Assembly: GCA_002790835.1 (NCBI GenBank)
Contig: PFVX01000056.1
Coordinates: 24,508-88,507 of the forward strand
Direction: 5' to 3'
Source of the DNA: a bacterium CG_4_9_14_3_um_filter_65_15
Lineage (GTDB): Bacteria > Krumholzibacteriota > Krumholzibacteriia > LZORAL124-64-63
DNA: 64,000 bases
Shown here: positions 1 through 64,000 of the stretch, one piece after another
Layout: every line of letters begins with the position of its first letter
Numbering within the stretch: position 1 is the stretch's first letter
Program-made: the position numbers and the translations under genes
The notes under the pieces: generated by a model
Told to the model about the DNA's origin: nothing
What the model saw: the letters and a program-made list of their open reading frames with translations, nothing else
Databases searched by the model: none

Positions 1-8721: not shown

Positions 8722-9909
8722 ATGCCGGACAATAACCTGAAGGTGCTATTTTTGGAACCATTTGACACCGGATCCCACCGGGCGTTCCGGGAGGGATTGG
8801 AGGCCTGGTCCCGGCACCGGATTTCCTGCCTGACCCTGCCGGGAAGGTTCTGGAAGTGGCGGATGCGCGGAGCCGCCGCCTGGTTCGCAGACAAGATCAA
8901 CGGCGGGGATTTCGGCCATACCGATGTGCTGCTGGTCACCGGGTTCCTCAACGTCGCCGACCTGCGGGGCCTGCTCAGGCCGCCGCTGGACCGAGTGCCC
9001 ATCCTGCTGTACATGCACGAGAACCAGCTCACCTATCCTCTGAGTCCGCACGAGGAATTCGATTTCCATTTCGGGTTCACCAACATCATCAGCGCCCTGG
9101 CGGCCGATCAGGTGGTCTTCAATTCCCACTACCACCGGGACCTTTTCCTGGAGGCCATTCCGGGGTTCCTGAACAAGATGCCCGAGTCCGTCCCGCGGGG
9201 CGTGCCCGGTCGCATCGCCGAGCGCAGCGGCGTGCTGGCGGTGGGGCTGGAACGGCCCCCCCTGCCCGACGATGCCTACGCCCTCTTCCGGGGAGGCCTC
9301 TGCGATGCGTCGGCCGGACCACCGTGGCCGCGGGCGGGCCGCCATCGCATCCTGTGGAACCATCGCTGGGAATTCGATAAGCGTCCGGGGGATTTCGCCG
9401 CGGCGGTGGCGACCTTGCTGGACCGCGGGCTGGATTTCGAGGTGGCCCTGTTGGGGGATCCTGCGGGAAACGAAGAGGTTTTTGAACCCTTGCGCCGGAG
9501 GTTGGGCAACCGACTGACGGCCTGGGGTTTTCTCCCGGACCGTTCGCAGTATGCGGCTCACCTTGCGGCGTCGGATATCGTGGTGTCGTGCGCCGACCAG
9601 GAATATTTCGGCATCGCCGTGGCCGAGGCCGTCCACGCCGGATGCTACCCGGTTCTGCCCCGGCGCCAGGTCTATCCCTCGCTGTATGGCTCCGCCTGCT
9701 CGGGAAGGCATTTCTACGGTGACCAGGACGAATTCGTCGCCTTGCTTGCCAGCCTGCTGACCACCGACGATTGCGGCCACGTCTGCAGCCTCGATGGGGA
9801 AGTGGATTCCTGTTGCTGGTCCCGCATCGCTCCGAAGTATGATAGATTGCTCGACGTCGTCGGATGCTCCCCGAATCGGAGCGCGGCGGGGGAGGTGGTC
9901 GATGGGTAA
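8722..9909 (+). CDS. Glycosyltransferase with N-terminal DUF3524 (QTMAN/GTDC1-like, tRNA-queuosine mannosyltransferase-type) domain plus GT4 C-terminal domain
   Basis: N-terminus KVLFLEPFDTGSHRAF...WKWRMRG is characteristic of the DUF3524 family. A C-terminal GT4 signature follows (EYFGIAVAEAVHAGCYPVLP). Confidence 0.7.
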   Translation: MPDNNLKVLFLEPFDTGSHRAFREGLEAWSRHRISCLTLPGRFWKWRMRGAAAWFADKINGGDFGHTDVLLVTGFLNVADLRGLLRPPLDRVPILLYMHENQLTYPLSPHEEFDFHFGFTNIISALAADQVVFNSHYHRDLFLEAIPGFLNKMPESVPRGVPGRIAERSGVLAVGLERPPLPDDAYALFRGGLCDASAGPPWPRAGRHRILWNHRWEFDKRPGDFAAAVATLLDRGLDFEVALLGDPAGNEEVFEPLRRRLGNRLTAWGFLPDRSQYAAHLAASDIVVSCADQEYFGIAVAEAVHAGCYPVLPRRQVYPSLYGSACSGRHFYGDQDEFVALLASLLTTDDCGHVCSLDGEVDSCCWSRIAPKYDRLLDVVGCSPNRSAAGEVVDG

Positions 9910-10717
9910 GCTGCGGCCCATGCGGGGTTGTCTGCTCGATGTCGAAGGGGTCCTGGTCCGCAACAAGGCCTACGAGCCGGTGTGCGGGGCGGTGGAATGG
10001 ATGGCCCGCCTGGGGCGATCGCAAATGCCGTTTTGCCTGGTGACCAACAACACCACCGACACTCCGGCCGAGCTTCTGGAGCGTCTCGCCGCCGCCGGTT
10101 TCGACCTGGCGCCCGAGAACCTTGTGGGCGCCCTGGAACTGGGAACCGAGCTCTTGCGCGCCCGCAGTTTGCGGCGGATCTGCTGGCTGGGCGTCCCCCG
10201 CCTGCGGGAATACTGGCAGGAGGCGGGATTCGAGCTGACCGGGGGCGGGGATTGCGAGGCCGTGGTCATAGGGGTCAACCCCGAGCTGTGCATCGCGGAC
10301 CTCGAGGATGTTCTGCCGGCTGTCCTGGATCGCGGCGTGGATGTCGTCTGCCTGCACCGCAACCTTTTTTACCTCGACGCCCTGGATCGGCGCCGCATGG
10401 GGCCGGGGTGCTGGTCCGCCGCCCTGGAGGCCCTGGAGGGGCGCGGCCGGATGGTGATCGTCGGCAAACCGGACCCCCGCATCTATCGTGCGGCCCTGAA
10501 AAGAATTGGCGTGGGTGCCTCGGATACTCTATTTATCTCCGATGACCCTGTTGCCGACCTGGTGACCGCCGGACGGCTGGGAATGCGCACCGTGTTCGTC
10601 CTTTCGGGCAAGCACGCCGATCATGAAATCCTGGGTCGCATGGACCAGGACGACTGGCCTGACGTCATCTGTGGCGGTTTGGCCGATGTGAACCTTGACC
10701 AAGAGGATGCTTCCTGA
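9902..10717 (+). CDS. HAD-superfamily hydrolase, subfamily IIA (NagD-like sugar/nucleotide phosphatase)
   Basis: Motif I LLDVEGVLV is a DxE variant of the DxD motif. Also ...VTNNT and a C-terminal ...GKPDP...FISDD...GMRTVFVLSG. The ATG at 9902 overlaps the upstream TAA. Confidence 0.7.
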   Translation: MGKLRPMRGCLLDVEGVLVRNKAYEPVCGAVEWMARLGRSQMPFCLVTNNTTDTPAELLERLAAAGFDLAPENLVGALELGTELLRARSLRRICWLGVPRLREYWQEAGFELTGGGDCEAVVIGVNPELCIADLEDVLPAVLDRGVDVVCLHRNLFYLDALDRRRMGPGCWSAALEALEGRGRMVIVGKPDPRIYRAALKRIGVGASDTLFISDDPVADLVTAGRLGMRTVFVLSGKHADHEILGRMDQDDWPDVICGGLADVNLDQEDAS

Positions 10718-11601
10718 TGTCGGAAACCCCCGTTGCCGCACCCGCCAAGCCCCGGCGCAATCCCGCGCTGGCCCAGCAGATGGTGAACCATACCCTGAGT
10801 ACCTGGGATCTGGCGCAGCGACGAGCGGGCAGGCCGGAGGACGAGCGGAGCTTTCTCATCACCATGCGGGCCCACCAGCGCCTGGTCTCATCCTTTGAAC
10901 GGGAACGGGGGATTCCCCAGGCCTCGCGCAGCCGTTTCCTGTTGCGAGGGGACGCGCGGGGAAGCTGCCTGTTGATCCATGGGATCTCCACCGGCCCCGG
11001 CGACCTGGAGGAACTGGGCAACCATCTCCACGAAGGCGGATTCGACGTCTACATCATGCGCCTGCCCGATTTTGGCCGCGACGGTGTGACGATCAGCGAT
11101 AATTCCTGGGAATCCTACCTGAACCAGGTGCAGGGATGTTATCGCCTGCTCGCCTCGGGACCGGGCAAGGTCCATCTGGTCGGACTGGGCTACGGTTCCA
11201 CCTTGGCCCTGCTGCTGGCCAAGAACGAGAGGCCGGGCTCGCTGACCCTGCTGGCTCCCGCCCTGATCGCCCGGGAATCCCTGATCCAGAGGATCATGAT
11301 CCGCCTGCGGATGCACCGCATCGGGTTCCTGCGCAGGCGGCTGGGTTGGAATGTCGACCTGGTCGAGGGCATGGATCGCGCCCGGGGAATTGCCGGGAAT
11401 ATCAAGGTGCCGATTTTTGCCGCCCAGTGCCAAGACGATGAGCGGGCCTCACCCGATTCCCTGCGGTTCCTGCAGCGGAAGGCGCGCCATCGGGCGTCGC
11501 TGTTCCAGCTTTTTCCCGAAGGGGGGCACAGTATCCTCGGCTCCCACGGGGACGGTGCCCTTTATGCGGGAATCACGGATTTCATCTGCGCCGGAGGCTG
11601 A
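10717..11601 (+). CDS. Alpha/beta-fold hydrolase (esterase/lipase-like)
   Basis: Alpha/beta-hydrolase-like layout: LLIHGISTGPGD..., nucleophile-elbow-like VGLGYGSTLALLLA, and C-terminal ...GGHSILG. The start overlaps the HAD stop (TGATG). Confidence 0.6.
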   Translation: MSETPVAAPAKPRRNPALAQQMVNHTLSTWDLAQRRAGRPEDERSFLITMRAHQRLVSSFERERGIPQASRSRFLLRGDARGSCLLIHGISTGPGDLEELGNHLHEGGFDVYIMRLPDFGRDGVTISDNSWESYLNQVQGCYRLLASGPGKVHLVGLGYGSTLALLLAKNERPGSLTLLAPALIARESLIQRIMIRLRMHRIGFLRRRLGWNVDLVEGMDRARGIAGNIKVPIFAAQCQDDERASPDSLRFLQRKARHRASLFQLFPEGGHSILGSHGDGALYAGITDFICAGG

Positions 11602-11607
11602 CCGGCC

Positions 11608-12396
11608 TCAAAGATCCAGCGTTCGGCGGTCGATTCCCGCTTGCTGGGCCAGGTTGAGGGCACGCTGCCTGTGGGCCTGCGAAGGGCTCCGCCGGAACCG
11701 GTTCAAGGCGTCCAGGAAGCGGTCCTGAGCCGCAGACCGGTCATCATCCCGATCCGGGTAGTCCTGGGTGGACTCGGGGCTATCCGTCACCAGGGCCACC
11801 AGTTGACGTTCGCTCAAGCGGGCGCCCAGATCCCAACGGCCGCGCCCCAGGGTTTCCAGCACCTGAACGTATTCCGCGAAGTGACGCGCCACCCTGGCTG
11901 CGGTGGCCGCCAGGGGGACCGGCTGCCTGCCGTGCTCCAGCAGGGCCGCCGCCGCTTCGTAGCAGGCCCGTCCACAGACCATGTCCCGCCGATGGCCATC
12001 TTCCCGGGTCATGCCCCACAGGCCGGCTCGCCTGCGCCGGTCCTCGCCCCTGCCGAATAAACCCAGGTTCAACAATCGCTGCTCGCCTTGTTCCAGGTAC
12101 CAGCGCGCCCGCGCCTGACGACCCAGGGTCTTGGACGGGGGTTGCCATTGGGGCATGGAGCCGAAGAGGGCCCCCGATTCGTTGTCCAGCCGCGCGGTCC
12201 GGGTCAGCAGATCGGCCAGGTAGATGTTGACGTCCTCGTCGTTTTCTTCGGCCCCGGTGGGGAATGTCGATTTTGCCCGGGCCTCGAGCAACTCCTCCAG
12301 GAAGAAAAACGACAGCGGTCGAGGGGTGGACCAGTCGGGGAACAAGGGCCGGAAAACGGGCTCCTGTTGGCGGGCACGGGGGCGGATTGCGGGCAT
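11608..12396 (-). CDS. Hypothetical protein
   Basis: ORF with an SD-like AAAGGA upstream of the second ATG. No recognisable motifs. Confidence 0.4.
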   Translation of the reverse strand: MPAIRPRARQQEPVFRPLFPDWSTPRPLSFFFLEELLEARAKSTFPTGAEENDEDVNIYLADLLTRTARLDNESGALFGSMPQWQPPSKTLGRQARARWYLEQGEQRLLNLGLFGRGEDRRRRAGLWGMTREDGHRRDMVCGRACYEAAAALLEHGRQPVPLAATAARVARHFAEYVQVLETLGRGRWDLGARLSERQLVALVTDSPESTQDYPDRDDDRSAAQDRFLDALNRFRRSPSQAHRQRALNLAQQAGIDRRTLDL

Positions 12397-12751
12397 GGAT
12401 CCATTCCTTTCATTGCCGTTCAGCAATCAAATAGCAGGGAACGTGCCGACTTGAATGGGAAAATATCTTTTTAATTTACTTAAAATAAACGAGTTACCAG
12501 TAACCCAAAATCTCGGTGTCTCGGGCGTCCGCTCAGGTGGCTGATATCTGCACAGCGGGAATTGTTGGTTTTTTTGCTTTGGTTCGGCAGAAAACTGTCG
12601 AAAACCATCTCGACGTGGTGCGGAGGCCTGGAGGCCGCGGCCTTGTCCATAGGGGTTCCTCGCATGGGACGTCAGCGTTCTTGAAGCGATGGGAACCAGC
12701 AGCGGATGGAAGCGGGCCGATGGCCCCTCTCGAACGGGAAAGGATGCGGGC

Positions 12752-14671
12752 ATGAGCCAACGCAAGCCGATGTCAGGCAAGGCCGGGAAATCGGATCGAA
12801 AGGCCGGTGGCAAATCCAGGGGCAGGAAGCGGTCCCAGCAGGAAGGCTTCTCTGACTTCATGGACCTGGCCGAGGATGAGGATCCGGGTATGCCCGATGT
12901 TCCGGCCCCCGCTGCGACCGCTGGTGACGGCGGTACCGACACCGCCCCCAACAAACGGGGACCCGCTCGCATCGTCGTGACCGATCTTCATGGCCCGGCC
13001 TGGGCCTGGGGCCTGTGGCCAGCGGTCTGCACCCTGGTGGTCGGCGGGGCCATGGCCAGTGCCCTGCGGTTTCTTTACCACGGCCAATGGAACGTGCTGT
13101 GGGATTATTCAGGTCTGACGAATCTGCAAGGCCTGCTCGACCTCAACGCCTACCCGCAGAATGTCTTTCTGGCGGTGGTCATCATCGCGATCCTGCTGCT
13201 GGTCATGGTGGGTTACCGCCTCAGCAGCATCATCGGGGATCTGCAACGGCGAACCGTCGCCCAGGGAGAACTGTTGGGCCGACTGACGACTTTGCGTTTC
13301 GACAACCAGGCGGCCTGGCAGGACCCCCTGTTCAAGATGAACCCCAACGTCGAAACCTTCACCGCCGATCTCCTGGGCGCCTGGCGTCACCAGGCAGCCC
13401 GCATGGATCGTATGGCAGGCTTGGAGGGTGAGTGCCACCGCCTGGAGAAGGCGCTGAGCGAGGATTCCCGCGACGACCTGGCCGGGAACTTCTCGATCCC
13501 GGTGGTGAGTATGATCGCCGATGAGGTTCTGCAGCTGTTCGACGGCCGGGATGCGGCCATGGAGGACCAGGAGAGCCACCAGGCGAAATTGGGAAGCAGG
13601 GGCCATGACCTGATGGCGGACGTTCAGGATGCCCGCGGCTGGCAGCGCTACACCCAGGATCAACTGAACATGCAGGGCGATGCCGTGCTCAAAGCCAGCG
13701 CTCACCTCAACTCCGCAGGCACTCAGTTGGCCAAGGACCCCCGCTTCAGCTGGAAGCCGGAGGACGTGCTCGCTTTGCTGGCGGATCTCCGGGTGCAGCT
13801 TCAGGGCCGGGGCGCATCCGTCGCTCAACCCAAGGCGGACGGGGGCGCGGATTCGGACCTGCTGGATCGCCTCTCCAAGTTGAGTTTCCAGATCGGCATG
13901 GAAGTCGCCCGGTTGGGTAACCGCGGCGAACGCCTGGCGCCCATGGCCCAGACCCTGGAAGAGGTGGCCAAGGCCGTCCGGGCCCAGGGCATGGGTGGCG
14001 GAGCGCCCGGGGTCGTGCCCGCAAGCCTGACCAAACGACTGCAGGAGCAGATTTCCGCGTTCGAAAAAGCGGCCAAGCGTCCGGAGCGTCATTTGCCGAC
14101 ACTGGTGGTCAAGTTGGGCCAAACCGCCCGGGATGCCGCGGAAAACCTGGGCAAGATCGCCGACAGCTTCGAACCCCAGTACGAGCGCCTGGGTCGCATG
14201 GGCCAGGCTTGTGCCGAGTTGACCGGGGTGGAATTCGACGCCTCCCAGGCCATCGATTCCTCCGCCGGCGAACTGGAACTGAGCAATTACGATCCTTTCC
14301 TGCGGCAAGAGCCGGAGGAGGACATTCCCGTCATCGATCCTTTCCTCGAAAGATCCGACAACCTGACCGTGACCGAGGGCGGACTGGACCCGTTCGCCAT
14401 CTCCAACAACGTCTTGCCCGGCAGCGAGGATGAGTATGCCCAGGCTGCGGCGCCGGCATTTTCCCAGCCGAGCGAAACCGGGCTTCCTGACTCCGGGCAG
14501 AAGGTGTATGATCTTGCGGAATTCGGTGCCGTGAAATTGTCGGCGGATTCCCCCGCCGGCAGGGAAACGGTCCACGACCTGTCGGACTTCGGTGCGGTGC
14601 CCCTGGACCGCGCTGTGGGCGACGACAGGGTCTACGACCTGAGTGAATTCGGAGCGCGGCGCCTGGACTGA
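12752..14671 (+). CDS. Hypothetical membrane-anchored coiled-coil protein with C-terminal tandem short motifs
   Basis: Basic/acidic N-terminus, two predicted TM helices (WAWGLWPAVCTLVVGGAMA and FLAVVIIAILLLVMVGY), then a long helical region. Near the C-terminus there are 3x DPF motifs and 3x (V/Y)(Y/H)DLxEFGAxxL repeats. A possible alternative start is at 12689. Confidence 0.5.
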   Translation: MSQRKPMSGKAGKSDRKAGGKSRGRKRSQQEGFSDFMDLAEDEDPGMPDVPAPAATAGDGGTDTAPNKRGPARIVVTDLHGPAWAWGLWPAVCTLVVGGAMASALRFLYHGQWNVLWDYSGLTNLQGLLDLNAYPQNVFLAVVIIAILLLVMVGYRLSSIIGDLQRRTVAQGELLGRLTTLRFDNQAAWQDPLFKMNPNVETFTADLLGAWRHQAARMDRMAGLEGECHRLEKALSEDSRDDLAGNFSIPVVSMIADEVLQLFDGRDAAMEDQESHQAKLGSRGHDLMADVQDARGWQRYTQDQLNMQGDAVLKASAHLNSAGTQLAKDPRFSWKPEDVLALLADLRVQLQGRGASVAQPKADGGADSDLLDRLSKLSFQIGMEVARLGNRGERLAPMAQTLEEVAKAVRAQGMGGGAPGVVPASLTKRLQEQISAFEKAAKRPERHLPTLVVKLGQTARDAAENLGKIADSFEPQYERLGRMGQACAELTGVEFDASQAIDSSAGELELSNYDPFLRQEPEEDIPVIDPFLERSDNLTVTEGGLDPFAISNNVLPGSEDEYAQAAAPAFSQPSETGLPDSGQKVYDLAEFGAVKLSADSPAGRETVHDLSDFGAVPLDRAVGDDRVYDLSEFGARRLD

Positions 14672-14706
14672 CCTTGGGTTCGGCGGACCGCCCCGGAAAG
14701 GCGTCT

Positions 14707-15294
14707 ATGTCGGGTCCTGGAGAACTCGCGGCGATCCTGCAGGAATGGGACGACCGCCTGGAATCGGCTGCAACCGGCCGTGACCAGGCGGTCGCTTTTT
14801 CATTACCCGTGCCGGTTTCCGCGTTCGTGCGGATGGAACTGGCCTTGCTGGTGCTGATCAGGGAATCCGACGGGGCGCTGGCTGCCGATCTGCAACGTCT
14901 CGACCGTTCCCTGCGCGGGGTCCACGCAGCATTGGCCAGCGTGCCTCACCGCTGCACGCGGGAGTTGGTCCTGGCCTGTATCACCCTCGCCGATTTTCTC
15001 GAAGTGCTCGTGGGCCGCCAGGATGAAAGCGGCGGGGAGGCCTCTGTGGGCGATGACCCCGCCTGGTTGCAGCTCGCCGCCCGGTTCCAGCGCGCCGCCG
15101 GACCCTGCGGCGTCATGGATCTGTTGATGTCCGAGTTGGAGACCTGGACGACGCGCTGGGGCAGATCGGAACCCGATGCCGAGACGGAGCGCGACCTTGC
15201 CGCGCACTGGCGGCGCGTGCGCGAGTACGGCGACGCCCTGTTCGAGCAGGGCGTTCTGGATTCCCTCGGATTCCCACCCGGAAAAAATCGCTGA
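14707..15294 (+). CDS. Hypothetical protein (possibly co-operonic with the upstream membrane protein)
   Basis: The ORF begins 3 nt after the upstream stop. SD GAAAGG lies before the ATG at 14707. No known motifs. Confidence 0.4.
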   Translation: MSGPGELAAILQEWDDRLESAATGRDQAVAFSLPVPVSAFVRMELALLVLIRESDGALAADLQRLDRSLRGVHAALASVPHRCTRELVLACITLADFLEVLVGRQDESGGEASVGDDPAWLQLAARFQRAAGPCGVMDLLMSELETWTTRWGRSEPDAETERDLAAHWRRVREYGDALFEQGVLDSLGFPPGKNR

Positions 15295-15515
15295 TCCCCT
15301 ATTGCGTATTGCACGGTGAAAGAGGATCCGATGGTATCCTGCACCGTCTCACCGTCCCGCGAAGCCCGCGGTGATTCCCCGTAGCTACCGGTAATTCCTT
15401 CAGAAACCCCGATTGGTGTCGATATGAATACCATCCCCTGCCGGGCATGGGAGTTGCTGTTTCCCCGTTGGTGTCGTGGCACACAAGGTTCAGCAACTTG
15501 AGAGGAGACACCTCC

Positions 15516-15734
15516 ATGTCCGATTACAAGGTTCCGATGCCAATGTCCGGGGGAGACAATTTCCCGATGGCGGAGGTCATGACTTCGGTGGAAGCGGCGC
15601 AGTACCTGAAGATGCATGTCAAGACGGTTTGTCGCCTGGCCAAGGAAGGCAAGATCCCCGCCCGCAAGGTCGGCAGCGAATGGCGTTTCCTGCGCTCGGT
15701 GCTCGACGGTTGGTTGGCCGAATCTCTCGTGTGA
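15516..15734 (+). CDS. Excisionase-family helix-turn-helix DNA-binding protein
   Basis: MTSVEAAQYLKMHVKTVCRLAKEGKIPARKVGSEWRF matches the excisionase/MerR-type HTH_17 pattern. A strong SD GAGAGGAG precedes it. Confidence 0.65.
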   Translation: MSDYKVPMPMSGGDNFPMAEVMTSVEAAQYLKMHVKTVCRLAKEGKIPARKVGSEWRFLRSVLDGWLAESLV

Positions 15735-15744
15735 AAGAGGCGTC

Positions 15745-18042
15745 ATGGCCCTGCAGTTTCAACCTCTGAAGCTTCCCGCACCCGACCTGTTCGGCATCGG
15801 ACTGAACGGGTCGTACGGACGCGGCGACAAGACCCACCTGCTCGACCTGGCCCACAAGTGCCTGGCCAAGGACAAGCTGAAGGTCGTGGTCGATGTTTCG
15901 GAGTTGAAGAACCTGGGCGGCGGCGGTGCGGCGGCCTTCGCGGAATTCCAGTCCCTGCTGGTCGAGGCCGGTGGGGAGGCGGTGATTGTCGGTGCGCAGG
16001 ATGTCGTGCTCCGCTTCCTGACCGGAAAGTTCAAGGACCTGCCCCTCCGGCATTTTTCCGATGAAAAATCCGCAGTGGAAGCCCTCACTTCGCTGCCGGA
16101 CACCGCAAGGGAAAAGACAGCGACCGCCGTCGAGGAGGCCCCGGTCGCAGCGGACGACGAGATCGATTTGACGTCGTTCTGCGAAGAGGTGCCCGAACCG
16201 GAACCCCTCGCCGAGGTGGAGGAAGACGAGGACGCCACGAGCCTCGACGAAATCGGGGCGGAAGTGGGGGCGATCGGATTCTCCGCGGAGGAATTCGAAT
16301 TCGACGAGGCCGAGCCCGAGGATTCCACACCCGCCGTCGCGGATGATCCGGCGTCGGATGAGGCGCAGGAGTCGGTGAAGGAGTCGGTCCAGGAGTCGGC
16401 GGACACCACCGCTTCCGGTCGTCGCCGCGAACACAGTTACACTTCGTTGTCCGACGCCATCAGCGCCCTGGGCCGATGGTCGGCCTCCGGTTCGGACGGG
16501 GAATTCGGAAAATCCCTGGAGAACCTCCTGTTCAGCCACGGGCTGGCGGATTCGGCGACCTTCCTGGCGCGACGCGACGACTGCTACACAGACGGCGATG
16601 GACACTGGAGCATCGGGACCGACTGCAGTCTGGTGCGCCAGCTTTTCGATCGGCTGCAACCGCTGACCATTCTGGATATCCAGGACGAGGACCTCACGGA
16701 CCAGGAGGTCTCACTGCTCGAAGGCGTCACACCGGACATCATGTTGCCGGTCCAGAACGAGGGTGAGCCGGGGGCGATCCTCCTGCTCAAACGGGCCGAT
16801 GGCGAGGAGGAATACTCCGTCGTCGAGCACTTCGCCCTCGAACTGCTGATGCGGGTCCTGTCCGGGGAGGAGATGGGCGGATCGCCGGCCAAAGCGGACA
16901 AGGGGTCACCCGCTGTCGCGGCAGCCGATGAATCCGACGCTGATTTCCTGGAACAGGTGGCTTGGACCCGGCCGGCCGCGGGTGACGAAACGCAGGCCGA
17001 GGTGTTGCTCCGGCTGGCGCTCGACCTTCCCGATGCGGAGGATCGTCCCCACTTCTGGCGTATTTTCGCCCGGAACCTCTGGCCCATTCTGCCCATCTCC
17101 ACGCTGGCCTTCCTCGGTCCGGACAAACGTCGGGCGCCCATCATGGTGGGCCGCAACGACGCCTTGGCCGGCATCAACCTGGGCGTCAACCGACTGAAGG
17201 TCTATTTCCAAACCATGGAACGCCCCGTGGCCACGGGCAACCTGCCGGACTTTTTCAAGGACACCAAGTCGTCCCTGCTCGAGGCCGGCGTCGACTGGAT
17301 CATTTCCCTGCGCTGGGAAGACCACTACCTCGGCACGGCGTTCTTCAGCCTGGATGAGGAGTTCGAACAGGTCGAGGACGAGGTGGCCGAAGGAATCAAT
17401 GAACTGTTCGGCGAGACGGCACGCATGCTTTCCCGCTTCGACGATTCCCATGTGAACGCCGACAGCAATCTCGAGCTGGTCGCCATGCTTCTGGGGCAGC
17501 GGGAGAAACGGATGTTCGGCAGCGACGAACAGACGCATTCCATGGTGACTAACCTGCGACGCCTGGCACGGGCCATGGGGTTCCCACCCGACCAGGAGCG
17601 GGACCTGATCTACGGCTGCCTCCTGCGGGATGTCGGGCTCATCGACAAGGACGACGACCTGCTGGGTCCGCCCGAACAGCTGGATCCCGTGCAGTGGTCC
17701 CTTTACCGGCGCCACCCCGAAGAGGGCGCGCGGCTGCTGGAAAAAATGCGGATGTCACCGACTGTCATCGAGGTCGTGCGCCATCACCACGAGCGCTTCA
17801 GCGGGGACGGTTTTCCGGCCGGACTCGAGGGTCGTGAAATCCCTCTGTGTGCCCGGGTGGTCACCGTGGTGGAGAACTACGTCGCCATGGTCGTGGGGAC
17901 GACTGTGCGCGAGCCGGTCGCTCCGGAGGACGCCGCGCGGATCATGCTTGATAATCTGGGTCAGCGCTACGATCCGGACCTGGTGCAGCTTTTCCTGCGT
18001 GCGGTGATGCCGGACCCGGGGCGGGAGCCGGTCCGGGTTTGA
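15745..18042 (+). CDS. Multidomain signalling protein: STAS (anti-sigma antagonist-like) domain, acidic linker, GAF-like domains and a C-terminal degenerate HD-GYP domain
   Basis: N-terminal STAS-like fold, a roughly 100-aa Asp/Glu-rich linker, two GAF-like regions, and a C-terminus VRHHHERFSGDGFPAGL (HD-GYP signature with GDGFP). The HD motif reads LLRDVGL, so the catalytic His is replaced by Arg. It starts 11 nt after the HTH gene. Confidence 0.7.
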   Translation: MALQFQPLKLPAPDLFGIGLNGSYGRGDKTHLLDLAHKCLAKDKLKVVVDVSELKNLGGGGAAAFAEFQSLLVEAGGEAVIVGAQDVVLRFLTGKFKDLPLRHFSDEKSAVEALTSLPDTAREKTATAVEEAPVAADDEIDLTSFCEEVPEPEPLAEVEEDEDATSLDEIGAEVGAIGFSAEEFEFDEAEPEDSTPAVADDPASDEAQESVKESVQESADTTASGRRREHSYTSLSDAISALGRWSASGSDGEFGKSLENLLFSHGLADSATFLARRDDCYTDGDGHWSIGTDCSLVRQLFDRLQPLTILDIQDEDLTDQEVSLLEGVTPDIMLPVQNEGEPGAILLLKRADGEEEYSVVEHFALELLMRVLSGEEMGGSPAKADKGSPAVAAADESDADFLEQVAWTRPAAGDETQAEVLLRLALDLPDAEDRPHFWRIFARNLWPILPISTLAFLGPDKRRAPIMVGRNDALAGINLGVNRLKVYFQTMERPVATGNLPDFFKDTKSSLLEAGVDWIISLRWEDHYLGTAFFSLDEEFEQVEDEVAEGINELFGETARMLSRFDDSHVNADSNLELVAMLLGQREKRMFGSDEQTHSMVTNLRRLARAMGFPPDQERDLIYGCLLRDVGLIDKDDDLLGPPEQLDPVQWSLYRRHPEEGARLLEKMRMSPTVIEVVRHHHERFSGDGFPAGLEGREIPLCARVVTVVENYVAMVVGTTVREPVAPEDAARIMLDNLGQRYDPDLVQLFLRAVMPDPGREPVRV

Positions 18043-18823
18043 CGGGGCGGCTTCGGCGGGGTCCTCTCTCGCCGGACCGGTAGATGCGACCCAGTTCCAT
18101 GGCCAGGTCTTCCTGCGACAGTCCCCGCTTGATCCGTCCGTCGTGCACCACACTGATGGCGCGCGTTTCCTCCGAGACCACGATCACCACACAATCGCTC
18201 TGCTCGGAAATCCCGATGGCTGCCCGGTGGCGAGTGCCCAGCACGTAGCCGAGTTCCTCCTGCTCGGTGATGGGCAGGACGACGGCCGCCGCGGCGATCC
18301 GACCCTGGCTGATGATGACCGCCCCGTCGTGCAGGGGACCGGGCGGGGTGAACACCGTTTCCAGGGTGGCGGCGGTGATTTCGGCATCCAGCAACACGCC
18401 CTTCTGGATCCAGTCGCTGAGTTTCACCTCGCGCTCGATGACGATCAGGGCGCCCAGGCCGCGCTTGCTCAGCCGCTTGGCCGCCTGCAGGATTTCCTCT
18501 TCGGCGGGAATGCGGTCCACGGCCCGGAACATGCCCAGGCCGCGGCGCAGGCCCAGGTTGGTCAGGGCGGAGCGCAGCTCGGGCTGGAAGATGATGATGA
18601 AGGCCACGACCCAGACGGTCTTGAGGGTGCCGATGATGCTTCCGACCACGATCATGCGCAGGTTGGTGGCCAGGAAGGAGAGGATCAGCAGGAAGGCCAG
18701 GCCGGCGAACATCTGGATCACCCGCGTGTCCTTGATGAACACGATGAGGCGGTACAGCAGATACGCCACGATGATGATATCGAGGAGATCGATCAGGGGG
18801 CTTTGGATGATCTTGTTCCACAT
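17942..18823 (-). CDS. cdaA: Diadenylate cyclase CdaA (membrane-bound c-di-AMP synthase) with Pro/Ala-rich C-terminal tail
   Basis: Three N-terminal TM helices (LLDIIIVAYLLYRLIVFI...). DAC-domain motifs LHDGAVII and GTRHRAAIG. A low-complexity C-terminal tail of about 45 aa overlaps the 3' end of the convergent HD-GYP gene by about 100 bp. Confidence 0.85.
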   Translation of the reverse strand: MWNKIIQSPLIDLLDIIIVAYLLYRLIVFIKDTRVIQMFAGLAFLLILSFLATNLRMIVVGSIIGTLKTVWVVAFIIIFQPELRSALTNLGLRRGLGMFRAVDRIPAEEEILQAAKRLSKRGLGALIVIEREVKLSDWIQKGVLLDAEITAATLETVFTPPGPLHDGAVIISQGRIAAAAVVLPITEQEELGYVLGTRHRAAIGISEQSDCVVIVVSEETRAISVVHDGRIKRGLSQEDLAMELGRIYRSGERGPRRSRPVKPGPAPAPGPASPHAGKAAPGPDRSADPDYQA

Positions 18824-19343
18824 GATGGAAGCAAGGTATCACCGCCTCGATAGCGGAACAACAGGAGTTTGGCGCCTGACGGGCCACCAAGTCGGTATTC
18901 CAAGGCCACGAACCGGGGGCCATCTGCTGGCATGACCTGATGACCCATGATCCGGACCAGGCCGGCGGTTTCCACCGGGGCCTTCCGGGTTGGGCGATCC
19001 GGGAAATGGAATTTCCCAGGTTCCCGTCCTATTATACTTTCGCGAGCGGACCCGAGCTCTGGAACTCGGCGGCAAGGAACTGGTGGCTCCGAAGGACAGT
19101 CCGGGCCACGGGCGCTTCGCCGTCCTGCAGGACCCGCAGGACCCGCAGGATGCCGGTTTTCGCCGTGCATCAAGCGCAACAAGCCTGAGTGAGGGCGACA
19201 ATGCGCCCCCGACGAAATGGATTTGAGATGGGAAGAATCGCTTTGACCAAGAAGGACTGGCTGCTGGCTCTGGTGATCATCGCGGGCGCGGCGGCTCTGA
19301 TATCGGCACTGTCCATGTAGATCGCGGGGCCGGGCGTCCTCTC

Positions 19344-19700
19344 GTGGAAGTCCTGGTCCCGGCGTTGTTGCTGGTGGTCATGCACCGGGGATGGGAACCC
19401 GCTCACCTCTTGCTCTGGGTCGGGTCCTATCTGGATGATCTGCTATGCCTGCCGGTGGTTCTGGGGGTGGTCCTGGCGTCCCTCCGGTGGTTCCGGCACC
19501 GACCCGACCTCACGCTGCCGGTCCAACTGGGATTGGTGACCCTGGTCCTGTATGCCGGCTGGTTTGAACTGGTCCTGCCCCGGGTGAACTCCCGGGCCAC
19601 CGCCGATCCCCTCGATGCCGTCGCCTATGCGGTCGGCCTGGCCCTGTTCATGGTCTTCATCAACCGACCGGTCTTTGCGGGCCGGGAAAGGAAAACCTGA
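19344..19700 (+). CDS. Small hydrophobic membrane protein (hypothetical)
   Basis: GTG start, 118 aa, three hydrophobic segments. It is preceded by a separate 30-aa TM-peptide ORF (19228-19320, MGRIALTKKDWLLALVIIAGAAALISALSM) in another frame. Confidence 0.3.
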   Translation: MEVLVPALLLVVMHRGWEPAHLLLWVGSYLDDLLCLPVVLGVVLASLRWFRHRPDLTLPVQLGLVTLVLYAGWFELVLPRVNSRATADPLDAVAYAVGLALFMVFINRPVFAGRERKT

Positions 19701-20308
19701 TGGATGCGTTCGCCGCCATCGAAGCCCGTCGCGCCGTCAAGAAGTTCGACCCCCAGCACCGGATGACGGAGGCGGAGATCGAACGGTTGATGCGGGCGGC
19801 GGCCCTGACGCCGACCTCCTTCAACATCCAGAACTACCGCTTCGTGGTGGTGACGGACCCGGACCGGAAACGGCAGATCCGCGCCGCGGGCTGGAATCAG
19901 GCGCAGTTCAGCGAGTGCTCGGCTCTGGTGATCGTATGTGGGGATCGTGGGGCCTACGCCAAGGATCCCGCCCGGTACTGGGCCCATGTCGAGGACAAGA
20001 CCCGGGAGGCCATCGTGGGCATGATCACCGGATACTACGGCACCCACCCGGAAGGCCGCCGGGACGAAAACCTCCGCTCCGGGAGCATGGCGGCCATGAC
20101 GATCATGTTGGCGGCCAAGGCCATGGATTATGACACCTGCCCCATGGTCGGGTTCGATTTCGACGCCGTCGCGAGCCTGATCGCCCTGCCGCCGGCTCAC
20201 GACATCATCATGGCCGTGGCGGTGGGCAAGGCCCTGGAACCGGCTCGTTCACGCACGGGGCAGGTCCCCCTGGCGGAGCTGGTGCTTCGCGACCGCTTCG
20301 ACTCGTGA
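19700..20308 (+). CDS. Nitroreductase-family NAD(P)H:FMN oxidoreductase
   Basis: AIEARRAVKKFDP...TPTSFNIQNYRFVVV... fits the nitroreductase fold pattern. Confidence 0.75.
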   Translation: MDAFAAIEARRAVKKFDPQHRMTEAEIERLMRAAALTPTSFNIQNYRFVVVTDPDRKRQIRAAGWNQAQFSECSALVIVCGDRGAYAKDPARYWAHVEDKTREAIVGMITGYYGTHPEGRRDENLRSGSMAAMTIMLAAKAMDYDTCPMVGFDFDAVASLIALPPAHDIIMAVAVGKALEPARSRTGQVPLAELVLRDRFDS

Positions 20309-20351
20309 CTGGCGCTGGACAGCAAACCTCCGCGTGGTTAATGTCCCGGGC

Positions 20352-20906
20352 ATGAAGATCGCGTTCATCGGCACTCACGGCGTGGGCAAGACGACCCTAT
20401 GCTACCAGTTGGCAGCGGTATTGAAGCGCCTGGACATCGGCGTGGATCTGGTCAAGGAAGTCGCCCGGGGGTGCCCCCTGCCCATCAACCGCGAGACCAA
20501 CGCGGCGGCGCAGAACTGGATCCTGCACACCCAGGTCTCGCGTGAAATCGAACTCGCCGCCCGCAACGACGCCATCGTCTGTGATCGCGCGGTGGTGGAC
20601 AATTACGCCTACATGGTTCACGCCGCGGGGCATCGACCCGAGATCGAGCCCTTCATCCGCCACTGGATGTCCACCTACACCCTGCTGGTCAAGGTGCCGG
20701 TGGTGGCCCCGCCTTCCTTCGACGGAACCCGGGATACCTCGGTGGACTTCCAGCTCGCCATCGATTCCCTGATCGACGAGCTGTGTCGGGATTTCGGCCT
20801 GGCGCCCCTCCATCTGCCCCCTGCGGCACGGGACCGGTGGGTGGAGGAGGTCCTCAAGGCGATGGACCTTCCCAGCCGACCACCCCAGATGGATCTTTTC
20901 TCCTGA
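20352..20906 (+). CDS. P-loop NTPase (AAA_28/NadR-kinase-like ATPase)
   Basis: Walker A IAFIGTHGVGKTTL. Small single-domain ATPase/kinase-like protein. Confidence 0.55.
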   Translation: MKIAFIGTHGVGKTTLCYQLAAVLKRLDIGVDLVKEVARGCPLPINRETNAAAQNWILHTQVSREIELAARNDAIVCDRAVVDNYAYMVHAAGHRPEIEPFIRHWMSTYTLLVKVPVVAPPSFDGTRDTSVDFQLAIDSLIDELCRDFGLAPLHLPPAARDRWVEEVLKAMDLPSRPPQMDLFS

Positions 20907-21101
20907 TTGACCATTTCCGGCAATTTGCAGGCGGTCTGGGGCGTTTTGCATCCTCATCGGGTGCGCTGGTCTTTTTTGCGCCCGAATCAGGAATTTTTGG
21001 CGGGGAACGGGTTTTGCATTAAATTAGGGGGCAGGACACGGAAGCGACCCCGACCGAGCCTGCCGGAGCCGAACCCCGCCTCGTGCGGTTGACCCCATAT
21101 T

Positions 21102-22001
21102 TTGTGGAGAGAAAAATTGTCGTCCTTGAGCTTGCGGGTAATGACCTTCAACCTGCTGACCGCCAACAAGAAACAACGCACCCACCCCTGGCGCCTGCGC
21201 AAGCGGAACATCGCGCGCATCATCACCGCCTTGGGGCCGGACGTCGTGGGCACCCAGGAAGCCAATTTCCGCCAGCTGAGCGAACTGGCTGAATTGCTTC
21301 CGGATTACGACTTCCACGGCGAAGGCAACCTCGGCCGGGACATGGTGCACAGCGATCAGAGCTGGTTCTGCGCCACCTTTTTCCGCCGTGACCGGGTCCG
21401 GCAACTGGACGCCCCCGGACAGAGCGACACCCTGTGGCTTTCCCCGACCCCGGAAATCCCCGCCTCGTCCTTCAATCTCGGCACCCGCCCGCGGCTGGTG
21501 ACCTGGAACAAGTTCGAATTGCTGGGCTCCGGCCGGGAATTCATCTTCGGCACCACGCACCTCGAGGCGGTCAACCGCTGGCACCGCAAGCGCAGCGCCG
21601 AGATGTTGCGCCGTTACGTGAGCGATCGGGTCGCCGAACTGGGTTCCGATATTCCCGTGTTCCTGACCGGCGACTTCAACGCGGTGGCCGATTCCCCGGA
21701 GATCCGGGCCATGGCCGACCCGCGTCCGGGCCTGGAGCCCCTGTACGACGCCTGGGCCGAGGTGCGCGCGGGAGACTGCCCGGTGGGCTGTTCCGACGGC
21801 GAGACCTTCCGGGGCCTGGGTCTGCGCGACCGTGTGGGGCGCAAACTCATGGGGCCGCGCCGCATCGACTACGTGTTCTTCCGGCCGCGCCCGCTGGTGC
21901 GGTCCGTCAGCCGGGTCGACTACGCCGATCTGGAACACCGCCAGCAGGCCTTGCCGTCGGACCACTACCCCGTGGTCGCGGAATTCGAGCTTGCGGGGTG
22001 A
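21102..22001 (+). CDS. Endonuclease/exonuclease/phosphatase (EEP) family protein
   Basis: LRVMTFNLL...VVGTQEA...GTTHLEA...LTGDFNA...SDHYPVVAEF are canonical EEP motifs. The true start is probably the TTG at 21117 (SD GGAGAG) or the ATG at 21141. Confidence 0.7.
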   Translation: MWREKLSSLSLRVMTFNLLTANKKQRTHPWRLRKRNIARIITALGPDVVGTQEANFRQLSELAELLPDYDFHGEGNLGRDMVHSDQSWFCATFFRRDRVRQLDAPGQSDTLWLSPTPEIPASSFNLGTRPRLVTWNKFELLGSGREFIFGTTHLEAVNRWHRKRSAEMLRRYVSDRVAELGSDIPVFLTGDFNAVADSPEIRAMADPRPGLEPLYDAWAEVRAGDCPVGCSDGETFRGLGLRDRVGRKLMGPRRIDYVFFRPRPLVRSVSRVDYADLEHRQQALPSDHYPVVAEFELAG

Positions 22002-22029
22002 CCCCGGCTTCTGGCATGATCGCCTTGTG

Positions 22030-22509
22030 AACGCCGTCCCAACCATCATCGAAGATGCCCTGCGCCTGATACCCGCTCCCGTAGCGGTGATCGGTGCCGC
22101 TTCTGAGGGAACCCTGGGTGGACTGACAGCCGCCTGGTTGACCCGCGTCTCCCTGGATCCGCCCCTGCTGCTGGTGGCCATCGGCCGGCAGCGCTTCACC
22201 TACGACCTGCTGCGCCATTCCACCGCCTTCACGGTGTCCCTACTGCATGCCGATCAGGTCGCCGAAGCACGCCTTTTCGGACTGTACTCGAGGCGCGAAC
22301 GGGATAAATGGGATGAAGTGGACCACGATTTGCTTGGCGAGGGTATTCCGGCCCTGCGCCGTTGCAGCGCGCGTTTCCTGTGCCGGATCGGGGACATGGT
22401 CCCCACCGGCGATCACGACCTGTTCATCGGCCGCGTCGAGAGCGCGGAGATCCTGGCCGGACAGCCGGCATTGCCCATGCGGGGCCGCGATTACGCCCCG
22501 TCCGAATGA
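22030..22509 (+). CDS. Flavin reductase-like (FMN-binding split-barrel) protein
   Basis: LIPAPVAVIGAASEGTLGGLTAAWLTRVSLDPPLLLVAIGR... is typical of flavin reductase domains. The start is uncertain (GTG at 22030). Confidence 0.55.
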   Translation, partial: NAVPTIIEDALRLIPAPVAVIGAASEGTLGGLTAAWLTRVSLDPPLLLVAIGRQRFTYDLLRHSTAFTVSLLHADQVAEARLFGLYSRRERDKWDEVDHDLLGEGIPALRRCSARFLCRIGDMVPTGDHDLFIGRVESAEILAGQPALPMRGRDYAPSE

Positions 22510-22616
22510 GCGCCGTCCAGGGGCCGCTTGCCGATTCCCCGGATGGGGTTAGAATGTCGCCTAGGGCCGGCTCGGGCCCGCACGAACCGGATTTGAACCC
22601 CCAGGAGGTTGGCCGT

Positions 22617-22976
22617 ATGGAATCAACCCGCTCTGAGCTGATCAACAGCACTTTTCCCCCCGAGATCCAATCCCTGCCCAAAGTCGAGATTCCCGTAGAT
22701 GGCGTGACCGGATACTGCCTGCAGAACAAGGACCGGCAGGTGGTTTTTTTCCGGTTCGACGAAGGGGTCACGTTTCCTGATCACAGCCATTGCGAACAGC
22801 TGGGCATGGTGGTCGAGGGCGAAATGATCATAGAGATCGAAGGTCAGAGCAATCTGTACCAGACCGGGGATACCTACCGCGTCCCCGGGGGTGTCAAACA
22901 CCGCGCCAGTTTCACGCGGCCGACGACCCTGATCGACATGTCCGAGGCGCCCGACCGTTATCCGGTCCTCCGCTGA
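22617..22976 (+). CDS. Cupin-domain protein
   Basis: About 119 aa with a cupin two-motif pattern (GVTFPDHSHCEQLGMVVEGEM ... GDTYRVPGGVKH). SD GGAGG precedes the ATG at 22617. Confidence 0.6.
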   Translation: MESTRSELINSTFPPEIQSLPKVEIPVDGVTGYCLQNKDRQVVFFRFDEGVTFPDHSHCEQLGMVVEGEMIIEIEGQSNLYQTGDTYRVPGGVKHRASFTRPTTLIDMSEAPDRYPVLR

Positions 22977-22999
22977 TTCCGGCGACATTGTTGCTTGAC

Positions 23000-23030
23000 G
23001 GCCTCCCTGCATGGGGAGGCCGTTTTTATT
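23000..23030 (+). terminator. Rho-independent terminator after the cupin gene
   Basis: 8-bp GC stem ggcctccc/gggaggcc, a 6-nt loop, then GTTTTTATT. The T-run overlaps the stop codon of the convergent M16 gene. Confidence 0.65.
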
Positions 23031-25743
23031 CCCGTGGGCCGACGACCACTTCGCAGCGACCGCTACGGACCAGGCTTGCCGACACGGCCTGGATGTCCGC
23101 GGGGGTGACCGCTTGGAGGCTGGCGATCAGGTCGCCCAGGTCGTCCGCGGGCCGGCCGTAGACACGGTTGCGCATGGCCCGGCTGATCCGGGAGGAGTTG
23201 GACTGGCTGCCGATGGCGAGATTGCCGCAAAGCTTGGCGCGCGCCCGTTCCAGTTCCTCGGCGGCCACCGGCTCGTCGACCATGCGGTCCAGTTCGGCCA
23301 GCAGGGTTTCCCGGGCGGCGTCTTCCGATTCGGGCGCAGTCAGCACGTAACCCAGGAACATTCCCTGGCCGAATCCGGCGGTCGTCATCACGCCCGTGTT
23401 GTAGCACAGGGAGCGCCGGTTGCGCAGTTCTTCGAACAGCCGGCCACTCTGGCCGTTGAGGATTTCCTTGTAGAGCATCCGGGCCGGGCGCATCTCGTCG
23501 GGGTTGCGCGGACCGGGCCAGCCGACCAGCAGAACACATTGGTTGATGCGACGCCTCAGTCGCACGAGTTCGGCATCCCGGCGCACATGGGCTGGGCCGG
23601 GATCCGGACGCTCGGCAACGCCCGCGGGCAGCCCGGTCAGCATCTTGTCGAGACGCGGCAGCAGTTTCTCGGGGTGGATGTCGCCGGAAACGACGATCTG
23701 CAGGGCCTGTGGCCGCCACACGGCGGAGTGGGCATCCGTCACCTGCCGCCGGTCCAGACGGGGCAGGCTTTCGCTGGTGCCCACCAGGGGCCGCCCATAG
23801 GGGTGGTCGCCGTAGAGCATCTCGCGCAGTTTGACCACCCCGAGCTGCAGGGGGTTGTCCTCCAGTGATGCCAACTCCTCCAGGGCCAGACGACGCTCCT
23901 GTTCGATCTCGTCCGCGGCGAAGTCCGCTCGTCCGATGATGTCGGCCAGGATGTTCAGGGGGCCGTCCAGGCGGTCGATCAGGCCGGAAAAAATTAGGCC
24001 GGTAAAGTCGCGGTCGGTGACGGGGGAGATGCTTGCGCCGGCCGCCTCCAGACGGCCGTGAAGCACGGCGGAGTCCATCCCGGCGGCTCCCTTGACCTGA
24101 ACCGATGCGCTCAGGGAGGTCAGGCCGCTTGTGGCGGCGGTTTCCCCGCACGCCCCGCCCACCGAAGTCACCGCCAGGGTGACCACGGGCAGGGTGCGGT
24201 CGATGCGGTAGCAGATTTCGGCGCCGCAGGACAGGGTTTCGGTGACGAAGGGCAGGACTTCCCCGCCCAGGGCGATCATGACCTGGAACCCGGTCACCGT
24301 ATCGCTTGCGATTTCGCCGCCGCCGTCATTGGTCAGGGAATCCTTCAACATGTCCGCCAAGGAATCCGGGTCGGTCGGATGACCGGCCGTGTCGGCGTCC
24401 TCGGGAGAGTAGATCACCACGCTGATCTGGTCGCGGGCGAACACCTGACCGGCCAGTTCGGCCACCTTGCCGCGCGTGACCCGGCCGATGCGGGCGGGGA
24501 AAGTGAAGGCCCCTTCGAGGTCGTCCAGCAGGGCTTGGCTACCCATGAGTCGGGCCTGTCCCTGCACCGTCTCAGCCCCGAAGTGGAAGGCCCGCAGCAC
24601 GCGGACCCGGGCGCGTTCCAGTTCCTCGTCGGTGCCTCCGGTGCGCTTGAGGTCCTCCAGGACGCCGACGACGGCCCGCATGGCGGCGGGCAGGCGTTGG
24701 GTATCGGTTTCCAGATCGATGACGAATACACCCTCGCGCGGCCCGGCCTCGCCCATGACGACAAAATCGTCGATGAGGTGCTTGGTCTCCTGGATCTCGC
24801 GGTAGATACGGCTGCTTCGCCCCTCGGAAAGGATCTGGTTGATCACTGCCATGACCTGGTCGGGATCATCCCCGTGGCCGGGGGCGGAGAAGACCAGCTT
24901 GGCGTAACACTTCTTGATGTCGCCCTTTTCGGTGCGCAGCCGGGGGCCGTCGTGGCGCGGCTCGGCGCCGGGGGAGGCGACCATGGCGGTCTCGGGCGCG
25001 GGAGTCTCCGGCGGCCGCGAAGCCGTCGCGAACTTTTCCCTGATCAGGGCGAAGGCATCTTCGGCGGTGAAGTCGCCCACCGCGACCACGACCATGTTGT
25101 CGGGCCGATAGGCGCTGCGCCAGTAGGCCATGATCTGTTCGCGGCTGCGCTCGCGCAGGTTCTCGTCCCGACCCCCGATGGGGTGGCGGTAGGGGCTCTC
25201 GCTGAAAGCCAGGTCCAAACCCCAGCGCCAGGTGATCCCGTAGCCGAAAGGCACGTCGTCGTACATGTGGTTCTCGTGGACGAGCACCTCGCGTTCCGCG
25301 TCCAGGGCCGCCGGTTCGAACGTGCTGTGAAACGGGACGTCGCTCAGGATGTCCACGGCCACAGCCAGTTCATTCGCCGGAACGGTGATGTGGTAGTTGG
25401 TGCTCTCGTAACCCGTGCCGGCGTTGGTGGATCCTCCGGCCTCGGCGACTTCGCGGGCGAAATCGCCTTCCCCGCGCCGCGTCGTCCCCTTGAACAGCAG
25501 GTGTTCGATGCCGTGGGACCACCCCCGCAGGGCGGCGGGCTCGCGGTTGCTGCCGGCGCCCACCCACACGTTGCAGATGGCCACGGGGGCGCGGTGGTTT
25601 TCGCGGATGATCACGCGCAGGCCGTTGGCGAGGCGCGCGGTGAAGAGGCCGGGGCACAGTTCGCAGGGATGGATCTGGCCGTCGGGGTGGAAATCGTTGT
25701 TCATGGTTTCGCTTTCGCCAGGTGGGTCGGTGGTTGGATCCAT
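23026..25743 (-). CDS. M16-family zinc metallopeptidase (pitrilysin-like), two tandem M16 units
   Basis: Inverted zinc-binding motif HGIEHLLFKGT (HxxEH), followed by a second inactive-type M16 half, about 900 aa in total. No signal peptide. An alternative start is at 25705 (MNNDF). Confidence 0.8.
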   Translation of the reverse strand: MDPTTDPPGESETMNNDFHPDGQIHPCELCPGLFTARLANGLRVIIRENHRAPVAICNVWVGAGSNREPAALRGWSHGIEHLLFKGTTRRGEGDFAREVAEAGGSTNAGTGYESTNYHITVPANELAVAVDILSDVPFHSTFEPAALDAEREVLVHENHMYDDVPFGYGITWRWGLDLAFSESPYRHPIGGRDENLRERSREQIMAYWRSAYRPDNMVVVAVGDFTAEDAFALIREKFATASRPPETPAPETAMVASPGAEPRHDGPRLRTEKGDIKKCYAKLVFSAPGHGDDPDQVMAVINQILSEGRSSRIYREIQETKHLIDDFVVMGEAGPREGVFVIDLETDTQRLPAAMRAVVGVLEDLKRTGGTDEELERARVRVLRAFHFGAETVQGQARLMGSQALLDDLEGAFTFPARIGRVTRGKVAELAGQVFARDQISVVIYSPEDADTAGHPTDPDSLADMLKDSLTNDGGGEIASDTVTGFQVMIALGGEVLPFVTETLSCGAEICYRIDRTLPVVTLAVTSVGGACGETAATSGLTSLSASVQVKGAAGMDSAVLHGRLEAAGASISPVTDRDFTGLIFSGLIDRLDGPLNILADIIGRADFAADEIEQERRLALEELASLEDNPLQLGVVKLREMLYGDHPYGRPLVGTSESLPRLDRRQVTDAHSAVWRPQALQIVVSGDIHPEKLLPRLDKMLTGLPAGVAERPDPGPAHVRRDAELVRLRRRINQCVLLVGWPGPRNPDEMRPARMLYKEILNGQSGRLFEELRNRRSLCYNTGVMTTAGFGQGMFLGYVLTAPESEDAARETLLAELDRMVDEPVAAEELERARAKLCGNLAIGSQSNSSRISRAMRNRVYGRPADDLGDLIASLQAVTPADIQAVSASLVRSGRCEVVVGPRE

Positions 25744-25801
25744 TATGGAGGCGCCGGGGGGATTGCCAAGGGCAAAGGCGGAAAACCGGGAGACAGGGGG
25801 G

Positions 25802-26641
25802 TCAATCCTCGCGCAGGAAAAGGTCCGCCCAGGTTGCAGGCAGGTGGCCACGGGGCGCAACCAGGGCCAGGGCCAGATCACCCTCGATCCAGACCAGGGC
25901 TTCCCGTTCCCAGCCCTCGCCGTGATACACACGGTGACCGCGCACGATCCGGAAACCCATGTCGCCGGGAGTGAGTCCCTCGGCCGGGACGGCGAACAGG
26001 ATGGCCTCGTTCCCGTCGGGGGTGGCGTAGGCCGCGAGGGCGGAAAGGCGGTTGACGGTATGCCAGACCCGACCGCCTTCCAGGACGAAGTCGGGTGTGC
26101 CGGCCGGCAGATCAGGGGAGAAATGCAATGAACCCTCCAACCACCGGGTCAAAGCGGCCGGATCGTTCATGCGGACTTCGAGGGAGTTGTCCAGTTGCGC
26201 GAACAGATAATGGTCATGGGTCACGTCGAGGATGTAATCGCCGAGGGTCCGGGCAACCTGTCCGGACGTCTGGCCGCTCCGGAACACGCCCTGCCGATCC
26301 AGCAGGACGCCCAGCACCAGCGAGGCGGCCATGGCCACCGGGATCAGCGCCTGGCCCCAGCGGCGAAAGGAGCGCCTGCCCGCGGATCCGGGGATTTGCC
26401 GGGGAATTGACGGCGGAGTTGTCGCCGCCTCCAGGTGGGACTCGAGGGTCGCGCGCAGGCCGGCCGGGATGGCGGCGGAATAGCGGGGCAAATCCTTCAG
26501 GCGCCCGCCCATTGCCTCCACGCCGGCCAGGAAACGGCGACAGTGGGGACACCGGCTGGCGTGGGCGGCGTGCTCGGGCGTCCAGGTATCGCCGCGGGGA
26601 TCGTCATGGATGATGGGACACAGGGCTGTCGGATGACTCAT
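25802..26641 (-). CDS. Anti-sigma factor (zf-HC2 type) with single TM helix and periplasmic domain
   Basis: N-terminal HASRCPHCRRF is an H-x3-C-x2-C zinc motif. A TM segment ALIPVAMAASLVLGVLL follows. It lies immediately downstream of the ECF sigma gene (6-nt gap). Confidence 0.6.
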   Translation of the reverse strand: MSHPTALCPIIHDDPRGDTWTPEHAAHASRCPHCRRFLAGVEAMGGRLKDLPRYSAAIPAGLRATLESHLEAATTPPSIPRQIPGSAGRRSFRRWGQALIPVAMAASLVLGVLLDRQGVFRSGQTSGQVARTLGDYILDVTHDHYLFAQLDNSLEVRMNDPAALTRWLEGSLHFSPDLPAGTPDFVLEGGRVWHTVNRLSALAAYATPDGNEAILFAVPAEGLTPGDMGFRIVRGHRVYHGEGWEREALVWIEGDLALALVAPRGHLPATWADLFLRED

Positions 26642-26647
26642 GACGAT

Positions 26648-27322
26648 TCACGCTCCTTCCCGGCGGAGTTGGGTCTCATCCTGGGGTTCGGACAAGAGAC
26701 GGTAAAGCCTCCGTCGCGCCCGGTGCAAACCCGACCGCAGAGTCCCCAGGGGAATCTCGAGACTGGCCGCCGCTTCTTCATAAGGCCAGCCTTCCACGTC
26801 GACCAGCAGGAGGCCGGCCCTCCACAAGGGCGGAAGCTGTTGCAGGGCACGGTCGAGATCGGCCGAAAAGGCGTTGCGGATGATTTCGGGTTCCCAATCG
26901 GGATCCGCCAGGGTGTTCTCCACCGCCCAATCCGCATCGGCGTCCCACTGGTCTTCCGGACGGGCTCGGAGTTGGCGCCAGTGGTCACGGCAGGTGTTGT
27001 GAACGATGCGGGCCAGCCAGCTGCGGCCGTTGCTGCCGGGCGTGAAATTGCCGAATCCGCGCAGAGCCTTGATGAAGGCTTCCTGGGCCACGTCCTTTGC
27101 ATGGTCCCCACCGGCGCAGACACTGCACGCCATGCGATACAGCACGTCGAGGTGGGGCATGATCTCCGCATCGAAGCGGAGTCGGTCTTGTGGTGAGAGG
27201 TACGGATCCAAGGTGCACGGTCCAGGCAAAAGGTGAACCCGAAATTCCAACCCTTCAAGCTTAACGCATTTGCCGCCACTTGTCGCATACTCCTGTGTCG
27301 CCGGGCCGGGATTCGATGTCAC
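26648..27322 (-). CDS. RNA polymerase sigma-70 factor, ECF subfamily
   Basis: Region 2 DRLRFDAEIMPHLDVLYRMA...VAQEAFIKALRGF. Region 4 EAAASLEIPLGTLRSGLHRARRRL. The true start may lie downstream of 27322. Confidence 0.8.
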   Translation of the reverse strand: MTSNPGPATQEYATSGGKCVKLEGLEFRVHLLPGPCTLDPYLSPQDRLRFDAEIMPHLDVLYRMACSVCAGGDHAKDVAQEAFIKALRGFGNFTPGSNGRSWLARIVHNTCRDHWRQLRARPEDQWDADADWAVENTLADPDWEPEIIRNAFSADLDRALQQLPPLWRAGLLLVDVEGWPYEEAAASLEIPLGTLRSGLHRARRRLYRLLSEPQDETQLRREGA

Positions 27323-27379
27323 CCTGGGCTGATCTCGGGCTCTGCCTCAGCAGGAACCCCGGCCCGGTTTTCTTGTGCC

Positions 27380-27991
27380 CTAGCGGAACAGGGCCTTGAC
27401 CTGGGACCAGCTGCGGTCCTCGTTGGCCACCACGTCACCGCTGGGCTCGACCTTGCCGTCCCACATCTCGGTATAGCCGGGTTCCACCAGGTCGGCGTTG
27501 CGGTACACCGCGACCAGGAACGGCCATCCGGTCTGGTCCGCGGGGGCCAGGTCGTTCAACCGCGCGCCGCTGTTCCAGTCCACGTAGCCGTTGGCCGAAC
27601 CGAGGGTTCCGAGCAGCATGGTGTGGGTCAGGGAAGTCAAGACCCCGCCCAGGATCATGGCACCGTCACGGAAAGTGGAGGGATTGGCATAGTCCGCCGC
27701 CGTGGACGCATCCTCGTAGATGGCCACGAACCCTCCGCTGTACACGTCGGAGGCACCGCTGCCGGTCAGGGTCAGGCCGGTCACGACCAGGGTGTACTGG
27801 GCGCCGGGGGTGTTCAGAGGCAGCGGTGCTTCCGGTGCGTCACCGTTGAGAATAATCCCGTAGGCCACGGCATCCTGGCCGACGGCCGCAGGCAGCACCG
27901 CTTGCCCCGTGAAATCGAAGAACTGGACGGCTTGGGCTCCCGTCGCTAGGACGGAAAGGAGCAACAGGCTGACGATGGCAATTGTCTTCAT
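27380..27991 (-). CDS. Secreted hypothetical protein, paralog A
   Basis: Signal peptide MKTIAIVSLLLLSVLATGAQA. SD GGAGGA. Similar in length and C-terminal W-containing motif to paralog B. Confidence 0.5.
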   Translation of the reverse strand: MKTIAIVSLLLLSVLATGAQAVQFFDFTGQAVLPAAVGQDAVAYGIILNGDAPEAPLPLNTPGAQYTLVVTGLTLTGSGASDVYSGGFVAIYEDASTAADYANPSTFRDGAMILGGVLTSLTHTMLLGTLGSANGYVDWNSGARLNDLAPADQTGWPFLVAVYRNADLVEPGYTEMWDGKVEPSGDVVANEDRSWSQVKALFR

Positions 27992-28025
27992 GGCATTCTT
28001 CCTCCGCGGAATTCGGGTTAAGCGC

Positions 28026-28703
28026 CTAGTTGCCGGCGCTGAACTGGGATTTGAGATCGCCCCAGCTGATGTTTTCGTTGTCCACCGCGGAATCGACATC
28101 CAGGATGCCGTCCACCTGCAGATCGTAACCCGCGGGGATGTTGGCTCCGGTCAGGTCGTTGAAGGTCCCGGCGATGGTGTAGGAGCAGTCCGAACAGGGG
28201 CCGGCCAGGGCCGTGCCGCCGGTGGCGTCGATGGTGCCCTGGAACACGCCGCTGCCGGAAGCCTGCATGACCAGCGTGAACGAGGTGAAGTCCCCCATGA
28301 AGACAAGGTCGCCGTCGATAAACGTGGACGGAGCGGTCGGGTTCGGCGGGGAAACACCCCAGTCGTGGTTGTGATCGAAGGATGCGTACACGGCGATGGT
28401 GCCGCCGGTGTAGAGGGTTGTGGCGGTGCCGGTCGTCTGGTTGACGGTGGCGCCCTGACTGACCAGGCCCTCGATAAAGAGGGTTGCTTCCTGTGTGCCG
28501 AGGTCGACCTGGAACAGCGGGTCGATCTGACTGACGGTGCAGGCCACCGCCAGCTGATCGCCCGGATCGCTGGGCACCAGACCACCGGTTTCATAGGCGT
28601 AGCCGACGTAATCGACGACGGCCGCGGCGGCGCCCCGGACGGCGAATACGCCGATGGCCAGCACGCTCAATGCGATGACGGATCCCTTCAAGCCTTGCTT
28701 CAT
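28026..28703 (-). CDS. Secreted hypothetical protein, paralog B
   Basis: Signal peptide MKQGLKGSVIALSVLAIGVFAVRGAAA. SD GGGAGG. Shares architecture with paralog A (Gly/Thr-rich, C-terminal ...SWGDLKSQF versus ...SWSQVKALF). Confidence 0.5.
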   Translation of the reverse strand: MKQGLKGSVIALSVLAIGVFAVRGAAAAVVDYVGYAYETGGLVPSDPGDQLAVACTVSQIDPLFQVDLGTQEATLFIEGLVSQGATVNQTTGTATTLYTGGTIAVYASFDHNHDWGVSPPNPTAPSTFIDGDLVFMGDFTSFTLVMQASGSGVFQGTIDATGGTALAGPCSDCSYTIAGTFNDLTGANIPAGYDLQVDGILDVDSAVDNENISWGDLKSQFSAGN

Positions 28704-29087
28704 GGACTCTTGCCTCCCTGATGATTGCTTTGTCCCGGATGGCGACACCCGGGACGGGGCGATTGCGGGTTACGGGGGGACAACGGAGGGGAGAGGGCGG
28801 AAAGTTCCTGAAAGAGGATAAAAATTAGAAATATTTATAACTTCAATATATTCAACAAGTCACGTCCCTCGAGATTCCGGTCGACTCCGTGCCCGAGAGC
28901 TGCGGCACCGGAATCGACGCCCGCAGGACAGCCGCCGATAGGCGCCGAGACGGCCGCGTCGCCCACGCCGCCAACGCCGCCCACGCCGCGGCGGCGAACC
29001 TCCCGATTCCTTCATTGACGGGGCCACGGCGATTGGCCAGTTTAGACGCGATTCCAACTCGGTTCCCCCCGATCATCGAGGCATGTC

Positions 29088-31175
29088 GTGGCAACCCCGT
29101 CCTACAGCCGTATTCGACGTACCCTGTTCCGGCTCGTGGAGCGCTTCGAGCCCGACGAGACCACCATCATGGTGGTCATCGCGGTATTGGTCGGCGTGGC
29201 CGGTGGTTTCGGAGCCATCCTGTTTCGTTGGCTGGTGAACTTCTTCCAGGGTTTCGTTCTCGGCCAGGGGGAAAGCACGGTGGAGCTTCTTTTGGCCGTG
29301 CCCTGGTGGCACAGGCTCTTGCTGCCCGTGCTGGGGGGGGTGATCGTGGGTCCGTTGGTGTATTTCGGGGCTCCGGAGGCCAAGGGCCACGGAGTCCCCG
29401 AGGTGATGAACGCCATGGTATTCAAGAAAGGCGTGATCCGGCCCATCGTCGCGGCGGTCAAGATCCTCGCCAGCGCCATCACCATCGCCTGCGGCGGTTC
29501 GGTGGGGCGGGAGGGGCCCATCGTGCAGATCGGCGCCGGCATGGCCAGCACCATCGGCCAGTGGCTGCGGTTCTCACCCCAACGCCTGCGGACGCTCATC
29601 GGCTGCGGCGCCGCCGCCGGCATCGCCGCCACCTTCAACGCTCCCATCGCCGGGGCCTTCTTCGCCCTGGAAATCCTCATGCGGGATTTCGCGTTGGTGA
29701 CCTTCAGCCCGATCATCGTCTCCAGCGTGGTGGCCACGGCCATCAGCCGCGAGTTCCTGGGGGCCAATCCCTCCTTCATGGTACCTGATTTCGCCATGGA
29801 GAGTTCTCTGGAGCTTCCCTTCTACCTGCTGCTGGGGCTTCTGGTGGGGCTGGTGGCCATGGTCTACGTGCGCACCCTCTACGCCTCCGAGGGATTCTTC
29901 GACCGGCTGCGGATTCCCTCCTGGAGCAAGCCTGCCCTGGGGGGAGTGGCCCTCGGTCTGCTTTTGATCTGGTTCCCGCAGGTTTACGGCGTGGGGTATA
30001 GCTCCATGGTCCACGCCCTCAACGGGAACATGGCCCTGGGGCTGATGGCCTTGCTGGTGGTCGTCAAGTTGGTGGCGGTGGACCTCACCCTGGGCTCGGG
30101 AGCCTCCGGCGGGATCTTCGCTCCGGCTCTGTACCTCGGGGGCATGACGGGCGGAGCCTTCGGCGCGGCCCTGCTCTTCCTCTTTCCCGGGGCCCATCAT
30201 GCGGTGGGAACTTTCGCCATGGCCGGCATGGCCGCCATGGTGGGTGCGGCCACCGGCGGGCCGCTGACGGCCATCCTCATTCTTTTCGAGATGACCGGCC
30301 AGTACCAGGTGATCCTGCCGCTGATGCTCGCGAGCATCGGCGCGGCCTTGACCTACCGCACCCTGATGGATGAGACCATCTTCACCCTGAAATTCGCCCG
30401 TCAAGGCAGACAGATCCACTTCGGCCGCGAGAGCGCCATCCTGCGCAATTTCCACGTCCAGGACATCATGGAGGTCAATCCCCATACGGTTCGCCAGGGC
30501 GATGGACTCGACCGCATTCTCAAACTCTTTTTGGACAACAAGGACGACCACTATTACGTCGTGGACGAGGCCGGAGGGCTCATCGGGCTGATTTCCATCC
30601 ACGACATCAAGGATCTGCTGCACGAGGATGGGTTGGGAAAATTCCTCATCGCCGAGGACATCCACACCCCGGCGGGGGATTTCGTGTACCGCCGTGACAA
30701 CCTCGAGGATTGCCTGCTGAAGCTCGGCAAGCTGGACCACACCGATCTGCCGGTTCTTTACAGCCCGGAAAAACCCGTGCTGGTGGGCCTGATCACGCGG
30801 CAGTCCATCTTCGAAATCTACAACCGCGAGGTGCTGCACCAGGAGGATATGGGCATCAAGCTGGTCACCGGCGAGGGTCGCATGCACGACTGCGTCGAGT
30901 TGCCGGAGCAGTACAAGGTGCAGCTCTTCGTGCCCCCGGTGGAATGGGAGGGCAGGACCCTGCAGGAGTTGGCCCTGCGGCCCCGCTACGGGATCTCGGT
31001 TCTGGCGGTCAAACAACGCAATTACCTGGGTGGTCTGGAGAATCGCATCCCGGACCCCGGGCAACCCCTGAGACCGGGGGACCGCCTGATCATCGTGGGT
31101 GAGGTTGGGGCCCTGGAACGGCTCCTTCAGGAAACCAACACTTCCTCATTTGCTCCCGGTGGGCAGGAATCGTGA
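29088..31175 (+). CDS. ClC-family chloride channel/transporter with C-terminal CBS pair and TrkA-C domain
   Basis: ClC selectivity motifs GGSVGREGP and GIFAPALYLGG, about 10 TM helices, then CBS domains and a TrkA_C-like end. GTG start. Confidence 0.8.
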   Translation: MATPSYSRIRRTLFRLVERFEPDETTIMVVIAVLVGVAGGFGAILFRWLVNFFQGFVLGQGESTVELLLAVPWWHRLLLPVLGGVIVGPLVYFGAPEAKGHGVPEVMNAMVFKKGVIRPIVAAVKILASAITIACGGSVGREGPIVQIGAGMASTIGQWLRFSPQRLRTLIGCGAAAGIAATFNAPIAGAFFALEILMRDFALVTFSPIIVSSVVATAISREFLGANPSFMVPDFAMESSLELPFYLLLGLLVGLVAMVYVRTLYASEGFFDRLRIPSWSKPALGGVALGLLLIWFPQVYGVGYSSMVHALNGNMALGLMALLVVVKLVAVDLTLGSGASGGIFAPALYLGGMTGGAFGAALLFLFPGAHHAVGTFAMAGMAAMVGAATGGPLTAILILFEMTGQYQVILPLMLASIGAALTYRTLMDETIFTLKFARQGRQIHFGRESAILRNFHVQDIMEVNPHTVRQGDGLDRILKLFLDNKDDHYYVVDEAGGLIGLISIHDIKDLLHEDGLGKFLIAEDIHTPAGDFVYRRDNLEDCLLKLGKLDHTDLPVLYSPEKPVLVGLITRQSIFEIYNREVLHQEDMGIKLVTGEGRMHDCVELPEQYKVQLFVPPVEWEGRTLQELALRPRYGISVLAVKQRNYLGGLENRIPDPGQPLRPGDRLIIVGEVGALERLLQETNTSSFAPGGQES

Positions 31176-31222
31176 GGGGTGGCGGTTGTTTTGCTCGTCT
31201 CCGGGGAGCGGTAGCATGGCAA

Positions 31223-31259
31223 GAGAAAGCGGACCCTTCGCCCTGAGGTCCGCTTTCTC
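31223..31259 (+). terminator. Perfect 13-bp-stem hairpin downstream of the ClC gene, possible terminator; a T7 run follows ~45 nt later
   Basis: gagaaagcggacc / ggtccgctttctc with an 11-nt loop. No immediately adjacent U-tract. A second weak structure and TTTTTTT lie at about 31285-31310. Confidence 0.35.
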
Positions 31260-31396
31260 GTCTCGCCCGTGCCATGTTCGCTGGAAAAACGCATGTTTTC
31301 GCTTTTTTTCCGTTCGAGAAGATCCTGTTGTCTTCTCCCGATGAAGGGATATACGATGCCCGAAACGGAAAGTTCCCCACTTTTTGCGGGAGGATC

Positions 31397-32902
31397 ATGA
31401 ACCCCCTGAACGTCCTGATGGTGGCCGCGGAATACGCCCCTCTGGCCAAGGTGGGTGGGTTGGGCGACGTCACCGCCGCTCTGGCCGATGCGCTTGTGGC
31501 GCGGGGCCACCGGGTCAAAATCGTGCTGCCCCTGTACCGGGATCTGGACCGGGACCGGCTGGGTCTGCGCCCCCTGCGGAAATTGCCGCCGCTGGCGGTG
31601 CGGGTGGGCGACCGGATGCACGACATCCGGTTTTTCGTGGTGGGGCGCGGGTCGGGTCGGCTCCAGGTCCTGTGCGTGGAATGCGAATCCCTGTTTGGGA
31701 GGCCGGGCATCTACACCGATGCGGGCGGCGCGGATTTTTCCGACGCCGTCCGGCGATGGGCACTGCTGAGCCGGGCGGCCCTGCTCTTGCCCCGGGCGCT
31801 GGAATGGCCGGTGGACATCATCCACGCCCACGATGCCCAGGCCGTACCGGTGTTGCTGAACCGCCGGCTCTGGTATGCCGGTCGCGATTTTCCCGGGCCC
31901 GCGGCGACGGTTTTGACGATCCACAATCTCGCACACCAGGAGATCCACCCCGTGTCCGCGGCCGAGGACCTGGGTTTGCCTTCAAGCCAGGCCGTGTATC
32001 CGGGTTTGCTGGAGTACCACGGCCAGGTGAACCTCCTGAAGGCGGGGATCCTGGCGGCCGATCGGGTCAATACCGTCAGTCCGGGATATGCGCGGGAAAC
32101 CGTGACGGACGCGAGCCTGGGATGCGGCCTGCAGAGTGTCCTGGCCGGACGCGGCAAGGCGTATGAGGGCATTCTCAACGGGACCGACTATCGGATCTGG
32201 GATCCTGCCCGCGACTCCTCCCTGCCCGCCGCATTCTCGGTGAACGACCTGGCCGGCAAGGAAACCTGTCGCCGCGAATTGCTGAAGCAGTTCGGCTTGA
32301 AGCCGGCCAATGGCCGCGACGGCCGCCCGGAACGGCCGGTTTGCGGGTTCGTCGGTCGTCTCGTCACCCAGAAGGGTGTGGACCTGCTGGCTCCCGTCCT
32401 GCCCCGTCTGGCGGCGGACGGATTCACCTTCGTCGTTCAGGGCACGGGGGAATCGCGCCTGGAAGCGACCATGACCGATCTGGCCGGGCGCTATCCCCGG
32501 AACATCGCCTTTTGCGACCGCTACGACGAAGCCTTGGCTCACCGGATCTATGCCGGATCCGACGTTTTCCTGATGCCCAGCCTGTTCGAACCCTGCGGGC
32601 TGTCCCAGATGTACGCCCTGCGCTACGGCACACCTCCGGTGGTGCGCGCGACCGGAGGACTCGTCGATACGGTCACGCCATGGAACGATTCCGCGGCTAC
32701 CGGTTTTGTCTTCTCCGCTCCCACCAGCGAGGGCCTGCTGGCGAGTTTGCGACAGGTGGAAAAGGTCTGGCGGGACCCCGCGGCCTGGCGCAAGCTCCAG
32801 ATGCGCGGCATGAAGGCCCGCTTCGATTGGTCCACGGCCGCGGGGCATTACGAGCAGCTCTACCAGGCGGCGTTGTCCCGACGCGAGGAGTCCCTGCCAT
32901 GA
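31397..32902 (+). CDS. glgA: Glycogen synthase (ADP-glucose type)
   Basis: N-terminal AAEYAPLAKVGGLGDV motif, about 500 aa. SD GGGAGGA. Confidence 0.9.
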   Translation: MNPLNVLMVAAEYAPLAKVGGLGDVTAALADALVARGHRVKIVLPLYRDLDRDRLGLRPLRKLPPLAVRVGDRMHDIRFFVVGRGSGRLQVLCVECESLFGRPGIYTDAGGADFSDAVRRWALLSRAALLLPRALEWPVDIIHAHDAQAVPVLLNRRLWYAGRDFPGPAATVLTIHNLAHQEIHPVSAAEDLGLPSSQAVYPGLLEYHGQVNLLKAGILAADRVNTVSPGYARETVTDASLGCGLQSVLAGRGKAYEGILNGTDYRIWDPARDSSLPAAFSVNDLAGKETCRRELLKQFGLKPANGRDGRPERPVCGFVGRLVTQKGVDLLAPVLPRLAADGFTFVVQGTGESRLEATMTDLAGRYPRNIAFCDRYDEALAHRIYAGSDVFLMPSLFEPCGLSQMYALRYGTPPVVRATGGLVDTVTPWNDSAATGFVFSAPTSEGLLASLRQVEKVWRDPAAWRKLQMRGMKARFDWSTAAGHYEQLYQAALSRREESLP

Positions 32903-34671
32903 TCGACGAAGGTGCCGGTCGCCCCGAAGCCGAAATCCTCTCGGCGGCTTTCTACCAGAGCCCGTTGCCGCTGATCGTGGTTGCCGACGGAGGGACGGTC
33001 TCGGCCGTCAGCCATGAGGCCTGCGCCTTGATGGGTCTGTCCCGCGAAGAACTTCTGGGCAGGTCGGTGAACGGATATTTCCTGCCCCAGCTTCCCATCG
33101 GGCGCTGCTTCGAACTCAAGGAATGCCTGGACCAGCGCTGTCGCCGGGAAATGCTTCCGGGCCGTGGCGACCCCATCCCGGTGGAGATCCTGTGCCGGCC
33201 CTTCCGGGTCGGCAGCGACGAGGGCGAGGATCTGGAAACGGAATACAACCATTGCCTGCTGTACATCTCCGACACGCGCAAACGGGACTACGAGGACGAG
33301 CTGCGCGCGGCCCGAGTGGCCAAGCTGTCCCTGTTGAATCAGGTGAGTGAAGCCCTCTACGGCGCGAATCTGACCCTGGACCAGGTCCTGGAGGCGGTGC
33401 TGATCTGCATCACCGCCGGCCAGGGGTTGCGGTTCAACCGGGCGTTCCTGCTGCTTGTGGACGAAGAGGTGGGGGTGATGCGGGGCGAGATCGCCATCGG
33501 GCCCAGCGACCAGGACGAGGCCGGTCGGATCTGGACCGACCTCTCCCATCAGCCCGAAGACCTGTTCTCCATGATGACCAGCTACGACCAGTCCATCAAG
33601 CAGACCGATGCGGCGGTCAACGCCATCGTCAAGACCATGAGCGTTTCCCTATCGGACCACGACAACGTTCTGGTGCGCAGCATGGAGGAGCGCCAGGCCA
33701 TCCGCATTACCCCGGACATGGATCTGCCGGGCGTGGCGGCCATCAGGCAATGGCTCGGCTGCGACTGTTTCGCCGTCGCACCCTTGATGACGCGCAGCGG
33801 CATACTGGGCGCGATCATCGCGGACAACGCCATCAGCGGCCAGCGGATCACGGATCTGGATCTGGAATTCCTGCAACTTTTTGCCAACCAGAGCGCCAGC
33901 GCCATCGAAAACAGCCGCCTCTACACCGAACTGGAAAGGCGGCTGATCGATCTGCGCCAGGCCCATCAGAAACAGCGGGAGCACCAGGAGACCCTGCTGC
34001 GCATGGAACGCCTGAGCGTCATGGGCGAGACCTCGGCCATCGTGGCCCACGAGCTGCGCAACCCCCTGGTGGCCATCGGGGGGTTCGCCCGCGCCCTGGT
34101 GCGCAACCTCGATCAGGACGACCCCAACCACAGGTATGCCGGCATCATCACCGAAGAGGTCTCGCGGATGGAGACCATCATCCACGACCTCCTGGACTTC
34201 ATCCGGCCGCAGAAACTCCAACGCAAGGTGGTGGTCGTCGATGACCTGGTGACCGCCACGGTGGAACGTTTCGGGGGAGAGATCCAGGCCAAGGGGATTG
34301 AACTCGCCCTGGACCTGCAAGCCGGAGGGGCCAAGGTATCCTGCAATCCCATCGAGATCCAGCAGGTGCTGCAGAACTTCCTGGTCAACGCCATGCAGGT
34401 CATGCCGGAAGGGGGAAGCATCGAAGTGCGTACCCGCCAGGTCACCGGCGGTGTTCAGGTCGAGGTCTGCGATACTGGTCCGGGAATTGCAGAAAACATG
34501 AGCGACAAGCTGTTTGCGCCGTTTTTTACCACGAAACCGACCGGTAGCGGACTGGGATTGACCATCTGTCAGCAGATCATCAAATCCCATGGTGGAGTGG
34601 TGGGAGTGCGCAACCGCACGGAAAAAGGAGCCGGTTTTTCGTTCATCCTCCCCCTTCCCAAGGATTCCTGA
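32899..34671 (+). CDS. Cytoplasmic sensor histidine kinase (PAS-GAF-HisKA-HATPase_c)
   Basis: PAS-like N-terminus, a GAF region, H-box AHELRNPL, and an ATPase G-boxes region CDTGPGI...GSGLGLTI. No TM segments. The ATG overlaps the glgA stop (ATGA). Confidence 0.8.
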   Translation: MIDEGAGRPEAEILSAAFYQSPLPLIVVADGGTVSAVSHEACALMGLSREELLGRSVNGYFLPQLPIGRCFELKECLDQRCRREMLPGRGDPIPVEILCRPFRVGSDEGEDLETEYNHCLLYISDTRKRDYEDELRAARVAKLSLLNQVSEALYGANLTLDQVLEAVLICITAGQGLRFNRAFLLLVDEEVGVMRGEIAIGPSDQDEAGRIWTDLSHQPEDLFSMMTSYDQSIKQTDAAVNAIVKTMSVSLSDHDNVLVRSMEERQAIRITPDMDLPGVAAIRQWLGCDCFAVAPLMTRSGILGAIIADNAISGQRITDLDLEFLQLFANQSASAIENSRLYTELERRLIDLRQAHQKQREHQETLLRMERLSVMGETSAIVAHELRNPLVAIGGFARALVRNLDQDDPNHRYAGIITEEVSRMETIIHDLLDFIRPQKLQRKVVVVDDLVTATVERFGGEIQAKGIELALDLQAGGAKVSCNPIEIQQVLQNFLVNAMQVMPEGGSIEVRTRQVTGGVQVEVCDTGPGIAENMSDKLFAPFFTTKPTGSGLGLTICQQIIKSHGGVVGVRNRTEKGAGFSFILPLPKDS

Positions 34672-34804
34672 TTGGTCCGGATGTTTATTTATCATGGACT
34701 GCGGAGATCAACTGGCATCATCCCGGGTGATTTGTTAAGGTGTGATGGGAGCTTGAGGAGAATGCCCTGAACGGGTAGGGTGGATGGACGCAGGAGGCAA
34801 AATT

Positions 34805-35176
34805 ATGAGCAGGATCCTCATTGTCGATGATGAACCCCACCTGCGATTGCTGTACGAGACGGAATTGCGGCGTGCCGGGTTCGAGACCATGACCGCTTCC
34901 AATGCGGTGCAGGGGCTCGAATTCGTAGAGACCATGGAGCCCGATCTTGTTATTCTCGACATCCGGATGGCGGGAATGGACGGGATCGAGGCCATGCAGC
35001 ACATCATGGAACGCGATCAGCGGGTCCCCGTCATTCTGAACACGGCCTTTTCGAGTTACAAGGACAACTATCTGACCTGGGCCGCGGACGCGTACCTGAC
35101 CAAATCGTCTGACGTCACCGAGCTGGTGGAAACCGTTAAGCAGGTTCTGGAGAAGCAGGCCACCGCCCACGGTTGA
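34805..35176 (+). CDS. Single-domain response regulator (CheY-like receiver)
   Basis: ILIVDDEPHLR...DLVILDIRMAGMDG... SD AGGAGG. Confidence 0.8.
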   Translation: MSRILIVDDEPHLRLLYETELRRAGFETMTASNAVQGLEFVETMEPDLVILDIRMAGMDGIEAMQHIMERDQRVPVILNTAFSSYKDNYLTWAADAYLTKSSDVTELVETVKQVLEKQATAHG

Positions 35177-35234
35177 CGACGGCTCCCGATCTGGTTGACG
35201 CATCGCCCGTGGCTGCAACCGTGGAGCCTGACCC

Positions 35235-36479
35235 TTGAGCATTCGCAAACTTGTGCGGGGTACGCTGACCCTCATCCTGGCGGGCGGCCAGGGCCAGCGC
35301 CTGTATCCCCTGACGCGTGACCGTTCCAAGCCTGCCGTTCCCTTCGGCAGCGCCTACCGGATCATCGACTTCACCCTCAGCAATTGCATCAACAGCGGGC
35401 TGCGGCAGATCTACGTCCTGACCCAGTACAAATCCTTTTCCCTGGACCAGCATCTGCAGCGGGGTTGGAACATCTTCAGCTACGAGGCCGGAGAGTTCCT
35501 GTACCGGATCCCGCCCCAGCATCGGGTCGGGCAACGCTGGTACGGGGGCACCGCAGACGCCGTCTACCAGAACATCTACCTGCTGGAAAACCGCAAGCCC
35601 GATCACGTGCTGATCCTCTCGGGCGACCACATCTACCGCATGGACTACGGCAAGCTCCTGGAGTTCCACGCCGGCCACAAGGGGTGCATGAGTCTGGCGG
35701 CCGCGGTCGTGCCGCGGCAGGGCGCCGCGGAGTTCGGGATCCTGGAGGTGGATGAGACCTGGAAGGTGGTGGGCTTCGCGGAGAAGCCGGCCAATCCCAA
35801 GACCATTCCCGGTGACCCCGACCATTGCCTGGTGAACATGGGGGTCTACATCTTCGAGACCGCCGACCTGGTGCGCGAACTCAGTCAGGACGCCCGCATT
35901 CCCGACAGCCACCATGACTTCGGCAAGAACATCATTCCCCAGCTGGTGGACAAGGGTGAGGTCTACGCCTACCCCTTCCGGGCTTCGGACACCCATGAGC
36001 CTCGCTACTGGCGGGACATCGGCACCCTGGACAGCTACTACGAGACCACCATGGATCTGGTGAGCCGGAAGCCCCGTTTCGATCTCTACGACCCCCGCTG
36101 GCGCTTCCGGGCCTGGCAACCGCCGGTCCCGCCGTTCAAGTCCGCCCACGGGTTCACCGAGGACGGCAAGTTGCCGGGCGTGGTGGCGGATTCCATCGTG
36201 GGCGGGGGAACCGTCATCTCCGGCGGCCACGTCGAACATTCGGTCCTGGGCCGCAGCGTGCGGGTCAATTCCTACAGCAGCGTAACCGAGAGCATCCTCA
36301 TGGACCACGTGCAGGTCGGCCGTTACGCCAAGGTGCATCGCTGCATCATCGACAAGAACGTGATCATTCCCGAGGGGATGGAAATCGGCTTCGACCGCGC
36401 CAAGGACGAAAGCATGTTCACGGTCTCGGACGGCGGCGTGGTGGTCGTGCCCAAGAACATGGACCTGAGCGAGGTTTAA
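35235..36479 (+). CDS. glgC: Glucose-1-phosphate adenylyltransferase
   Basis: LILAGGQGQRLYPLTRDRSKPAVPFGSAYRIIDFTLSNCINSG is the canonical GlgC N-terminus, with a C-terminal left-handed beta-helix. TTG start inferred. Confidence 0.85.
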   Translation: MSIRKLVRGTLTLILAGGQGQRLYPLTRDRSKPAVPFGSAYRIIDFTLSNCINSGLRQIYVLTQYKSFSLDQHLQRGWNIFSYEAGEFLYRIPPQHRVGQRWYGGTADAVYQNIYLLENRKPDHVLILSGDHIYRMDYGKLLEFHAGHKGCMSLAAAVVPRQGAAEFGILEVDETWKVVGFAEKPANPKTIPGDPDHCLVNMGVYIFETADLVRELSQDARIPDSHHDFGKNIIPQLVDKGEVYAYPFRASDTHEPRYWRDIGTLDSYYETTMDLVSRKPRFDLYDPRWRFRAWQPPVPPFKSAHGFTEDGKLPGVVADSIVGGGTVISGGHVEHSVLGRSVRVNSYSSVTESILMDHVQVGRYAKVHRCIIDKNVIIPEGMEIGFDRAKDESMFTVSDGGVVVVPKNMDLSEV

Positions 36480-37279
36480 AGCCGGTATTGGTCCGGTCGC
36501 CGGTCGCCGAAGATGTGGTTGCGCGGAGTCACCTGCTGGACGATGTCGGCGAGGTCGATGGCGGCGGTGGCCGCACCCTCGCTCTCGCGATCCAAGCGGG
36601 TCAGGACGTCTCCGAGGGGTGAGACGATCTGGCTCATGCCGATGAACTCCAGACTCTGGCCGGTGCGGCACTCGCTGCCGATGCGGTTGGCGGTGACGGC
36701 GAAGACCCGGTTCTCCTGACAGCGGGTCACCATGGCCGCGGGGCACCAGGGCAGGATCAGGTTCGAGGGGTGGCACAGGATCTGTGCGCCGGCCAGGGCC
36801 AGTGAGCGCCCCGCTTCGGGAAAAAGCCAATCGAAGCAGATCATCATGCCGATCCGCGCGCCGCAGGCCGTCACCACGCCGAACCCCCGGTCGCCTGGTT
36901 GAAAGATCTCCTTTTCCCGATCGAAGAGATGGACCTTGCGGTAGATCTCCCGGCTGCCGTCGGGGCGCACGAGGATGGAACTGTTGTAGACATGGTCGGC
37001 TGATTTTTCCGCGAGACCGGCGACGAGGGTAGAGCCCGTGGCCGCGGGTTTTGCCGTCAAGGCGGTGGTGATCGGACCGCCCGCCCCCCCGGGGGCGGCC
37101 TCCTCGGCGACGGCGGCGGCTTCGGCCGGGTCGCGGAACTGGTAGCCGGTGGCGAAGAGCTCGGGCAGAACGACCAGATCGCAATCGGCGGGGACGAGGT
37201 CCAGGGCGCGCACGAGATTGCCGCGGATGTCACCGAACACCGGCTGTGTCTGGACGGCTGCGATGGTCAGGCTGCTCAC
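36476..37279 (-). CDS. Carbon-nitrogen hydrolase family protein (nitrilase/amidase-like)
   Basis: ...LPELFATGY... and a catalytic Cys context ...MMICFDWLFPE... GTG start with SD GAAGGAG. Confidence 0.75.
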   Translation of the reverse strand: MSSLTIAAVQTQPVFGDIRGNLVRALDLVPADCDLVVLPELFATGYQFRDPAEAAAVAEEAAPGGAGGPITTALTAKPAATGSTLVAGLAEKSADHVYNSSILVRPDGSREIYRKVHLFDREKEIFQPGDRGFGVVTACGARIGMMICFDWLFPEAGRSLALAGAQILCHPSNLILPWCPAAMVTRCQENRVFAVTANRIGSECRTGQSLEFIGMSQIVSPLGDVLTRLDRESEGAATAAIDLADIVQQVTPRNHIFGDRRPDQYRL

Positions 37280-37394
37280 GGGACGCTCCTTCGGGTTCGG
37301 GTCCCCCCGATCGGTTGATCGGATGCGGCGCCGAGTGTCCGCTCGTTGTATCCTACCGGATGGGCGCTTGGGGCATTAGATTCCCCTACCCAGC

Positions 37395-38465
37395 ATGGCA
37401 CAGCCCAGCCTCGAAGAGGAGCATTTCTTGACCCTGGACCGGAAGCCCGTTCGTATCGACCCGCGCACACCCTGGCTGGCGGACGTGCGGCGCATGCTGT
37501 CGCCCATGGCCGGGGTGACGGACCGGCCCTTCCGGGACATCTGCCGTCGTTTCGGCGCGGACATGGGCTTCTGTGAATTCGCCTCCGCCAGCGGCTTGAC
37601 CTACGGGGGCGAGGCCACCTGGCGCCTGGTCGACACCGACGGGGAACAGGGGCTGGTGGGCGTGCAGATTTTCGGCAGCAACCCCGAGCACATGGCATCG
37701 GCTTCGCGGCTGCTGGTCGACAAGCGGATGGACGTGCTGGACATCAATTTCGGCTGCCCCGCCAAGAAGGTGGTCCGCAAGTGCGGCGGCAGCGCCCTGC
37801 TCGCCGACCTGCCGTTGCTGGAGCAGATCGTGCGGGCGGTCGTCGCCAACAGCTGCGTTCCCGTGAGCGCGAAGATCCGCACCGGATGGGACGAGGACTC
37901 GGTCAACTATCGCGAGGTGGGTCGGTTGTTGCAGGAACTGGGCATGGTCTGGGTCACCATCCACGGTCGCACCCGCGCCCAGAAGTTCTCCGGGCAGGCC
38001 GACTGGGGCCGGATCGCGGACCTCGTCGAGGCCCTGGATATTCCGGTGATCGGCAACGGGGACGTGACCGACGCCGAATCCTACCGGGACCTGGTCCGGC
38101 AGACCCGCTGCCACGCGGTGATGATCGGCCGCGGCGCCATCGGAACCCCCTGGTTGTTCGCAGGTATGCGGGCGGTCGACGACGGGCAACCACCGTCGCA
38201 GGTGGAGTTTGCCGAGATGTGCTCCGTCACCTGCGATCACATCCGCGGCGAGGTCGCCGCGCGCGGTGAACAACAGGGCTGCCTGGTGGTGCGCAAGCAC
38301 ATCTCGCGCACCTTTCGCGGTTACCCGGGTGCCGCTTCCCTGCGGCGCAGGCTCTACGCCACCGTCGAAAGCGCCGAGATGATCGCCATCCTCACCGCCG
38401 CGGCTGCCGCGGGCCGGCCCGAATCCGACGCAGAGAATCTGACGCAACCGGAGGCGAATCGATGA
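37395..38465 (+). CDS. dus: tRNA-dihydrouridine synthase (DusB-like)
   Basis: LSPMAGVTDRPFR...NFGCPAKKV...IHGRTR...GNGD are Dus family motifs, with a C-terminal helical domain. Confidence 0.8.
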   Translation: MAQPSLEEEHFLTLDRKPVRIDPRTPWLADVRRMLSPMAGVTDRPFRDICRRFGADMGFCEFASASGLTYGGEATWRLVDTDGEQGLVGVQIFGSNPEHMASASRLLVDKRMDVLDINFGCPAKKVVRKCGGSALLADLPLLEQIVRAVVANSCVPVSAKIRTGWDEDSVNYREVGRLLQELGMVWVTIHGRTRAQKFSGQADWGRIADLVEALDIPVIGNGDVTDAESYRDLVRQTRCHAVMIGRGAIGTPWLFAGMRAVDDGQPPSQVEFAEMCSVTCDHIRGEVAARGEQQGCLVVRKHISRTFRGYPGAASLRRRLYATVESAEMIAILTAAAAAGRPESDAENLTQPEANR

Positions 38466-39250
38466 GTGCGACCCCGCGCGGCCACCTGTCCTTCATGACG
38501 ATGCTGGCGTTGGTGGTCCTGCTCCTGTCGGGCGGATGCGCCAAGCGGGTGGGGGGACCAGAGGCCAGGACCGCCCAACCGGTGGTGACCGGCAACATCA
38601 TCGAGCATACCGTGCAGCCCGGCGAGGATCTTCCCGCCATCGCCGACGACTACTACGGCGATCCCGGCCACGCCGCCGACATCGCGCTGCTCAACGGGCT
38701 GACCGAGGGAGGGCGCCTGGTTCCCGGTACGGTGCTCAAATTGAGGTTCGATTCCGATCAGTGGGGCGGCGCCCAACGCCGGGCCCAGGCATTGGTGCCG
38801 TACAACGAGGGCGTGGAAATGCTGGCGACCGAGCGCCTCGGCGAAGCCCAGGCCCGCTTCGAGCAGGCGCTGGACATCGCGCCCGATCTCCTGGCTGCCC
38901 GTTACAACTTGGCCTTGGTCCTCTTGAAACGGGGTCGGTCCGATGCCGCCCTGGAACACCTGGACATCCTGGTGGCCCAGCGACCCGAAGCCGAGGATTT
39001 CGCGTTCGCCCGGGGAAACGCCCTGTTCCAGACCTCCAACTTCCCCCTCGCCGCGGCCCAGTTCAACGCCCTGCTGGCCATGGATTCGGGCAACAAGCGG
39101 GCGGCCTTCGGATATGCCCGCAGCCTGCAGGAGGCCGGTGATCGTCAGGGCGCGGTGACGGCATGGGGGAACTACCTGAAGCTGGATTCCTCGTCCGGCT
39201 GGGCCGACGCCGCCCGCAGGAACCTCGAGGCCCTTCAAAATGGGGATTGA
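38462..39250 (+). CDS. Lipoprotein with LysM domain and TPR repeats
   Basis: Lipobox LLLSGGC. A LysM-like segment (HTVQPGEDLPAIADDYYGD), then TPR-like helices. The start overlaps the dus stop. Confidence 0.6.
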   Translation: MSATPRGHLSFMTMLALVVLLLSGGCAKRVGGPEARTAQPVVTGNIIEHTVQPGEDLPAIADDYYGDPGHAADIALLNGLTEGGRLVPGTVLKLRFDSDQWGGAQRRAQALVPYNEGVEMLATERLGEAQARFEQALDIAPDLLAARYNLALVLLKRGRSDAALEHLDILVAQRPEAEDFAFARGNALFQTSNFPLAAAQFNALLAMDSGNKRAAFGYARSLQEAGDRQGAVTAWGNYLKLDSSSGWADAARRNLEALQNGD

Positions 39251-40583
39251 TGCGCCTCCCCTGATCGATCTGCGGGATTTCGACCTCGAGCGACGAACCG
39301 CAGGCGACGACCTGCGGATCCTCTCCGGTGTGAACCTGCGCCTCGAGGCGGGGCAGTGGATCGCCCTGCTGGGCGCCAACGGATCAGGCAAGTCATCCCT
39401 CTTGAAATATCTGGCAGCTGAGGACTCCCCCGCGGGGGAGGGCACGGCCTACATGGCCCAGGATCCCGATGAACAGCTCGTGGCTCAGACCGTGGCCGGG
39501 GAAATCGCCCTGGGGCGCGCCGGATTGGACCCGGGCGCGGAGTTGGCCCGGTTCCAGCTGGAGGATCAGGCGGCGCTGGATCCGCGCCTGCTCTCGGCGG
39601 GTCAGAAACAACGCCTGGTCCTGGCGACGGCCTTGGGTTGCGCGCCCCGGATCCTGCTCTGCGACGAACCCACGGCTCTGCAGGACTCCCACCAGGCCGG
39701 GTGGATCCTGGAGCAGTTGGACGCCTGGCGGCGGGAGCCCGGCCGCGGCCTGCTGACGGCCACCTGTGACCGGTACGAGGCCCAGCGGGCCGATTGGCTG
39801 GTGGTGCTGCGGGGCGGGGCCGTTGTGGTCCAGGGTCCGCGGGAGGCAGTGTGGAACGAAGGCGCGGTTCAGGAACTCCTCCTGGACCGGGACCAGGAGA
39901 ACCGGCGCGAGGACGGGCGGCTCCGACCGGCGACCGAGGGGGAATCCGTTCTGATCCTGGAGGATGTGGGATGTGACTTTGCCGGGCCCGGTGGCGGGTT
40001 CGCGGGGTTGGACCTCCAGGTCGGTCGAGGCGGTCGGGTGGGGCTGACCGGCCCCAACGGGTGCGGCAAGAGTACCCTGCTGGCCGTATGCGCGGGACTG
40101 CGCCCTCCGCAGCGGGGCTCGGTGCGGGTGGACGGGCGCCGTTTCTACCACGATGGGGGGGCCGACCTGGATCACGGCCTGACCATGTTGGCGCCGCAGT
40201 TTCCCGAATACATGTTCCTGTGCCCCCGGGTGAGCGACGAAATCTCATTCGGTCCTCCGGCTTCCCCAGCGCCACCCGAAGCCTTCCTGGGCCGCCTGGG
40301 GCTGGATCCGACCCTCCGGCACCGGAATCCCCACGACCTGAGCACGGGGGAGCGCCGGCGCTTGGCCGTGGGCCTGGTACTGGGCAGCGCCAGGCCCCTG
40401 CTGCTGTTGGATGAGCCCACCGCAGCCCTGGATCGCCGCGGTCGCGCGCAGATCCTGGACCTGCTGGACGAAGCTCCGACCGACAGTTCCCTGGTCATCG
40501 CGTCCCACGATCGAGGTTTTTTGGCCGCCGCCGGATGCCGCATCCTGGAAATGGGGCTTGCTGGTCTCGCAGAGGGTTGTTAG
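39240..40583 (+). CDS. ABC-type ATPase with two fused nucleotide-binding domains (CbiO/ECF-A-like), no adjacent permease
   Basis: Two Walker A motifs (GANGSGKSSLL; GPNGCGKSTLL), two signature motifs (LSAGQKQRL; LSTGERRRL) and two Walker B motifs. The start overlaps the upstream stop. Confidence 0.75.
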   Translation: MGIDAPPLIDLRDFDLERRTAGDDLRILSGVNLRLEAGQWIALLGANGSGKSSLLKYLAAEDSPAGEGTAYMAQDPDEQLVAQTVAGEIALGRAGLDPGAELARFQLEDQAALDPRLLSAGQKQRLVLATALGCAPRILLCDEPTALQDSHQAGWILEQLDAWRREPGRGLLTATCDRYEAQRADWLVVLRGGAVVVQGPREAVWNEGAVQELLLDRDQENRREDGRLRPATEGESVLILEDVGCDFAGPGGGFAGLDLQVGRGGRVGLTGPNGCGKSTLLAVCAGLRPPQRGSVRVDGRRFYHDGGADLDHGLTMLAPQFPEYMFLCPRVSDEISFGPPASPAPPEAFLGRLGLDPTLRHRNPHDLSTGERRRLAVGLVLGSARPLLLLDEPTAALDRRGRAQILDLLDEAPTDSSLVIASHDRGFLAAAGCRILEMGLAGLAEGC

Positions 40584-42175
<1,592 letters not shown>

Positions 42176-42231
42176 AACATCCCGGTCGGCGTCGGGTTCA
42201 GCACGTCGGCCCCAATCAATGAGGTTCCTGC

Positions 42232-43557
42232 ATGCAGTGGAGTTGGAAGCGGATTCCCGCCGAATACCTGGTGACCAATGTGAAGATCTACCAGGGCGCT
42301 AAGATCAGCCGACGCCTGGGATTCCTGCACGTGAAGAAGGGCCGCATCGAACAGGTGGGCGTCGGCGCCCCCTCGCGCGAGGGGCTGCCCGTCCTGGATG
42401 GACGCGGAATGGTCTGCGCCCCCGGCCTGATCGACCTGCACGTGCACTTCCGCGAACCGGGCCAGGAGGAGAAGGAGACCATCGCCTCCGGAAGCCTGGC
42501 CGCGGCCTGCGGCGGTTTCACGTCCGTGGTGTCCATGCCCAACACCGAGCCGGCCATCGACCATTCCGGCATGGTGAAGTACGTGGTGGACCGGGGCAAG
42601 GAGGCCGGCCTGTGCCGGGTCTTCCCCACCGGCGCGATCAGCAAGGGTCGCCAGGGTGAGCAGATGTGCGAGTTCGGCGACATGGTCGCCGCCGGGGCCG
42701 TGGGTTTCACCGACGACGGATCGCCCGTGGCCAACGGCGCCTTGATGGCCAACGCCCTCAAGTTCGCCCGCATGCTGGGTGTGCCGATCATCAGCCACGC
42801 CGAGGACCTTTCGATCGTGGGCAACGGTGTGATGCACGGAGGTTACTGGTCCGCCCGCCTCGGTCTGGCCGGGATGGCCCGGGCCGGCGAGGACGCCGCG
42901 ACATTCCGGGAAATCGAGCTGGCACGGGCCACCGGCGGGCACCTGCACGTGGCGCACGTCTCGACCCGGGGAGCGGTCGCCATGATCCGCCGGGCCAAGG
43001 AGGAAGGGGTGCACGTCACGGCGGAGGCAACCCCGCACCACTTCAGTCTCGACCACTCGCGCTGCCGCGACTACTCGCCGCTGTTCAAGATGAACCCTCC
43101 CTTGCGCGAGCCGGAGGACATCGAGGCGGTCGCCGAGGGCCTGACCGACGGCGCCCTCGACTGCATCGCCACCGACCACGCCCCCCACACGGCCACGCAG
43201 AAGGAATACCAGTTCGACCAGGCGCCTTTCGGGGTGCTGGGTTTGGAGACGGCCTTCGCGGTCGGGGTAACGTATCTTGTGAAGAACAAGGTCATGGATC
43301 TGGGCCGTCTGATCGGACTCATGTCCGAGAGGCCGGCCGGGGTACTGGGCTTGCCTTATGGGCGCCTGGAAGAGGGGGCGGTGGCGGATTTCACGCTGCT
43401 GGACCCGGATCATACCTGGACGGTGTCCGTGGATCATCTGCAGTCCCGCAGCCGGAACTCGAGCTATCTGGGCGAGGAACTGACCGGGAAAGCGGGCGCG
43501 ACCTTCCTGCGCGGGCGGTTGACCTGGCATGATGAGGATGTGATCGGCGCCGAATAA
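42232..43557 (+). CDS. pyrC: Dihydroorotase (multifunctional-complex type)
   Basis: DLHVHFREPG... metal-binding His motifs and an amidohydrolase fold. Length is 441 aa. Confidence 0.85.
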   Translation: MQWSWKRIPAEYLVTNVKIYQGAKISRRLGFLHVKKGRIEQVGVGAPSREGLPVLDGRGMVCAPGLIDLHVHFREPGQEEKETIASGSLAAACGGFTSVVSMPNTEPAIDHSGMVKYVVDRGKEAGLCRVFPTGAISKGRQGEQMCEFGDMVAAGAVGFTDDGSPVANGALMANALKFARMLGVPIISHAEDLSIVGNGVMHGGYWSARLGLAGMARAGEDAATFREIELARATGGHLHVAHVSTRGAVAMIRRAKEEGVHVTAEATPHHFSLDHSRCRDYSPLFKMNPPLREPEDIEAVAEGLTDGALDCIATDHAPHTATQKEYQFDQAPFGVLGLETAFAVGVTYLVKNKVMDLGRLIGLMSERPAGVLGLPYGRLEEGAVADFTLLDPDHTWTVSVDHLQSRSRNSSYLGEELTGKAGATFLRGRLTWHDEDVIGAE

Positions 43558-43711
43558 TCCGGTTGCGGAACACAAGTTGCAAGGGTTCCCGGTTCACGAC
43601 CGGGACCGGTGGGAAAAGGTCCGGTCAAGTGGCTATGGAGCCTTAAGGAGCGGTTTCGGGGTGGAAAACGACGGAATGCGCGGTGCCGGAAACGGTCCTC
43701 GACGGAGGTCG

Positions 43712-45565
43712 ATGGGTCCTCTGAGCGGGACAGTGCGCTCCGCCGTCGCCGGTGCGGTCCTGCTGCTCCTGTTGACCGCCGGTTGCGCCAAGTACAACAC
43801 CTTTTTCAACGCCGAGCGAGCCTTCGACAATGCCGAGCAGGTCAGGGAGGAAGCCCTGAAGCGGCACGAGGATCCGCCGGAACCCTCGGGCCAGCAGAAG
43901 GCCAATTACGAGATCGCCATTCGCAAAGCGCAGAAGATTCTCGACGATTTTCCCGGCCACAGCCTCACTGATGATGCGCTCTTCCTGCAGGCCAAGGCGT
44001 ATCACAGGCTCGCGTCCTACCGGATGTCGATCCGCAAGCTGGATCTGCTGTTTTCCAATTTCCCCCAAACGGAATACCAGGAAGAGGCCCTCTACCTTCA
44101 GGGGCTGAACTATCTCCTGATCGGGAGCCTGGCCAAGAGCCAGGAATATCTCGACCGGCTTGCCAAGCTCTTCCCCAAGAGCCGCTACCAGGCCGAGACG
44201 CGCAAGGTCGTCGGGGACAATGCCTTTACCATGCAGGACTGGAACACGGCCTACGATAGCTACCGGGAGTATCTGGCCCAGGACAACGGAGTCCAGAACC
44301 CCGATCAGGTCGGTCTCAAGCTGGGGGAGTGCTGCTGGGAACTGAAGCGATTCTCCGACGGAGTGCCCGTCCTGGATTATGTCATCGAAAACACCTTGAG
44401 CCCCGAGATGTCCTTCCGGGCCAAGCTGCTCAAGGTTCGGATGCTGACCCGCATGAATGAATTCGCTGAGGCAAATGCCCTGATCGGGGAGATCAAACCG
44501 GAGGCCGAGATTTTCCAGTCCGAGGGTATGGTCGCCTTGGCGGAGGCCAAGAACCTCTTCGCCCAGGGTGAGGGCGAGGTGGCAACACCCCTGCTGCAGA
44601 ATCTGCCCGATGAATGGAAGACGGCCGAGGTGAGGGCCGGTGCGGCCGACCTCCTGGGATACAGCTTCCTGAACGAAGGCAAGTGGGCCCTGGCCCGGGA
44701 ACAGTTCAAGACCGCCTTGGCCGGCAAGAGGGTCCTCGAGGACCAGGAACGGACCCGGAGGTTGAGCGGCAATCTCCAGGACTATCTTGCCGCAGAAGCT
44801 GCGCTCAAGGATGCCTCGGGTGAGAAGGTGCCTCGTCTGAAGCTGCTTGAGGCGAACGCCCTGCTGTTCGGACTCGGCCGTCCCCGCCAAGCGGCGGAGC
44901 TGTACATGGAGGCGACGGCCGATACCAATGCCGATCCCGGTGACGCGGCGCGGGCCCTGTACGGCGCCATCCTTGCCTACCGGGACCATCTGGACCGACC
45001 CGATTCGGCGGATATCTTTGCCGCTTCCCTGCAGGAGCGCTTTCCGGATTCTCCCCAGGCGTTCATGGTCGCCTCGGATCCGGGAGATCGGGACCTGCTG
45101 GGTATGCTCCTGGATCGGCAGCGCCGGGTCCAGGCGGATTCCTTGGCCGCCTTGAGTCCCGAACAACGGGCCGCCTTGGTAGCCGTCGGTTCGGAGTGGA
45201 GCCCGGCCATCGCCGACCGATCCCGGAAGGGGACCGGCTTGCGGAGGCGAATGGTGTATCTCTCCCGCCGCGAAAATCTGGTTTACCCCCCGCCGGAAAG
45301 AGGCCCACAAATGGGTCCGTCCCCCGGCCGCAATCCCGTCGCCGCGGCCGACTCTCTGGGTTTGCGTCCGCAATCCACCCTGCCCGAGTCGGTGAGGCCG
45401 GAATACGGGCGTGATCTTCCGGTAACCTTGCCCGACAGTTCCGCGTTGGACATGGCCAGCGGTATCGATACGGTGACCGTTCCCGAGCCCGAGCCGGAAA
45501 AGAAAGTGAAAAAGAACAAATCCGATGGCTGGGACTACCTGCGGAGCCCCGGGGAGCAGCCCTGA
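43712..45565 (+). CDS. TPR-repeat lipoprotein (BamD/YfiO-like N-terminal region) inserted within the pyr operon
   Basis: Lipoprotein signal AVAGAVLLLLLTAGC with SD GGAGG. N-terminal TPR region resembling BamD-type lipoproteins. Long low-complexity C-terminus. Confidence 0.55.
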   Translation: MGPLSGTVRSAVAGAVLLLLLTAGCAKYNTFFNAERAFDNAEQVREEALKRHEDPPEPSGQQKANYEIAIRKAQKILDDFPGHSLTDDALFLQAKAYHRLASYRMSIRKLDLLFSNFPQTEYQEEALYLQGLNYLLIGSLAKSQEYLDRLAKLFPKSRYQAETRKVVGDNAFTMQDWNTAYDSYREYLAQDNGVQNPDQVGLKLGECCWELKRFSDGVPVLDYVIENTLSPEMSFRAKLLKVRMLTRMNEFAEANALIGEIKPEAEIFQSEGMVALAEAKNLFAQGEGEVATPLLQNLPDEWKTAEVRAGAADLLGYSFLNEGKWALAREQFKTALAGKRVLEDQERTRRLSGNLQDYLAAEAALKDASGEKVPRLKLLEANALLFGLGRPRQAAELYMEATADTNADPGDAARALYGAILAYRDHLDRPDSADIFAASLQERFPDSPQAFMVASDPGDRDLLGMLLDRQRRVQADSLAALSPEQRAALVAVGSEWSPAIADRSRKGTGLRRRMVYLSRRENLVYPPPERGPQMGPSPGRNPVAAADSLGLRPQSTLPESVRPEYGRDLPVTLPDSSALDMASGIDTVTVPEPEPEKKVKKNKSDGWDYLRSPGEQP

Positions 45566-46425
45566 TGGGACCGACCGGAATCCCCTCGCCTTGCAGCCTG
45601 GTCGGTGAGGTGATGGCCAACGGACCGGTCAGCAGCGGGTTGATCGAAATGCATCTTCGAGTCCCCGGCGGTTCGGCCGGCCAGCCCACGTTTTTCCCCG
45701 GTCAATTCGCCATGCTCAATCGTCCCGGCGCCTCCGCCTGGACCTTCGGCCGTCCCCTGTCCATCCTGGCCTGGGAGGGCGGGGTTGTGCGTTTTCTCTA
45801 TCGGGCCGTCGGCCGCGGCACCCGGGAATTGGCGGGGCTGGGAGCCGGCTCCGGATTGACTTTTCTCGGCCCCTTGGGCAATCCTTTTCCCGCCGAAACC
45901 GGCGGTCTGCGGCCGGTGTTGATCGCAGGCGGGGTGGGGCTTCCGCCGATCTGGTCGTGGCTCCAGCTTTACGGAGCCCGGGCGGGCGGGCCTGCGCTGG
46001 CCTGTTTCGGGGCCCGCAGCGTGGAGGACGTCCCCTGGACCCTGGTGGGTGATCGGTGGCGCGTGGCGGTCGAGGAGGCTCTTGCGGCCGGAGACGGCCG
46101 GGCGAGCACGGGGTTGGTCACCGAACTGGTGACGGCCGAACTCGGCGACTCCGCCCTGGACGGTGCCTGCTGCGTGATGGCCTGCGGTCCCTGGCCCATG
46201 CTGCGGGCGGTGCGCGATCTGGCGGCTGCGCGTGGATGGCCCTGTTGGCTGTCCCTGGAGGAACACATGGGCTGCGGGTACGGGGTCTGCAAGGGTTGCG
46301 TGGTACCGTTGCGGGAACCGTCCGCCGACGTCGGTTGGCGCCCGGCCACCTGCTGCCAAGAGGGTCCCGTGTTCCCTGTCGATGCACTGGCTTGGGATGT
46401 CATGCAGCCGGAAGGATCCCCATGA
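45565..46425 (+). CDS. pyrK: Dihydroorotate dehydrogenase electron-transfer subunit PyrK
   Basis: FNR-like FAD/NAD domain and a C-terminal 2Fe-2S Cys cluster (CGYGVCKGCVV...C). The start overlaps the upstream stop. Confidence 0.8.
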   Translation: MGPTGIPSPCSLVGEVMANGPVSSGLIEMHLRVPGGSAGQPTFFPGQFAMLNRPGASAWTFGRPLSILAWEGGVVRFLYRAVGRGTRELAGLGAGSGLTFLGPLGNPFPAETGGLRPVLIAGGVGLPPIWSWLQLYGARAGGPALACFGARSVEDVPWTLVGDRWRVAVEEALAAGDGRASTGLVTELVTAELGDSALDGACCVMACGPWPMLRAVRDLAAARGWPCWLSLEEHMGCGYGVCKGCVVPLREPSADVGWRPATCCQEGPVFPVDALAWDVMQPEGSP

Positions 46426-47336
46426 TGCCGGCCTGGTGGCGGACGGATCCCTGTGCCCCTTTCCGGATCGGGCCCCGGGAGTTTCCCGGACGGATTTGGA
46501 CGGCATCCGGCTGTTTCGCCTACGGATTGACCGGCCACGAGATGACCGCGCCCGGCTATGCCTCTCCCTACGAGGGGCTCGGCGCCGTGGTGACCAAGAC
46601 CATTACCCCGGAACCGCGTGCCGGCAACCCGATGCCGCGTCTGGTGGAGACCCCCGCAGGGGCGCTCAACAGCATTGGTCTGGAGAACGTCGGGTTGCGG
46701 GAATTCGTGCGGGACGTCATGCCGCGTCTGGAAGCCGCCGCGGTCCCTTTCGTGGCCAGCATCGCGGCGACTTGCCCGGAGCAGTTCTCCGATTTGGCGA
46801 GGGCCGTGCAGACCGCCGGGGCAAAGATGCGACATTGGCACGGGCTGGAACTCAATCTCAGTTGTCCCAACGTGGCCGAGGGTGGGCACGATTTCGGCAA
46901 GGATCCGGATACCGTTGCGGCCTGCGTGTCTGCCGCCGGCGGGGGCGCCGGCGACCGAGCCCTGCTGGTCAAACTCACCCCGAACGTGGGTGATATCGCC
47001 GCCCTGGCCCGCGCCGCGGCCGCTGCGGGGGCCCATGCCGTCAGCGCGGTCAATACCTTCGTCGGCCTGGACGTGGATCTGGCCACGGGTCGTCCGTGCC
47101 TGCCCCGTCGCTTCGGCGGATATTCCGGCGCGGCCATTCTGCCGCTGGCCCTGGCCAAGGTGGACGAAATCGTCCGCAAGGCGCAGGTCCCGGTGGTGGG
47201 TGTGGGGGGCATCGGGTCAGCGGACGATGCGCTGAAATACTTCGCGCTGGGGGCCGTGGCCGTGCAGGTGGGAACGGCCCAGATGCGGGACCCCTTCTGT
47301 GCGGCGCGGATCGCCCGGCAGTTGCAAACGGGTTAA
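46422..47336 (+). CDS. pyrD: Dihydroorotate dehydrogenase catalytic subunit (class 1B)
   Basis: ...SGCFAYG...NSIGLEN...LNLSCPN...VVGVGGI... motifs. The ATG overlaps the pyrK stop (ATGA). Confidence 0.85.
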   Translation: MMPAWWRTDPCAPFRIGPREFPGRIWTASGCFAYGLTGHEMTAPGYASPYEGLGAVVTKTITPEPRAGNPMPRLVETPAGALNSIGLENVGLREFVRDVMPRLEAAAVPFVASIAATCPEQFSDLARAVQTAGAKMRHWHGLELNLSCPNVAEGGHDFGKDPDTVAACVSAAGGGAGDRALLVKLTPNVGDIAALARAAAAAGAHAVSAVNTFVGLDVDLATGRPCLPRRFGGYSGAAILPLALAKVDEIVRKAQVPVVGVGGIGSADDALKYFALGAVAVQVGTAQMRDPFCAARIARQLQTG

Positions 47337-48370
47337 TCGGGCTCCACGGGGTCGACCCATTCGTCGATCTCCACCTCGTCGCCGGCCTCCAGATCGAGAT
47401 CATCCATCATTTCATCGGTACCGGAGTCCCCATCCTCGGGCAGACCATCGGGAAAATCCGCTTCGAGCAGGTCGGCGAAGGTGTCGATGCGCGAAAGGAT
47501 CCGGGTGGCGAGTCCGTCCCCGATGGACGCGGCCTTTTCCACCGGGCCGTGCGTGGCGAGGCGGTTCAGGCCGGATCCGGTCGTGCCGGTGATCACCAGC
47601 TGGGACTGCTCGACGCGGGCCAGGGCGCCCACCGGCAGATCCTGGTCGGAGATCATGCGGGCGCAAAAGGCCTGTTCGGCCATCAGTTCCGCTGCGCTGG
47701 CTTCCGAATGCAGGGGTTGCAGCAAGGTGCGCGCTTCCTGATCGGTGGTGCGGCCGATGACCACGAGCAGGCCCTGGCCGGGGCCGGGAAGGACGAATTC
47801 CGGCGAGAAGATCTCCGCGACGATGCCTTGGATCCCCAGGTGTTCGGTGACGGCCGCAGGCAGAACCAGGCCGTCGATTTCGCTGCGCCGCAGGTGGGTT
47901 TCCATGGCGCGGTCCACCCCGCCCTGAAGGATCTCGAATTTCAGGTCGGGCCACAGGGCCGCCAGCTGGGAGCGGGCCCGCAGGGAGAGGACACCGACGG
48001 TCCCGCCGGCTTCCATCTCGTCCATGAGCCGGCCCTTGCGGTTCAGGAAGGCGTCGAAGGGGTTGCCGCGATCCGGGACGCAGAGAATGTCCAGCTCCTC
48101 GGGCAGGGGCAGGACCATGTCGTCGGCTTCCAGGACGGCCAGCCGGGCCTCGTCCGCCAGCAGCTTTTCTTCCAGGAATTCGACTTCGCCGCGGCAGGTG
48201 GCCAGGAACGGCTCCTTTACCCGGGCCTTGTTGCGGATGGGGGATGCGAAGAGGTTGAGTTGGCAGGTCAGACGGGGTGCCGCCAGCTGCAACCGGTCAA
48301 TGACCGCCTGGGTCTGGTTGCGGGCCAGAGGTGAGGTGAGGCTGCCGAAACTCAAGACCCTTGTTTTCAC
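47333..48370 (-). CDS. hemC: Porphobilinogen deaminase (hydroxymethylbilane synthase) with acidic C-terminal tail
   Basis: VKTRVLSFGSLTSPLARNQTQ corresponds to the HemC N-terminus (RIGTRGSxLAxxQ). GTG start at 48370 with SD AGAAGG. The track's longer ORF would overlap the upstream gene by 89 nt. Confidence 0.8.
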   Translation of the reverse strand: MKTRVLSFGSLTSPLARNQTQAVIDRLQLAAPRLTCQLNLFASPIRNKARVKEPFLATCRGEVEFLEEKLLADEARLAVLEADDMVLPLPEELDILCVPDRGNPFDAFLNRKGRLMDEMEAGGTVGVLSLRARSQLAALWPDLKFEILQGGVDRAMETHLRRSEIDGLVLPAAVTEHLGIQGIVAEIFSPEFVLPGPGQGLLVVIGRTTDQEARTLLQPLHSEASAAELMAEQAFCARMISDQDLPVGALARVEQSQLVITGTTGSGLNRLATHGPVEKAASIGDGLATRILSRIDTFADLLEADFPDGLPEDGDSGTDEMMDDLDLEAGDEVEIDEWVDPVEPD

Positions 48371-48380
48371 ACTGACCTTC

Positions 48381-49523
48381 TCAAGCTGACGTTGAGGCGG
48401 CTTCCTGTTCCAGGAACTGACCGACCAGGGCTCCGATGCGATGGGCGTCGGCAAAGGGAAGGGCCGCATGGATGGGAAGGGTCAAGACTTCCCGTCCCGC
48501 GCGCTCCGCCTCCGCCATGGACCCGCTGGTCCGACAATACACGGCAAGTTCATGATGATGCAAGGGGGGGTCGTAATAAACACCGGTGTCGATGCCTTCG
48601 CGATCCAGCAGCATGCGCAGGTCGTCGCGGTTGCGGCAGCGCACCCAGTACTGGTGGTAAGTGACCTTCATGCCCCGACCGCCGTTGGGGGTCTGCAGCC
48701 GGTTGGTCGCCGGGATATAGCCGTCGTAGATCTCGGCGACCTTGTCGCGGTCGGCCTGTTCGGCGGCGAAACGCTCGCGGCGGATGCGGATCACCATGGC
48801 CTGCACTTCGTCCAGTCGGCTGTTCCAACCGGTGTACAGGTGGCCGTTCATGCGCACGGGCAGGTGTCCCCTGATCCGGCGGATGAGTTCGGCGTCCTCG
48901 GCGCTGCGGCAGAAGATCATGCCGCCGTCCCCGATTCCCGGCAGGTTCTTGGTGGGATAGAAACTGAGGGTGCTCATGCGGGCGTACGATCCGATGGGCC
49001 GCCCGTCGTAGAACGTGCCCCAGGCCTGGGCCATGTCCGCGATGACCTGGATCCCGTGCTCGGCGGCCACCGCCATGATGGGGTCCATGTCGCAGGGCGC
49101 GCCGAAGATCGGGACCGGCAGGAAGGCCCGGGTCTTCGGCGTGATGGCGTCGGCCAGCAGCCCGGAATCCAGGTTCAGATCCTGGGGCTTGATGTCGACG
49201 AAGACCGGCACGGCATCCAGCAGGATGATCGCTTCCATGGTGGCGTCGAAGGTGTAGGGGGTGGTGATGACCTCGTCACCCGGGCGGACTCCGGCCACTG
49301 ACAGGGCGAGGAACAGGGCGGATGAGCCGGATGCCACACCGACCGCCGCCGGGACTCCACACTCTTCGGCGAGCTTCTCTTCCAGGAGCCGCACTTCCTC
49401 GCCGAGGATGTACTGACCGGACATCAGAAAGCGTTCGAAGCGTTGCAGGATCTCGTCCTTGCAGGGCAGCATGGGGGTGACGAGATCGTACCGCCCGATA
49501 CGTTTGGGCACGGAACTGCTCAT
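48381..49523 (-). CDS. DegT/DnrJ/EryC1/StrS-family PLP-dependent sugar aminotransferase (ArnB-like)
   Basis: ...LGEEVRLLEEKLAEECGV...GSSAL...FYPTKNL... includes the PLP-lysine context. SD GGAAGAG. Confidence 0.8.
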   Translation of the reverse strand: MSSSVPKRIGRYDLVTPMLPCKDEILQRFERFLMSGQYILGEEVRLLEEKLAEECGVPAAVGVASGSSALFLALSVAGVRPGDEVITTPYTFDATMEAIILLDAVPVFVDIKPQDLNLDSGLLADAITPKTRAFLPVPIFGAPCDMDPIMAVAAEHGIQVIADMAQAWGTFYDGRPIGSYARMSTLSFYPTKNLPGIGDGGMIFCRSAEDAELIRRIRGHLPVRMNGHLYTGWNSRLDEVQAMVIRIRRERFAAEQADRDKVAEIYDGYIPATNRLQTPNGGRGMKVTYHQYWVRCRNRDDLRMLLDREGIDTGVYYDPPLHHHELAVYCRTSGSMAEAERAGREVLTLPIHAALPFADAHRIGALVGQFLEQEAASTSA

Positions 49524-49566
49524 GGTTCTCTTCCAGTCTAGGAAGTCCGCCGCAGGGGCGGACTGG

Positions 49567-50892
49567 TCAGGATACTTCCGAAATGTGCGCAGCTCGGCCG
49601 AAGCAATCGTACTTGAATCCGAAACGCTCCAGGTGGGGACGATCATACACGTTCCGGCAGTCGAGAAAAGCATTTCCTGTCATGACCGATTTGACCCGGT
49701 CGAGGTCGAGTTGCCGGTACAGATTCCATTCCGTGGCCAGGATGGTGATTTCCGCCCCTTCGCACGCAGCGTACGGGGAGTCCGTGTAGACGAGGTCGGG
49801 ATGGAAAAACTTGAAGTTTTCCATGGCCGCAGGATCGTGGGCGCGGACGGTGCAACCGAGCTTCTTCAAGCCGTCGACCAGGGGCAGGGTGGCGCTGGAG
49901 CGGATGTCGTCGGTGTTGGGCTTGAAGGCCAGACCCAACATGGCCACGGTCTTGCCCTGGAGGCCGCCGGTCAACCGCTCCGCCTTGGCCAGAGCGCGCT
50001 CGGGCAACGCCGCGTTGACCGCGATGGCGGCGCGGACAACCGACATGTCGTGGTCGTGGCTGTTGGCGATGTGGACGATGGCGTTGGTGTCCTTGGGCAG
50101 ACAGCTCCCGCCGAAGCCCAGCCCCGCATGCAGGAATTTGGGGCCGATACGCTTGTCCAGACCCATGGCCTTGGCCACGTGGGATACGTCGGCCCCCACG
50201 GTCTCGGCCAGGGCGGCCATTTCGTTGATGAAGGAGATCTTGACGGCCAGGAAGCTGTTGGATGCGTACTTGATCAGCTCGGCGGTCTCGATGCCGGTCT
50301 TGACGATGGGCGTATCCAGGAGAAAGAGCGGTCGATAGAGTTCGCGCAGGAGCTCTTCGGCGTGGTCGCTCTCGACTCCGATGACGACCCGGTCGGGGCG
50401 CATGAAGTCCTCGATGCTGGACCCTTCGCGCAGGAACTCCGGATTGCTGGCCATGTCGAACGTCACGTCGTGCTTGATCTGCCCCTGGATGACCTTGCGG
50501 AGCTGGCGGTTGGTGCCCACCGGAACCGTACTCTTGGTGACGATGACCTTGTGGTCGTCGAGCAGGCTGCCGATCTCCTCGCCCACCTTCATCACGAACT
50601 GCAGATCGGCTTCGCCCGAGGGGGACATGGGGGTCTGCACGGCGATGAAGACCACGTCGGCGTCCTTCATGCCCTCGGCGAGCTCGGTGGTGAAGAACAG
50701 CAGTTGTCCGTCCACGTTTTTCAGCACCAGGCGATCCAGCCCCGGTTCGTAGAACGGGATGCCGCCCTTGCGCAGGCTTTCGATGCGCTCGGCGTTGATG
50801 TCCACACAGGTCACGGTGTGCCCGAAGTCGGCCATGCAAGCCCCTGAAACCAGGCCCACGTAGCCCGTTCCCACCATGCAGATGCGGATCAT
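49567..50892 (-). CDS. ugd: UDP-glucose 6-dehydrogenase (nucleotide-sugar dehydrogenase)
   Basis: MIRICMVGTGYVGLVSGACMA Rossmann motif and a catalytic Cys context GFGGSCLPKD. Length is 441 aa. The long 5' extension in the track is spurious. Confidence 0.85.
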   Translation of the reverse strand: MIRICMVGTGYVGLVSGACMADFGHTVTCVDINAERIESLRKGGIPFYEPGLDRLVLKNVDGQLLFFTTELAEGMKDADVVFIAVQTPMSPSGEADLQFVMKVGEEIGSLLDDHKVIVTKSTVPVGTNRQLRKVIQGQIKHDVTFDMASNPEFLREGSSIEDFMRPDRVVIGVESDHAEELLRELYRPLFLLDTPIVKTGIETAELIKYASNSFLAVKISFINEMAALAETVGADVSHVAKAMGLDKRIGPKFLHAGLGFGGSCLPKDTNAIVHIANSHDHDMSVVRAAIAVNAALPERALAKAERLTGGLQGKTVAMLGLAFKPNTDDIRSSATLPLVDGLKKLGCTVRAHDPAAMENFKFFHPDLVYTDSPYAACEGAEITILATEWNLYRQLDLDRVKSVMTGNAFLDCRNVYDRPHLERFGFKYDCFGRAAHISEVS

Positions 50893-51929
50893 GTCGTTTC
50901 CTTTCGCGCGAGGTTCAAGACGTCGGTCAAAGAGTCGTCGATGCTCCACTCGGGCTCCCAGCCCGTGCAGGAACGGATTTTGGTGTTGTCTCCCACCAGG
51001 ATGGGGACATCCGAGGGTCGCATGCGCGCCGCATCGGATTCCACTGTAATCGGACATTTGGCCTGGGCCAACAGGAGATCCAACCCCTGGCGGATGGTCA
51101 GGCCCTGGCCGGAGCACACATGGTACACCTCGCCGGGGGTTCCTTCCTTGATCAGGGCGCGGTAGGCGGTCACCACGTCCCGCACGTCCAGGAAGTCCCG
51201 GACCGCGTCCAGGTTGCCGACTTTCACCAGGGCCTGGCCGCTCCCGCGCTCGGCGGCGGCGATCTGCTGCGCGAAGGCGGGGAAGACGAAACGCGTGTCC
51301 TGGCCGGGACCGATGTGGCTGAAGGAGCGGGTCATGATCACGGGCAGATCGTAGGACCGGACGTACTGGCGGCCGAGCAGGGTCTGGGCGGCCTTGCTCA
51401 CCCCGTAGGGGGAGATGGGCTGGAGGGGCGTGTCTTCCCGCAGGGGATAGGCTTCGGCGGGTTGGGGCCCGTATTCCTCCGCCGAACCGATCATCAAGAC
51501 GGCCGGTCTGTCGCTGACCGGCATCCGGCGTATGGCTTCCAGGAGGTTCAGGGTGCCCAGGACGTTGGTCTGCAGGGTGGCGGCCGGCTCGCGAAAGGAG
51601 ACCGCCGCCGAGCTCTGGGCGGCCAGGTGGTAGACGGTGGCCGGTCGCAGGCGCTCCAGCACCGCGACCAAGCCGGCCGCATCGGCCAGGTCCATCTCGA
51701 TGTGGGCCACGTCGCCGTCGGGGGTGTGGAGGCAGACGGCGCCGGGAAAGCGGGGATCGTCCTCCTCGGTCCGGCCGCCGGCCAGGGGCGACGTCAGCCC
51801 CAGGCTGCACACGGGCAACCCTGCCCGTTGCAGGGAAGCGGTAAGGTGCCGGCCGACGAAGCCTCGGGCTCCGGTTACCAGGGTCCAGGGCAGGTGGGGG
51901 GAGGATGTGGGTTGGTTCACAGGCGTCAT
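50889..51929 (-). CDS. NAD-dependent nucleotide-sugar epimerase/dehydratase (SDR family)
   Basis: TGARGFVGRHL Rossmann motif and YGVSK (YxxxK). Stop/start overlaps with ugd and the CoA-binding gene (ATGA). Confidence 0.75.
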   Translation of the reverse strand: MTPVNQPTSSPHLPWTLVTGARGFVGRHLTASLQRAGLPVCSLGLTSPLAGGRTEEDDPRFPGAVCLHTPDGDVAHIEMDLADAAGLVAVLERLRPATVYHLAAQSSAAVSFREPAATLQTNVLGTLNLLEAIRRMPVSDRPAVLMIGSAEEYGPQPAEAYPLREDTPLQPISPYGVSKAAQTLLGRQYVRSYDLPVIMTRSFSHIGPGQDTRFVFPAFAQQIAAAERGSGQALVKVGNLDAVRDFLDVRDVVTAYRALIKEGTPGEVYHVCSGQGLTIRQGLDLLLAQAKCPITVESDAARMRPSDVPILVGDNTKIRSCTGWEPEWSIDDSLTDVLNLARKETT

Positions 51930-52360
51930 CCGTTCAGCAGCCGCAGCCATTCCTTGTACAGGCAACGGTCCATGACCACGTCCAGGCCCGCACGGACGGC
52001 CTTGGCCGCGGCCTCGGAGTGCATGACTCCCTCCTGCATCCAGATGACCTTGGCACCCGCGGCGATGGCATCGTCCACGATGGGGGGCACGGCCTCGCTG
52101 CGACGGAAGATATCCACCACGTCGATGGTGCCGGGAATATCCTGCAGCGTAGCATACAACGGGGCGCTCAGCACCGGTTCGGTCAGCACCGGGTTGACCC
52201 CCAGCACTTCCAGTCCGCGACCCTGCAGGAAGCGCGCAATGCCGCGGCTGGCGCGATCCTCCTTGGGAGAAATGCCGACCACCGCAACGCGCCGCATGGT
52301 CGACAGGATTTCCCTGACCCGCTCGTCCCCGGGATTCAGAACACCCTCAGTTTGACTCAT
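51926..52360 (-). CDS. CoA-binding domain protein (YccU-like)
   Basis: ...RVAVVGISPKEDRASRG...GLEVLGVNP... is the CoA_binding_2 pattern. Confidence 0.65.
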   Translation of the reverse strand: MSQTEGVLNPGDERVREILSTMRRVAVVGISPKEDRASRGIARFLQGRGLEVLGVNPVLTEPVLSAPLYATLQDIPGTIDVVDIFRRSEAVPPIVDDAIAAGAKVIWMQEGVMHSEAAAKAVRAGLDVVMDRCLYKEWLRLLNG

Positions 52361-52482
52361 GGTCCCACTTTCGCTGCAATGGTAACGCGAGGATCGATCG
52401 CGAAAATAGTCCAACTTGAGCTGGGGGTCAACCTGTCCGCTTTTGCCTCGAGACCGCAGCGGGTTCGATTTTTGCTTTCTTC

Positions 52483-52526
52483 AACCATGACCATGGTTTA
52501 GAATTAATGAATGACCATTCATTAAT
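52483..52526. promoter_or_regulatory. Two adjacent AT-rich palindromes sharing an ATG-AC-CAT core (candidate tandem operator) in the promoter/5'UTR of the Hdr-like gene
   Basis: AACCATG-ac-CATGGTT at 52483-52498 and ATTAATGAATG-ac-CATTCATTAAT at 52503-52526 (a perfect 11-bp inverted repeat). They lie about 55-100 nt upstream of the SD AAGGAG plus GTG start at 52582. Confidence 0.5.
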
Positions 52527-52581
52527 CCCGGGTACGGGGCAGTCGTTTGCCGCAATTCACGCCGGATTCGAAGGAGTAACC

Positions 52582-54591
52582 GTGAACCCCTGGTTGATGT
52601 CCCTGCTGCTCTACGTATTCCTGGCCATGTTCGCCGGGACCATCGCCGACCGTTATTGGATCCTTCGCGCCGGTGAGCCCGATATGCGTTGGGACAGGAT
52701 CGGGCTGCGGCTGCGCAACCTGCTGACCATCGGTTTCGGCCAGAAGCGCCTGCTGTATGAAAAGGCAGCGGGGCGCATGCACGTGGCGATTTTCTCGGGT
52801 TTCCTGGTTGCCCTCCTGAGAACGCTCACCCTCATCGGGCGAGGATATGACCCCCAATACCATCTCCCGTTCCTGGTCGGCCCGGTGGGCGTGGCCTACG
52901 CCTTCCTGAAGGACACGTTGACCCTGGTGGTCCTGGTGGCCGTGGGATACGCCGTCTACAGGCGTCTGGTCCTCAGGCCGCGGCGGTTGCACCTGAGCGC
53001 CGAAGCCGTGCTGATCCTGTTCTGGATTGCCACCCTGATGATCACCGACTTGATCGGGGATGCCGCCCTGTTCCGGCTGCAGCCGGACTTTCCCGAGCGC
53101 ACCGGCGCCTGGGTGGGGAACCTCCTGACGGGGATGTTTGCCGGGAGTGATCCGGCCACCGTCCGCGTGTGGTTCGAGATTATGTTCTGGGGTCATGTGA
53201 TCCTGGTGTTGGCCTTCCTGAACGTGTTGCCGTTCGGCAAGCACTTCCACGTCCTGACGGCCCTGCCTTCGGTGTTCATGGGGCGTTTGACCCCCAGCGC
53301 CGCCCTGGAGAGGATGGAGTTCGAGGGCCGTGAAACGTTCGGCGTGGGCAAGCTGGAGGATTTCAGTTGGCGGCGCATCCTGGACATGTATTCCTGCACC
53401 GAATGCGGTCGGTGCAACGATGCCTGCCCGGCCCACCTGACGGACAAGCCGCTGCGGCCGCGCGAAATCATCACCGATGCGCGCGATCAGGCCTATGAGC
53501 TTTCGGACCACCTCGTCGCCGTCGGCAAGCTCAAGGCCCAGGGCCGGGTCAAGGAGGCTGCCGAGCTGATCGCGGCGCAGGACCGGCCGGCCCTCGTCGG
53601 AGAAGTCAACAGCGAGGACGCCCTGTGGGCCTGCACCACCTGCGGTTGGTGCGTCAGCGCGTGCCCGGTGGTCATCGACCACATTCCCCACATCATCGAC
53701 CAGCGCCGCCATTTGACCATGATGGAAGCCAAGGTCCCGCCGGCCCTGCAGAACGCCCTGAAGGGCCTGGAGAACAACAGCAATCCCTGGAACGTGGGGG
53801 CGGCGGCGCGCGAGGACTGGATCGGGGACCAGCCGGTGCCGCTTTTGCGCGAGAAGGGGCGGGCCGAGTATCTGCTCTTCGTGGGGTGCGCGGGCAGCTT
53901 CGACAGCCGCAACCAGGACGTCATGCGGGCGCTGTGCACTCTCCTGGACAAGGCGCAGGTGGACTACGCCGTGCTGGGCACCGAGGAAGGCTGCTGCGGT
54001 GATCCCGCGCGGCGGGTGGGCCACGAGTACCTGTTCCAGATGCAGGCTCCGGTCAACGTCGAAACCTTCAAGAAGTACGAGGTGCGCAAGGTCGTCACCG
54101 CCTGCCCGCATTGCTTCAACACCATCGCCAACGAGTATCCCGATTTCGGGCTGCAGGACGTGGAGGTGATTCACCACGGTGAATTGTTGGCCGATCTGGT
54201 GGCCGAGGGGCGTCTCAAGGTGGGGGCCGCGGCCGCAGCCAAGGTGACCTACCACGACTCCTGTTATCTCGGGCGGCACAACGGGATCTACGAGGCGCCG
54301 CGCGAGGTTCTGTCCGCGGTCGGAGGCCTGGACCTGGTCGAGATGCCCCGCAACCGGCGCGCAGGCTTCTGCTGCGGCGCCGGCGGCGGCCGCATGTTCA
54401 TGGAGGAGGACCTGGGCACGCGCATCAATCACGCCCGCATCGCCGAGGCGGCCGCTACCGGGGCGTCGGAAGTCTGCACGGCCTGCCCGTTCTGCCTGAC
54501 CATGCTGGGCGACGCCATCAACGAAACCGATCGCTCCGAGAACCTGCGGGCCCGGGATATCGCCGAGGTCCTCCTCGAGAACCTGGAGTAG
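52582..54591 (+). CDS. Membrane-bound Fe-S oxidoreductase: NarI/DsrM-like polytopic cytochrome-b-type domain fused to HdrD/DsrK-like subunit (two 4Fe-4S motifs + two CCG domains)
   Basis: N-terminus with 5-6 TM helices. CTECGRCNDACP and CTTCGWCVSACP motifs. CCG domains FVGCAGS...CCGDP and DSCYLGRHNG...FCCGAGGG...CTACPFC. Confidence 0.75.
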   Translation: MNPWLMSLLLYVFLAMFAGTIADRYWILRAGEPDMRWDRIGLRLRNLLTIGFGQKRLLYEKAAGRMHVAIFSGFLVALLRTLTLIGRGYDPQYHLPFLVGPVGVAYAFLKDTLTLVVLVAVGYAVYRRLVLRPRRLHLSAEAVLILFWIATLMITDLIGDAALFRLQPDFPERTGAWVGNLLTGMFAGSDPATVRVWFEIMFWGHVILVLAFLNVLPFGKHFHVLTALPSVFMGRLTPSAALERMEFEGRETFGVGKLEDFSWRRILDMYSCTECGRCNDACPAHLTDKPLRPREIITDARDQAYELSDHLVAVGKLKAQGRVKEAAELIAAQDRPALVGEVNSEDALWACTTCGWCVSACPVVIDHIPHIIDQRRHLTMMEAKVPPALQNALKGLENNSNPWNVGAAAREDWIGDQPVPLLREKGRAEYLLFVGCAGSFDSRNQDVMRALCTLLDKAQVDYAVLGTEEGCCGDPARRVGHEYLFQMQAPVNVETFKKYEVRKVVTACPHCFNTIANEYPDFGLQDVEVIHHGELLADLVAEGRLKVGAAAAAKVTYHDSCYLGRHNGIYEAPREVLSAVGGLDLVEMPRNRRAGFCCGAGGGRMFMEEDLGTRINHARIAEAAATGASEVCTACPFCLTMLGDAINETDRSENLRARDIAEVLLENLE

Positions 54592-54599
54592 CGTTCGGT

Positions 54600-56957
54600 C
54601 TATTGCTTGCCGGCGCCCGTGCCCCCGATCGGGGTGCGGGTCATGCCCCAGACGGCATCCTCAAACATGGGGTCGCTCCCGTATTTTCGGAACAGGCCGA
54701 GGTCCTGGATGGCGAACCCTCGGTCTTTCGAGACACGGTAACTCGAGCTGGCGTCGCGGAACCAGCCGAAGAAGCCATGGGTATTGGGCGCCACGGGATC
54801 GGTACCCTCGGGATCGACGGAAAACGATCGCATGGTTTCGGTGGCCAGGGTTATGGCGTAGGGGTTGCCGCTGCCCCGGCCGCTGGCGATGGCCTCCTGA
54901 ACGACCTGCTGGGCCCGCTCCCTTTCTCCGAGTTCGCGATCGACATACAGGAGCATCAGCTCTTCCTCGGGGCTGAGGTCGACTCCCCAACCGGGCGCCA
55001 GCAGGCCTTGCGCTTCGGCCAACTGGCGGTGGTCGATCAAGGCCAGGGCCAGGACCGCCCGCGTCAGCGGATCCCGGTCGCGCATATAGCGATTCTGGAG
55101 GATCTCGATGCGACGTTCGGCCTCGGCGGTGTCCACGGCCAGGGAATCGGGCACCGTGAACATCTCGTCGATTTCGGCCTGGTAGCGCTCAAGCATCACT
55201 TCGGGGTTGGCTGCTTCGCCCAGCGGCGTGCCTTGGGCCACCATGGCCACCGTGGCCGAATCGACGCCGGTCTGGGCGGCGGCCTGCAGGATCAGACCGC
55301 GCAGTCGCTGGACCTCCCGGTTTTCCGAGTCCAGCGCCAGGGCTCTTTGCATGTCCGAGGTCGCGGGGCCAAGCCGGCCCGCCTGGAAGCGGAACAACCC
55401 CCGGTTGTACAACCCGGCCACATTCCAGGGATCCAGTTCCACGGCCCGGTCCATGGCTTCAAGCGCCCGTTCCTGGTGGCCAAGGCGGACGCTGGCCACC
55501 CCCAGGGAACGCCAGGCGATCGCGCTGGTGGAATCGGCCTCCACCGCCTCGGTGAGGACGGTCTCCGCCTCCGCAAATTGCTTGGACCGCAAGTTCATCA
55601 AGCCCAGAAGGAGATCGGTGATGGGATCGACCTGACCCAGGGCGGCAAAGGCGGTCCGTGCATGACCCAATTCCCTTTGGGCCGGACCAAAATCTTCGTT
55701 GATGTAGAAGATTCGGCCGCGCAGGGCCTGGCAGATGTCGGGCCGAAGGTTCCGTTGCTCAAGCAGGTCGAGTTGGTGCATGGCGCGCCCGGCGGCCTGG
55801 TCGCGTTGGGCGGGAAACAACCCTTCGGCCAGCAGGTTGATCTGCATCCCGACAAAAGTGAAAGGCGAGCCGCCGACGAAAAAGCGGGGCCCGTATGAGG
55901 TGTAGACGGGCATGTGAGCATCGGGCCAGCCCAGCACCTGGGGCGTGACGTTGTTGGCGCCGCTGGGAAAGGAGAACCGGTAGGGGTGGGTGATCATTCC
56001 CATGCTGTAATAAAGGGGCGCCTGAGAATCACCGGCGAGCTCGGCCACGAGCCCGGCGTCCTGCCAGAAACGGGAGCCGAAGGGAATCTGGGGCCGATGG
56101 GTGTAGGTGGACAGATCGCCGAATTTGGCGAGGGCGAGATTCGGCTTGCCGTCCGCCAGCAGGGCCATGGCCCGGATCCAATTGTTGGCGTAGGCTGAAG
56201 TCTGGTCCTTGAACCCGCGATACGTGAAATCGTGTTGCGGATACTTGATGGGGTCCATGCGCACGGCCAGGGAAATGGCGTCCTGGTAGCGGCCGGAATC
56301 GGCCAGGAGCAGGCCCTTGATCAGCTGCAGTTCCTGATCCCGGGGGTGGTCGGCGAGGCCCTTTTGGGCCTCTGCGAGGCCTTCGTCCCAGCGTGCCAGG
56401 TCGCGGAGGACCCAGGCGCGGTTGCGGCGGATATCCAGCAGGAGATTTTCGTCAACCTCTTGTCCATCCCCGGTCAGGGCATCGGCGGCCGCTCGGGCAT
56501 GGTCGAGGTATTGCAAAGCGCTGAGCTGGTCGCCGACTTCGGCGCTCAATTTGCCCATAGCCGCCCAGCCGGCGACATAGGTGGGGTCGATGGCGGTGGC
56601 CTCCCGCAAGTCCTGCAGGCCGTTGCCGACGCCGTACCCCCCCTGGCTCAAGAGTGGTGGGCCGTCGGGATGATACCATTGCCGCAACTGGGCGTCGGAA
56701 CTTTCCCGGACTTCCCGTTCGAAGTCTCGCCAGCCGTCGGCTTTTTCCAGGGCTTGCCGTCTCAGGGAATCCCGGCGAGCCGGCCTTGCGGCCAGATGGT
56801 CCGCGAGCGATGGCTGGAATGCATCGGCTTCCGCCCGCACATCCTGGAGCGGCGGGTTATCGGCCGGCGCAGGCGACGGGGCCGAGGCGCAACCAATGGA
56901 CTGGCAAACGGCACCGACGAGCAGCAAAGCTGCCAATGACTTCAAATGATAAACCAT
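54600..56957 (-). CDS. Large TPR-repeat protein with signal peptide (probable lipoprotein)
   Basis: N-terminal LAALLLVGAVCQSIGCAS. Many TPR-like helices across 785 aa. Confidence 0.6.
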   Translation of the reverse strand: MVYHLKSLAALLLVGAVCQSIGCASAPSPAPADNPPLQDVRAEADAFQPSLADHLAARPARRDSLRRQALEKADGWRDFEREVRESSDAQLRQWYHPDGPPLLSQGGYGVGNGLQDLREATAIDPTYVAGWAAMGKLSAEVGDQLSALQYLDHARAAADALTGDGQEVDENLLLDIRRNRAWVLRDLARWDEGLAEAQKGLADHPRDQELQLIKGLLLADSGRYQDAISLAVRMDPIKYPQHDFTYRGFKDQTSAYANNWIRAMALLADGKPNLALAKFGDLSTYTHRPQIPFGSRFWQDAGLVAELAGDSQAPLYYSMGMITHPYRFSFPSGANNVTPQVLGWPDAHMPVYTSYGPRFFVGGSPFTFVGMQINLLAEGLFPAQRDQAAGRAMHQLDLLEQRNLRPDICQALRGRIFYINEDFGPAQRELGHARTAFAALGQVDPITDLLLGLMNLRSKQFAEAETVLTEAVEADSTSAIAWRSLGVASVRLGHQERALEAMDRAVELDPWNVAGLYNRGLFRFQAGRLGPATSDMQRALALDSENREVQRLRGLILQAAAQTGVDSATVAMVAQGTPLGEAANPEVMLERYQAEIDEMFTVPDSLAVDTAEAERRIEILQNRYMRDRDPLTRAVLALALIDHRQLAEAQGLLAPGWGVDLSPEEELMLLYVDRELGERERAQQVVQEAIASGRGSGNPYAITLATETMRSFSVDPEGTDPVAPNTHGFFGWFRDASSSYRVSKDRGFAIQDLGLFRKYGSDPMFEDAVWGMTRTPIGGTGAGKQ

Positions 56958-57179
56958 GATGGGATCCTTGTCTGGCGAACAAGATTTCCGCTGCGATATT
57001 CCAAACTCCCCGTTTGAGATTACGGGAAGGAAATTGACCTGTCAATTCCCCCGGCCACCGCGACCCTTGCCATCATTGACCGTTTCTGTTATGCATTTTC
57101 CCCCTTGCAGGGCCGCTGAGGGCGGTTCATGCTCCAAATACTCAAGGAAATCATCGCAGGGATTTGCGGGGAGGATATC

Positions 57180-58223
57180 ATGAACGCCTACGAGCCGGTG
57201 CGCTCCACCGAACGCCTGGACCGGATCTGGAAGAGCGGTAAGGAATTCCTGGGCAGCGAACTGCCCGTCATGTGCGGCGCGATGACGTGGGTCAGCGACC
57301 CCCAGCTGGTCGCGCGCATGAGCAACCTGGGCGCTTTCGGGGTCCTGGCCGCGGGCAACATGCCCCCGGAGATGTGGGCCGACTATGTGGATGAGACCCG
57401 CAAGCTCACCGACCGCCCCTTTGCCGGCAACTGCATCACCATCGCGCCCAACTACCGGGCCCACCTGGACATCCTGTGTGAGAAGAGTGTGGGGCACATC
57501 GTGTTCGCGGGCTCGATCCCGCGCGCCCAGGAAGTGAAGCAGGCCAAGGACAGCGGGGCCAAGGTGCTGTGCTTCGCCTCTACCCAGTCCATTGCCAAGC
57601 GCATGCTGGACTACGGCGCCGATGCGCTCATCCTCGAGGGCAGCGAGGCCGGGGGCCACATCGGCCATGTCTCCACTACCGTCCTGCTCCAGGAGATCCT
57701 GTTCAATTTCGACCGGATTCCCGTGTTCGTGGCCGGGGGCATCGCCACCGGCAAGATGATCGCCCACCTGGTCATGATGGGGGCCGCCGGAGCCCAGATG
57801 GGCACGCGCTTCGTCATGGCCGAGGAGTGCAACGTCCACGAGAAATTCAAGAACGTGTTCAAGCGGTCGCGGGCCCGCGAGGCCATCTCCACGCCCCAGT
57901 ACAGCGTCAAGCTGCCGGTGGTGTCGGTGCGCGCCCTGAACAACCACGCCATGTCCCATTTCGGCGATCTGCAGCTGGAGCTGCTGGAGATGCTGCGCAA
58001 GGGTGAGATCAACCGCCAGGAGGCCCAGTTCAAGGTCGAGGAGTACTGGATCGGGTCGCTGCGCAAGGCGACCGTCGACGGCGACATCGAGCACGGCTCT
58101 CTCATGGCCGGGCAGTCGGTGGGGTTGTTGCGGAAGGTTCAGCCCCTGCGGGAAATCCTCGAAGAGTTGGTCGCCGAAGCCGATGCGGCCGTGGGCGACG
58201 TCGTCGCCCGGCTGAAAGGCTGA
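57180..58223 (+). CDS. NAD(P)H-dependent flavin oxidoreductase, nitronate monooxygenase (NMO/FabK-like) family
   Basis: TIM-barrel FMN motifs ...VMCGAMTWVS...EGSEAGGHIG...VAGGIATG... Confidence 0.7.
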   Translation: MNAYEPVRSTERLDRIWKSGKEFLGSELPVMCGAMTWVSDPQLVARMSNLGAFGVLAAGNMPPEMWADYVDETRKLTDRPFAGNCITIAPNYRAHLDILCEKSVGHIVFAGSIPRAQEVKQAKDSGAKVLCFASTQSIAKRMLDYGADALILEGSEAGGHIGHVSTTVLLQEILFNFDRIPVFVAGGIATGKMIAHLVMMGAAGAQMGTRFVMAEECNVHEKFKNVFKRSRAREAISTPQYSVKLPVVSVRALNNHAMSHFGDLQLELLEMLRKGEINRQEAQFKVEEYWIGSLRKATVDGDIEHGSLMAGQSVGLLRKVQPLREILEELVAEADAAVGDVVARLKG

Positions 58224-58227
58224 CGGT

Positions 58228-59505
58228 TCAGACCGCCGCTTCGGTGTCGGCCTCCATCTCGGCCAAAGCCGTGCTGGCCTTGCCGCATCCGGGATCCAGA
58301 GCCAAGGCCTGCTGCAGGTGATGACGGGCCACCTCGCTCCGGCCGGCCGCCGCATACAGCCGTCCCAGATTCAACCACGGTTCGGCCACACCCGGCAGCA
58401 ACTGGCAGGCGCGCTCCAGCGCCGCCTGGGCCCGGTCTCCCCGCGCGGCCGTCAAATGCCACACGCCCAATGTGTTGTGAAAATGCCCGTTGTTCGGAAA
58501 CAGGTGCAGGGCCACGGCCAGCAGCCGGCCGGCCACGTCGTGTTTGCCCTGGCGAAGGGCGATCTGGGCGCGCAGGTGGCACGCCTCGGCCAACTGCCCG
58601 TCATCGGCACAACCGCTACCCGCCACGGACGCCAGCTGTGCGTCGGCCTGATCCATGCGTCCCGATTCCAGCAACAACCACCCCGCCGTCAAGCGCCGGT
58701 CCGGATGACTCGGCTCGAGGATCAGGGCCCGGTCGATGGCCGCGAGGGCTTCGTCCAGGCGCCCGAGCTGGATGGCGCAATCGGCCAGTTCGGCCCAACC
58801 GGCGGCATTGCGGGGTTCCTGGGCGGTTTTTTGGCGGGCCAAGCGGAGGTAGAATTCCATCTTTGCGGCATCGGCGTTCAAGGTGCCGAAATGATGGATC
58901 GGCACGTCCAGGTTCACGATGTCGAGGCCGGCTGCCTCCACCGATGCTTCGACGGTCTCGTGGACCGCGCCCGCGAAGCGGATGTCCCGGCGTCCGGGAA
59001 AGAGCCGGATCTTGGCCGTGGGGGTGAATCCGGGTGCAGGCGGCCAATCCCCGGTTAGGGCGTGGGGGTCGGGCTGGGGCACGGGACGCCATCCCCGGCG
59101 GCTATACATGCCTCGCAGGTAGTTGCGGGTGTGGATGCGGGCGGCTGCGGGCGCCAGGCCGTCTTGGCGGGACACCCAATCGAGCAAGGTGCGCCAGCCG
59201 CCGTGGCTGAGCCTCTCGTCCGCATCCAGGCATAACACCCAGCGACCCTGAACTTCGTCGAGCACCGCGTTGCGGGCGGCGGCGAAGTCGTTTTCCCAGG
59301 GAATCTCCAGCAGGACCGCGCCGGCGTCGCGCACGATATCCCGCGTGTCGTCGCTGCTGCCTGTGTCGGCGATGACCATCTCGTCCACCCAGGGGGCGGC
59401 GGATTCCAGCAGGGGGGCCAGGAATTGACCAGCATCCTTGACGATCATGGCCAGAGTGAGCAGCCTGCGGCCGTTGGTGGGATGGTTTTCGAATATGTTG
59501 TCCAT
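58228..59505 (-). CDS. Family-2 glycosyltransferase with C-terminal TPR repeats
   Basis: N-terminal LTLAMIVKDAGQFL...ADTGSSDDT...DADE (GT2 DxD), then more than six TPR-like helices. Confidence 0.65.
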   Translation of the reverse strand: MDNIFENHPTNGRRLLTLAMIVKDAGQFLAPLLESAAPWVDEMVIADTGSSDDTRDIVRDAGAVLLEIPWENDFAAARNAVLDEVQGRWVLCLDADERLSHGGWRTLLDWVSRQDGLAPAAARIHTRNYLRGMYSRRGWRPVPQPDPHALTGDWPPAPGFTPTAKIRLFPGRRDIRFAGAVHETVEASVEAAGLDIVNLDVPIHHFGTLNADAAKMEFYLRLARQKTAQEPRNAAGWAELADCAIQLGRLDEALAAIDRALILEPSHPDRRLTAGWLLLESGRMDQADAQLASVAGSGCADDGQLAEACHLRAQIALRQGKHDVAGRLLAVALHLFPNNGHFHNTLGVWHLTAARGDRAQAALERACQLLPGVAEPWLNLGRLYAAAGRSEVARHHLQQALALDPGCGKASTALAEMEADTEAAV

Positions 59506-59719
59506 GGAACCTGTTGCCGTGCTTGTGTTTCCGTTGTTGGCACCCGGATCGGCCGCGGTCGCCGGATGTTGAACTGGTTCCGCGTTGCAGGTTGTGTGCC
59601 GATCGGACGATCCCGCCCTGCCGGGGGCAAGGCTTTCCTTGGTGCCTGAGCAACCTCAGATGCTATACTGCTTGGAATTGTGGCGGATGGGGGCGCGGGG
59701 TCGAGTGAGGGAAAAAGGT

Positions 59720-60919
59720 ATGAAAAAGCTATGCTTGCTGGTATTGCTGCTGATTCCCTGCCGGTCCGGCGCTTTGGGGGCCGGCGCCATCAACATGGTG
59801 TTCAACACCTCCGCCCGCGCCGCGGGCATGGGCGATACGGGCGTGGCCGTGCCCTGGGGCCTGGACGCCGACCATTGGGCCAATCCGGCGCTGCTGGCCT
59901 TCCGGCCCGGGGTCCACTACCGCTCCATCGAATCCCAGCTGGCGCGGGGACCGCTGGACGGCAATTACCTGGAAATGGGCATCCAGCAAGCCATAGACGA
60001 GAACCAGCAGGAACTGGGGGACTTCCACGCCTTTGCCCGGACGAAATCCTGGGGTGTGGGTGTGGATGTGGTGCAGGTCGCCGAGGAGATCCTCGGCTGG
60101 CGGGAGGGCCGATTCAGTCGCTACGTTTCGCTGGCCGGGTGGATGACATGGCACGATTTTGAGGATCAGTTGGTCTTTGATCCGCTCCTGCAGGATTCCG
60201 GGGGGAGCGGCTCGGGCGACGGAACGGCCAAGAGTATGGGCTACGCGGTGCGGGTGACGCCGTATGACGGGGCGCGCGGCACCGAGATGCCCGACAACTG
60301 CCCGATGGGCGTGCGGGTGAGCCTGGCCTACGGCGCCTCGGTCCAGAACAAGACCCAGGACTTCATTTTCCATTCCGGCGAGCCCACTGGCGATCCCTTC
60401 CCGCGCCAGTATGTGTCCGGGGGGGGCCTCAACGCCGAGGTGGCGTTCACCGCGGGGATGCACGAGAAGTGGCAGGGCACTCCCACCGGTTTCTTCCTGG
60501 CGGTGTTCGATCCCCTGATCAGTTTCACACGCACCGCGCAAAACATTGAGCCGGGCTTCGTCTACGAGGACGGGGCCTGGTGCTACGAGCCCGACACGAG
60601 CGATAGGGAAGACGAGAACTCCCGTGGGTGGGAATTGGGCCCGGCCAACATCTACTTCCTGCGCCGTGGACGTGTCGAGGCCGTCTACGGTGATGTTGAC
60701 GGGGACACCCGGGCCGGCGGCTGGAACATCCAGGCCGGCCGCTTCGGCGGCTTCCGCAAGGACTGGGCGGTTGTCCCGCAGGCCTCGGGGCTGCCCACCG
60801 TTCGCCGCAAAACCTGGACCGTCTGGGCCGACCCGGGGAAATTGTGGGTACCTTGTTCTGATTCGCACCCGAACACCCGCCGGTGGTGGCCAGAAACGGA
60901 CCACCGTCGTGTCGCATAA
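59720..60919 (+). CDS. Secreted/outer-membrane hypothetical protein
   Basis: Signal peptide MKKLCLLVLLLIPCRSGALGAG. Gly/aromatic-rich, consistent with a beta-rich outer-membrane protein. No known motif. Confidence 0.45.
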   Translation: MKKLCLLVLLLIPCRSGALGAGAINMVFNTSARAAGMGDTGVAVPWGLDADHWANPALLAFRPGVHYRSIESQLARGPLDGNYLEMGIQQAIDENQQELGDFHAFARTKSWGVGVDVVQVAEEILGWREGRFSRYVSLAGWMTWHDFEDQLVFDPLLQDSGGSGSGDGTAKSMGYAVRVTPYDGARGTEMPDNCPMGVRVSLAYGASVQNKTQDFIFHSGEPTGDPFPRQYVSGGGLNAEVAFTAGMHEKWQGTPTGFFLAVFDPLISFTRTAQNIEPGFVYEDGAWCYEPDTSDREDENSRGWELGPANIYFLRRGRVEAVYGDVDGDTRAGGWNIQAGRFGGFRKDWAVVPQASGLPTVRRKTWTVWADPGKLWVPCSDSHPNTRRWWPETDHRRVA

Positions 60920-60944
60920 TTCCCAGCCCCGGAAAGTTGGATCG

Positions 60945-62369
60945 ATGTCCCGGAAACTCGCGCTCATCTACCTCGTCGACGGCGCCCGCGCCGACGTCAT
61001 GCAGCAGCTTCTCGATGACGGGGATCTGCCCAATATCCAGGAATACGTGGTTTGCAACGGCACCTCCCGCCTGGCCACCACGGTGATGCCCTCGGCCACG
61101 GGCCCGGCCTACCTGCCCTTCATGACCGGATGCTATCCGGGCACCCTGAACATCCCCGGTCTGCGCTGGCTCGACCGGCGCGAATACTTCGCCAAGGCCC
61201 TCGGACGGTACCGTTTCCGCAGCTACAACGGCCCCGAGGCCGGCATGTTCGACGGCGACATGCCGCCCGAACACCCGACCATGTACGAGATCTTCGACAA
61301 CCCGTACAACATCCTGTCGCTGATCACCCGCGGGTTGCCCCGCGGTCACAACCTGACGGCCTGGTCCAAGCCCTTCGCCTACGTGCGGGCCCACCTGACC
61401 CACAACTGGCACCGGGTGGACGCCCTTTCGCGCCGGTGCCTGCTGTCCTGCCTGGACCGTGACCCCGATTTCATCTACGCGGTCTTTCCGGCGGTGGATT
61501 CCTTCTCCCATCTCCAGCATCCCCATCACGACCAGACCCTGCAGGCGTACCGCAACGTGGACATCAGCGTGGGGGAGGTCGTGGCCAAGCTGAAACGGCT
61601 CGGTCGCTGGGACGACACCCTGCTGATCCTGACCGCCGACCATGGGTTGACCGCCACCCACACGCACATGGACTTAGGGCAGTTCTTTCAGAAGCGCGGA
61701 CTGGACACACTGACCTATCCCGGCATCTGGAAGCTGCGGCCGCAGATGTCGGTGATGATCTCAGGGAATTCCTACGGGCTGGTCTACCTCCTGCACGGCA
61801 TGAACGGGGAACGGGATCCCGCGCAGCCCCCGCTCGATGCGGAGATCAAGACCGCATTGGGACCGGTGTGGGACGAGCTGCTGGGACGCGAAGAGATCGA
61901 TCTGCTCATCGCCCAGCGCGGACCGCAGGCGTATGCCGTCATGGCCGCGCGCGGCACCGGGGTGATCGAACGGGTGACGGGCGGCCTGACCTACCGTCCC
62001 GAGAACGGCGACCCCCTGGGTCTGGGTTCCTTGACCACGCCCATGGACGATCGGGAAGCCCTGGCCGCCACGTTCGCTTCCGACTATCCCGATATCCTGG
62101 TCCAGGTGGAGAACTGCTTCAACTGCTCGCGGGGCGGGGACCTGGTGGCCATCGCCCGCAACGGATACGACCTGCGCTCGTCCTTCGAATGGCCGGAACA
62201 TCACGGATCCCACGGCTCCCTGCACCGCGAACACATGATCGTGCCGGTCATCTACAACCGGCAGGATTGGGCCGAGGGGCCCATGCGCACCGTGGATCTG
62301 TTCAACACCATCCTCAAGTGGTCCGGAAGAACCCCCCTGGAGAATACCGATGGCCGAACCCTCTGCTGA
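60945..62369 (+). CDS. Alkaline-phosphatase-superfamily nucleotide pyrophosphatase/phosphodiesterase-like protein
   Basis: ...YLVDGARAD...AVDSFSH...LILTADHGLT... are AlkP/NPP-type metal-ligand motifs. Confidence 0.7.
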   Translation: MSRKLALIYLVDGARADVMQQLLDDGDLPNIQEYVVCNGTSRLATTVMPSATGPAYLPFMTGCYPGTLNIPGLRWLDRREYFAKALGRYRFRSYNGPEAGMFDGDMPPEHPTMYEIFDNPYNILSLITRGLPRGHNLTAWSKPFAYVRAHLTHNWHRVDALSRRCLLSCLDRDPDFIYAVFPAVDSFSHLQHPHHDQTLQAYRNVDISVGEVVAKLKRLGRWDDTLLILTADHGLTATHTHMDLGQFFQKRGLDTLTYPGIWKLRPQMSVMISGNSYGLVYLLHGMNGERDPAQPPLDAEIKTALGPVWDELLGREEIDLLIAQRGPQAYAVMAARGTGVIERVTGGLTYRPENGDPLGLGSLTTPMDDREALAATFASDYPDILVQVENCFNCSRGGDLVAIARNGYDLRSSFEWPEHHGSHGSLHREHMIVPVIYNRQDWAEGPMRTVDLFNTILKWSGRTPLENTDGRTLC

Positions 62370-63456
62370 TACCCGCGACCTCCAGGTCCCGGCAGATCCA
62401 GACCCATCGCCCGCCCCGCCGGGACCGGCCTTCGGCAAGATCCGCACGGGTCTGAGCCTGTTCGTCGTGGTGTCGCTGCTGGGCAACCTGGTCGCCATCT
62501 GGTGGAAGAGGCCCGAGGGGCTCAGTGACCTGGTCGCCCACACCAACTGGTGGCTGGCCGCACTGGTGATCCCGCTGGTGGCGGTCGACCACGTGCTCGG
62601 CGGGCTGCGCTACCGCGTCCTGTTCAACGGCCGGGTCCTGCCTCGGGTCTCCCTGTGGAATTGCATGCGCTCGAACTACGGCAACCTCTTCATGGGGATG
62701 GTGACCCCGGCCCAGACGGGGGGTGGGGCCGCCCAGATCTATCTGTTGTGGCGGTCCGGGGCGACCGTCGGCGACGGCATGATGGCCTCGCTGGTGAATT
62801 TCGCCGCAACCCTGGTCTTTTTCCTGGTGGGGGCTGTGACGGCCTTGTTCCTGCTGCCGGACAACCTCATCGATCCGCGTCTGACGGGGCTGTTTCGCGC
62901 GGGCTTCGTGTTGTTGGCGGGGCTGGTGCTGCTGGTTTTCGGTCTCCTGCAGCTGCCGCAGGTCTTCCTCGGCCTGATCGGGAAACTGTTCAATCTCGTG
63001 CCCCGGCGCTGGGCAAGACTGCGCCGCGGCTGCGAAGGCGTGCTGGTGCGTCTGGAAGTGGAAGTGCAGGGCTTCCGGGCGGCGCTGCAGAAACTGTGGC
63101 GCCTGCAGCCGGGCCTGATGCCGGTGGTGTTCGTCCTGACCATCGCCCTGTTCATGAACAAGTATCTGATCGGGTACGTGATCGCCTCGGCTCTGCAGAC
63201 CGGGGTCCCGTTCTGGATCTTCATCAGTCTGCAGATCTGCCAGCTGTTCCTGATCTACTTCGCGCCGACACCGGGCGCTTCCGGCGTGGCGGAACTGACC
63301 TCGGTGTGGATGCTCGCGGCCATCCTGGCCGAGCAGAACCTCGTGGTCTACACCCTGGCCTGGCGTCTGACCACCTCGGTCCTCGGTGCGGTGATCGGCG
63401 CGGGGGTTTTGCTCCAGGATATCCGGCGCGGTAGGGAATACGGGGCCAAAAAATGA
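62350..63456 (+). CDS. UPF0104/lysylphosphatidylglycerol-synthase-TM-domain (flippase-like) membrane protein
   Basis: About 8 TM helices with Gly/Pro motifs typical of the flippase-like UPF0104 family. It overlaps the upstream gene by 20 nt. Confidence 0.65.
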   Translation: MAEPSADTRDLQVPADPDPSPAPPGPAFGKIRTGLSLFVVVSLLGNLVAIWWKRPEGLSDLVAHTNWWLAALVIPLVAVDHVLGGLRYRVLFNGRVLPRVSLWNCMRSNYGNLFMGMVTPAQTGGGAAQIYLLWRSGATVGDGMMASLVNFAATLVFFLVGAVTALFLLPDNLIDPRLTGLFRAGFVLLAGLVLLVFGLLQLPQVFLGLIGKLFNLVPRRWARLRRGCEGVLVRLEVEVQGFRAALQKLWRLQPGLMPVVFVLTIALFMNKYLIGYVIASALQTGVPFWIFISLQICQLFLIYFAPTPGASGVAELTSVWMLAAILAEQNLVVYTLAWRLTTSVLGAVIGAGVLLQDIRRGREYGAKK

Positions 63457-63480
63457 GCCCCGGCCGTGCGACCGGGGCTC
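63447..63480 (-). terminator. Rho-independent terminator for etfA (minus strand); also sits right after the plus-strand flippase-like gene
   Basis: 9-bp stem gagccccgg/ccggggctc with an 8-nt loop. On the minus strand it is followed by ATTTTTTGG. Confidence 0.6.
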
Positions 63481-63504
63481 CGTTCACGCTGATCAATCTC
63501 CCCC

Positions 63505-64000
63505 TCAACCGCGAAGCTTGATCACTTCCTCGGTCAAGGGCGGCACGATCTGGAACAGGTCGCCCACGATGCCGTAGTCGGCCGCCTTGAAGATGGGCGC
63601 GTTGGCGTCCTTGTTGATGGCGACGATGCACTTGCTGCTGCTCATGCCCGCCAGGTGCTGGATGGCCCCGCTGATCCCGCAGGCGATGTAGAGGTTGGGG
63701 CCCACGGTCTTGCCCGTCTGGCCGACCTGGTGGGAATAGTCCACCCAACCGGCATCCACGATGGCGCGGCTGGCGCCCGCGGCGGCGCCCAGGGCTGCAG
63801 CCAGCTTCTCGATCAGTTCGTAGCTCTCCGGTCCCTTGATGCCCCGCCCGCCGGAAACGACGATTTCAGCCTCGGTCAGTTCCACGTCGCCGGCCCCGAC
63901 CGCCTCGATGGACTGGACCTGGGCCTTGGGGTCCACCCCGGACAGGTCGGGCGAAAAGGCCTCGGCGGCCGCCGCGGCGGCGTTCTCCTCCAGCACGAAA
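63505..64000 (-). CDS. etfA: Electron transfer flavoprotein alpha subunit, C-terminal part (N-terminus beyond window)
   Basis: ...[28 protein letters not shown]...IVAINKD... is the EtfA FAD-binding signature. The ORF is open to the window end. Confidence 0.8.

What the first reader, a model, noticed from the sequence alone, without database searches (positions are those of the whole stretch)
8722..11601. Bacterial homologue of the eukaryotic queuosine mannosyltransferase (DUF3524/QTMAN-like + GT4) in a translationally coupled operon with a HAD-IIA hydrolase and an alpha/beta hydrolase, 3.5 kb from queF/queG
Seen in sequence:
- The N-terminus KVLFLEPFDTGSHRAF...WKWRMRG plus a GT4 C-terminus.
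- Start/stop overlaps at 9902-9909 and 10715-10719 indicate one operon.
- The HAD motif I reads DVEGV (DxE, not DxD).

Established knowledge: the DUF3524 N-domain defines GTDC1/QTMAN, the enzyme that makes mannosyl-queuosine in vertebrate tRNA-Asp. Glycosylated queuosine has not been described in bacteria, and bacterial DUF3524 proteins are uncharacterised.

Inference: here it sits in a tRNA-Q neighbourhood (queG, an orphan radical SAM, queF). The operon could install a sugar on Q-tRNA or another 7-deazaguanine. Alternatively it could act on a glycolipid, with the HAD and alpha/beta hydrolases processing donor or product.
Basis: partly seen in the sequence, partly recalled or inferred. Interest (0 to 1): 0.7.

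Follow-up and report, generated by a model that had tools for sequence, protein, structure and literature searches.

The report
Bacterial relative of queuosine sugar-transferase
A bacterial gene that matches, end to end, the animal enzyme that puts mannose on the tRNA base queuosine sits in a three-gene operon, which hints (but does not show) that sugar-decorated queuosine also exists in bacteria.

Summary
Window 8722-9909(+) encodes a 395-aa protein with a full-length QTMAN_N (PF12038) domain (199.5 bits) and a GT4-type C-domain. It is collinear with human QTMAN (E 9e-47). 48 positions are conserved across 79 bacterial and 5 vertebrate sequences. It is translationally coupled to a HAD-IIA phosphatase (motif I D-x-E in 29/29 homologues) and an alpha/beta-fold protein.

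Corrections:
- The alpha/beta protein has Gly at the nucleophile position and is probably not a hydrolase.
- The "orphan" radical SAM is an AmmeMemoRadiSam enzyme, not a que gene.
- queF and queG are real. They lie in other transcription units behind a 3.3-kb protease gene. The linkage is confined to one clade in which the whole ~20-kb block is syntenic.

The family is large (896 clusters at 50% identity) and has no fixed neighbours. A scan of 174 loci with all aaRS types and Q genes found AspRS(ND)/GatCAB, HisRS/GatB, TyrRS/SmpB and queG next to the gene in separate lineages, but also ProRS. This is suggestive only (p about 0.03-0.06).

Best reading (about 0.5): a bacterial tRNA-queuosine glycosyltransferase. 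No bacterial glycosyl-Q is reported. The idea can be tested by tRNA LC-MS on cultured carriers.

The parts
8582..8721 (.). Divergent intergenic region between the S8 protease gene (minus strand) and the GT operon (plus strand). It is the presumed promoter region of the operon (inferred).
   Evidence: Sequence read: an AT-richer stretch at about 8640-8680. The only sigma-70-like match is on the minus strand at 8673-8645. No Rfam element, including no preQ1 riboswitch, was found.
8722..9909 (+). QTMAN-like GT-B glycosyltransferase, 395 aa. The QTMAN_N acceptor domain covers residues 7-176 and the GT4 donor domain about 205-380.
   Evidence: - Pfam QTMAN_N scores 199.5 bits over the full profile length, plus Glycos_transf_1.
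- BLASTP against human QTMAN (P0121) gives E 9e-47 and is collinear.
- 48 positions are at least 97% conserved over bacteria and vertebrates. They include H19, W44/W46/R47/R49, H99-E100-Q102, N134-S135, H214-R215-W216-E217-D219-K220 and E294/E302.
- The AF2 model has pLDDT 79.4 and pTM 0.77 and shows two Rossmann-like halves.
- The Foldseek top hits are PimA, HepE, GlgM, MshA and SPS.
9902..9909 (+). ATGGGTAA start/stop overlap between the GT and the HAD gene (translational coupling).
   Evidence: Read directly. A 4-bp overlap sits at the same junction in L082.
9902..10717 (+). HAD-IIA (LHPP/HDHD2-like) phosphatase, 271 aa, with motif I D13-V-E15-G-V.
   Evidence: - TIGR01460 scores 108.8 bits against a cut-off of 100.15. 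Hydrolase_6 and Hydrolase_like also match.
- The best PDB match is human LHPP 2x4d, E 4e-20.
- D13, E15, S/T48-N-N-T-T, K189 and D214-D215 are invariant or nearly invariant in 29 homologues.
10715..10719 (+). TGATG stop/start overlap between the HAD gene and the alpha/beta-fold gene.
   Evidence: Read directly.
10717..11601 (+). Alpha/beta-hydrolase-fold protein, 294 aa, of the Est30/monoacylglycerol-lipase type. It lacks the nucleophile Ser (G158 in GLGYGS) but keeps His271 and Asp240/241. It is a probable pseudo-enzyme or partner subunit.
   Evidence: - Hydrolase_4 scores 45.6 bits, with Abhydrolase_6 and Abhydrolase_1 also matching.
- Aligned to lipase 5xks, GLSMG lines up with GLGYG.
- The nucleophile column is Gly in 24 and Ser in 10 of 34 homologues. 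His is present in 33/33.
- The family has only 48 database hits, all at least 43% identical, many on contigs of the same lengths as GT hits.
2672..5306 (.). Context only, not part of the operon: queG (2672-3745, +), the AmmeMemoRadiSam radical SAM gene (3682-4737, +) and queF type II (4746-5306, -).
   Evidence: These genes are conserved upstream of the GT in about 20 of 21 clade-A loci with enough flank, but at a variable distance.
5303..8581 (-). Context only: S8 subtilase with a T9SS C-terminal sorting domain. It is divergent from the GT operon, and its stop overlaps the queF start.
   Evidence: It is present next to the GT in all 35 clade-A loci.

Best explanation
The 395-aa protein is a cytoplasmic, retaining-type GT-B glycosyltransferase of the QTMAN (GTDC1) family.

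Proposed mechanism (inferred by homology):
- The C-terminal Rossmann half binds an NDP-hexose through R215/K220 (diphosphate) and E294/E302 (the E-x7-E motif). By analogy with QTMAN and PimA the donor would be GDP-mannose, but the donor is not determined.
- The N-terminal QTMAN_N half presents the acceptor. I take this to be the cyclopentenediol of queuosine at position 34 of a GUN-anticodon tRNA (Asp, or Asn/His/Tyr).
- The product would be a hexosyl-queuosine.

The host makes Q de novo, since queF and queG are present.

In this clade (Krumholzibacteriota-like) the enzyme is co-translated with two lineage-specific partners. One is an LHPP-like HAD-IIA phosphatase with a D-x-E catalytic motif. 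The other is an alpha/beta-fold protein that has lost its nucleophile in the window's sub-clade. Their roles are unknown. I assume they are accessory (donor or by-product turnover, or a non-catalytic subunit), because the rest of the family, including the proven vertebrate enzyme, works without them.

Shown here: family membership, motif conservation, operon structure and phyletic spread.
Inferred: the acceptor, the donor, and the roles of the partners.
For: - Family membership: full-length QTMAN_N at 199.5 bits plus a GT4 domain.
- Homology to the proven enzyme: collinear with human QTMAN, E 9e-47. The only large gap is the roughly 100-aa vertebrate linker.
- Acceptor domain: N-domain identity to human (33%) is as high as C-domain identity (31%). 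48 positions are at least 97% conserved across 34 clade-A, 45 clade-B and 5 vertebrate sequences, and about half lie in the N-domain. In GT-B enzymes the N-domain is the half expected to bind the acceptor.
- Donor site: the query's R215 and K220 align with an Arg (in 'GRY') and a Lys (in 'RKG') of PimA in the HMMER alignment; I identify these from memory as PimA's GDP-Man-binding R196/K202. The fold is GT-B.
- Strong constraint: clade-A median identity is 63%, compared with about 52-55% for the protease, HAD and ABH neighbours.
- Spread: a stand-alone gene with variable neighbours in more than 50 clades and 896 clusters. Nothing with the N-domain was found in phages, plasmids or IMG/VR.
- The substrate pathway is present in the host: queF and queG.
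- Independent tRNA-flavoured contexts:
  - gatC-gatA-gatB-aspS(ND, 494 bits)-GT on one strand with a gap of about 130-160 bp, in a Spirochaetia MAG.
  - hisS ... gatB-GT with a 16-25 bp gap in L096.
  - tyrS-smpB divergent from tRNA-Leu-GT in 10 metagenomic loci.
  - queG (330 bits) 4.8 kb from a 35%-identical GT.
- Systematic scan of 174 loci with all E. coli aaRS types: 3 of the 4-5 lineage-level aaRS neighbours within 3 kb charge Q-tRNAs.
Against: - No glycosyl-Q has been reported from any bacterium. In the papers held, one describes the sugar-modified Q derivatives as found in vertebrate tRNAs and another describes manQ as unique to mammalian tRNA-Asp. The phyla concerned have not been examined.
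- The context signal is weak and was defined post hoc. My binomial estimate gives p about 0.03-0.06. ProRS is adjacent in L099 and GlnRS lies 6.4 kb away in L084. The tRNA gene next to the GT in the tyrS lineage is tRNA-Leu, which does not carry Q.
- The que linkage in the window's clade cannot be told apart from inherited synteny.
- Tight coupling to a phosphatase recalls the GT + HAD pairs that make small-molecule glycosides.
- Other lineages have methyltransferase, DegT/UGDH or GH20 neighbours.
- At 31-35% identity, acceptor specificity of GT4 enzymes is not safely transferable.
- The nearest solved structures all act on small molecules.
Confidence: 0.5

Rival explanations
1. Small-molecule glycoside pathway. 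The GT glycosylates a phosphorylated small acceptor, such as a cyclitol or sugar phosphate. The co-translated HAD then removes the phosphate, as in sucrose-P, trehalose-P and mannosylfructose-P synthase/phosphatase pairs, or MshA plus a phosphatase. The alpha/beta protein trims or binds the product.
For: - The GT-HAD-ABH genes are translationally coupled. HAD is present in 28 and ABH in 33 of 35 clade-A loci.
- The HAD catalytic motifs are intact.
- The nearest solved folds are small-molecule GT4 enzymes: PimA, MshA, GlgM, SPS, BshA and SenB.
- Methyltransferase, DegT/UGDH or GH20 genes adjoin the GT in other lineages.
Against: - HAD is missing in 7 clade-A loci. It was not found next to the GT in 45 clade-B loci, 80 metagenomic loci or 11 representative contexts.
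- The HAD is an LHPP-like type IIA. From memory, the known synthase/phosphatase pairs use IIB-type phosphatases.
- The alpha/beta protein lacks its nucleophile in 24/34 homologues.
- The acceptor domain is conserved with an enzyme proven to act on tRNA.
Confidence: 0.2
2. Cell-envelope glycolipid or polysaccharide glycosyltransferase. This is the generic GT4 role and matches the automatic annotation 'glycosyltransferase involved in cell wall biosynthesis'.
For: - JGI names for many homologues.
- A GT4 C-domain.
- Some contexts have an envelope flavour: L092 next to LpxD-like, Poly_export and PMT_2 genes; L153/L146 next to rodA; L096 and the tyrS lineage next to DegT/UGDH.
Against: - No N-terminal hydrophobic segment. 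The first Rossmann strand starts at residue 7.
- The gene is not embedded in glycan gene clusters in most of about 170 loci.
- Conservation is unusually high for an envelope GT.
- The family-specific N-domain is shared with QTMAN, the vertebrate tRNA-modifying enzyme.
Confidence: 0.1
3. Glycosylation of a different nucleic-acid or nucleotide acceptor. Candidates are a Q precursor in tRNA (oQ, preQ1), free queuosine or its 5'-phosphate (which would give the NagD/LHPP-like phosphatase a role), or a 7-deazaguanine in DNA.
For: - The same homology arguments as for Q-tRNA apply.
- queG (oQ to Q) is the que gene seen twice near the GT.
- From memory, HAD-IIA enzymes of the NagD type act on nucleotides.
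Against: - No homologue carrying the N-domain was found in phages, plasmids or IMG/VR, where DNA 7-deazaguanine systems live.
- No dpdA or tgt-like gene lies nearby.
- Nothing distinguishes these acceptors from Q34 itself.
Confidence: 0.07

Closest known systems
Vertebrate QTMAN (GTDC1), tRNA-queuosine alpha-mannosyltransferase
   Same: - Same two-domain architecture (QTMAN_N + GT4), collinear over the whole length, E 9e-47.
- Shared motifs: W-x-W-R-x-R, HENQ, FNS, W-x-HRWE-x-DK-x-P and E-x7-E.
- No other Pfam domain.
   Different: - 31-35% identity only.
- The bacterial proteins lack the roughly 100-aa low-complexity interdomain linker.
- Clade A has an insertion (YRGGxCDxxxGPxWPRG) and a clade-specific Cys/His set: C290, C326, H330, C351, H353, C355 and C365, plus C194 which vertebrate sequences also carry.
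- The gene is encoded in an operon with a HAD phosphatase and a Ser-less alpha/beta protein.
- Activity is untested.
PimA / MshA / sucrose-phosphate synthase (retaining GT4, GT-B fold)
   Same: - Same fold: Foldseek E 1e-10 to 1e-9, TM about 0.6.
- Same donor-site residues: the query's R215/K220 align with an Arg and a Lys of PimA in the sequence alignment (identified from memory as PimA R196/K202).
- These are the best sequence hits in the PDB (PimA, E 4e-6).
   Different: - 14-18% identity.
- The N-domain is a separate Pfam family.
- These enzymes take lipid, cyclitol-phosphate or sugar-phosphate acceptors.
GluQRS (YadB), bacterial glutamyl-queuosine synthetase
   Same: From established knowledge, this is the only known bacterial enzyme that decorates the cyclopentenediol of Q34 (in tRNA-Asp). 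It would therefore be the functional analogue of what is proposed here.
   Different: - An unrelated fold (a class I aaRS paralogue).
- It adds glutamate through an ester bond, not a sugar.
- It was not looked for in these genomes.
Human LHPP / HDHD2 (HAD-IIA)
   Same: - Best solved relative of the second gene (E 4e-20).
- It also carries a non-Asp residue at the Asp+2 position (DISGV against DVEGV).
   Different: - About 30% identity.
- Glu rather than Ser at +2.
- No known link to glycosyltransferases.

Membership tests
QTMAN / GTDC1 family (PF12038 + GT4) | Full-length QTMAN_N (DUF3524) N-terminal domain scoring above the Pfam gathering score | tested here: met
   199.5 bits against a cut-off of 25. 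Residues 7-176 cover profile positions 1-168 of 168.
QTMAN / GTDC1 family (PF12038 + GT4) | C-terminal GT-B/GT4 donor domain with an E-x7-E motif and an Arg/Lys diphosphate pair | tested here: met
   - Glycos_transf_1 scores 32.7 bits against a cut-off of 26.4.
- E294, E302, R215 and K220 are at least 97% conserved.
- The GT-B fold is confirmed.
QTMAN / GTDC1 family (PF12038 + GT4) | End-to-end collinear homology with an experimentally characterised QTMAN | tested here: met
   BLASTP against P0121 (99% identical to the human sequence used as query; primate relatives are named 'tRNA-queuosine alpha-mannosyltransferase') gives E 9e-47. Query residues 6-377 align with subject residues 1-450.
QTMAN / GTDC1 family (PF12038 + GT4) | Transfer of mannose from GDP-Man to Q34 of tRNA-Asp | not testable with these tools
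   This needs tRNA nucleoside LC-MS or an in vitro assay. No bacterial report was found in the held literature.
HAD-IIA phosphatases (TIGR01460) | Model score above the cut-off, and the four HAD motifs including the nucleophile Asp | tested here: met
   108.8 bits against 100.15. D13, S/T48, K189 and D214-D215 are conserved in 29 homologues.
HAD-IIA phosphatases (TIGR01460) | Canonical D-x-D in motif I (Asp+2 as the general acid/base) | tested here: not met
   D-x-E in 29/29 homologues. The closest solved relative, LHPP, has D-x-S. From memory, enolase-phosphatase E1 is an active HAD with D-x-E, so activity remains plausible.
Alpha/beta serine hydrolases (Hydrolase_4, Est30/MGL type) | Alpha/beta-hydrolase fold | tested here: met
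   Hydrolase_4 scores 45.6 bits, Abhydrolase_6 38.2 and Abhydrolase_1 36.7. PDB hits are the lipase 5xks and the carboxylesterase 1tqh.
Alpha/beta serine hydrolases (Hydrolase_4, Est30/MGL type) | G-x-S-x-G nucleophile elbow with a catalytic Ser | tested here: not met
   The window has GLGYG, with G158 at the nucleophile position aligned to the Ser of GLSMG in 5xks. The column is Gly in 24 and Ser in 10 of 34 homologues. The His and Asp are retained.
Queuosine biosynthesis gene cluster | Co-transcription or tight linkage with que genes, conserved across lineages | tested here: not met
   - The genes are on different strands and in different transcription units, separated by a 3.3-kb protease gene.
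- The linkage is limited to clade A plus one other lineage, L086.
- No tgt, queA, queC, queD or queE lies near the GT in any of 174 loci.
GT + HAD 'synthase/phosphatase' two-step glycoside systems | The GT-phosphatase pairing is conserved wherever the GT occurs | tested here: not met
   HAD is adjacent in 28/35 clade-A loci only. It is absent from the other 130 or so loci.

The most novel reading that the evidence does not exclude
Glycosylated queuosine is not an animal invention. Bacteria of many phyla (Krumholzibacteriota, Desulfobacterota, Spirochaetota, Nitrospinota and numerous uncultured marine lineages; about 900 clusters at 50% identity) would use QTMAN-type enzymes to put a sugar on Q34 of GUN-anticodon tRNAs. 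Vertebrate QTMAN would then descend from this bacterial family. In the window's clade the enzyme would have gained a Cys/His metal site and work as a module with a D-x-E HAD phosphatase and a catalytically dead alpha/beta-fold partner.
Probability: 0.45. Interest if true: 0.8.

Novelty: new variant of a known kind. Interest (0 to 1): 0.55.

Why it matters
In the papers held, manQ and galQ are described only from vertebrates or mammals, and their enzymes were identified only in 2023. If the bacterial homologues act on Q-tRNA, three things follow:
- a new bacterial wobble-base modification would be added to the catalogue;
- the evolutionary origin of QTMAN would be explained;
- compact bacterial enzymes (no solved QTMAN structure was found in the PDB copy searched) would become available for structural and mechanistic work.

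If they instead act on a small molecule, the family would show how an acceptor domain was recruited from metabolite to tRNA glycosylation.

Either outcome can be reached with one LC-MS experiment on a cultured carrier.

Tried and rejected
- **Apparent GT-HAD fusion protein (P0289, 589 aa).** It looked like Rosetta-stone evidence. The junction is garbled, HAD motifs I and II are missing, and reading resumes in frame at '...PDDLVAAL'. I rejected it as a frameshift or assembly artefact.
- **Phage, plasmid and IMG/VR searches for homologues.** Only generic GT1 C-domain hits appeared, and none had the N-domain.
- **Rfam scan of the window** for a preQ1 riboswitch or other RNA, and a tRNA scan: nothing found.
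- **tRNA genes in about 150 GT loci.** No Asp, Asn or Tyr tRNA is adjacent. One tRNA-His lies 3 kb away (L170). tRNA-Leu(CAG) lies directly upstream in the tyrS lineage.
- **Unbiased neighbour clustering in clade B and in the metagenomic set.** It found only sub-clade synteny (T2SS, YidD-like, TPR, FtsK, RNase J; ABC, Hsp20) apart from tyrS/smpB.
- **Foldseek against AFDB50.** The library was not available.
- **The Cell 2023 QTMAN paper** is not held, so residues mutated there could not be compared.
- **Isoelectric point** (5.7; clade medians 5.9 and 7.1) is uninformative about RNA binding.
- **The idea that the radical SAM is QueE** was rejected. It is TIGR04337, AmmeMemoRadiSam.


Full report
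**1. Observation**

The region holds three same-strand genes.
- The first, 8722-9909, encodes a 395-aa protein beginning MPDNNLKVLFLEPFDTGSHRAF...FWKWRMRG.
- The HAD start ATG (9902-9904) lies inside the last codons of the first gene, whose stop TAA is at 9907-9909.
- The HAD stop TGA (10715-10717) shares its A with the ATG of the third gene.

Alignment with homologues supports the start codons 8722, 9902 and 10717 rather than the longer mechanical ORFs.

Pfam results:
- Protein 1: QTMAN_N (PF12038) at 199.5 bits over the whole 168-position profile, plus a GT1/GT4 C-domain.
- Protein 2: HAD-IIA. NCBIfam TIGR01460 scores 108.8 against a cut-off of 100.15.
- Protein 3: alpha/beta-hydrolase fold.

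**2. Surroundings in the window**

Upstream genes:

| Gene | Coordinates | Evidence |
|---|---|---|
| queG | 2672-3745, + | QueG_DUF1730 + Fer4_16; TIGR00276 199.3 vs cut-off 200 |
| radical SAM | 3682-4737, + | AmmeMemoRadiSam-system enzyme, TIGR04337 334 bits |
| queF, type II | 4746-5306, - | TIGR03139 176 bits |
| S8 subtilase, 1092 aa | 5303-8581, - | T9SS sorting tail; stop overlaps the queF start |

- The radical SAM is not a Q-pathway enzyme.
- The GT operon diverges from the protease gene across a 140-bp spacer.
- The que genes are real and show that the host makes Q de novo. They are not co-transcribed with the GT.
- No riboswitch or other Rfam element and no tRNA gene occurs in the 64 kb.
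- The ORFs tested in the rest of the window are ordinary chromosomal genes: Dus, glycogen synthase, a ClC channel, M16 peptidase, pyrimidine genes and a DegT/UGDH pair.

**3. The glycosyltransferase and its family**

Comparison with the vertebrate enzyme:
- A search seeded with the human GTDC1 sequence returned a 99%-identical protein (P0121). It also returned primate and other vertebrate proteins named 'tRNA-queuosine alpha-mannosyltransferase'.
- The window protein aligns with P0121 from residue 6 to 377 (E 9e-47). The only large gap is the roughly 100-residue vertebrate interdomain linker.
- N-domain identity is 33% and C-domain identity 31%.

Conservation in an alignment of 34 clade-A, 45 clade-B and 5 vertebrate sequences: 48 positions are at least 97% conserved. 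They include:
- E12, G17-S18-H19, W44, W46, R47, R49, Y97, H99-E100, Q102, Y105-P106, D114 and F133-N134-S135 in the acceptor half;
- W212, H214-R215-W216-E217, D219-K220, E294, F296-G297 and E302 in the donor half.

Structure:
- R215 and K220 align with an Arg and a Lys of PimA, which I identify from memory as its GDP-Man-binding R196 and K202.
- The AlphaFold model (pLDDT 79.4, pTM 0.77) has two Rossmann-like halves.
- Its best solved neighbours are retaining GT4 enzymes: PimA, HepE, GlgM, MshA, sucrose-phosphate synthase, SenB and BshA.
- No solved QTMAN structure was found.

Size of the family:
- It has 2746 cluster representatives at E<=1e-3 and 896 at E<=1e-30 among 1.84 billion. These fall into more than 50 clades at about 42% identity.
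- The window's clade (clade A) collapses to a single 50% cluster. It is very conserved internally (median 63%), compared with 40% to clade B and 31% to vertebrates.

**4. The two partners**

HAD:
- It keeps all catalytic motifs, but motif I is D-[IV]-E-G-V in 29 of 29 homologues.
- Its nearest solved relative is human LHPP (E 4e-20), which also departs from D-x-D with DISGV.
- From memory, enolase-phosphatase E1 is an active HAD enzyme with D-x-E. I therefore treat the protein as a probable active phosphatase of unknown substrate.

Third protein:
- It aligns with thermostable monoacylglycerol lipase and Est30-type carboxylesterases. It has GLGYG where they have GLSMG.
- Across 34 homologues the nucleophile column is Gly in 24 and Ser in 10. 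The His (33/33) and the Asp-Asp (33/33) persist.
- The window copy is thus most likely not a serine hydrolase.
- The family is tiny: 48 database hits, all at least 43% identical, many on contigs whose lengths match those of GT hits. I did not check contig identity directly.

**5. Synteny**

Clade A, 35 species-level genomes, mostly Krumholzibacteriota MAGs:
- The protease, GT, HAD (28/35) and alpha/beta gene (33/35) stay together.
- queF (20) and queG plus the rSAM (17) usually lie upstream.
- The unrelated downstream genes orf11608 (20), orf12689 (22) and the HD-GYP regulator (22) are conserved just as often.
- Conservation stops only upstream of queG.
- The queF-GT distance varies from 3.3 to 7.3 kb.
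- L082, from a 3.8-Mb contig, shows the same order with 4-bp overlaps within the operon.

This is whole-block inherited synteny. It cannot by itself show a functional que-GT link.

Other sets:
- Clade B, 45 Desulfobacterota, Spirochaetota and Nitrospinaceae loci: no HAD, alpha/beta or que gene is nearby, and neighbour clustering finds only sub-clade synteny.
- Eleven further cluster representatives: variable contexts including NfeD/FloA, GH20, methyltransferases and histidine kinases.

**6. Independent tRNA-flavoured contexts**

Several lineages place the GT beside genes of Q-tRNA metabolism:
- **Spirochaetia MAG (L066 = L084).** gatC-gatA-gatB, then non-discriminating aspartyl-tRNA(Asn) ligase (NF003483, 494 bits), then the GT. 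All are on one strand, with a gap of about 130-160 bp.
- **L096.** hisS, an acyltransferase, gatB, then the GT 16-25 bp downstream, followed by DegT and UGDH.
- **Ten metagenomic loci of one lineage.** A phosphodiesterase-tyrS (TIGR00234, 359 bits)-smpB unit diverges from the GT. In six of the ten, a tRNA-Leu(CAG) gene lies between smpB and the GT.
- **L086/L087.** A GT only 35% identical to the window's, with bona fide queG (330 bits) 4.8 kb away.

To avoid cherry-picking, I fetched all E. coli K-12 aaRS genes and queA, tgt, queC, queD and queE. I then scanned all 174 GT loci (2.19 Mb) with them.
- Lineage-level aaRS neighbours within 3 kb are AspRS(ND), HisRS, TyrRS, ProRS (adjacent in L099) and a weak ArgRS-like fragment (L046).
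- GlnRS lies 6.4 kb away in L084.
- No tgt, queA, queC, queD or queE was found anywhere.
- Three of four or five aaRS neighbours charge Q-tRNAs. With 4 of 20 aaRS types in that class, my binomial estimate is p about 0.03-0.06. The gene set was defined after seeing the data.

I count this as suggestive support, not proof.

**7. Interpretation**

The most economical reading is that this is a bacterial member of the QTMAN family doing QTMAN-like chemistry. An NDP-hexose would sit in the C-domain, the Q34 cyclopentenediol of a GUN-anticodon tRNA in the conserved N-domain, and transfer would occur with retention.

Supporting points:
- The acceptor domain is as conserved as the donor domain.
- The gene has a stand-alone, housekeeping-like distribution.
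- It is absent from mobile elements.
- The host has the Q pathway.
- Translation-related contexts recur.

The main rival is a small-molecule pathway in which the HAD dephosphorylates the glycosylated product. The tight operon favours it. It fails to explain why the HAD is dispensable in seven clade-A genomes and everywhere else, and why the third protein is catalytically degenerate.

My confidences are about 0.5 for a Q-tRNA acceptor, 0.2 for a small molecule, 0.1 for an envelope glycoconjugate and 0.07 for another nucleotide or nucleic-acid acceptor.

**8. Novelty**

- Searches of the held literature for DUF3524, QTMAN or GTDC1 together with bacteria returned nothing on bacterial homologues.
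- In the papers held, one describes sugar-modified Q as found in vertebrate tRNAs and another describes manQ as unique to mammalian tRNA-Asp.
- That bacterial DUF3524 proteins exist is already visible in public annotation ('DUF3524 domain-containing protein').

I therefore rate this a new variant of a known kind. It is a compact bacterial QTMAN homologue with lineage-specific partners and a possible metal site. Its activity remains to be shown.

Noticed in passing
window 10717-11601 (residue G158 of the third gene): The alpha/beta-fold partner has Gly at the nucleophile position (GLGYGS) and keeps His271 and Asp240/241. Sister sub-clades keep Ser (GFSFGG). This looks like a recently 'dead' esterase that is still under selection at 53-73% identity.
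   Followed up: yes
window 8722-9909 (GT residues C194, C290, C326, H330, C351, H353, C355, C365): Seven Cys/His positions (C290, C326, H330, C351, H353, C355, C365) are conserved in 82-100% of clade-A GTs and are essentially absent from clade B and vertebrates. C194 is also conserved in clade A (82%) but is shared with vertebrate sequences (80%). They coincide with the low-pLDDT segments of the model (191-194, 321-330, 351-360). This may be a lineage-specific Zn or Fe-S site.
   Followed up: partly
window 3682-4737; L118 8312-9352; L146 3403-4557; L153 11934-12947: An AmmeMemoRadiSam-system radical SAM enzyme (TIGR04337, 334-348 bits) lies in the conserved block in clade A. In a separate lineage (rodA-GT-rSAM) it is the next gene downstream of the GT, after about 0.8 kb. 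No AMMECR1 or Memo partner was seen beside it. The system is uncharacterised and the recurrence is unexplained.
   Followed up: partly
L011 11334-12818: Where the HAD is missing, the alpha/beta gene lies in a 494-aa ORF. Its first roughly 200 residues are Gly/Arg/Asp repeats (GGRDGGRD...). This could be an RGG-like, RNA-binding-type extension or GC-rich read-through. It is unresolved.
   Followed up: no
L120, L142, L145, L154, L166, L167 (for example L145 9814-9898): In the tyrS-smpB lineage a tRNA-Leu(CAG) gene sits directly upstream of the GT on the same strand, 50-1170 bp away. This suggests possible co-transcription with a tRNA gene that does not carry Q.
   Followed up: partly
window 5303-8581 and 4746-5306: The S8 subtilase with a T9SS sorting tail ends in a 4-bp overlap with the queF start. 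This is an odd pairing of protease and preQ1 synthase. In other clade-A genomes the two are up to 3.7 kb apart, so the coupling is probably incidental.
   Followed up: partly
L096 11116-13677; L120, L142, L145 and L166 next to the GT; window 48381-51810: A DegT-type aminotransferase lies beside the GT in five loci, and a UDP-Glc/GDP-Man dehydrogenase follows it in L096. It might supply an unusual NDP-sugar donor. The window has such a pair 39 kb away, not linked to the GT.
   Followed up: no
L086 9134-9793; L090 1330-2067; L093 9185-10252: Class I SAM methyltransferases adjoin the GT in three unrelated representative contexts. One overlaps the GT stop by 4 bp. No family-level identification was possible beyond generic Methyltransf_11/23/25.
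   Followed up: no
window 11608-12426(-) and 12689-14671(+): Two ORFs (272 and 660 aa) have no Pfam or NCBIfam match. They are conserved next to the operon in 20-22 clade-A loci, so they are real lineage-specific genes of unknown function.
   Followed up: no
window 37395-38465(+): A Dus-family tRNA-dihydrouridine synthase (264.6 bits). It is the only other tRNA-modification gene found among the ORFs tested in the rest of the window.
   Followed up: no
P0289 (database protein, 589 aa): This looks like a GT-HAD fusion but is a frameshifted read-through of the overlapping genes, because the HAD motif I/II region is garbled. It is a caution for anyone mining fusions in this family.
   Followed up: yes

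What the first reader, a model, noticed from the sequence alone, without database searches (positions are those of the whole stretch)
15516..18042. Excisionase-type HTH gene coupled to a STAS-GAF protein whose C-terminal HD-GYP domain is degenerate (HD->RD, GYP->GFP)
Seen in sequence:
- An HTH_17-like 72-aa protein with a strong SD.
- Eleven nucleotides later, an 765-aa protein begins: STAS-like N-domain, a 100-aa acidic disordered linker, GAF-like domains, then HHHERFSGDGFPAGL.
- The upstream HD position reads LLRDVGL.

Established knowledge: the HD dyad His is needed for HD-GYP phosphodiesterase metal binding. Degenerate HD-GYP domains can act as c-di-GMP receptors.

Inference: this may be a partner-switching (STAS) c-di-GMP sensor, possibly controlling the adjacent small DNA-binding protein rather than degrading c-di-GMP.
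Basis: partly seen in the sequence, partly recalled or inferred. Interest (0 to 1): 0.6.

Follow-up and report, generated by a model that had tools for sequence, protein, structure and literature searches.

The report
Small DNA-binder paired with dead HD-GYP sensor
A two-gene operon conserved across the uncultured phylum Krumholzibacteriota pairs an almost invariant 72-residue DNA-binding protein with a large sensor protein whose c-di-GMP-phosphodiesterase-like domain has lost its catalytic residues in every member, so it probably signals by binding partners rather than by degrading a messenger.

Summary
A 72-aa HTH_17/excisionase-type gene (15516-15734) is followed after 10 nt by a 765-aa gene (15745-18042). 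That protein is STAS, then a 107-aa acidic disordered linker, two GAF domains and an HD-GYP-fold domain.

The HD position reads RD in 98/98 family members. The catalytic Lys is Leu. PmGH ligands E185, H189 and D305 are Gly, variable and Glu. D222, H250, H276 and H277 are invariant or nearly so. This is a selected pseudo-phosphodiesterase, not decay.

GYP->GFP is not degeneracy, because the active enzyme PA4781 also has GFP.

The HTH gene precedes the big gene in 40/40 related loci and in four much more distant ones. There it stays 77-85% identical while the big protein falls to 25-36%.

New findings:
- A conserved sigma-54 promoter (15444-15458).
- A conserved leader element.
- A wider STAS-linked 'RD-GYP' clade.
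- In distant relatives, a fully canonical REC-HD-GYP gene immediately downstream.

Classical STAS partner switching is not supported: the phospho-Ser position is Gly, and no kinase or phosphatase is nearby. c-di-GMP reception is untested, and this lineage has lost most c-di-GMP contact residues.

Verdict: new variant of a known kind, moderately interesting.

The parts
15444..15458 (+). Sigma-54-type promoter GGCATGGGAGTTGCT (GG-N10-GC; -24/-12 elements), about 57 nt before the HTH start codon
   Evidence: This is the only match to GGCAYN5TTGCW in the 64 kb window (chance expectation 0.58, so not significant alone). The same pattern sits at the equivalent place in 41 related loci and is almost the only hit in each. 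Remote loci L046 and L049 have it too. No sigma-70-like promoter was found in 15200-19000.
15470..15485 (+). Conserved leader element GGTGTCGTGGCACACA, with core GTGGCACAC at 15476. In most relatives it is a near-palindrome, GTGATGTG-GCA-CGCATC(A/G)C.
   Evidence: The 9-mer GTGGCAC[GA]C lies at a fixed distance (125-142 nt before the YLKMHVKT codons) in 30 loci plus the window. There are only 7 other hits in 676 kb. RNAalifold finds no common structure, and the hairpin arms differ between clades. Its function is unknown; it may be an operator.
15500..15509 (+). Shine-Dalgarno region GAGAGGAGAC of the HTH gene
   Evidence: Seen in the sequence. AGGAG is conserved in all aligned loci.
15516..15734 (+). 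72-aa stand-alone excisionase/MerR-type HTH (HTH_17) DNA-binding protein
   Evidence: Pfam HTH_17 E=1.1e-13. TIGR01764 is passed and the BldC subfamily cutoff is not met. The nearest solved relative is BldC 6ama, weakly (E=0.16). 477 homologues were found; the top 120 are 71-98 aa (100 of them exactly 72 aa) and at least 69% identical. The gene is present upstream of the big gene in 40/40 loci.
15735..15744 (+). 10-nt spacer AAGAGGCGTC holding the SD of the second gene (likely translational coupling)
   Evidence: In 15 related loci the gap is 3-14 nt; in most of the others it is about 50-130 nt.
15745..16098 (+). STAS domain (aa 1-118) with an invariant G58-G59-x-G61-A62 loop in place of SpoIIAA's DSSG
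   Evidence: AF2 pLDDT is above 90. Foldseek matches SpoIIAA 1thn_B with TM 0.82.
16102..16422 (+). Acidic intrinsically disordered linker (aa 120-226)
   Evidence: pLDDT is 30-37. Residues 113-224 are 33% D+E and 3% K+R, and this part of the family alignment is gap-rich and unconserved.
16447..16860 (+). GAF domain 1 (aa 235-372)
16993..17430 (+). GAF domain 2 (aa 417-562), preceded by a disordered stretch at aa 377-410
   Evidence: GAF_2 is hit in 12/38 family members.
17455..18006 (+). HD-GYP-fold domain (aa 571-754) with a remodelled active site. Key codons: R628-D629 at 17626-17631, L632, H657, H681-H682-E683 at 17785-17793, G689-F690-P691 at 17809-17817, E710, V713.
   Evidence: HD_5 E=5.6e-26. 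Alignments to 5z7c, 4r8z, 4mcw and 3tm8. MAFFT alignment with canonical HD-GYPs. Residue counts in 98 homologues. Foldseek top hit is PmGH 4mcw.
17942..18823 (-). Convergent cdaA (diadenylate cyclase) whose 3' end overlaps the big ORF by 101 nt. It is a neighbour, not shown to be part of the module.
   Evidence: Pfam DAC E=7e-41 and CdaA_N. cdaA is convergent downstream in about 30 of 45 loci. It lies in a cdaA-folP-ftsH block in the remote loci L046 and L049.
12689..14671 (+). Conserved upstream neighbour: a 660-aa protein with no Pfam or NCBIfam match (hydrophobic, putatively membrane-spanning stretches near the N-terminus, judged by eye). It has three C-terminal copies of a short motif: KVYDLAEFGAVKL, TVHDLSDFGAVPL and RVYDLSEFGARRL (14501-14665).
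   Evidence: No Pfam or NCBIfam hit. Syntenic in about 38 loci. The motif [KRE]V[YFH][DE]LxxFGA occurs in 2-5 copies in essentially all loci, and also upstream in remote locus L049. A link to the operon is inferred from synteny only.

Best explanation
This is a sigma-54-dependent two-gene operon. It is conserved throughout Candidatus Krumholzibacteriota and in unnamed, more distant lineages.

Gene 1 encodes a 72-aa stand-alone excisionase/MerR-type (BldC-like) HTH protein that is nearly invariant.

Gene 2 encodes a soluble signalling protein with this architecture: non-phosphorylatable STAS, acidic disordered linker, GAF, GAF, and an HD-GYP-fold domain.

In that HD-GYP-fold domain, several residues essential in PmGH are replaced. 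The HD histidine is Arg and the catalytic Lys is Leu. Three further PmGH metal ligands are changed (E185 to Gly, H189 to variable residues, D305 to Glu), and D308 is Val. The other four PmGH metal ligands (D222, H250, H276, H277), the Glu that follows them and the G-x-G-[FY]-P loop are kept.

The most likely reading is that the large protein is a pseudo-phosphodiesterase. It would sense a signal through its GAF domains and/or the residual metal-nucleotide pocket and pass it on by protein-protein contact, not by hydrolysis. Its most probable target is its obligate genomic partner, the small DNA-binding protein. In lineages that have one, the canonical REC-HD-GYP enzyme encoded next door is a second likely target.

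Shown: the architecture, the residue replacements and their conservation, the synteny, and the conservation of the promoter motif.

Inferred: loss of catalysis (from PmGH mutagenesis), a physical or functional link to the HTH protein, and the identity of the signal.
For: Architecture.

Active site: R628 aligns with the HD histidine of four solved HD-GYP proteins. In 98 homologues the PmGH positions read as follows:
- H221->R, 98/98
- K225->L, 96/98
- E185->G, 98/98
- H189->L/M/V/Q
- D305->E, 93/98
- D308->V, 85/98
- D222 kept in 96/98
- H250, H276, H277 and E278 kept in 98/98

In PmGH, the H189A, H221A, K225A and D308A mutants each essentially abolish c-di-GMP hydrolysis (PMC4159591).

Selection rather than decay: the same RD signature defines a wider clade, 56 of the 150 best 50%-identity representatives. 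It is tied to STAS: 37/42 full-length RD proteins have STAS, against 2/52 HD proteins.

In remote loci the RD protein sits directly beside a REC-HD-GYP with fully canonical LHDIGK / HHERxDGRGYP / DAFDAMTxxRxY motifs. The differences are therefore paralogue-specific.

Partnership with the HTH:
- The HTH gene is immediately upstream in 40/40 loci and in 4/4 remote loci.
- In the remote loci it is 77-85% identical while the big protein is 25-36% identical.
- The spacer is 3-14 nt in 15 loci.

Sigma-54 promoter.

Precedent: catalytically inactive HD-GYP domains that act through protein-protein interactions include HnoD, RpfG and ECA3548 (preprint 10.1101/2021.11.05.467447).
Against: - No binding or activity data exist for any member.
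- Inactivity is extrapolated from Ala mutants of one enzyme. An Arg or Glu could in principle support a different metal arrangement.
- Strict synteny shows a functional link but not physical contact. No HTH-STAS fusion protein was found.
- The HTH could simply autoregulate the operon.
- The window lineage has no adjacent REC-HD-GYP, and no GGDEF, EAL or second HD-GYP motif was found in 64 kb by regex. A c-di-GMP context is therefore not demonstrated for this genome.
- No enhancer-binding protein gene was found in the window or in the flanks.
Confidence: 0.5

Rival explanations
1. The degenerate HD-GYP domain is a c-di-GMP receptor. The STAS domain works as a partner-switching module that controls the small DNA-binding protein.
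For: - Inactive HD-GYP, GGDEF and EAL domains often keep ligand binding.
- D222, H250, H276, H277, the following Glu and the G-x-G-[FY]-P loop are invariant or nearly so.
- PmGH still bound c-di-GMP with only one metal site occupied.
- Remote RD-GYP relatives keep an RPY[RK]-like motif and sit next to a canonical REC-HD-GYP. This places the family in a c-di-GMP setting.
- The HTH pairing is strict.
Against: - In this lineage the c-di-GMP contact residues of PmGH are mostly replaced. R314 becomes T/D, K317 is R in only 53/98, Y285 becomes F in 87/98, and K235 is probably G/variable.
- The STAS residue equivalent to phospho-Ser58 of SpoIIAA is Gly (85/98), and G58 and G59 are invariant.
- No HATPase-type kinase or PP2C phosphatase domain appears among the Pfam-scanned or annotated flanking genes.
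- No GGDEF motif was found in the window.
Confidence: 0.2
2. An HnoD-like modulator. The pseudo-HD-GYP protein mainly binds and tunes a catalytically active HD-GYP phosphodiesterase. That enzyme is the REC-HD-GYP encoded next door in distant relatives and would be encoded elsewhere in this genome. The HTH protein would be an independent regulator, for example an autoregulator of the operon.
For: - Four remote loci have the order HTH, then STAS..RD-GYP, then canonical REC-HD-GYP.
- HnoD, with degenerate HD and HHE motifs, does not hydrolyse c-di-GMP and inhibits its hydrolysis in Shewanella (preprint).
Against: - No REC-HD-GYP was found in the 64 kb window or in the 45 Krumholzibacteriia loci with +/-6 kb flanks; this was not tested exhaustively.
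- The HTH, not the REC-HD-GYP, is the universally retained neighbour.
Confidence: 0.2
3. The domain is still an enzyme. It would be a hydrolase with a non-canonical mono- or binuclear site, in which Arg628 replaces one metal or acts in catalysis. It might act on another nucleotide such as pGpG, cGAMP or c-di-AMP, given the adjacent cdaA.
For: - Four of the eight PmGH metal ligands plus Glu710 are conserved.
- HD-GYP enzymes with fewer ligands (binuclear subfamily) are active.
- cdaA is convergent downstream in about 30/45 loci.
- The model also resembles the PgpH HD domain, a c-di-AMP phosphodiesterase (Foldseek E=1.6e-4).
Against: - H221A, H189A, K225A and D308A each abolish PmGH activity. 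All four positions are replaced here.
- To my knowledge no active HD-superfamily phosphohydrolase lacks the HD histidine (from memory, not checked in the literature).
- cdaA belongs to a cdaA-folP-ftsH housekeeping block in remote loci, so the adjacency may only reflect inherited gene order.
Confidence: 0.08
4. The HTH gene is an excisionase of a mobile element, and its position next to the big gene is incidental.
For: It matches the 'excisionase family' models PF12728 and TIGR01764.
Against: - The same chromosomal synteny is found in 40/40 loci across a phylum and in remote lineages.
- No integrase domain appears among the Pfam-scanned or annotated flanking genes.
- Sequence conservation is extreme, and the gene has a dedicated sigma-54 promoter.
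Confidence: 0.02

Closest known systems
PmGH of Persephonella marina (GAF-HD-GYP c-di-GMP phosphodiesterase, PDB 4MCW)
   Same: It is the best structural match of the full-length model, with 360 aligned columns covering GAF plus HD-GYP. The shared sequence features are the HHE motif, the G-x-G-[YF]-P loop, the I-P-L..AR motif, and ligands D222, H250, H276 and H277.
   Different: The family studied here adds an N-terminal STAS, an acidic disordered linker and a second GAF. It also replaces H221, K225, E185, H189, D305 and D308. PmGH is an active tri-iron enzyme (PMC4159591).
Catalytically inactive HD-GYP regulators: HnoD of Shewanella oneidensis, RpfG of Xanthomonas, ECA3548; also PA2572 'YN-GYP' of P. 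aeruginosa (the last from memory)
   Same: These have an HD-GYP fold with a substituted active site and act through protein-protein interactions rather than hydrolysis (preprint 10.1101/2021.11.05.467447). In remote relatives of this family an active-looking REC-HD-GYP is encoded next door. That parallels HnoD, which is reported to inhibit c-di-GMP hydrolysis.
   Different: Those proteins carry REC or PilZ-type N-termini, not STAS-GAF-GAF. Their substitutions differ: HnoD has HD->SE and HHE->QLE, whereas here only the HD-histidine side is changed and HHE is intact. None is known to be paired with an HTH_17 gene. The STAS-HD-GYP architecture does not appear in that survey (0 occurrences of 'STAS').
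SpoIIAA/RsbV-type anti-anti-sigma STAS partner switching, and the SiaC-SiaD system of P. aeruginosa (PMC8457831)
   Same: The STAS fold is shared: profile E=5e-6 to SpoIIAA and TM 0.82 to 1thn_B. A binding partner activating a c-di-GMP enzyme has a precedent in SiaC and SiaD. That SiaC is STAS-like is from memory.
   Different: The phosphorylatable Ser is Gly in most members. The STAS is fused to the sensor rather than free-standing. No kinase/anti-sigma or PP2C phosphatase gene is nearby.
BldC of Streptomyces (small MerR-like DNA-binding protein without an effector domain, PDB 6AMA/6AMK)
   Same: Both are about 70 aa, stand-alone, with the same HTH-wing type. BldC is the only solved relative found.
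   Different: The similarity is weak (E=0.16). The NCBIfam BldC subfamily cutoff is not met (21 against 77 bits). The Krumholzibacteriota protein has its own conserved N-terminal tail (IYIGG[ED]) and an obligate partner gene.
PA4781 of P. aeruginosa (REC-HD-GYP, PDB 4R8Z)
   Same: It is the best-scoring solved HD-GYP domain after V-cGAP3, and it also reads G-F-P instead of G-Y-P.
   Different: PA4781 keeps HD and the Lys (LLHDIGK) and is catalytically active.

Membership tests
HD-GYP domain (class II c-di-GMP phosphodiesterase) | Sequence and fold homology to the HD-GYP domain | tested here: met
   Pfam HD_5 E=5.6e-26 and HD E=4.9e-7. phmmer hits to 5z7c, 4r8z, 4mcw and 3tm8. Foldseek hits to 4mcw, 4r8z, 9rbz and 3tm8.
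HD-GYP domain (class II c-di-GMP phosphodiesterase) | HD dyad: the His (PmGH H221) and Asp (D222) that bind metal | tested here: not met
   The His is Arg628 in 98/98 homologues. The Asp is kept in 96/98.
HD-GYP domain (class II c-di-GMP phosphodiesterase) | The other metal ligands: H189, H250, H276, H277, D305 (plus or minus E185) | tested here: not met
   H250, H276 and H277 are kept in 98/98. H189 becomes L/M/V/Q, D305 becomes E (93/98) and E185 becomes G (98/98).
HD-GYP domain (class II c-di-GMP phosphodiesterase) | Essential non-ligand residues K225, D183 and D308 (Ala mutants are inactive in PmGH) | tested here: not met
   K225->L in 96/98, D183->C/S/M, and D308->V in 85/98. Mutant data are from PMC4159591.
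HD-GYP domain (class II c-di-GMP phosphodiesterase) | HHE..G.GYP motif | tested here: met
   HHE, G and P are invariant. The central residue is F in 87/98 and Y in 11/98. The active enzyme PA4781 also has GFP.
HD-GYP domain (class II c-di-GMP phosphodiesterase) | c-di-GMP (or cGAMP) hydrolysis | not testable with these tools
   This needs an enzyme assay. Predicted absent from the substitutions above.
SpoIIAA/RsbV-type anti-anti-sigma factor (partner switching) | STAS fold | tested here: met
   38/38 members hit STAS_2. The family profile hits SpoIIAA at E=5e-6. TM 0.82 to 1thn_B.
SpoIIAA/RsbV-type anti-anti-sigma factor (partner switching) | Phosphorylatable Ser/Thr at the SpoIIAA Ser58 position | tested here: not met
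   It aligns with Gly60: G in 85/98, S in 8/98, A in 4/98. The flanking G58, G59 and A62 are invariant.
SpoIIAA/RsbV-type anti-anti-sigma factor (partner switching) | Cognate kinase/anti-sigma factor and PP2C phosphatase encoded nearby | tested here: not met
   None is among the neighbours scanned in the window or annotated in the remote loci. The rest of the genome was not available.
GAF domain | GAF alpha/beta fold | tested here: met
Excisionase-family / MerR-type HTH (PF12728, TIGR01764) | Match to the domain model above its cutoff | tested here: met
   HTH_17 scores 51.6 bits against 27. TIGR01764 scores 48.1 against 28.8.
Excisionase (recombination directionality factor) | Association with an integrase or mobile element | tested here: not met
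   The chromosomal synteny is fixed in 44 loci. No integrase domain appears among the Pfam-scanned or annotated flanking genes.
BldC family transcriptional regulator (NF033787) | Score above the subfamily cutoff | tested here: not met
   21 bits against a cutoff of 77. phmmer to 6ama gives E=0.16.
Sigma-54-dependent promoter | -24 GG and -12 GC elements with TGGCAC-N5-TTGC spacing, conserved in position | tested here: met
   GGCATGGGAGTTGCT at 15444-15458. The pattern is at the same place in 41 loci.
Sigma-54-dependent promoter | Cognate enhancer-binding protein / rpoN in the genome | tested here: inconclusive
   No GAFTGA motif was found in the 64 kb window, and only one in the 45 flanks. The rest of the genome was not available.

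The most novel reading that the evidence does not exclude
The Arg-for-His, Leu-for-Lys HD-GYP domain may be a dedicated non-hydrolysing receptor for a cyclic or linear dinucleotide, with Arg628 taking over phosphate contact from the lost metal. Ligand binding, integrated with the GAF inputs, would make the STAS-GAF-GAF-RD-GYP protein capture or release the ultra-conserved 72-aa BldC-like DNA-binding protein. That would be a new class of second-messenger-controlled transcription switch, sigma-54-driven and master-regulator-like, in an uncultured phylum.
Probability: 0.18. Interest if true: 0.7.

Novelty: new variant of a known kind. Interest (0 to 1): 0.5.

Why it matters
Catalytically dead GGDEF and EAL domains are well-studied receptors and scaffolds. 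Dead HD-GYP domains are known from only a handful of cases.

This family is large and under strong purifying selection. It has a single, sharply defined active-site remodelling (RD...L...E), a fixed STAS-GAF-GAF front end and an obligate small DNA-binding partner. That gives a clean system for asking what a pseudo-HD-GYP does.

The partner HTH is one of the most conserved small proteins of Krumholzibacteriota and is driven by a sigma-54 promoter, which suggests a central regulatory role in a phylum with no cultured representative.

The practical consequence is for annotation. 'HD-GYP domain-containing protein (c-di-GMP phosphodiesterase class II)' labels on these genes probably overstate their function. 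Counts of c-di-GMP phosphodiesterases in such genomes should exclude them.

Tried and rejected
- Rfam scan of the whole window at gathering thresholds gave no RNA family, so no riboswitch sits in the leader.
- RNAalifold on 38 leader sequences gave no consensus structure. Single-sequence folds show hairpins around GTGGCAC, but with different arms in different clades. I therefore do not call it an RNA element.
- Regex scans for an enhancer-binding protein (GAFTGA), GGDEF, EAL or a second HD-GYP found none in the window and essentially none in the flanks.
- A search for HTH-STAS fusion proteins as Rosetta-stone evidence found none.
- I could not name the taxa of the remote RD-GYP clade. No source names came from cluster look-ups or from a third homology search.
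- The upstream 660-aa and 206-aa proteins have no Pfam or NCBIfam hit. BLASTP found no homology to the REC-containing upstream genes of the remote loci.
- The sigma-70 promoter scan found nothing, and the terminator scan found nothing above background.
- The alternative long ORF start at 15616 (808 aa) was rejected. It overlaps the HTH gene in another frame, and all homologues start at the Met of 15745.
- The ATG at 15447 as the HTH start was rejected because it lies inside the sigma-54 promoter.
- A literature search found no paper linking Krumholzibacteriota, STAS and HD-GYP.

Full report
**Observation**

- ORF 15516-15734 (+) encodes a 72-aa protein. It matches Pfam HTH_17 (E=1.1e-13) and passes NCBIfam TIGR01764 'excisionase family DNA-binding'.
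- It is preceded by GAGAGGAGAC. Its TGA ends at 15734.
- After a 10-nt spacer (AAGAGGCGTC, not 11 nt) the ATG at 15745 opens a 765-aa ORF that ends at 18042.
- The longer 808-aa reading from 15616 overlaps the HTH gene in another frame. No homologue uses it.

**Anatomy of the large protein**

Pfam on the query alone finds HD_5 (E=5.6e-26), HD, and only sub-threshold STAS. Family-level and structural evidence settles the rest.
- STAS: all 38 aligned homologues hit STAS_2 (best E=4e-11). A profile of the N-terminus hits SpoIIAA 1auz at E=5e-6.
- Full-length AlphaFold2 model:
  - confident STAS at 1-118 (pLDDT above 90)
  - disordered 120-226
  - two alpha/beta domains at 235-372 and 417-562, separated by a second disordered stretch (377-410)
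  - a helical domain at 571-754
- Whole-protein Foldseek puts PmGH (GAF-HD-GYP) first, followed by PA4781, DvhD and Bd1817. It matches the N-terminus to SpoIIAA with TM 0.82.
- The linker (residues 113-224) is 33% Asp+Glu and 3% Lys+Arg.

**The active site**

- LLRDVGL aligns column-for-column with LLHDIGK of V-cGAP3 (5z7c), PA4781 (4r8z) and PmGH (4mcw), and with LLHDYGH of Bd1817 (3tm8). HHHERFSGDGFP aligns with their HHE..G.GYP, and VENYVAM with (A/S)D.(F/Y)D(A/E)L.
- A MAFFT alignment with canonical HD-GYPs extends this to the N-terminal ligands.
- Counts over 98 full-length homologues, in PmGH numbering:
  - D183->C/S/M
  - E185->G (98/98)
  - H189->L/M/V/Q
  - H221->R (98/98)
  - D222 kept (96/98)
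  - K225->L (96/98)
  - H250, H276, H277 and E278 kept (98/98)
  - Y285->F (87) or Y (11)
  - D305->E (93)
  - D308->V (85)
  - R314->T/D
  - K317->R in only 53
- In PmGH, Ala substitutions of H189, H221, D222, H250, H276, H277, D183, K225 and D308 essentially abolish c-di-GMP hydrolysis. GYP-motif mutants keep activity. The bridging hydroxide of the metal pair next to H221 is the proposed nucleophile (PMC4159591).
- So four of the eight PmGH metal ligands, together with the catalytic Lys, are changed, and the other four are strictly kept.
- This is a conserved remodelling, not erosion.
- GYP->GFP is not part of the defect, because PA4781 reads GFP and is active.

**Family and distribution**

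- A word-indexed search found about 104 full-length homologues at 38-100% identity. Wherever they are named, the names are Candidatus Krumholzibacteriota/-ia.
- A genome-collection scan gave 45 species-level loci. Most are labelled Krumholzibacteriia. A few are labelled 'uncultured Fibrobacteraceae', 'Gemmatimonadales' or 'bacterium'.
- An exhaustive HMMER search of 1.84 billion representatives, followed by motif inspection, shows that the RD signature defines a wider clade (YG[TA]VLRD[IV]GM ... HHHE.[FY]NGEGYP).
- 56 of the best 150 representatives have RD and 52 have canonical HD.
- STAS is present in 37 of 42 full-length RD proteins but in only 2 of 52 HD proteins.
- STAS plus RD-GYP is therefore an evolutionary unit. 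Pfam confirms STAS, GAF and HD_5 in several remote members.

**The partner gene and its control**

- tblastn finds the HTH gene directly upstream of the large gene in 40 of 40 loci that have upstream DNA. It is 64-86% identical there, against 33-64% for the large protein.
- In four remote loci (L046, L049, L050, L052) the order is again HTH_17 then STAS..RD-GYP. The HTH is still 77-85% identical while the large protein is 25-36% identical.
- More than 45 of the 72 positions are at least 90% conserved among the 100 members of exactly 72 aa. These include an N-terminal IYIGG[ED] tail, which has diverged in the window's own sublineage.
- The nearest solved relative is BldC, weakly.
- Upstream of the HTH gene, every locus carries GGCAY-N5-TTGCW, a sigma-54 -24/-12 promoter. 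In the window it is at 15444-15458. It is the only match in 64 kb and sits at the equivalent position in 41 loci. L046 and L049 have it as well.
- No sigma-70-like promoter was found.
- Between the promoter and the SD lies a second conserved element with the core GTGGCAC[GA]C. It is at a fixed distance in 30 loci plus the window, against 7 other hits in 676 kb. It has no consistent RNA fold, so an operator is plausible but untested.

**Remote relatives add a canonical enzyme**

- In L046, L049, L050 and L052 the gene immediately after the RD-GYP gene encodes a REC-HD-GYP with LHDIGK, HHERxDGRGYP and DAFDAMTxxRxY, the full canonical set.
- This side-by-side contrast shows that the RD version is a specialised paralogue. 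It also recalls HnoD, a degenerate HD-GYP reported to inhibit c-di-GMP hydrolysis.
- The window has no such gene within 64 kb by motif scan.

- Partner switching: SpoIIAA phospho-Ser58 (established knowledge) aligns with Gly60. The loop is G58-G59-G60-G61-A62, with G58, G59 and A62 invariant. Position 60 is Gly in 85/98 and Ser in only 8/98.
- No kinase, anti-sigma or PP2C domain appears among the Pfam-scanned or annotated flanking genes. Phosphorylation-driven partner switching is therefore not supported. The STAS may still be a docking module.
- c-di-GMP reception is possible: PmGH binds c-di-GMP with one metal, and inactive domains often bind it.
- It is not supported by sequence in this lineage, however, because most PmGH contact residues are replaced. 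Remote members keep an RPY[RK]-like motif.

**Most likely mechanism**

I read the locus as a sigma-54-driven operon. Its large product is a pseudo-phosphodiesterase sensor or scaffold. It would integrate GAF inputs and perhaps a residual metal-nucleotide pocket, and act by protein-protein contact.
- Its most probable target is the co-encoded, stoichiometrically coupled DNA-binding protein.
- Where a REC-HD-GYP is present next door, that enzyme is a likely second target.
- Loss of catalysis I rate at about 0.8, a functional link to the HTH at about 0.65, and direct binding at about 0.35-0.4.
- Rivals are listed separately: the c-di-GMP receptor with partner switch, a pure HnoD-like modulator, a still-active atypical hydrolase, and a mobile-element excisionase.

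**Comparison and novelty**

- Inactive HD-GYP regulators are a known kind (HnoD, RpfG, ECA3548).
- GAF-HD-GYP is a known architecture (PmGH).
- New here are five things: the invariant RD/L/E signature, its tight coupling to a non-phosphorylatable STAS, the tandem GAF plus acidic linker, the obligate BldC-like partner, and the sigma-54 promoter.
- The survey of HD-GYP architectures does not mention STAS. The literature search found no description of this family.
- I classify it as a new variant of a known kind, with moderate interest.

**Neighbours**

- cdaA (17942-18823, minus strand) converges on the large gene and overlaps it by 101 nt. It recurs downstream in about 30/45 loci.
- In remote loci it belongs to a cdaA-folP-ftsH block, so inherited gene order is the simplest explanation.
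- The upstream 660-aa protein is syntenic in most loci. It carries 2-5 C-terminal copies of a short motif, [KRE]V[YFH][DE]LxxFGA, whose role is unknown.

Noticed in passing
window 15444-15458 (+): A sigma-54-type promoter, GGCATGGGAGTTGCT, lies about 57 nt upstream of the HTH start. The same GGCAY-N5-TTGCW pattern is conserved at the same position in 41 related loci. No enhancer-binding protein gene was found in the window.
   Followed up: yes
window 15470-15485 (+): A conserved leader element with core GTGGCAC[GA]C lies between the sigma-54 promoter and the SD. In most relatives it is a near-palindrome, GTGATGTG-GCA-CGCATCAC. It sits at a fixed distance in 30 loci and has no common RNA structure. 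It could be an operator, perhaps for the HTH protein itself.
   Followed up: partly
window 12689-14671 (+), repeats at 14501-14665: The upstream 660-aa protein has no Pfam or NCBIfam hit. It ends in three copies of a short motif: KVYDLAEFGAVKL, TVHDLSDFGAVPL and RVYDLSEFGARRL. The motif occurs 2-5 times in the syntenic gene of essentially all related loci, and also upstream in remote locus L049 (1585-1700). It looks like a repeated docking motif.
   Followed up: partly
window 17942-18823 (-), overlap 17942-18042: The diadenylate cyclase gene cdaA converges on the large gene, and the two ORFs overlap by 101 nt at their 3' ends. cdaA is downstream in about 30/45 loci. In remote loci it is part of a cdaA-folP-ftsH block on the opposite strand.
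   Followed up: partly
L046 8078-9763, L049 7232-8827, L050 7318-9132, L052 7958-9454: In distant relatives, a REC-HD-GYP gene with fully canonical HD, K, HHE, GYP and DxxD..RxY motifs directly follows the RD-GYP gene. In L049, L050 and L052 a REC-containing gene precedes the HTH gene (with a weak CheW match in L050). Neither was found in the window.
   Followed up: partly
window 17617-17619 (Cys625) and 17512-17514 (Met590; Cys in 58/98 homologues): A near-invariant Cys immediately precedes LLRD (GCLLRD). A second Cys often occupies the position of PmGH D183. Both would lie near the remodelled metal site, which hints at altered metal or redox chemistry.
   Followed up: no
window 15516-15580 (HTH N-terminal tail): Most family members have a conserved N-terminal tail, M.DY.DSSRIYIGGED. 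The window's protein and its closest relative (L001) have a diverged tail (MSDYKVPMPMSGGDNF), while the HTH core is unchanged.
   Followed up: partly
L002, L017, L031, L036, L037, L040, L044 (labelled 'uncultured Fibrobacteraceae'); L021 (labelled 'Gemmatimonadales'): Several MAGs carrying this Krumholzibacteriia-type locus, with the same synteny and 34-64% identity, have other taxon labels in their records. These are probably binning or classification artefacts.
   Followed up: no
window 4902-4915 (+): This is the only other relaxed sigma-54-like match (GGCACCTTCATTGC) in the window. It lies inside overlapping ORFs and is probably a chance match.
   Followed up: no

What the first reader, a model, noticed from the sequence alone, without database searches (positions are those of the whole stretch)
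23026..28703. Probable operon: two paralogous secreted proteins - ECF sigma - zf-HC2 anti-sigma - 900-aa tandem M16 peptidase
Seen in sequence:
- Five same-strand genes with short gaps (6 nt between the sigma and anti-sigma genes).
- An ECF sigma factor with intact regions 2 and 4.
- An anti-sigma factor with HxxxCxxC plus one TM helix.
- Two upstream paralogs (about 200 aa, signal peptides, strong SDs) of unknown fold.
- A downstream pitrilysin-like HxxEH peptidase without a signal peptide.

Inference: this looks like an envelope-stress or cell-surface-signalling module. The paralogs are likely sigma targets or signals, and the M16 peptidase may be the regulated output or may process the anti-sigma factor.
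Basis: partly seen in the sequence, partly recalled or inferred. Interest (0 to 1): 0.5.

Follow-up and report, generated by a model that had tools for sequence, protein, structure and literature searches.

The report
ECF sigma switch driving paired barrel proteins
An alternative sigma factor and its membrane anti-sigma partner sit beside, and probably switch on, two related secreted barrel proteins of an uncharacterised family found almost only in Krumholzibacteriota, while the neighbouring peptidase is probably just a neighbour.

Summary
All five genes are present as described. The five-gene operon reading holds only in part.

**What is conserved**
- In 53 genome loci, mostly labelled Krumholzibacteriota, plus two metagenome contigs, the conserved unit is a two-gene cassette, A then B. 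61 of 63 B genes have an A directly upstream, and the other two are cut by contig ends.
- About 14 cassettes are followed by the ECF sigma and the zinc-motif, single-pass anti-sigma.
- None of these is followed by the M16 peptidase. It is adjacent only in the window's species and one close relative, and it has its own sigma-70-like promoter.

**Regulatory signals**
- An ECF-type promoter (GGGAACTTT, then CGTT(G/A)TCC, fixed spacing) lies about 100 nt upstream of A in every sigma-linked or orthologous locus with enough upstream sequence. It is absent from all other cassettes.
- A conserved GC-rich hairpin and a sigma-70-like -10 element separate B from the sigma gene.

**What A and B are**
- B models as an eight-stranded beta-barrel with no close solved relative.
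- The A/B superfamily has only 273 representatives among 1.84 billion proteins.
- It is remotely related to the flocculation protein PepA, but carries a short tail, [ST]W[GS]x[IV]KxL[YF]R, in place of PEP-CTERM.
- Unrelated secreted proteins in these loci carry the same tail.

**Verdict:** an ordinary regulatory logic controlling an uncharacterised surface-protein cassette.

The parts
28809..28858 (-). AT-rich stretch directly upstream of the -35 element, possibly an UP-like element
   Evidence: Read directly. Similar AT-rich 'AAAATTATCC(T/A)CTTT' stretches precede the motif in L012, L014, L018 and L020. Function is inferred.
28782..28808 (-). ECF-type promoter, GGAACTT-N16-CGTT (wider consensus GGGAACTTT...CGTTgTCCC)
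   Evidence: It is the only match in the 64-kb window at up to 1 mismatch. An exact match occurs once per locus in 11 relatives' loci, always about 95-130 nt upstream of A. Spacing is fixed in 15 of 15 loci. It is absent from all A-B cassettes without the sigma pair.
28732..28764 (-). 5' leader of A: AATCGCCCC motif followed by a hairpin, GTCCCGG-N10-CCGGGAC
   Evidence: Coordinates. The hairpin keeps pairing in L067 through a G-C to A-T change on both sides. The AAATCGCCC-like motif lies at -61 to -75 in 8 of 61 A leaders and anywhere in the last 200 nt in 10 of 61, against 2% of random 200-nt windows. Function unknown.
28026..28703 (-). Gene A: secreted 225-aa protein, paralogue of B, ending in ...ENISWGDLKSQFSAGN
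   Evidence: An A-type gene lies directly upstream of B in 61 of 63 cases, and the other two are cut by contig ends.
27380..27991 (-). Gene B: secreted 203-aa protein predicted to form an eight-stranded beta-barrel, ending in ...DRSWSQVKALFR
27301..27367 (-). Conserved GC-rich hairpin between B and the sigma gene; likely terminator, attenuator or 3' stabiliser of the A-B transcript
   Evidence: A 12-bp stem, GGCCGGGaTCC / GGAtCCCGGCC, is present in 14 of 14 sigma-linked loci, and 5 pairs show changes on both sides. The role is inferred.
27258..27286 (-). Candidate sigma-70-type promoter for the sigma and anti-sigma genes (GCGACA-N17-TAAGCT)
   Evidence: A TAnnAT or TAAGCT -10-like element sits at the equivalent place in each of the sigma-linked loci inspected (read by eye). 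The window copy is weak and was not reported by the consensus scan.
26648..27211 (-). ECF (group IV) sigma factor, 187 aa from a TTG start
   Evidence: Sigma70_r2 and Sigma70_r4_2 hits. Closest solved relatives are M. tuberculosis SigH (9e-25) and SigE (4e-22). Gene callers give 187 or 170 aa.
25802..26641 (-). Single-pass anti-sigma factor: zinc-motif N-terminal domain, one membrane helix, and an alpha/beta periplasmic domain of about 155 aa
25742..25769 (-). Sigma-70-like promoter in front of the M16 gene (TTGGCA-16-CATAAT, 10 of 12 matches)
   Evidence: Found and identical in L067. This is a consensus match only.
23026..25704 (-). Tandem M16 (insulinase-family) peptidase with no signal-peptide-like N-terminus; a neighbour, probably not part of the module
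   Evidence: Domains, HGIEH. It is not found downstream of the anti-sigma in any distant sigma-linked locus. It is adjacent only in the window species and L067.
22997..23024 (.). Hairpin terminator between the convergent M16 and cupin genes
   Evidence: 12-bp stem with 8 G-C pairs followed by a T run. It lies between the M16 stop at 23026 and the cupin stop at 22976.

Best explanation
**What it is.** The region is a sigma / anti-sigma switch controlling a two-gene cassette, with an unrelated peptidase next to it.

**Regulators.**
- The ECF sigma factor is related to SigH and SigE.
- It is held inactive by the adjacent single-pass anti-sigma factor.
- That protein has a cytoplasmic HxxxCxxC domain and a conserved periplasmic alpha/beta domain.
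- The sigma and anti-sigma genes are probably made at a basal level from their own sigma-70-type promoter.

**Proposed switch.**
- A signal acts on the anti-sigma. It would be either an envelope cue sensed by the periplasmic domain or a redox cue acting on the zinc motif.
- The sigma is then released and binds the conserved promoter GGGAACTTT-N14-CGTTgTCC, about 100 nt upstream of A.
- It transcribes the bicistronic A-B operon.
- The conserved hairpin after B ends or attenuates that transcript. Any read-through would raise sigma and anti-sigma levels.

**The output.**
- A and B are paralogous, signal-peptide-bearing, acidic proteins of about 200 aa.
- B models as an eight-stranded beta-barrel. 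A is assumed to share the fold because it is a paralogue.
- They are always encoded as a pair, so they probably act together.
- They are remote relatives of the core of PepA, the PEP-CTERM flocculation protein that keeps exopolysaccharide bound to cells.
- They most likely act at the cell surface or in the extracellular matrix.
- Their short C-terminal tail probably serves as a localisation or docking signal.

**The peptidase.** The M16 peptidase is a separately transcribed neighbour, most likely cytoplasmic.

**Shown here:** gene content, conservation of A-B and of A-B-sigma-anti-sigma, and the promoter, hairpin and -10 motifs.

**Inferred:** which sigma uses the promoter, the nature of the signal, and the location and function of A and B.
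For: - **A-B pairing.** A lies directly upstream of B in 61 of 63 cases across 53 genome loci plus two metagenome contigs.
- **Sigma linkage.** The order A-B-sigma-anti-sigma occurs in about 14 loci, with A 46-63% identical to the window's A.
- **Promoter.** The GGAACTT-N16-CGTT motif is found at fixed spacing in 15 of 15 sigma-linked or orthologous loci. The exact motif occurs once per locus wherever it occurs. No cassette lacking the sigma pair has it; by eye, many of those carry TTGaca/TAnnAT-like promoters.
- **Promoter class.** The AAC/CGT pattern is the general hallmark of ECF promoters, and GGAAC...GTT is the SigH/SigE/SigR type (established knowledge, not tested here). The closest solved sigmas are M. 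tuberculosis SigH and SigE.
- **Hairpin and -10 element** between B and the sigma gene are conserved.
- **PepA relation.** 31 of 33 B-type and 4 of 31 A-type proteins hit NF033554, best E = 6.9e-9. The PepA role is described in PMC9850573.
- **Surface location.** One relative, P0260, fuses an A-type domain to a type IX secretion C-terminal domain and lacks the tail.
- **Peptidase.** M16 is absent downstream in distant loci and has its own promoter-like site.
Against: - No transcript data exist. The promoter, hairpin and -10 assignments rest only on conservation and consensus.
- In the window alone the promoter match is not significant: one site found, 0.68 expected at up to 1 mismatch.
- The hairpin stem is conserved in sequence, so covariation support is thin. 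It could be a protein-binding inverted repeat or a repeat element instead.
- The PepA similarity is far below the family cut-off: 14 bits for the window's B against 80. The window's A does not hit PepA at all.
- M16 is on the same strand with a gap of only 58-97 nt and no convincing terminator before it. Co-transcription in this species cannot be excluded.
Confidence: 0.6

Rival explanations
1. All five genes form one operon, and the M16 peptidase is either the regulated output or the protease that processes the anti-sigma factor.
For: - The five genes share a strand with short gaps.
- No convincing terminator lies between the anti-sigma and M16. Terminator-like sites in the region are no more frequent than chance: 4 found, 4.7 expected.
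- The adjacency is kept in L067, whose anti-sigma is 79% identical.
Against: - None of about 14 distant A-B-sigma-anti-sigma loci has an M16 gene downstream. The next gene differs from locus to locus and is often on the other strand.
- A sigma-70-like promoter lies directly before M16 and is conserved in L067.
- The peptidase has no signal-peptide-like N-terminus (read directly). Known anti-sigma processing uses membrane or periplasmic site-1 and site-2 proteases, not M16 enzymes (established knowledge).
Confidence: 0.08
2. A and B are signalling parts rather than outputs. They would be periplasmic or surface ligand-binding barrels that pass a signal to the anti-sigma periplasmic domain. This would resemble RseB on RseA, or a hemophore/receptor type of cell-surface signalling.
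For: - They are tightly linked with the sigma and anti-sigma genes in about 14 loci.
- TonB/ExbB/ExbD genes and a TonB-dependent receptor lie next to the cassette in L012, and a receptor lies nearby in L013.
Against: - About 45 A-B cassettes have no sigma or anti-sigma gene nearby, and by eye many of these carry ordinary-looking promoters. The pair therefore has a function independent of this switch.
- The ECF promoter sits upstream of A, which marks A-B as the regulated genes.
- No FecR domain was found in the anti-sigma.
- TonB-dependent receptors are not a recurrent neighbour.
Confidence: 0.12
3. A and B are small eight-stranded outer-membrane proteins of the OmpW/OmpX/OmpA-N type. The sigma pair would then be a sigma-E-like envelope-stress system tuning outer-membrane composition.
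For: - The strands are long, 12-15 residues.
- The strands carry few charged residues and the proteins are acidic (read directly).
- The anti-sigma periplasmic domain weakly resembles RseB and MucB.
Against: - There is no C-terminal aromatic beta-signal. The proteins end in a flexible, low-confidence helical tail with a final Arg.
- No outer-membrane-protein family is hit in Pfam or NCBIfam.
- The best sequence relation is to the secreted protein PepA.
- An A-type domain occurs as the N-terminal passenger of a type IX secreted protein.
- Soluble designed barrels score as high as the outer-membrane proteins.
Confidence: 0.18

Closest known systems
ECF sigma with a zinc-motif (ZAS) anti-sigma, e.g. 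M. tuberculosis SigH-RshA and SigE-RseA, S. coelicolor SigR-RsrA
   Same: - The sigma has only regions 2 and 4. Its best solved relatives are SigH (9e-25) and SigE.
- The adjacent anti-sigma has an invariant Cys plus HxxxCxxC.
- 17 of 33 anti-sigma homologues weakly hit the RsrA model.
- The promoter is of the GGAAC...(C)GTT type.
   Different: - The anti-sigma is membrane-anchored with a large conserved periplasmic domain. RsrA and RshA are soluble.
- The ECF promoter lies in front of two upstream target genes, not directly in front of the sigma gene. A hairpin and a separate -10 element lie in between.
- Zinc binding and redox sensing were not tested.
E. coli sigma-E / RseA / RseB and P. aeruginosa AlgU / MucA / MucB
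   Same: - A single-pass anti-sigma with a cytoplasmic sigma-binding domain.
- A GGAACTT-type -35 element.
   Different: - There is no separate RseB-like gene. The RseB-like fold, if real, is part of the anti-sigma itself.
- No DegS or RseP genes were noted among the annotated neighbours.
- The -10 element is CGTT rather than TCAAA.
- The structural scores are weak.
PepA, the flocculation-associated PEP-CTERM protein (NF033554) of Zoogloea and Aquincola
   Same: - A secreted protein of about 200-260 aa.
- Sequence similarity of the core: B residues 49-146 align to profile positions 76-177. 31 of 33 B-type proteins hit, best E = 6.9e-9.
- Expression depends on an alternative sigma factor, RpoN1 for PepA (PMC9850573).
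   Different: - All scores are far below the 80-bit cut-off.
- There is no PEP-CTERM anchor (no PEP motif, no C-terminal membrane helix). A short tail, [ST]W[GS]x[IV]KxL[YF]R, stands in its place.
- The genes are always an A+B pair.
- The sigma is ECF rather than sigma-54.
Pitrilysin / insulinase (M16) tandem peptidases, including the YfmF/YfmH-like families
   Same: HGIEH zinc motif, and Peptidase_M16 plus M16_C twice in one 892-aa chain.
   Different: It is below the cut-offs of all named NCBIfam M16 families. It has no signal-peptide-like N-terminus, unlike periplasmic pitrilysin. It is not conserved next to the sigma module.

Membership tests
ECF (group IV) sigma-70 family | Region 2 and region 4 present; regions 1.1 and 3 absent; about 170-220 aa | tested here: met
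   PF04542 at 3.2e-14 and PF08281 at 2.3e-13 are the only kinds of sigma domain hit. TIGR02937 sigma70-ECF scores 73 bits against a cut-off of 42.9. Length is 170-187 aa.
ECF (group IV) sigma-70 family | Cognate anti-sigma gene adjacent, and a target promoter with AAC in the -35 and CGT in the -10 | tested here: met
   A 6-nt gap separates the sigma from the anti-sigma gene. GGAACTT-N16-CGTT is conserved in 15 of 15 loci. Use of the promoter by this sigma is inferred, not shown.
ZAS / zf-HC2 anti-sigma factors (PF13490) | HxxxCxxC motif with a further upstream ligand in an N-terminal helical anti-sigma domain | tested here: met
   C8, H27, C31 and C34 are invariant in 33 homologues. The model shows helices at 7-13, 22-30, 32-49 and 60-74.
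ZAS / zf-HC2 anti-sigma factors (PF13490) | Significant match to the family profile | tested here: inconclusive
   The window protein has no PF13490 hit at E <= 1. 3 of 33 relatives hit it, best 7e-4. NF052375 is hit by 29 of 33 (window protein 30.6 bits against a cut-off of 100), RsrA by 17 of 33 and ChrR by 7 of 33, all below cut-off.
ZAS / zf-HC2 anti-sigma factors (PF13490) | Zinc binding and binding to the sigma | not testable with these tools
   This needs biochemistry or a confident complex prediction.
PepA / PEP-CTERM proteins (NF033554, TIGR02595) | Score above the family cut-off of 80 bits | tested here: not met
   The window's B scores 14.1 bits (E = 0.031). The best relative reaches E = 6.9e-9. 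The window's A has no hit.
PepA / PEP-CTERM proteins (NF033554, TIGR02595) | C-terminal PEP motif, membrane helix and basic cluster | tested here: not met
   A ends in ...SWGDLKSQFSAGN and B in ...SWSQVKALFR, with no hydrophobic C-terminal helix.
PepA / PEP-CTERM proteins (NF033554, TIGR02595) | An exosortase in the genome or neighbourhood | not tested
   None is among the annotated neighbours. The rest of the genome is not available.
M16 (insulinase/pitrilysin) metallopeptidases | HxxEH zinc motif and M16 / M16_C domains | tested here: met
   HGIEH at residue 64. PF00675 at 6e-39 and PF05193 at 9e-51, two stretches each.
   M16 is absent downstream of the anti-sigma in all distant sigma-linked loci. 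It is present only in the window species and L067.
FecI/FecR-type cell-surface signalling | FecR domain in the anti-sigma and an adjacent TonB-dependent transducer | tested here: not met
   No PF04773 hit in the window protein or in 33 relatives. No receptor gene lies next to the window's module.
Small eight-stranded outer-membrane proteins (OmpW, OmpX, OmpA-N) | Profile match, and a C-terminal beta-signal ending in an aromatic residue | tested here: not met

The most novel reading that the evidence does not exclude
The C-terminal tail, (V/A)xxE-x2-[ST]-W-[GS]-x-[IVL]-K-x-[LM]-[YF]-R, would be a previously undescribed modular localisation or docking signal of secreted proteins in Krumholzibacteriota.

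- It replaces the PEP-CTERM anchor on PepA-like barrel proteins.
- It is absent from a relative that uses a type IX secretion domain instead.
- It is shared by at least three unrelated families of small signal-peptide proteins in these loci.

On this reading, the A-B pairs are often multi-copy and in tandem arrays. One copy is under ECF control. They would be the main building blocks of a surface layer or matrix, assembled through this tail.
Probability: 0.2. Interest if true: 0.65.

Novelty: new variant of a known kind. Interest (0 to 1): 0.4.

Why it matters
- **An uncultured phylum.** All the related genomes found here are metagenome-assembled. This analysis gives a testable regulon: one sigma, one defined promoter, two target genes. 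It also points to an uncharacterised protein superfamily with 273 representatives among 1.84 billion proteins, which may be a major surface or matrix component.
- **A possible new tail signal.** If the tail proves to be a sorting or assembly signal, it would add to the list of short C-terminal signals such as PEP-CTERM and LPXTG, but without a membrane helix.
- **A caution for operon calls.** Same-strand adjacency made the M16 peptidase look like part of an operon. Comparison across genomes did not support that.

Tried and rejected
- **Rfam** search of 22500-29500 at E <= 1 gave only one chance-level hit. No known RNA family covers the leader or the hairpin.
- **PDB sequence search** with the anti-sigma profile gave only ribosomal-protein noise.
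- **Foldseek** of the B model against the PDB gave nothing at E <= 0.001. The afdb50 library was not available.
- **Pfam** scans of the B family (33 members) found no recurrent family.
- **Recurrent neighbours.** I clustered all ORFs within 7 kb of 55 cassettes. Apart from the sigma pair, which marks one orthologous group, no partner is universal.
  - Some subsets have an endonuclease-I-like protein with a type IX secretion tail.
  - Others have Big_7 and PEGA proteins.
  - Others have a small 135-aa cytoplasmic protein.
  - Winged-helix plus beta-propeller proteins also occur nearby, but they belong to a large paralogous family and sit at variable distances.
- **TonB/hemophore idea.** TonB or receptor genes lie near the cassette in only two loci.
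- **Second ECF promoter.** I looked for one before B or before the sigma gene and found none.
- **Tail on other window ORFs.** Only A and B carry it in the window.
- **Barrel orientation.** The model coordinates could not be read from scripts, so I could not tell a lipid-facing surface from a soluble one.

Full report
**1. What is in the window**

Five genes lie on the minus strand between 23026 and 28703:
- A, 28026-28703, 225 aa.
- B, 27380-27991, 203 aa.
- An ECF sigma factor, 26648-27211. Gene callers give 187 or 170 aa, and the open frame runs to 27322.
- An anti-sigma factor, 25802-26641, 279 aa.
- A tandem M16 peptidase, 23026-25704 or 25743, 892 or 905 aa.

The gaps are 34 nt, 57-168 nt, 6 nt and 58-97 nt.

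Pfam recognises only the sigma (regions 2 and 4) and the peptidase (M16 and M16_C, twice each). A, B and the anti-sigma hit nothing.

- A and B are paralogues, with 28% identity and E = 5e-8.
- Both have signal-peptide-like N-termini and good Shine-Dalgarno sequences.
- The anti-sigma has H27xxxC31xxC34 and one hydrophobic helix.
- The peptidase has HGIEH and no signal-peptide-like N-terminus (read directly).

**2. Where it comes from**

Identical proteins occur on metagenome contigs of up to 108 kb with the same gene order. Most named relatives in reference genomes are metagenome-assembled genomes labelled Krumholzibacteriota or Krumholzibacteriia. Some are labelled 'uncultured Fibrobacteraceae', 'bacterium', or, in single cases, Verrucomicrobia or Gemmatimonadales. 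The best match to B is only 62-63% identical, so the window's species itself is not in that genome set.

**3. Which genes belong together**

I ran tblastn with the five window proteins against 53 genome loci and two long metagenome contigs.

- An A-type gene lies directly upstream of every B-type gene: 61 of 63, the other two cut by contig ends. The median gap is 44 nt.
- Several contigs carry tandem arrays of two to four A-B pairs (L013, L030, L032, L033, L042).
- About 14 loci continue with the sigma and anti-sigma genes: L012, L014, L015, L017-L024, L028, L062 and L065. These hold the closest relatives of the window's A (46-63% identity), so they form one orthologous group.
- In none of them does an M16 gene follow. 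The next gene differs from locus to locus and is often on the opposite strand.
- M16 is adjacent only in the window's species and in L067, whose anti-sigma is 79% identical and whose further neighbours are also the same.

**4. Regulatory signals**

*ECF-type promoter.*
- Upstream of A the window has GGAACTTTCCGCCCTCTCCCCTCCGTT, at 28782-28808.
- In the window alone this is not significant: one site at up to 1 mismatch, 0.68 expected.
- The same motif, with the same spacing, lies 95-130 nt upstream of A in all 15 sigma-linked or orthologous loci that have enough upstream sequence.
- The consensus is GGGAACTTTccg...tcCGTTgTCCC.
- The exact motif occurs only once in each locus that has it.
- None of about 45 A-B cassettes lacking the sigma pair has the motif. 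Read by eye in that output, many of them show TTGaca / TAnnAT-like promoters instead.
- AAC in the -35 and CGT in the -10 are the usual marks of ECF promoters, and GGAAC...GTT is the SigH/SigE/SigR type (established knowledge).
- The closest solved sigmas are M. tuberculosis SigH (9e-25) and SigE.

*Hairpin between B and the sigma gene.*
- Every sigma-linked locus has a GC-rich hairpin with a 12-bp stem, GGCCGGGaTCC / GGAtCCCGGCC. In the window it lies at 27301-27367.
- Five of the pairs show changes on both sides.
- Downstream of it lies a TAnnAT-type -10 element. In the window this is GCGACA-N17-TAAGCT at 27258-27286, read by eye.

*Terminators and the M16 promoter.*
- Some cassettes without the sigma pair end in hairpins followed by T runs, seen in passing.
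- A sigma-70-like site, TTGGCA-16-CATAAT, precedes M16 and is identical in L067.

The likeliest layout is therefore three transcription units:
- an ECF promoter driving A-B, ending at the hairpin;
- a basal promoter driving the sigma and anti-sigma genes;
- a separate promoter driving M16.

Read-through of the hairpin would give positive feedback. None of this is supported by transcript data.

**5. The anti-sigma factor**

- The family is small, with 69 clusters in the large protein collection. The few source names given point to Krumholzibacteriota or unclassified bacteria.
- Across 33 members C8, H27, C31 and C34 are invariant. So are the periplasmic motifs Y-x2-DVTHDH(Y)L, GGR(V)WHT and F-x-VPA.
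- The AlphaFold2 model (pLDDT 81) has an N-terminal helical domain, one membrane helix and an alpha/beta periplasmic domain.
- Profile matches to anti-sigma families (NF052375, RsrA, ChrR, zf-HC2, DUF3379) are consistent but all below cut-off.

It is a zinc-motif, single-pass anti-sigma with a sensor domain of unknown ligand.

**6. The A/B proteins**

- The B family model (pLDDT 82.6) has eight long antiparallel strands and a flexible C-terminal tail.
- Foldseek against the PDB finds nothing significant. The fold class is clear, but it does not tell the function or whether the barrel sits in a membrane.
- An exhaustive profile search of 1.84 billion representative proteins found only 273 relatives. 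Nearly all are 200-240 aa.
- 31 of 33 B-type and 4 of 31 A-type proteins give sub-threshold hits to NF033554, best E = 6.9e-9. NF033554 is the flocculation-associated PEP-CTERM protein PepA.
- PepA is a secreted protein, dependent on the alternative sigma RpoN1, that keeps exopolysaccharide bound to cells (PMC9850573).
- A and B have no PEP-CTERM anchor. Almost every superfamily member instead ends in ...E-x2-[ST]W[GS]x[IV]KxL[YF]R.
- One relative, P0260 (761 aa), has an A-type domain at its N-terminus, no tail, and a type IX secretion C-terminal domain. This points to a surface location for the domain.
- Five other signal-peptide ORFs in the fetched loci match the A and B profiles only through this tail. 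They belong to about three unrelated families.

The tail therefore looks modular.

**7. Conclusion**

- The regulatory logic is ordinary: an ECF sigma, a membrane anti-sigma and a target operon.
- The arrangement is slightly unusual. The targets lie upstream, with a hairpin and a second promoter before the regulators.
- The targets belong to an uncharacterised family found almost only in Krumholzibacteriota. Its most interesting feature is the shared C-terminal tail.
- The M16 peptidase should be dropped from the module.
- I put 0.6 on the regulatory model. I put roughly 0.3 on the specific idea that A and B act like PepA at the surface or in the matrix.

Noticed in passing
L017:16384-17208, L043:3861-4616, L052:369-1088 and 1075-1734, L059:8915-9529: Five other signal-peptide ORFs of about 200-270 aa end in the same tail, ...E..[ST]W[SG]xVK[AS][LM][FY]R. 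They match the A and B profiles only through those last 16-20 residues. L052a, L052b and L059 look related to one another, and the two L052 genes are again a tandem pair.
   Followed up: partly
window 28756-28764 (-), and A-gene leaders in L013, L015, L030, L032, L035, L040, L042, L048: An AAATCGCCC-like motif occurs in the last 200 nt before the A start in 10 of 61 cassettes (8 of them at 61-75 nt), whatever the promoter type, against 2% of random 200-nt windows. No explanation was found.
   Followed up: partly
window 28732-28755 (-): The hairpin in the A leader, GTCCCGG...CCGGGAC, keeps its pairing in L067 through a G-C to A-T change on both sides. By eye, other sigma-linked loci also have a leader hairpin of different sequence.
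   Followed up: partly
L013:2633-3058, L029:7828-8232, L030:7829-8233, L032:6042-6452, L033:1736-2143, L048:8390-8803: A conserved small protein of about 135 aa with no signal-peptide-like N-terminus (MPQRFCQHLEEYGVQ...) lies 350-1100 nt upstream of A-B cassettes, several of them tandem arrays, that lack the sigma pair. It may be a different regulator of those copies.
   Followed up: no
L034, L035, L037, L038, L045, L047 (downstream of B); L041 (upstream): In one subgroup of cassettes, an endonuclease-I-like secreted protein with a type IX secretion-like C-terminus lies directly next to the A-B pair.
   Followed up: no
L013, L030, L040, L042, L048 (downstream of B, opposite strand): In another subgroup, a gene pair encoding a 600-aa protein and a roughly 260-aa protein flanks the A-B arrays. 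In L013 the two are annotated Big_7 and PEGA.
   Followed up: no
protein P0260 (761 aa, from the representative search): An A-type domain is fused to DUF7467, a CarboxypepD_reg-like domain and a Por_Secre_tail type IX sorting domain. It has no WGxIK tail.
   Followed up: partly
window 29088-31175 (+): A CLC-type channel with CBS and TrkA_C domains is transcribed divergently from A. The shared 385-nt intergenic region holds the ECF promoter and the AT-rich stretch.
   Followed up: no
window about 31274-36500 (+), from the annotation of identical contigs: A glycogen synthase, a PAS/GAF histidine kinase, a response regulator and a GlgC-like nucleotidyltransferase form a same-strand run beyond the CLC gene. 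This could be glycogen metabolism under two-component control.
   Followed up: no
window 22997-23024: A strong hairpin with a 12-bp stem lies between the convergent M16 and cupin (22617-22976, +) genes. It is a likely two-way terminator.
   Followed up: no
L012:1-6936: In the 3.8-Mb contig, the sigma-linked cassette lies next to a TonB-dependent receptor and a run of DUF3450, ExbB, ExbB, ExbD, TonB and TPR genes. This is not seen in the window or as a recurrent neighbour.
   Followed up: partly

What the first reader, a model, noticed from the sequence alone, without database searches (positions are those of the whole stretch)
31397..36479. Two-component system (cytoplasmic PAS-GAF histidine kinase + CheY-like regulator) embedded between glgA and glgC, with the kinase start overlapping the glgA stop
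Seen in sequence:
- glgA stops at TGA 32900-32902 while the HK ATG is at 32899.
- The single-domain response regulator and glgC follow on the same strand.
- The HK has no TM segments.

Established knowledge: glgC and glgA are usually contiguous.

Inference: a soluble sensor kinase is co-translated with glycogen synthase. This suggests post-translational or chemotaxis-like signalling tied to carbon-storage state.
Basis: partly seen in the sequence, partly recalled or inferred. Interest (0 to 1): 0.5.

Follow-up and report, generated by a model that had tools for sequence, protein, structure and literature searches.

The report
Sensor kinase pair inside glycogen-synthesis operon
In this uncultured Krumholzibacteriota bacterium and in every relative examined, a soluble sensor kinase and its small partner protein lie between the two key glycogen-making genes, which suggests but does not prove a dedicated signalling switch for carbon storage.

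Summary
glgA (31397-32902), a soluble PAS-GAF histidine kinase (32899-34671, ATGA overlap with the glgA stop), a 123-aa receiver-only response regulator (34805-35176) and glgC (35235-36479, TTG start) lie on one strand with no terminator between them.

It is not an assembly artefact. All 14 orthologous loci examined (Krumholzibacteriota MAGs and metagenome contigs, kinase 56-82% identical) keep glgA-HK-RR-glgC.

Three qualifications apply:
- The start/stop overlap is not conserved; the gap ranges from -14 to +47 nt.
- A conserved sigma-70-like promoter motif lies between kinase and regulator, giving two sub-units, glgA+HK and RR+glgC.
- The surrounding ~20 kb is also syntenic across the phylum, so conserved order alone is weak proof of a functional link.

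The regulator is closest to Thermotoga TrrA (43% identity), not CheY. The nearest non-orthologous kinase/regulator pairs lie in flagellar gene clusters. A covarying hairpin marks the upstream operon boundary.

Most likely reading: a cytoplasmic metabolic sensor whose phosphorylated receiver acts by protein contact on glycogen synthesis. This is inferred, not shown. I found no published description. Moderately interesting; a new variant of known kinds.

The parts
31223..31259 (+). Conserved hairpin at the upstream boundary of the glg operon. It has a 13-bp stem (GAGAAAGCGGACC / GGTCCGCTTTCTC) and an 11-nt conserved loop (CTTCGCCCTGA). It is probably an insulating terminator for the upstream gene; a regulatory role is not excluded.
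   Evidence: Present at the same position in 10 of 12 relatives that have upstream DNA, whichever gene precedes it (ClC, methyltransferase or deacetylase). 92% of cells are paired and 9 of 13 pairs carry compensatory changes; 0 of 500 shuffles reach this, and slid controls give 31-55% (for 8 sequences). It is single-copy in the window. A covariance model finds it only there in about 400 kb of sequence. No Rfam match.
31328..31357 (+). Candidate promoter P1 for glgA (TTGTCT-N18-TACGAT), followed by a conserved AAAGTTCCC box and a T-run in the leader.
   Evidence: The block GAAGATC(A/C)TGTTGTCT...GATATACGATG...AAAG(G)TTCCC is conserved between the window and L001-L003. TACG and AAGGTTCC boxes recur upstream of the GalT-like gene in more distant loci. 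This is inferred from sequence only; the consensus scanner found no promoter here.
31397..32902 (+). glgA, ADP-glucose-type glycogen synthase (501 aa).
   Evidence: Pfam PF08323 (E 5e-61) plus PF00534. NCBIfam TIGR02095 scores 470 bits against a cut-off of 328. GGGAGG Shine-Dalgarno precedes ATG 31397.
32899..34671 (+). Soluble sensor histidine kinase (590 aa) with the order PAS, linker helix, GAF carrying a helical insertion, DHp (HisKA) and catalytic domain. Its start overlaps the glgA stop (ATGA).
34713..34741 (+). Conserved sigma-70-like internal promoter motif P2 in the kinase-regulator spacer: -35 TGGCAT, 17-nt spacer, TG-extended -10 TAAGGT, 63 nt upstream of the regulator start.
   Evidence: T[GT]GC-N19-TAnnnT is found in 12 of 15 spacers (14 of 15 with one relaxed position), 53-66 nt from the regulator start (79 nt in one locus), against 0.11 expected from shuffles. 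The motif was defined after seeing the data and the sequences are related, so the P-value is only indicative. It fell below the threshold of the consensus scanner.
34805..35176 (+). Stand-alone receiver response regulator (123 aa, TrrA type); predicted phospho-acceptor D52.
   Evidence: Pfam Response_reg only (E 1e-25). D8, D9, D52, T80, Y97 and K100 are present. Best solved relative is T. maritima TrrA, 43% identical and gapless over 115 aa. Orthologues are 65-91% identical, and 114 of the 120 listed are exactly 123 aa, the rest 120-146 aa with only a Response_reg hit.
35235..36479 (+). glgC, glucose-1-phosphate adenylyltransferase (414 aa), with a TTG start codon. Its stop overlaps the stop of the convergent CN-hydrolase gene by 4 nt.
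   Evidence: Pfam. NCBIfam TIGR02091 scores 463 against 425, and NF001947 scores 537 against 470. Colinear with E. coli GlgC (5l6s), E 5e-115. The start codon is non-ATG in 15 of 15 loci: 13 TTG and 2 GTG. The overlap with ORF 36476-37279(-) is seen.

Best explanation
This is the glycogen-synthesis locus of an uncultured Krumholzibacteriota bacterium. A cognate two-component pair is a fixed, co-expressed part of the locus.

Shown:
- The four genes are real, lie on one strand and are tightly spaced.
- Their order is conserved in every orthologous locus examined.
- The kinase is cytoplasmic and has all catalytic motifs.
- The regulator is a phosphorylatable receiver with no output domain.
- A conserved promoter-like motif precedes the regulator and glgC.
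- A covarying hairpin marks the upstream boundary of the locus.

Inferred mechanism:
1. The kinase's strongly conserved GAF domain, with or without the variable PAS domain, senses an intracellular metabolite or an energy or redox cue.
2. The kinase phosphorylates D52 of the receiver, or dephosphorylates it through its HExxN motif.
3. Because the receiver has no effector domain, its phosphorylated form acts by direct protein contact. The most economical targets are the co-expressed enzymes: GlgC, the rate-setting step, or GlgA.
4. Glycogen synthesis is thereby tuned after translation.

The layout pairs the sensor with glgA (promoter P1, sometimes translationally coupled) and the regulator with glgC (read-through plus P2, with a weak non-ATG glgC start). 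This would keep signalling and enzyme levels in proportion.
For: - Anatomy and domains.
- Catalytic and phospho-acceptor residues are invariant.
- Soluble kinase.
- glgA-HK-RR-glgC is kept in 14 of 14 orthologous loci down to 56% kinase identity, while flanking genes come and go (ClC, methyltransferase, deacetylase, GalT-like, HNH, GT4).
- Junctions are always short and no terminator-like site lies inside the block.
- The regulator is unusually conserved (65-91%, against 56-82% for the kinase and 48-71% for GlgA) over its whole surface.
- In a profile search of 1.84 billion representatives, the orthologous kinase group collapses to essentially one 50% cluster (407 bits, then a gap to about 220 bits). 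It is therefore a distinct lineage-specific orthologue group tied to this context.
- The nearest other kinase/regulator pairs (29-41% identity) have no glg genes within 6 kb.
Against: - The whole ~20 kb region is syntenic across the phylum, from the M16 peptidase to pyrC and including functionally unrelated genes. Conserved order therefore does not by itself show a functional link.
- No interaction, phosphotransfer or expression data exist.
- GlgC looks like an ordinary allosteric enzyme, colinear with E. coli GlgC, with nothing that marks a docking site.
- The nearest paralogous modules lie in flagellar clusters, and at least one Krumholzibacteriota MAG encodes flagella and chemotaxis genes (PMC10936416). 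A motility target is therefore possible.
- The P2 motif means the regulator need not be co-regulated with the kinase.
Confidence: 0.5

Rival explanations
1. The pair reports on, rather than controls, glycogen synthesis. The stand-alone receiver passes the signal to a distant target. Candidates are a phosphorelay (Spo0F-like, via an Hpt protein, to a DNA-binding regulator), the flagellar motor, or c-di-GMP/PilZ machinery as in its paralogues. Placement in the glg operon would then only ensure co-expression with carbon storage.
For: - After TrrA, the receiver's best solved relatives are Spo0F proteins.
- The closest non-orthologous kinase/regulator pairs (L019, L020, L022, L026) lie among genes for a FliA-like sigma factor, PilZ, FlgN, FliW and FapA.
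- Flagellar and chemotaxis genes are reported in a Krumholzibacteriota MAG (PMC10936416).
Against: - No Hpt, che, flagellar or PilZ gene is present in the 64-kb window.
- The orthologous group is never found outside the glg context in 14 loci.
- CheY itself is a poorer match than TrrA or Spo0F.
Confidence: 0.25
2. There is no functional link. An ancestral insertion of a two-component pair between glgA and glgC has simply been inherited, because gene order in this chromosomal region is unusually rigid in the lineage. The pair would regulate something unrelated.
For: About 20 kb around the locus keeps the same order across the phylum: Flavin_Reduct, cupin, M16, ClC, methyltransferase, deacetylase, GalT-like, the four-gene block, CN-hydrolase, GT4, Dus, TPR, ABC and pyrR-pyrB-pyrC. 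This is true even at 58% kinase identity. The internal promoter P2 could make the regulator transcriptionally independent.
Against: - Flanking genes show gains and losses, but the four-gene block never does.
- Junctions are operon-like (-14 to +47 nt; 35-91 nt) with no terminator, and the start and stop overlap in three lineages.
- P2 drives the regulator together with glgC, not the regulator alone.
Confidence: 0.15
3. Control is at the RNA or transcription level through unseen partners. The conserved upstream hairpin with its conserved loop, the GGA-rich regulator leader and the non-ATG glgC start would be the real regulatory devices (for example a CsrA-like or other RNA-binding protein). The receiver would act as a connector or anti-adaptor for that factor.
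For: - The hairpin has a covarying stem and a conserved 11-nt loop, which is more than a plain terminator needs.
- GGA count in the regulator leaders is 43, against 23 expected.
- glgC has a non-ATG start in 15 of 15 loci.
- CsrA homologues exist in the phylum (PMC13443453).
Against: - The GGA excess is mostly the Shine-Dalgarno sequence and is not significant in most loci.
- The regulator 5' leaders are not more structured than shuffles.
- The hairpin loop has no GGA.
- The cited paper predicts few functional CsrAs in this phylum.
- No Rfam family matches.
Confidence: 0.1

Closest known systems
ThkA/TrrA of Thermotoga maritima (TM1359/TM1360; PDB 3A0R, 3A0U, 3A0T)
   Same: A cytoplasmic PAS-containing HisKA kinase paired with a receiver-only regulator of about 116-123 aa. 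The regulator here aligns to TrrA without gaps over 115 residues at 43% identity, including the short alpha4 segment TA(F/Y)SxY(K/R)...(T/S)WAAD(A/E)Y..KS. The ThkA catalytic domain superposes at TM 0.88 and 33% identity.
   Different: The kinase here has an extra, highly conserved GAF domain with a helical insertion. It lies inside a glycogen operon. The physiological role of ThkA/TrrA is, to my knowledge, unknown, so the resemblance gives no function.
GAF-kinase plus stand-alone receiver modules in flagellar late-gene clusters (metagenome loci L019, L020, L022, L024-L026)
   Same: Kinases of about 600 aa with the same extended GAF, HisKA and HATPase order (29-41% identity), followed directly by a receiver 39-45% identical that shares the S(S/T)YK..(F/Y)..W motif.
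   Different: Their neighbours are genes for a FliA-like sigma factor, PilZ, GAF-HisKA proteins, FlgN, FliW and FapA. No glg genes lie within 6 kb. They are paralogues, not orthologues.
Classical bacterial glycogen regulation (E. coli glgBXCAP: allosteric GlgC, CsrA on the glgC leader, PhoP/PhoQ and ppGpp effects)
   Same: glgC and glgA are linked and co-expressed. GlgC is the same enzyme type (E 5e-115 to 5l6s, colinear).
   Different: In the E. coli paradigm the regulators are encoded elsewhere, and glgC and glgA are adjacent (this rests on established knowledge, not on a test here). Here a dedicated kinase/receiver pair separates them. I found no paper describing a two-component system embedded in a glg operon.
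Spo0F and CheY (stand-alone receivers)
   Same: A single REC domain with the full D-D-D-T-K set. Output must be by protein contact or phosphotransfer.
   Different: No Spo0B/Hpt gene and no che or flagellar gene in the window. CheY proteins score far below TrrA (E 1e-10 to 1e-14, against 1.5e-23).
GAF domain of PtsP / enzyme I-Ntr (PDB 3TRC)

Membership tests
HisKA-type (class I) sensor histidine kinase | H-box with phospho-acceptor histidine in a DHp helical hairpin | tested here: met
   HisKA E 1.5e-13. H384 in HELRNPL is invariant in 44 orthologues. A long helix 319-403 plus helix 409-435 is present in the model.
HisKA-type (class I) sensor histidine kinase | Bergerat-fold ATP-binding domain with N, G1, F and G2 boxes | tested here: met
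   HATPase_c E 6e-25. N493/N497, D525-G527-G529, F542 and G549-G553 are invariant. Foldseek finds ZraS, HK853, ThkA and CckA cores.
HisKA-type (class I) sensor histidine kinase | Autophosphorylation and phosphotransfer to the adjacent regulator | not testable with these tools
   This needs biochemistry. Only adjacency and co-conservation in 14 of 14 loci support a cognate pair.
Stand-alone receiver response regulator (TrrA / Spo0F / CheY class) | REC fold with acidic pocket, phospho-Asp, and switch Thr/Ser, Tyr/Phe and Lys | tested here: met
   Response_reg E 1e-25. D8, D9, D52, T80, Y97 and K100 align with CheY and Spo0F.
Stand-alone receiver response regulator (TrrA / Spo0F / CheY class) | No output domain | tested here: met
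   The ORF is 123 aa and ends at TGA 35174-35176. Of 120 orthologue clusters, 114 are exactly 123 aa and the rest are 120-146 aa; all carry PF00072 only.
Chemotaxis CheY proper | Encoded with, or functionally tied to, cheA/cheW/MCP genes | tested here: not met
   No che, MCP or flagellar gene was found among the ORFs annotated across the 64-kb window, nor in the flanks of the orthologous loci.
Chemotaxis CheY proper | Closest sequence relatives are CheY proteins | tested here: not met
   TrrA scores E 1.5e-23 and Spo0F 1e-19 to 1e-16; CheY entries score 2e-14 to 2e-10.
Spo0F-type phosphorelay intermediate | A partner histidine phosphotransferase (Spo0B/Hpt) and a terminal regulator | tested here: inconclusive
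   No Hpt domain was found in any annotated ORF of the window. The rest of the genome could not be searched.
Glycogen synthase GlgA (ADP-glucose type) | Passes the curated family model | tested here: met
   TIGR02095 scores 470.2 bits against a cut-off of 328.45, end to end.
Glucose-1-phosphate adenylyltransferase GlgC | Passes the curated family model and is colinear with solved GlgC | tested here: met
   TIGR02091 scores 462.8 against 424.9; NF001947 scores 536.8 against 470. E. coli GlgC 5l6s scores E 5e-115 over residues 4-409.
CsrA-controlled glgC-type leader | GGA motifs in a hairpin loop and over the Shine-Dalgarno sequence | tested here: inconclusive
   43 GGA against 23 expected in 13 regulator leaders, one per leader being the Shine-Dalgarno itself; only 3 loci reach P<0.05. 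The leaders are not unusually structured.
Known cis-regulatory RNA (Rfam) | Match to any of 4227 covariance models | tested here: not met
   No hit at gathering score in the window. Only chance-level hits (E >= 0.18) occur around 31100-31450, and none in 34600-35300.

The most novel reading that the evidence does not exclude
The phosphorylated stand-alone receiver is a direct protein effector of ADP-glucose pyrophosphorylase or of glycogen synthase. The kinase's conserved GAF domain would read a central-carbon or energy metabolite. That would make this a two-component system that gates a storage-polymer pathway after translation, with no transcription factor involved. It would be a regulatory layer for bacterial glycogen synthesis distinct from GlgC allostery and CsrA.
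Probability: 0.25. Interest if true: 0.7.

Novelty: new variant of a known kind. Interest (0 to 1): 0.42.

Why it matters
Bacterial glycogen synthesis is usually described as controlled by allosteric effectors of GlgC and by global regulators encoded elsewhere.

A dedicated cytoplasmic sensor kinase and an output-less receiver that are fixed parts of the glgA-glgC locus throughout a candidate phylum point to a different way of linking cell state to carbon storage. It would also give a physiological context to the TrrA-type receivers, whose function is, as far as I know, unknown.

The hypothesis can be tested with four recombinant proteins, without culturing the organism.

If the link proves to be only inherited gene order, the locus is still a useful caution. 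Phylum-wide synteny can come from a generally rigid neighbourhood rather than from function.

Tried and rejected
1. Rfam at gathering score on the whole window, and at permissive E-values on the two intergenic regions, gave nothing credible.
2. The consensus promoter/terminator scan found no promoters and no terminator within the block. The conserved P2 motif and the hairpin lie outside its thresholds (9 of 12 matches; loop of 8 nt or less) and were found only by comparing loci.
3. CsrA lead: the GGA excess in the regulator leader is weak. Not adopted.
4. A structured 5' leader for the regulator is not supported. MFE z-scores run from -2.1 to +0.8 and are mostly near 0.
5. Ligand of the GAF or PAS domain:
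   - The full-length fold search returned only kinase cores.
   - The C-x6-C-x4-C run in the PAS domain is conserved only in the window's own subclade. It is not treated as a cofactor site.
6. Searching with the regulator to find regulator-glgC pairs outside the phylum failed. The 120 listed hits are all orthologues at 76% identity or more.
7. The single-sequence genome-contig scan returned only three orthologous loci.
8. A second loop-like match at 45582 is within chance expectation (about 1 per strand) and lies in a different hairpin. It was rejected as a second copy.
9. One search used a structure string mis-registered by two columns, which was my error. One search is the valid count.
10. 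I considered predicting a regulator-GlgC complex. The structure tool takes one chain and returns no interface metrics, so it was not attempted.
Full report
**1. What is there**

| Gene | Coordinates | Notes |
|---|---|---|
| glgA | 31397-32902 | stop TGA 32900-32902 |
| Histidine kinase | 32899-34671 | ATG 32899, so the two genes share ATGA; GAGGAG Shine-Dalgarno 10-15 nt upstream of the ATG (32884-32889) |
| Response regulator | 34805-35176 | 133 nt after the kinase; AGGAGG Shine-Dalgarno |
| glgC | 35235-36479 | 58 nt after the regulator; TTG start |

All four genes are on the + strand. A ClC channel gene with CBS and TrkA_C domains ends at 31175 upstream. Downstream, a convergent CN-hydrolase gene overlaps the glgC stop by 4 nt.

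Pfam and NCBIfam confirm the enzymes. GlgA scores 470 bits on TIGR02095 (cut-off 328). GlgC scores 463 on TIGR02091 (cut-off 425). The kinase has the order PAS-GAF-HisKA-HATPase_c, and the regulator is a receiver domain only.

The kinase has no hydrophobic segment. The strongest 19-residue window (1.65) lies on two beta strands of the GAF core in the AlphaFold model. The consensus scanner finds no terminator-like site inside the block.

**2. Whose genome, and is the arrangement real?**

The kinase has hundreds of full-length relatives of about 590-600 aa at 58-82% identity. Where they are named, they come from Krumholzibacteriota/Krumholzibacteriia MAGs (locus titles).

I recovered 14 orthologous loci:
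- L001-L003 from genomes;
- L010-L012, L093 and L094 from contigs carrying listed homologues;
- L013-L018 from metagenomes.

Every one has glgA-HK-RR-glgC on one strand. Misassembly is therefore excluded.

Identity to the window:

| Protein | Identity range |
|---|---|
| Regulator | 65-91% |
| GlgC | 69-91% |
| Kinase | 56-82% |
| GlgA | 48-71% |

Most relatives also have a GalT-like (GalP_UDP_transf/DUF4921) gene abutting glgA upstream. The window's subclade has lost it.

**3. An important caveat**

The conserved order is not confined to the four genes. About 20 kb is colinear across the phylum:

Flavin_Reduct, cupin, M16 peptidase(-), ClC, methyltransferase, polysaccharide deacetylase, GalT-like, **glgA-HK-RR-glgC**, CN-hydrolase(-), GT4(-), Dus, TPR, ABC, pyrR-pyrB-pyrC.

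Synteny alone is therefore weak evidence for function. What distinguishes the block is that flanking genes are gained and lost (ClC, methyltransferase, deacetylase, GalT-like, HNH, CN-hydrolase, GT4, TPR), whereas the block is never interrupted and keeps operon-like junctions.

**4. Fine structure of the operon**

- *glgA to kinase.* The distance is -4 (ATGA) in the window, L001 and L017, and -14 in L010. Elsewhere it is +1 to +47 nt. Translational coupling is possible here but is not a conserved feature.
- *Kinase to regulator.*
  - The spacer is consistently long, 84-160 nt, and 32 nt in L018 only.
  - It contains a conserved sigma-70-like motif: -35 T(G/T)GC(A/G)N, a 17-nt spacer, and -10 TAnnnT, often preceded by TG.
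  - The motif lies 53-66 nt before the regulator start (79 nt in one locus).
  - It occurs in 12 of 15 spacers strictly and 14 of 15 with one relaxed position. Shuffles give 0.11 expected.
  - The pattern was defined after looking at the data and the loci are related by descent, so the statistic is indicative only. The positional conservation in otherwise diverged spacers is clear.
  - In the window the motif is TGGCAT (34713-34718)-N17-TAAGGT (34736-34741).
- *Regulator to glgC.* The spacer is 35-91 nt. glgC starts with a non-ATG codon in all 15 loci: 13 TTG and 2 GTG.

The locus therefore reads as two nested units:
- P1 drives (GalT-like)-glgA-HK.
- Read-through plus P2 drives RR-glgC.

**5. 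Upstream boundary**

- *Conservation and covariation.* A hairpin at 31223-31259 has a 13-bp stem and the loop CTTCGCCCTGA. It lies just after whichever gene precedes the glg operon in 10 of 12 loci that have upstream DNA. The stem covaries: 92% of cells are paired, 9 of 13 pairs carry compensatory changes, 0 of 500 shuffles reach this, and slid controls give 31-55%. The loop stays nearly constant.
- *Uniqueness.* It is single-copy in the window. A covariance model finds nothing else in about 400 kb apart from a borderline variant at the same place in L010. Rfam has no match.
- *Interpretation.* Its position 0-60 nt after the upstream stop codon, and its A-tract/U-tract flanks, fit an insulating terminator. 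The conserved loop is not explained by that role.

**6. The proteins**

*Kinase.*
- In an alignment of 44 orthologues the N-terminal PAS domain (residues 1-125) is poorly conserved.
- The linker, the GAF domain and the DHp domain are almost invariant.
- All catalytic boxes are invariant, as is the HExxN phosphatase motif. A bifunctional kinase/phosphatase is expected from established knowledge of HisKA kinases.
- The AlphaFold model (pLDDT 76.5) gives PAS 7-125, a helix, GAF 160-340 with a helical insertion at 205-246, a continuous signalling helix into DHp, and the catalytic domain.
- A profile of this GAF searched against 1.84 billion representatives returns essentially one orthologous cluster (407 bits). 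After a gap to about 220 bits comes a large family: 566 clusters at E<1e-30, many in kinases of about 600 aa or in multi-GAF giants.

*Regulator.*
- It has D8, D9, D52, T80, Y97 and K100.
- It is 43% identical, without gaps, to T. maritima TrrA, the partner of the soluble PAS kinase ThkA. Spo0F comes next and CheY well behind.
- No curated NCBIfam equivalog fits either protein.

*GlgC.* It is colinear with E. coli GlgC and shows no special feature.

**7. Relatives outside the orthologous group**

The next-closest kinases (29-41% identity, same GAF-HisKA-HATPase layout, about 600 aa) are also followed by a TrrA-type receiver (39-45% identical). They have no glg genes nearby.

In L019, L020, L022 and L026 their neighbours are genes for a FliA-like sigma factor, PilZ proteins, GAF-HisKA proteins, a small MCP-signal-like protein, FlgN, FliW and FapA.

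The module family therefore seems to belong to flagellar late-gene clusters, and the Krumholzibacteriota orthologue is the one found in a glycogen operon. The window has no flagellar or che genes. A published Krumholzibacteriota MAG does have them (PMC10936416).

**8. Interpretation**

Shown:
- a complete and apparently functional cognate two-component pair, cytoplasmic, with an output-less receiver;
- it is co-oriented and co-located with glgA and glgC across a phylum.

Inferred:
- the pair controls glycogen synthesis;
- the phosphorylated receiver does so by binding GlgC or GlgA.

My estimates:

| Claim | Probability |
|---|---|
| Some functional link to glycogen metabolism | about 0.6 |
| Direct regulator-enzyme mechanism | about 0.25-0.3 |

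The rivals cannot be excluded with sequence data. They are a relay to a distant target including motility, inherited order without function, and RNA-level control through the hairpin or leader.

**9. Literature and novelty**

Full-text searches found no description of a two-component system embedded in a glg operon. The searches combined:
- glgA, glgC, histidine kinase and response regulator;
- Krumholzibacteriota and glycogen;
- single-domain response regulator and glycogen;
- glg operon and two-component.

The ThkA/TrrA papers retrieved are structural.

All the parts are ordinary. The association, its internal promoter layout and the boundary hairpin are new as far as I can tell. I rate it a new variant of known kinds and moderately interesting (0.42).

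Noticed in passing
L010 5442-6524, L011 5430-6440, L012 5433-6494, L013 ~3408-4442, L017 ~3413-4408, L018 ~521-1516, L093 7519-8529, L094 7267-8514; absent from window 31176-31396: Most relatives have a GalT-like gene (PF01087 GalP_UDP_transf with weak DUF4921 hits) abutting or overlapping the start of glgA. It is probably the first gene of the operon. The window's subclade (window, L001-L003) lacks it. In addition, the window has lost the methyltransferase, deacetylase and GT4 genes that are found at this locus in other members.
   Followed up: partly
window 35235-35237 and the equivalent position in 14 loci: glgC starts with a non-ATG codon in all 15 loci (13 TTG, 2 GTG), behind a GGAG Shine-Dalgarno. 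A rare start codon kept across a phylum suggests that translation of the rate-setting enzyme is deliberately held low or is regulated.
   Followed up: partly
window 36476-36479: glgC(+) and the convergent CN-hydrolase gene(-) overlap by 4 nt at their stop codons (TTTAA), which leaves no room for a terminator. glgC transcripts would run antisense into the hydrolase gene.
   Followed up: no
window 8533-9909 (+), with 2672-3745, 3682-4737 and 4746-5306: A protein with the QTMAN_N domain (N-terminal domain of tRNA-queuosine alpha-mannosyltransferase, E 6e-59) plus a GT1 domain lies close to QueG, a radical-SAM gene and QueF. It is a bacterial homologue of the eukaryotic queuosine-glycosylating enzyme in a queuosine gene neighbourhood.
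   Followed up: no
window 15616-18042 (+) and 17942-18823 (-): An 808-aa protein with a C-terminal HD_5 domain converges on, and overlaps by about 100 nt, a CdaA-type diadenylate cyclase gene. This may be a c-di-AMP synthesis/degradation pair. c-di-AMP would be one candidate ligand class for the kinase's GAF domain, but nothing links them.
   Followed up: no
window 26648-27322 (-), 27380-28099 (-), 28026-28748 (-): An ECF-type sigma factor lies next to two similarly sized (about 240 aa) proteins that have N-terminal hydrophobic segments and no Pfam match.
   Followed up: no
kinase residues 205-246 (window about 33511-33636): The GAF domain carries an insertion of about 40 residues whose sequence is nearly invariant in orthologues (DLF.MMTSYDQSIKQTD.AVN). 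AlphaFold models it with low confidence (pLDDT 41-54). It may be a lid or a docking segment.
   Followed up: partly
window 31260-31285 and equivalents: Downstream of the hairpin, one or two further copies of a TCGCC-like pentamer recur in most loci (for example CTCGCC and GTTCGC). They echo the TTCGCC of the hairpin loop. I did not test this statistically.
   Followed up: no
window 1458-2555 (+): A multihaem cytochrome (paired CXXCH motifs, weak MtrC/MtrF-like domain hit) lies next to a PMT_2-type glycosyltransferase at the window start.
   Followed up: no
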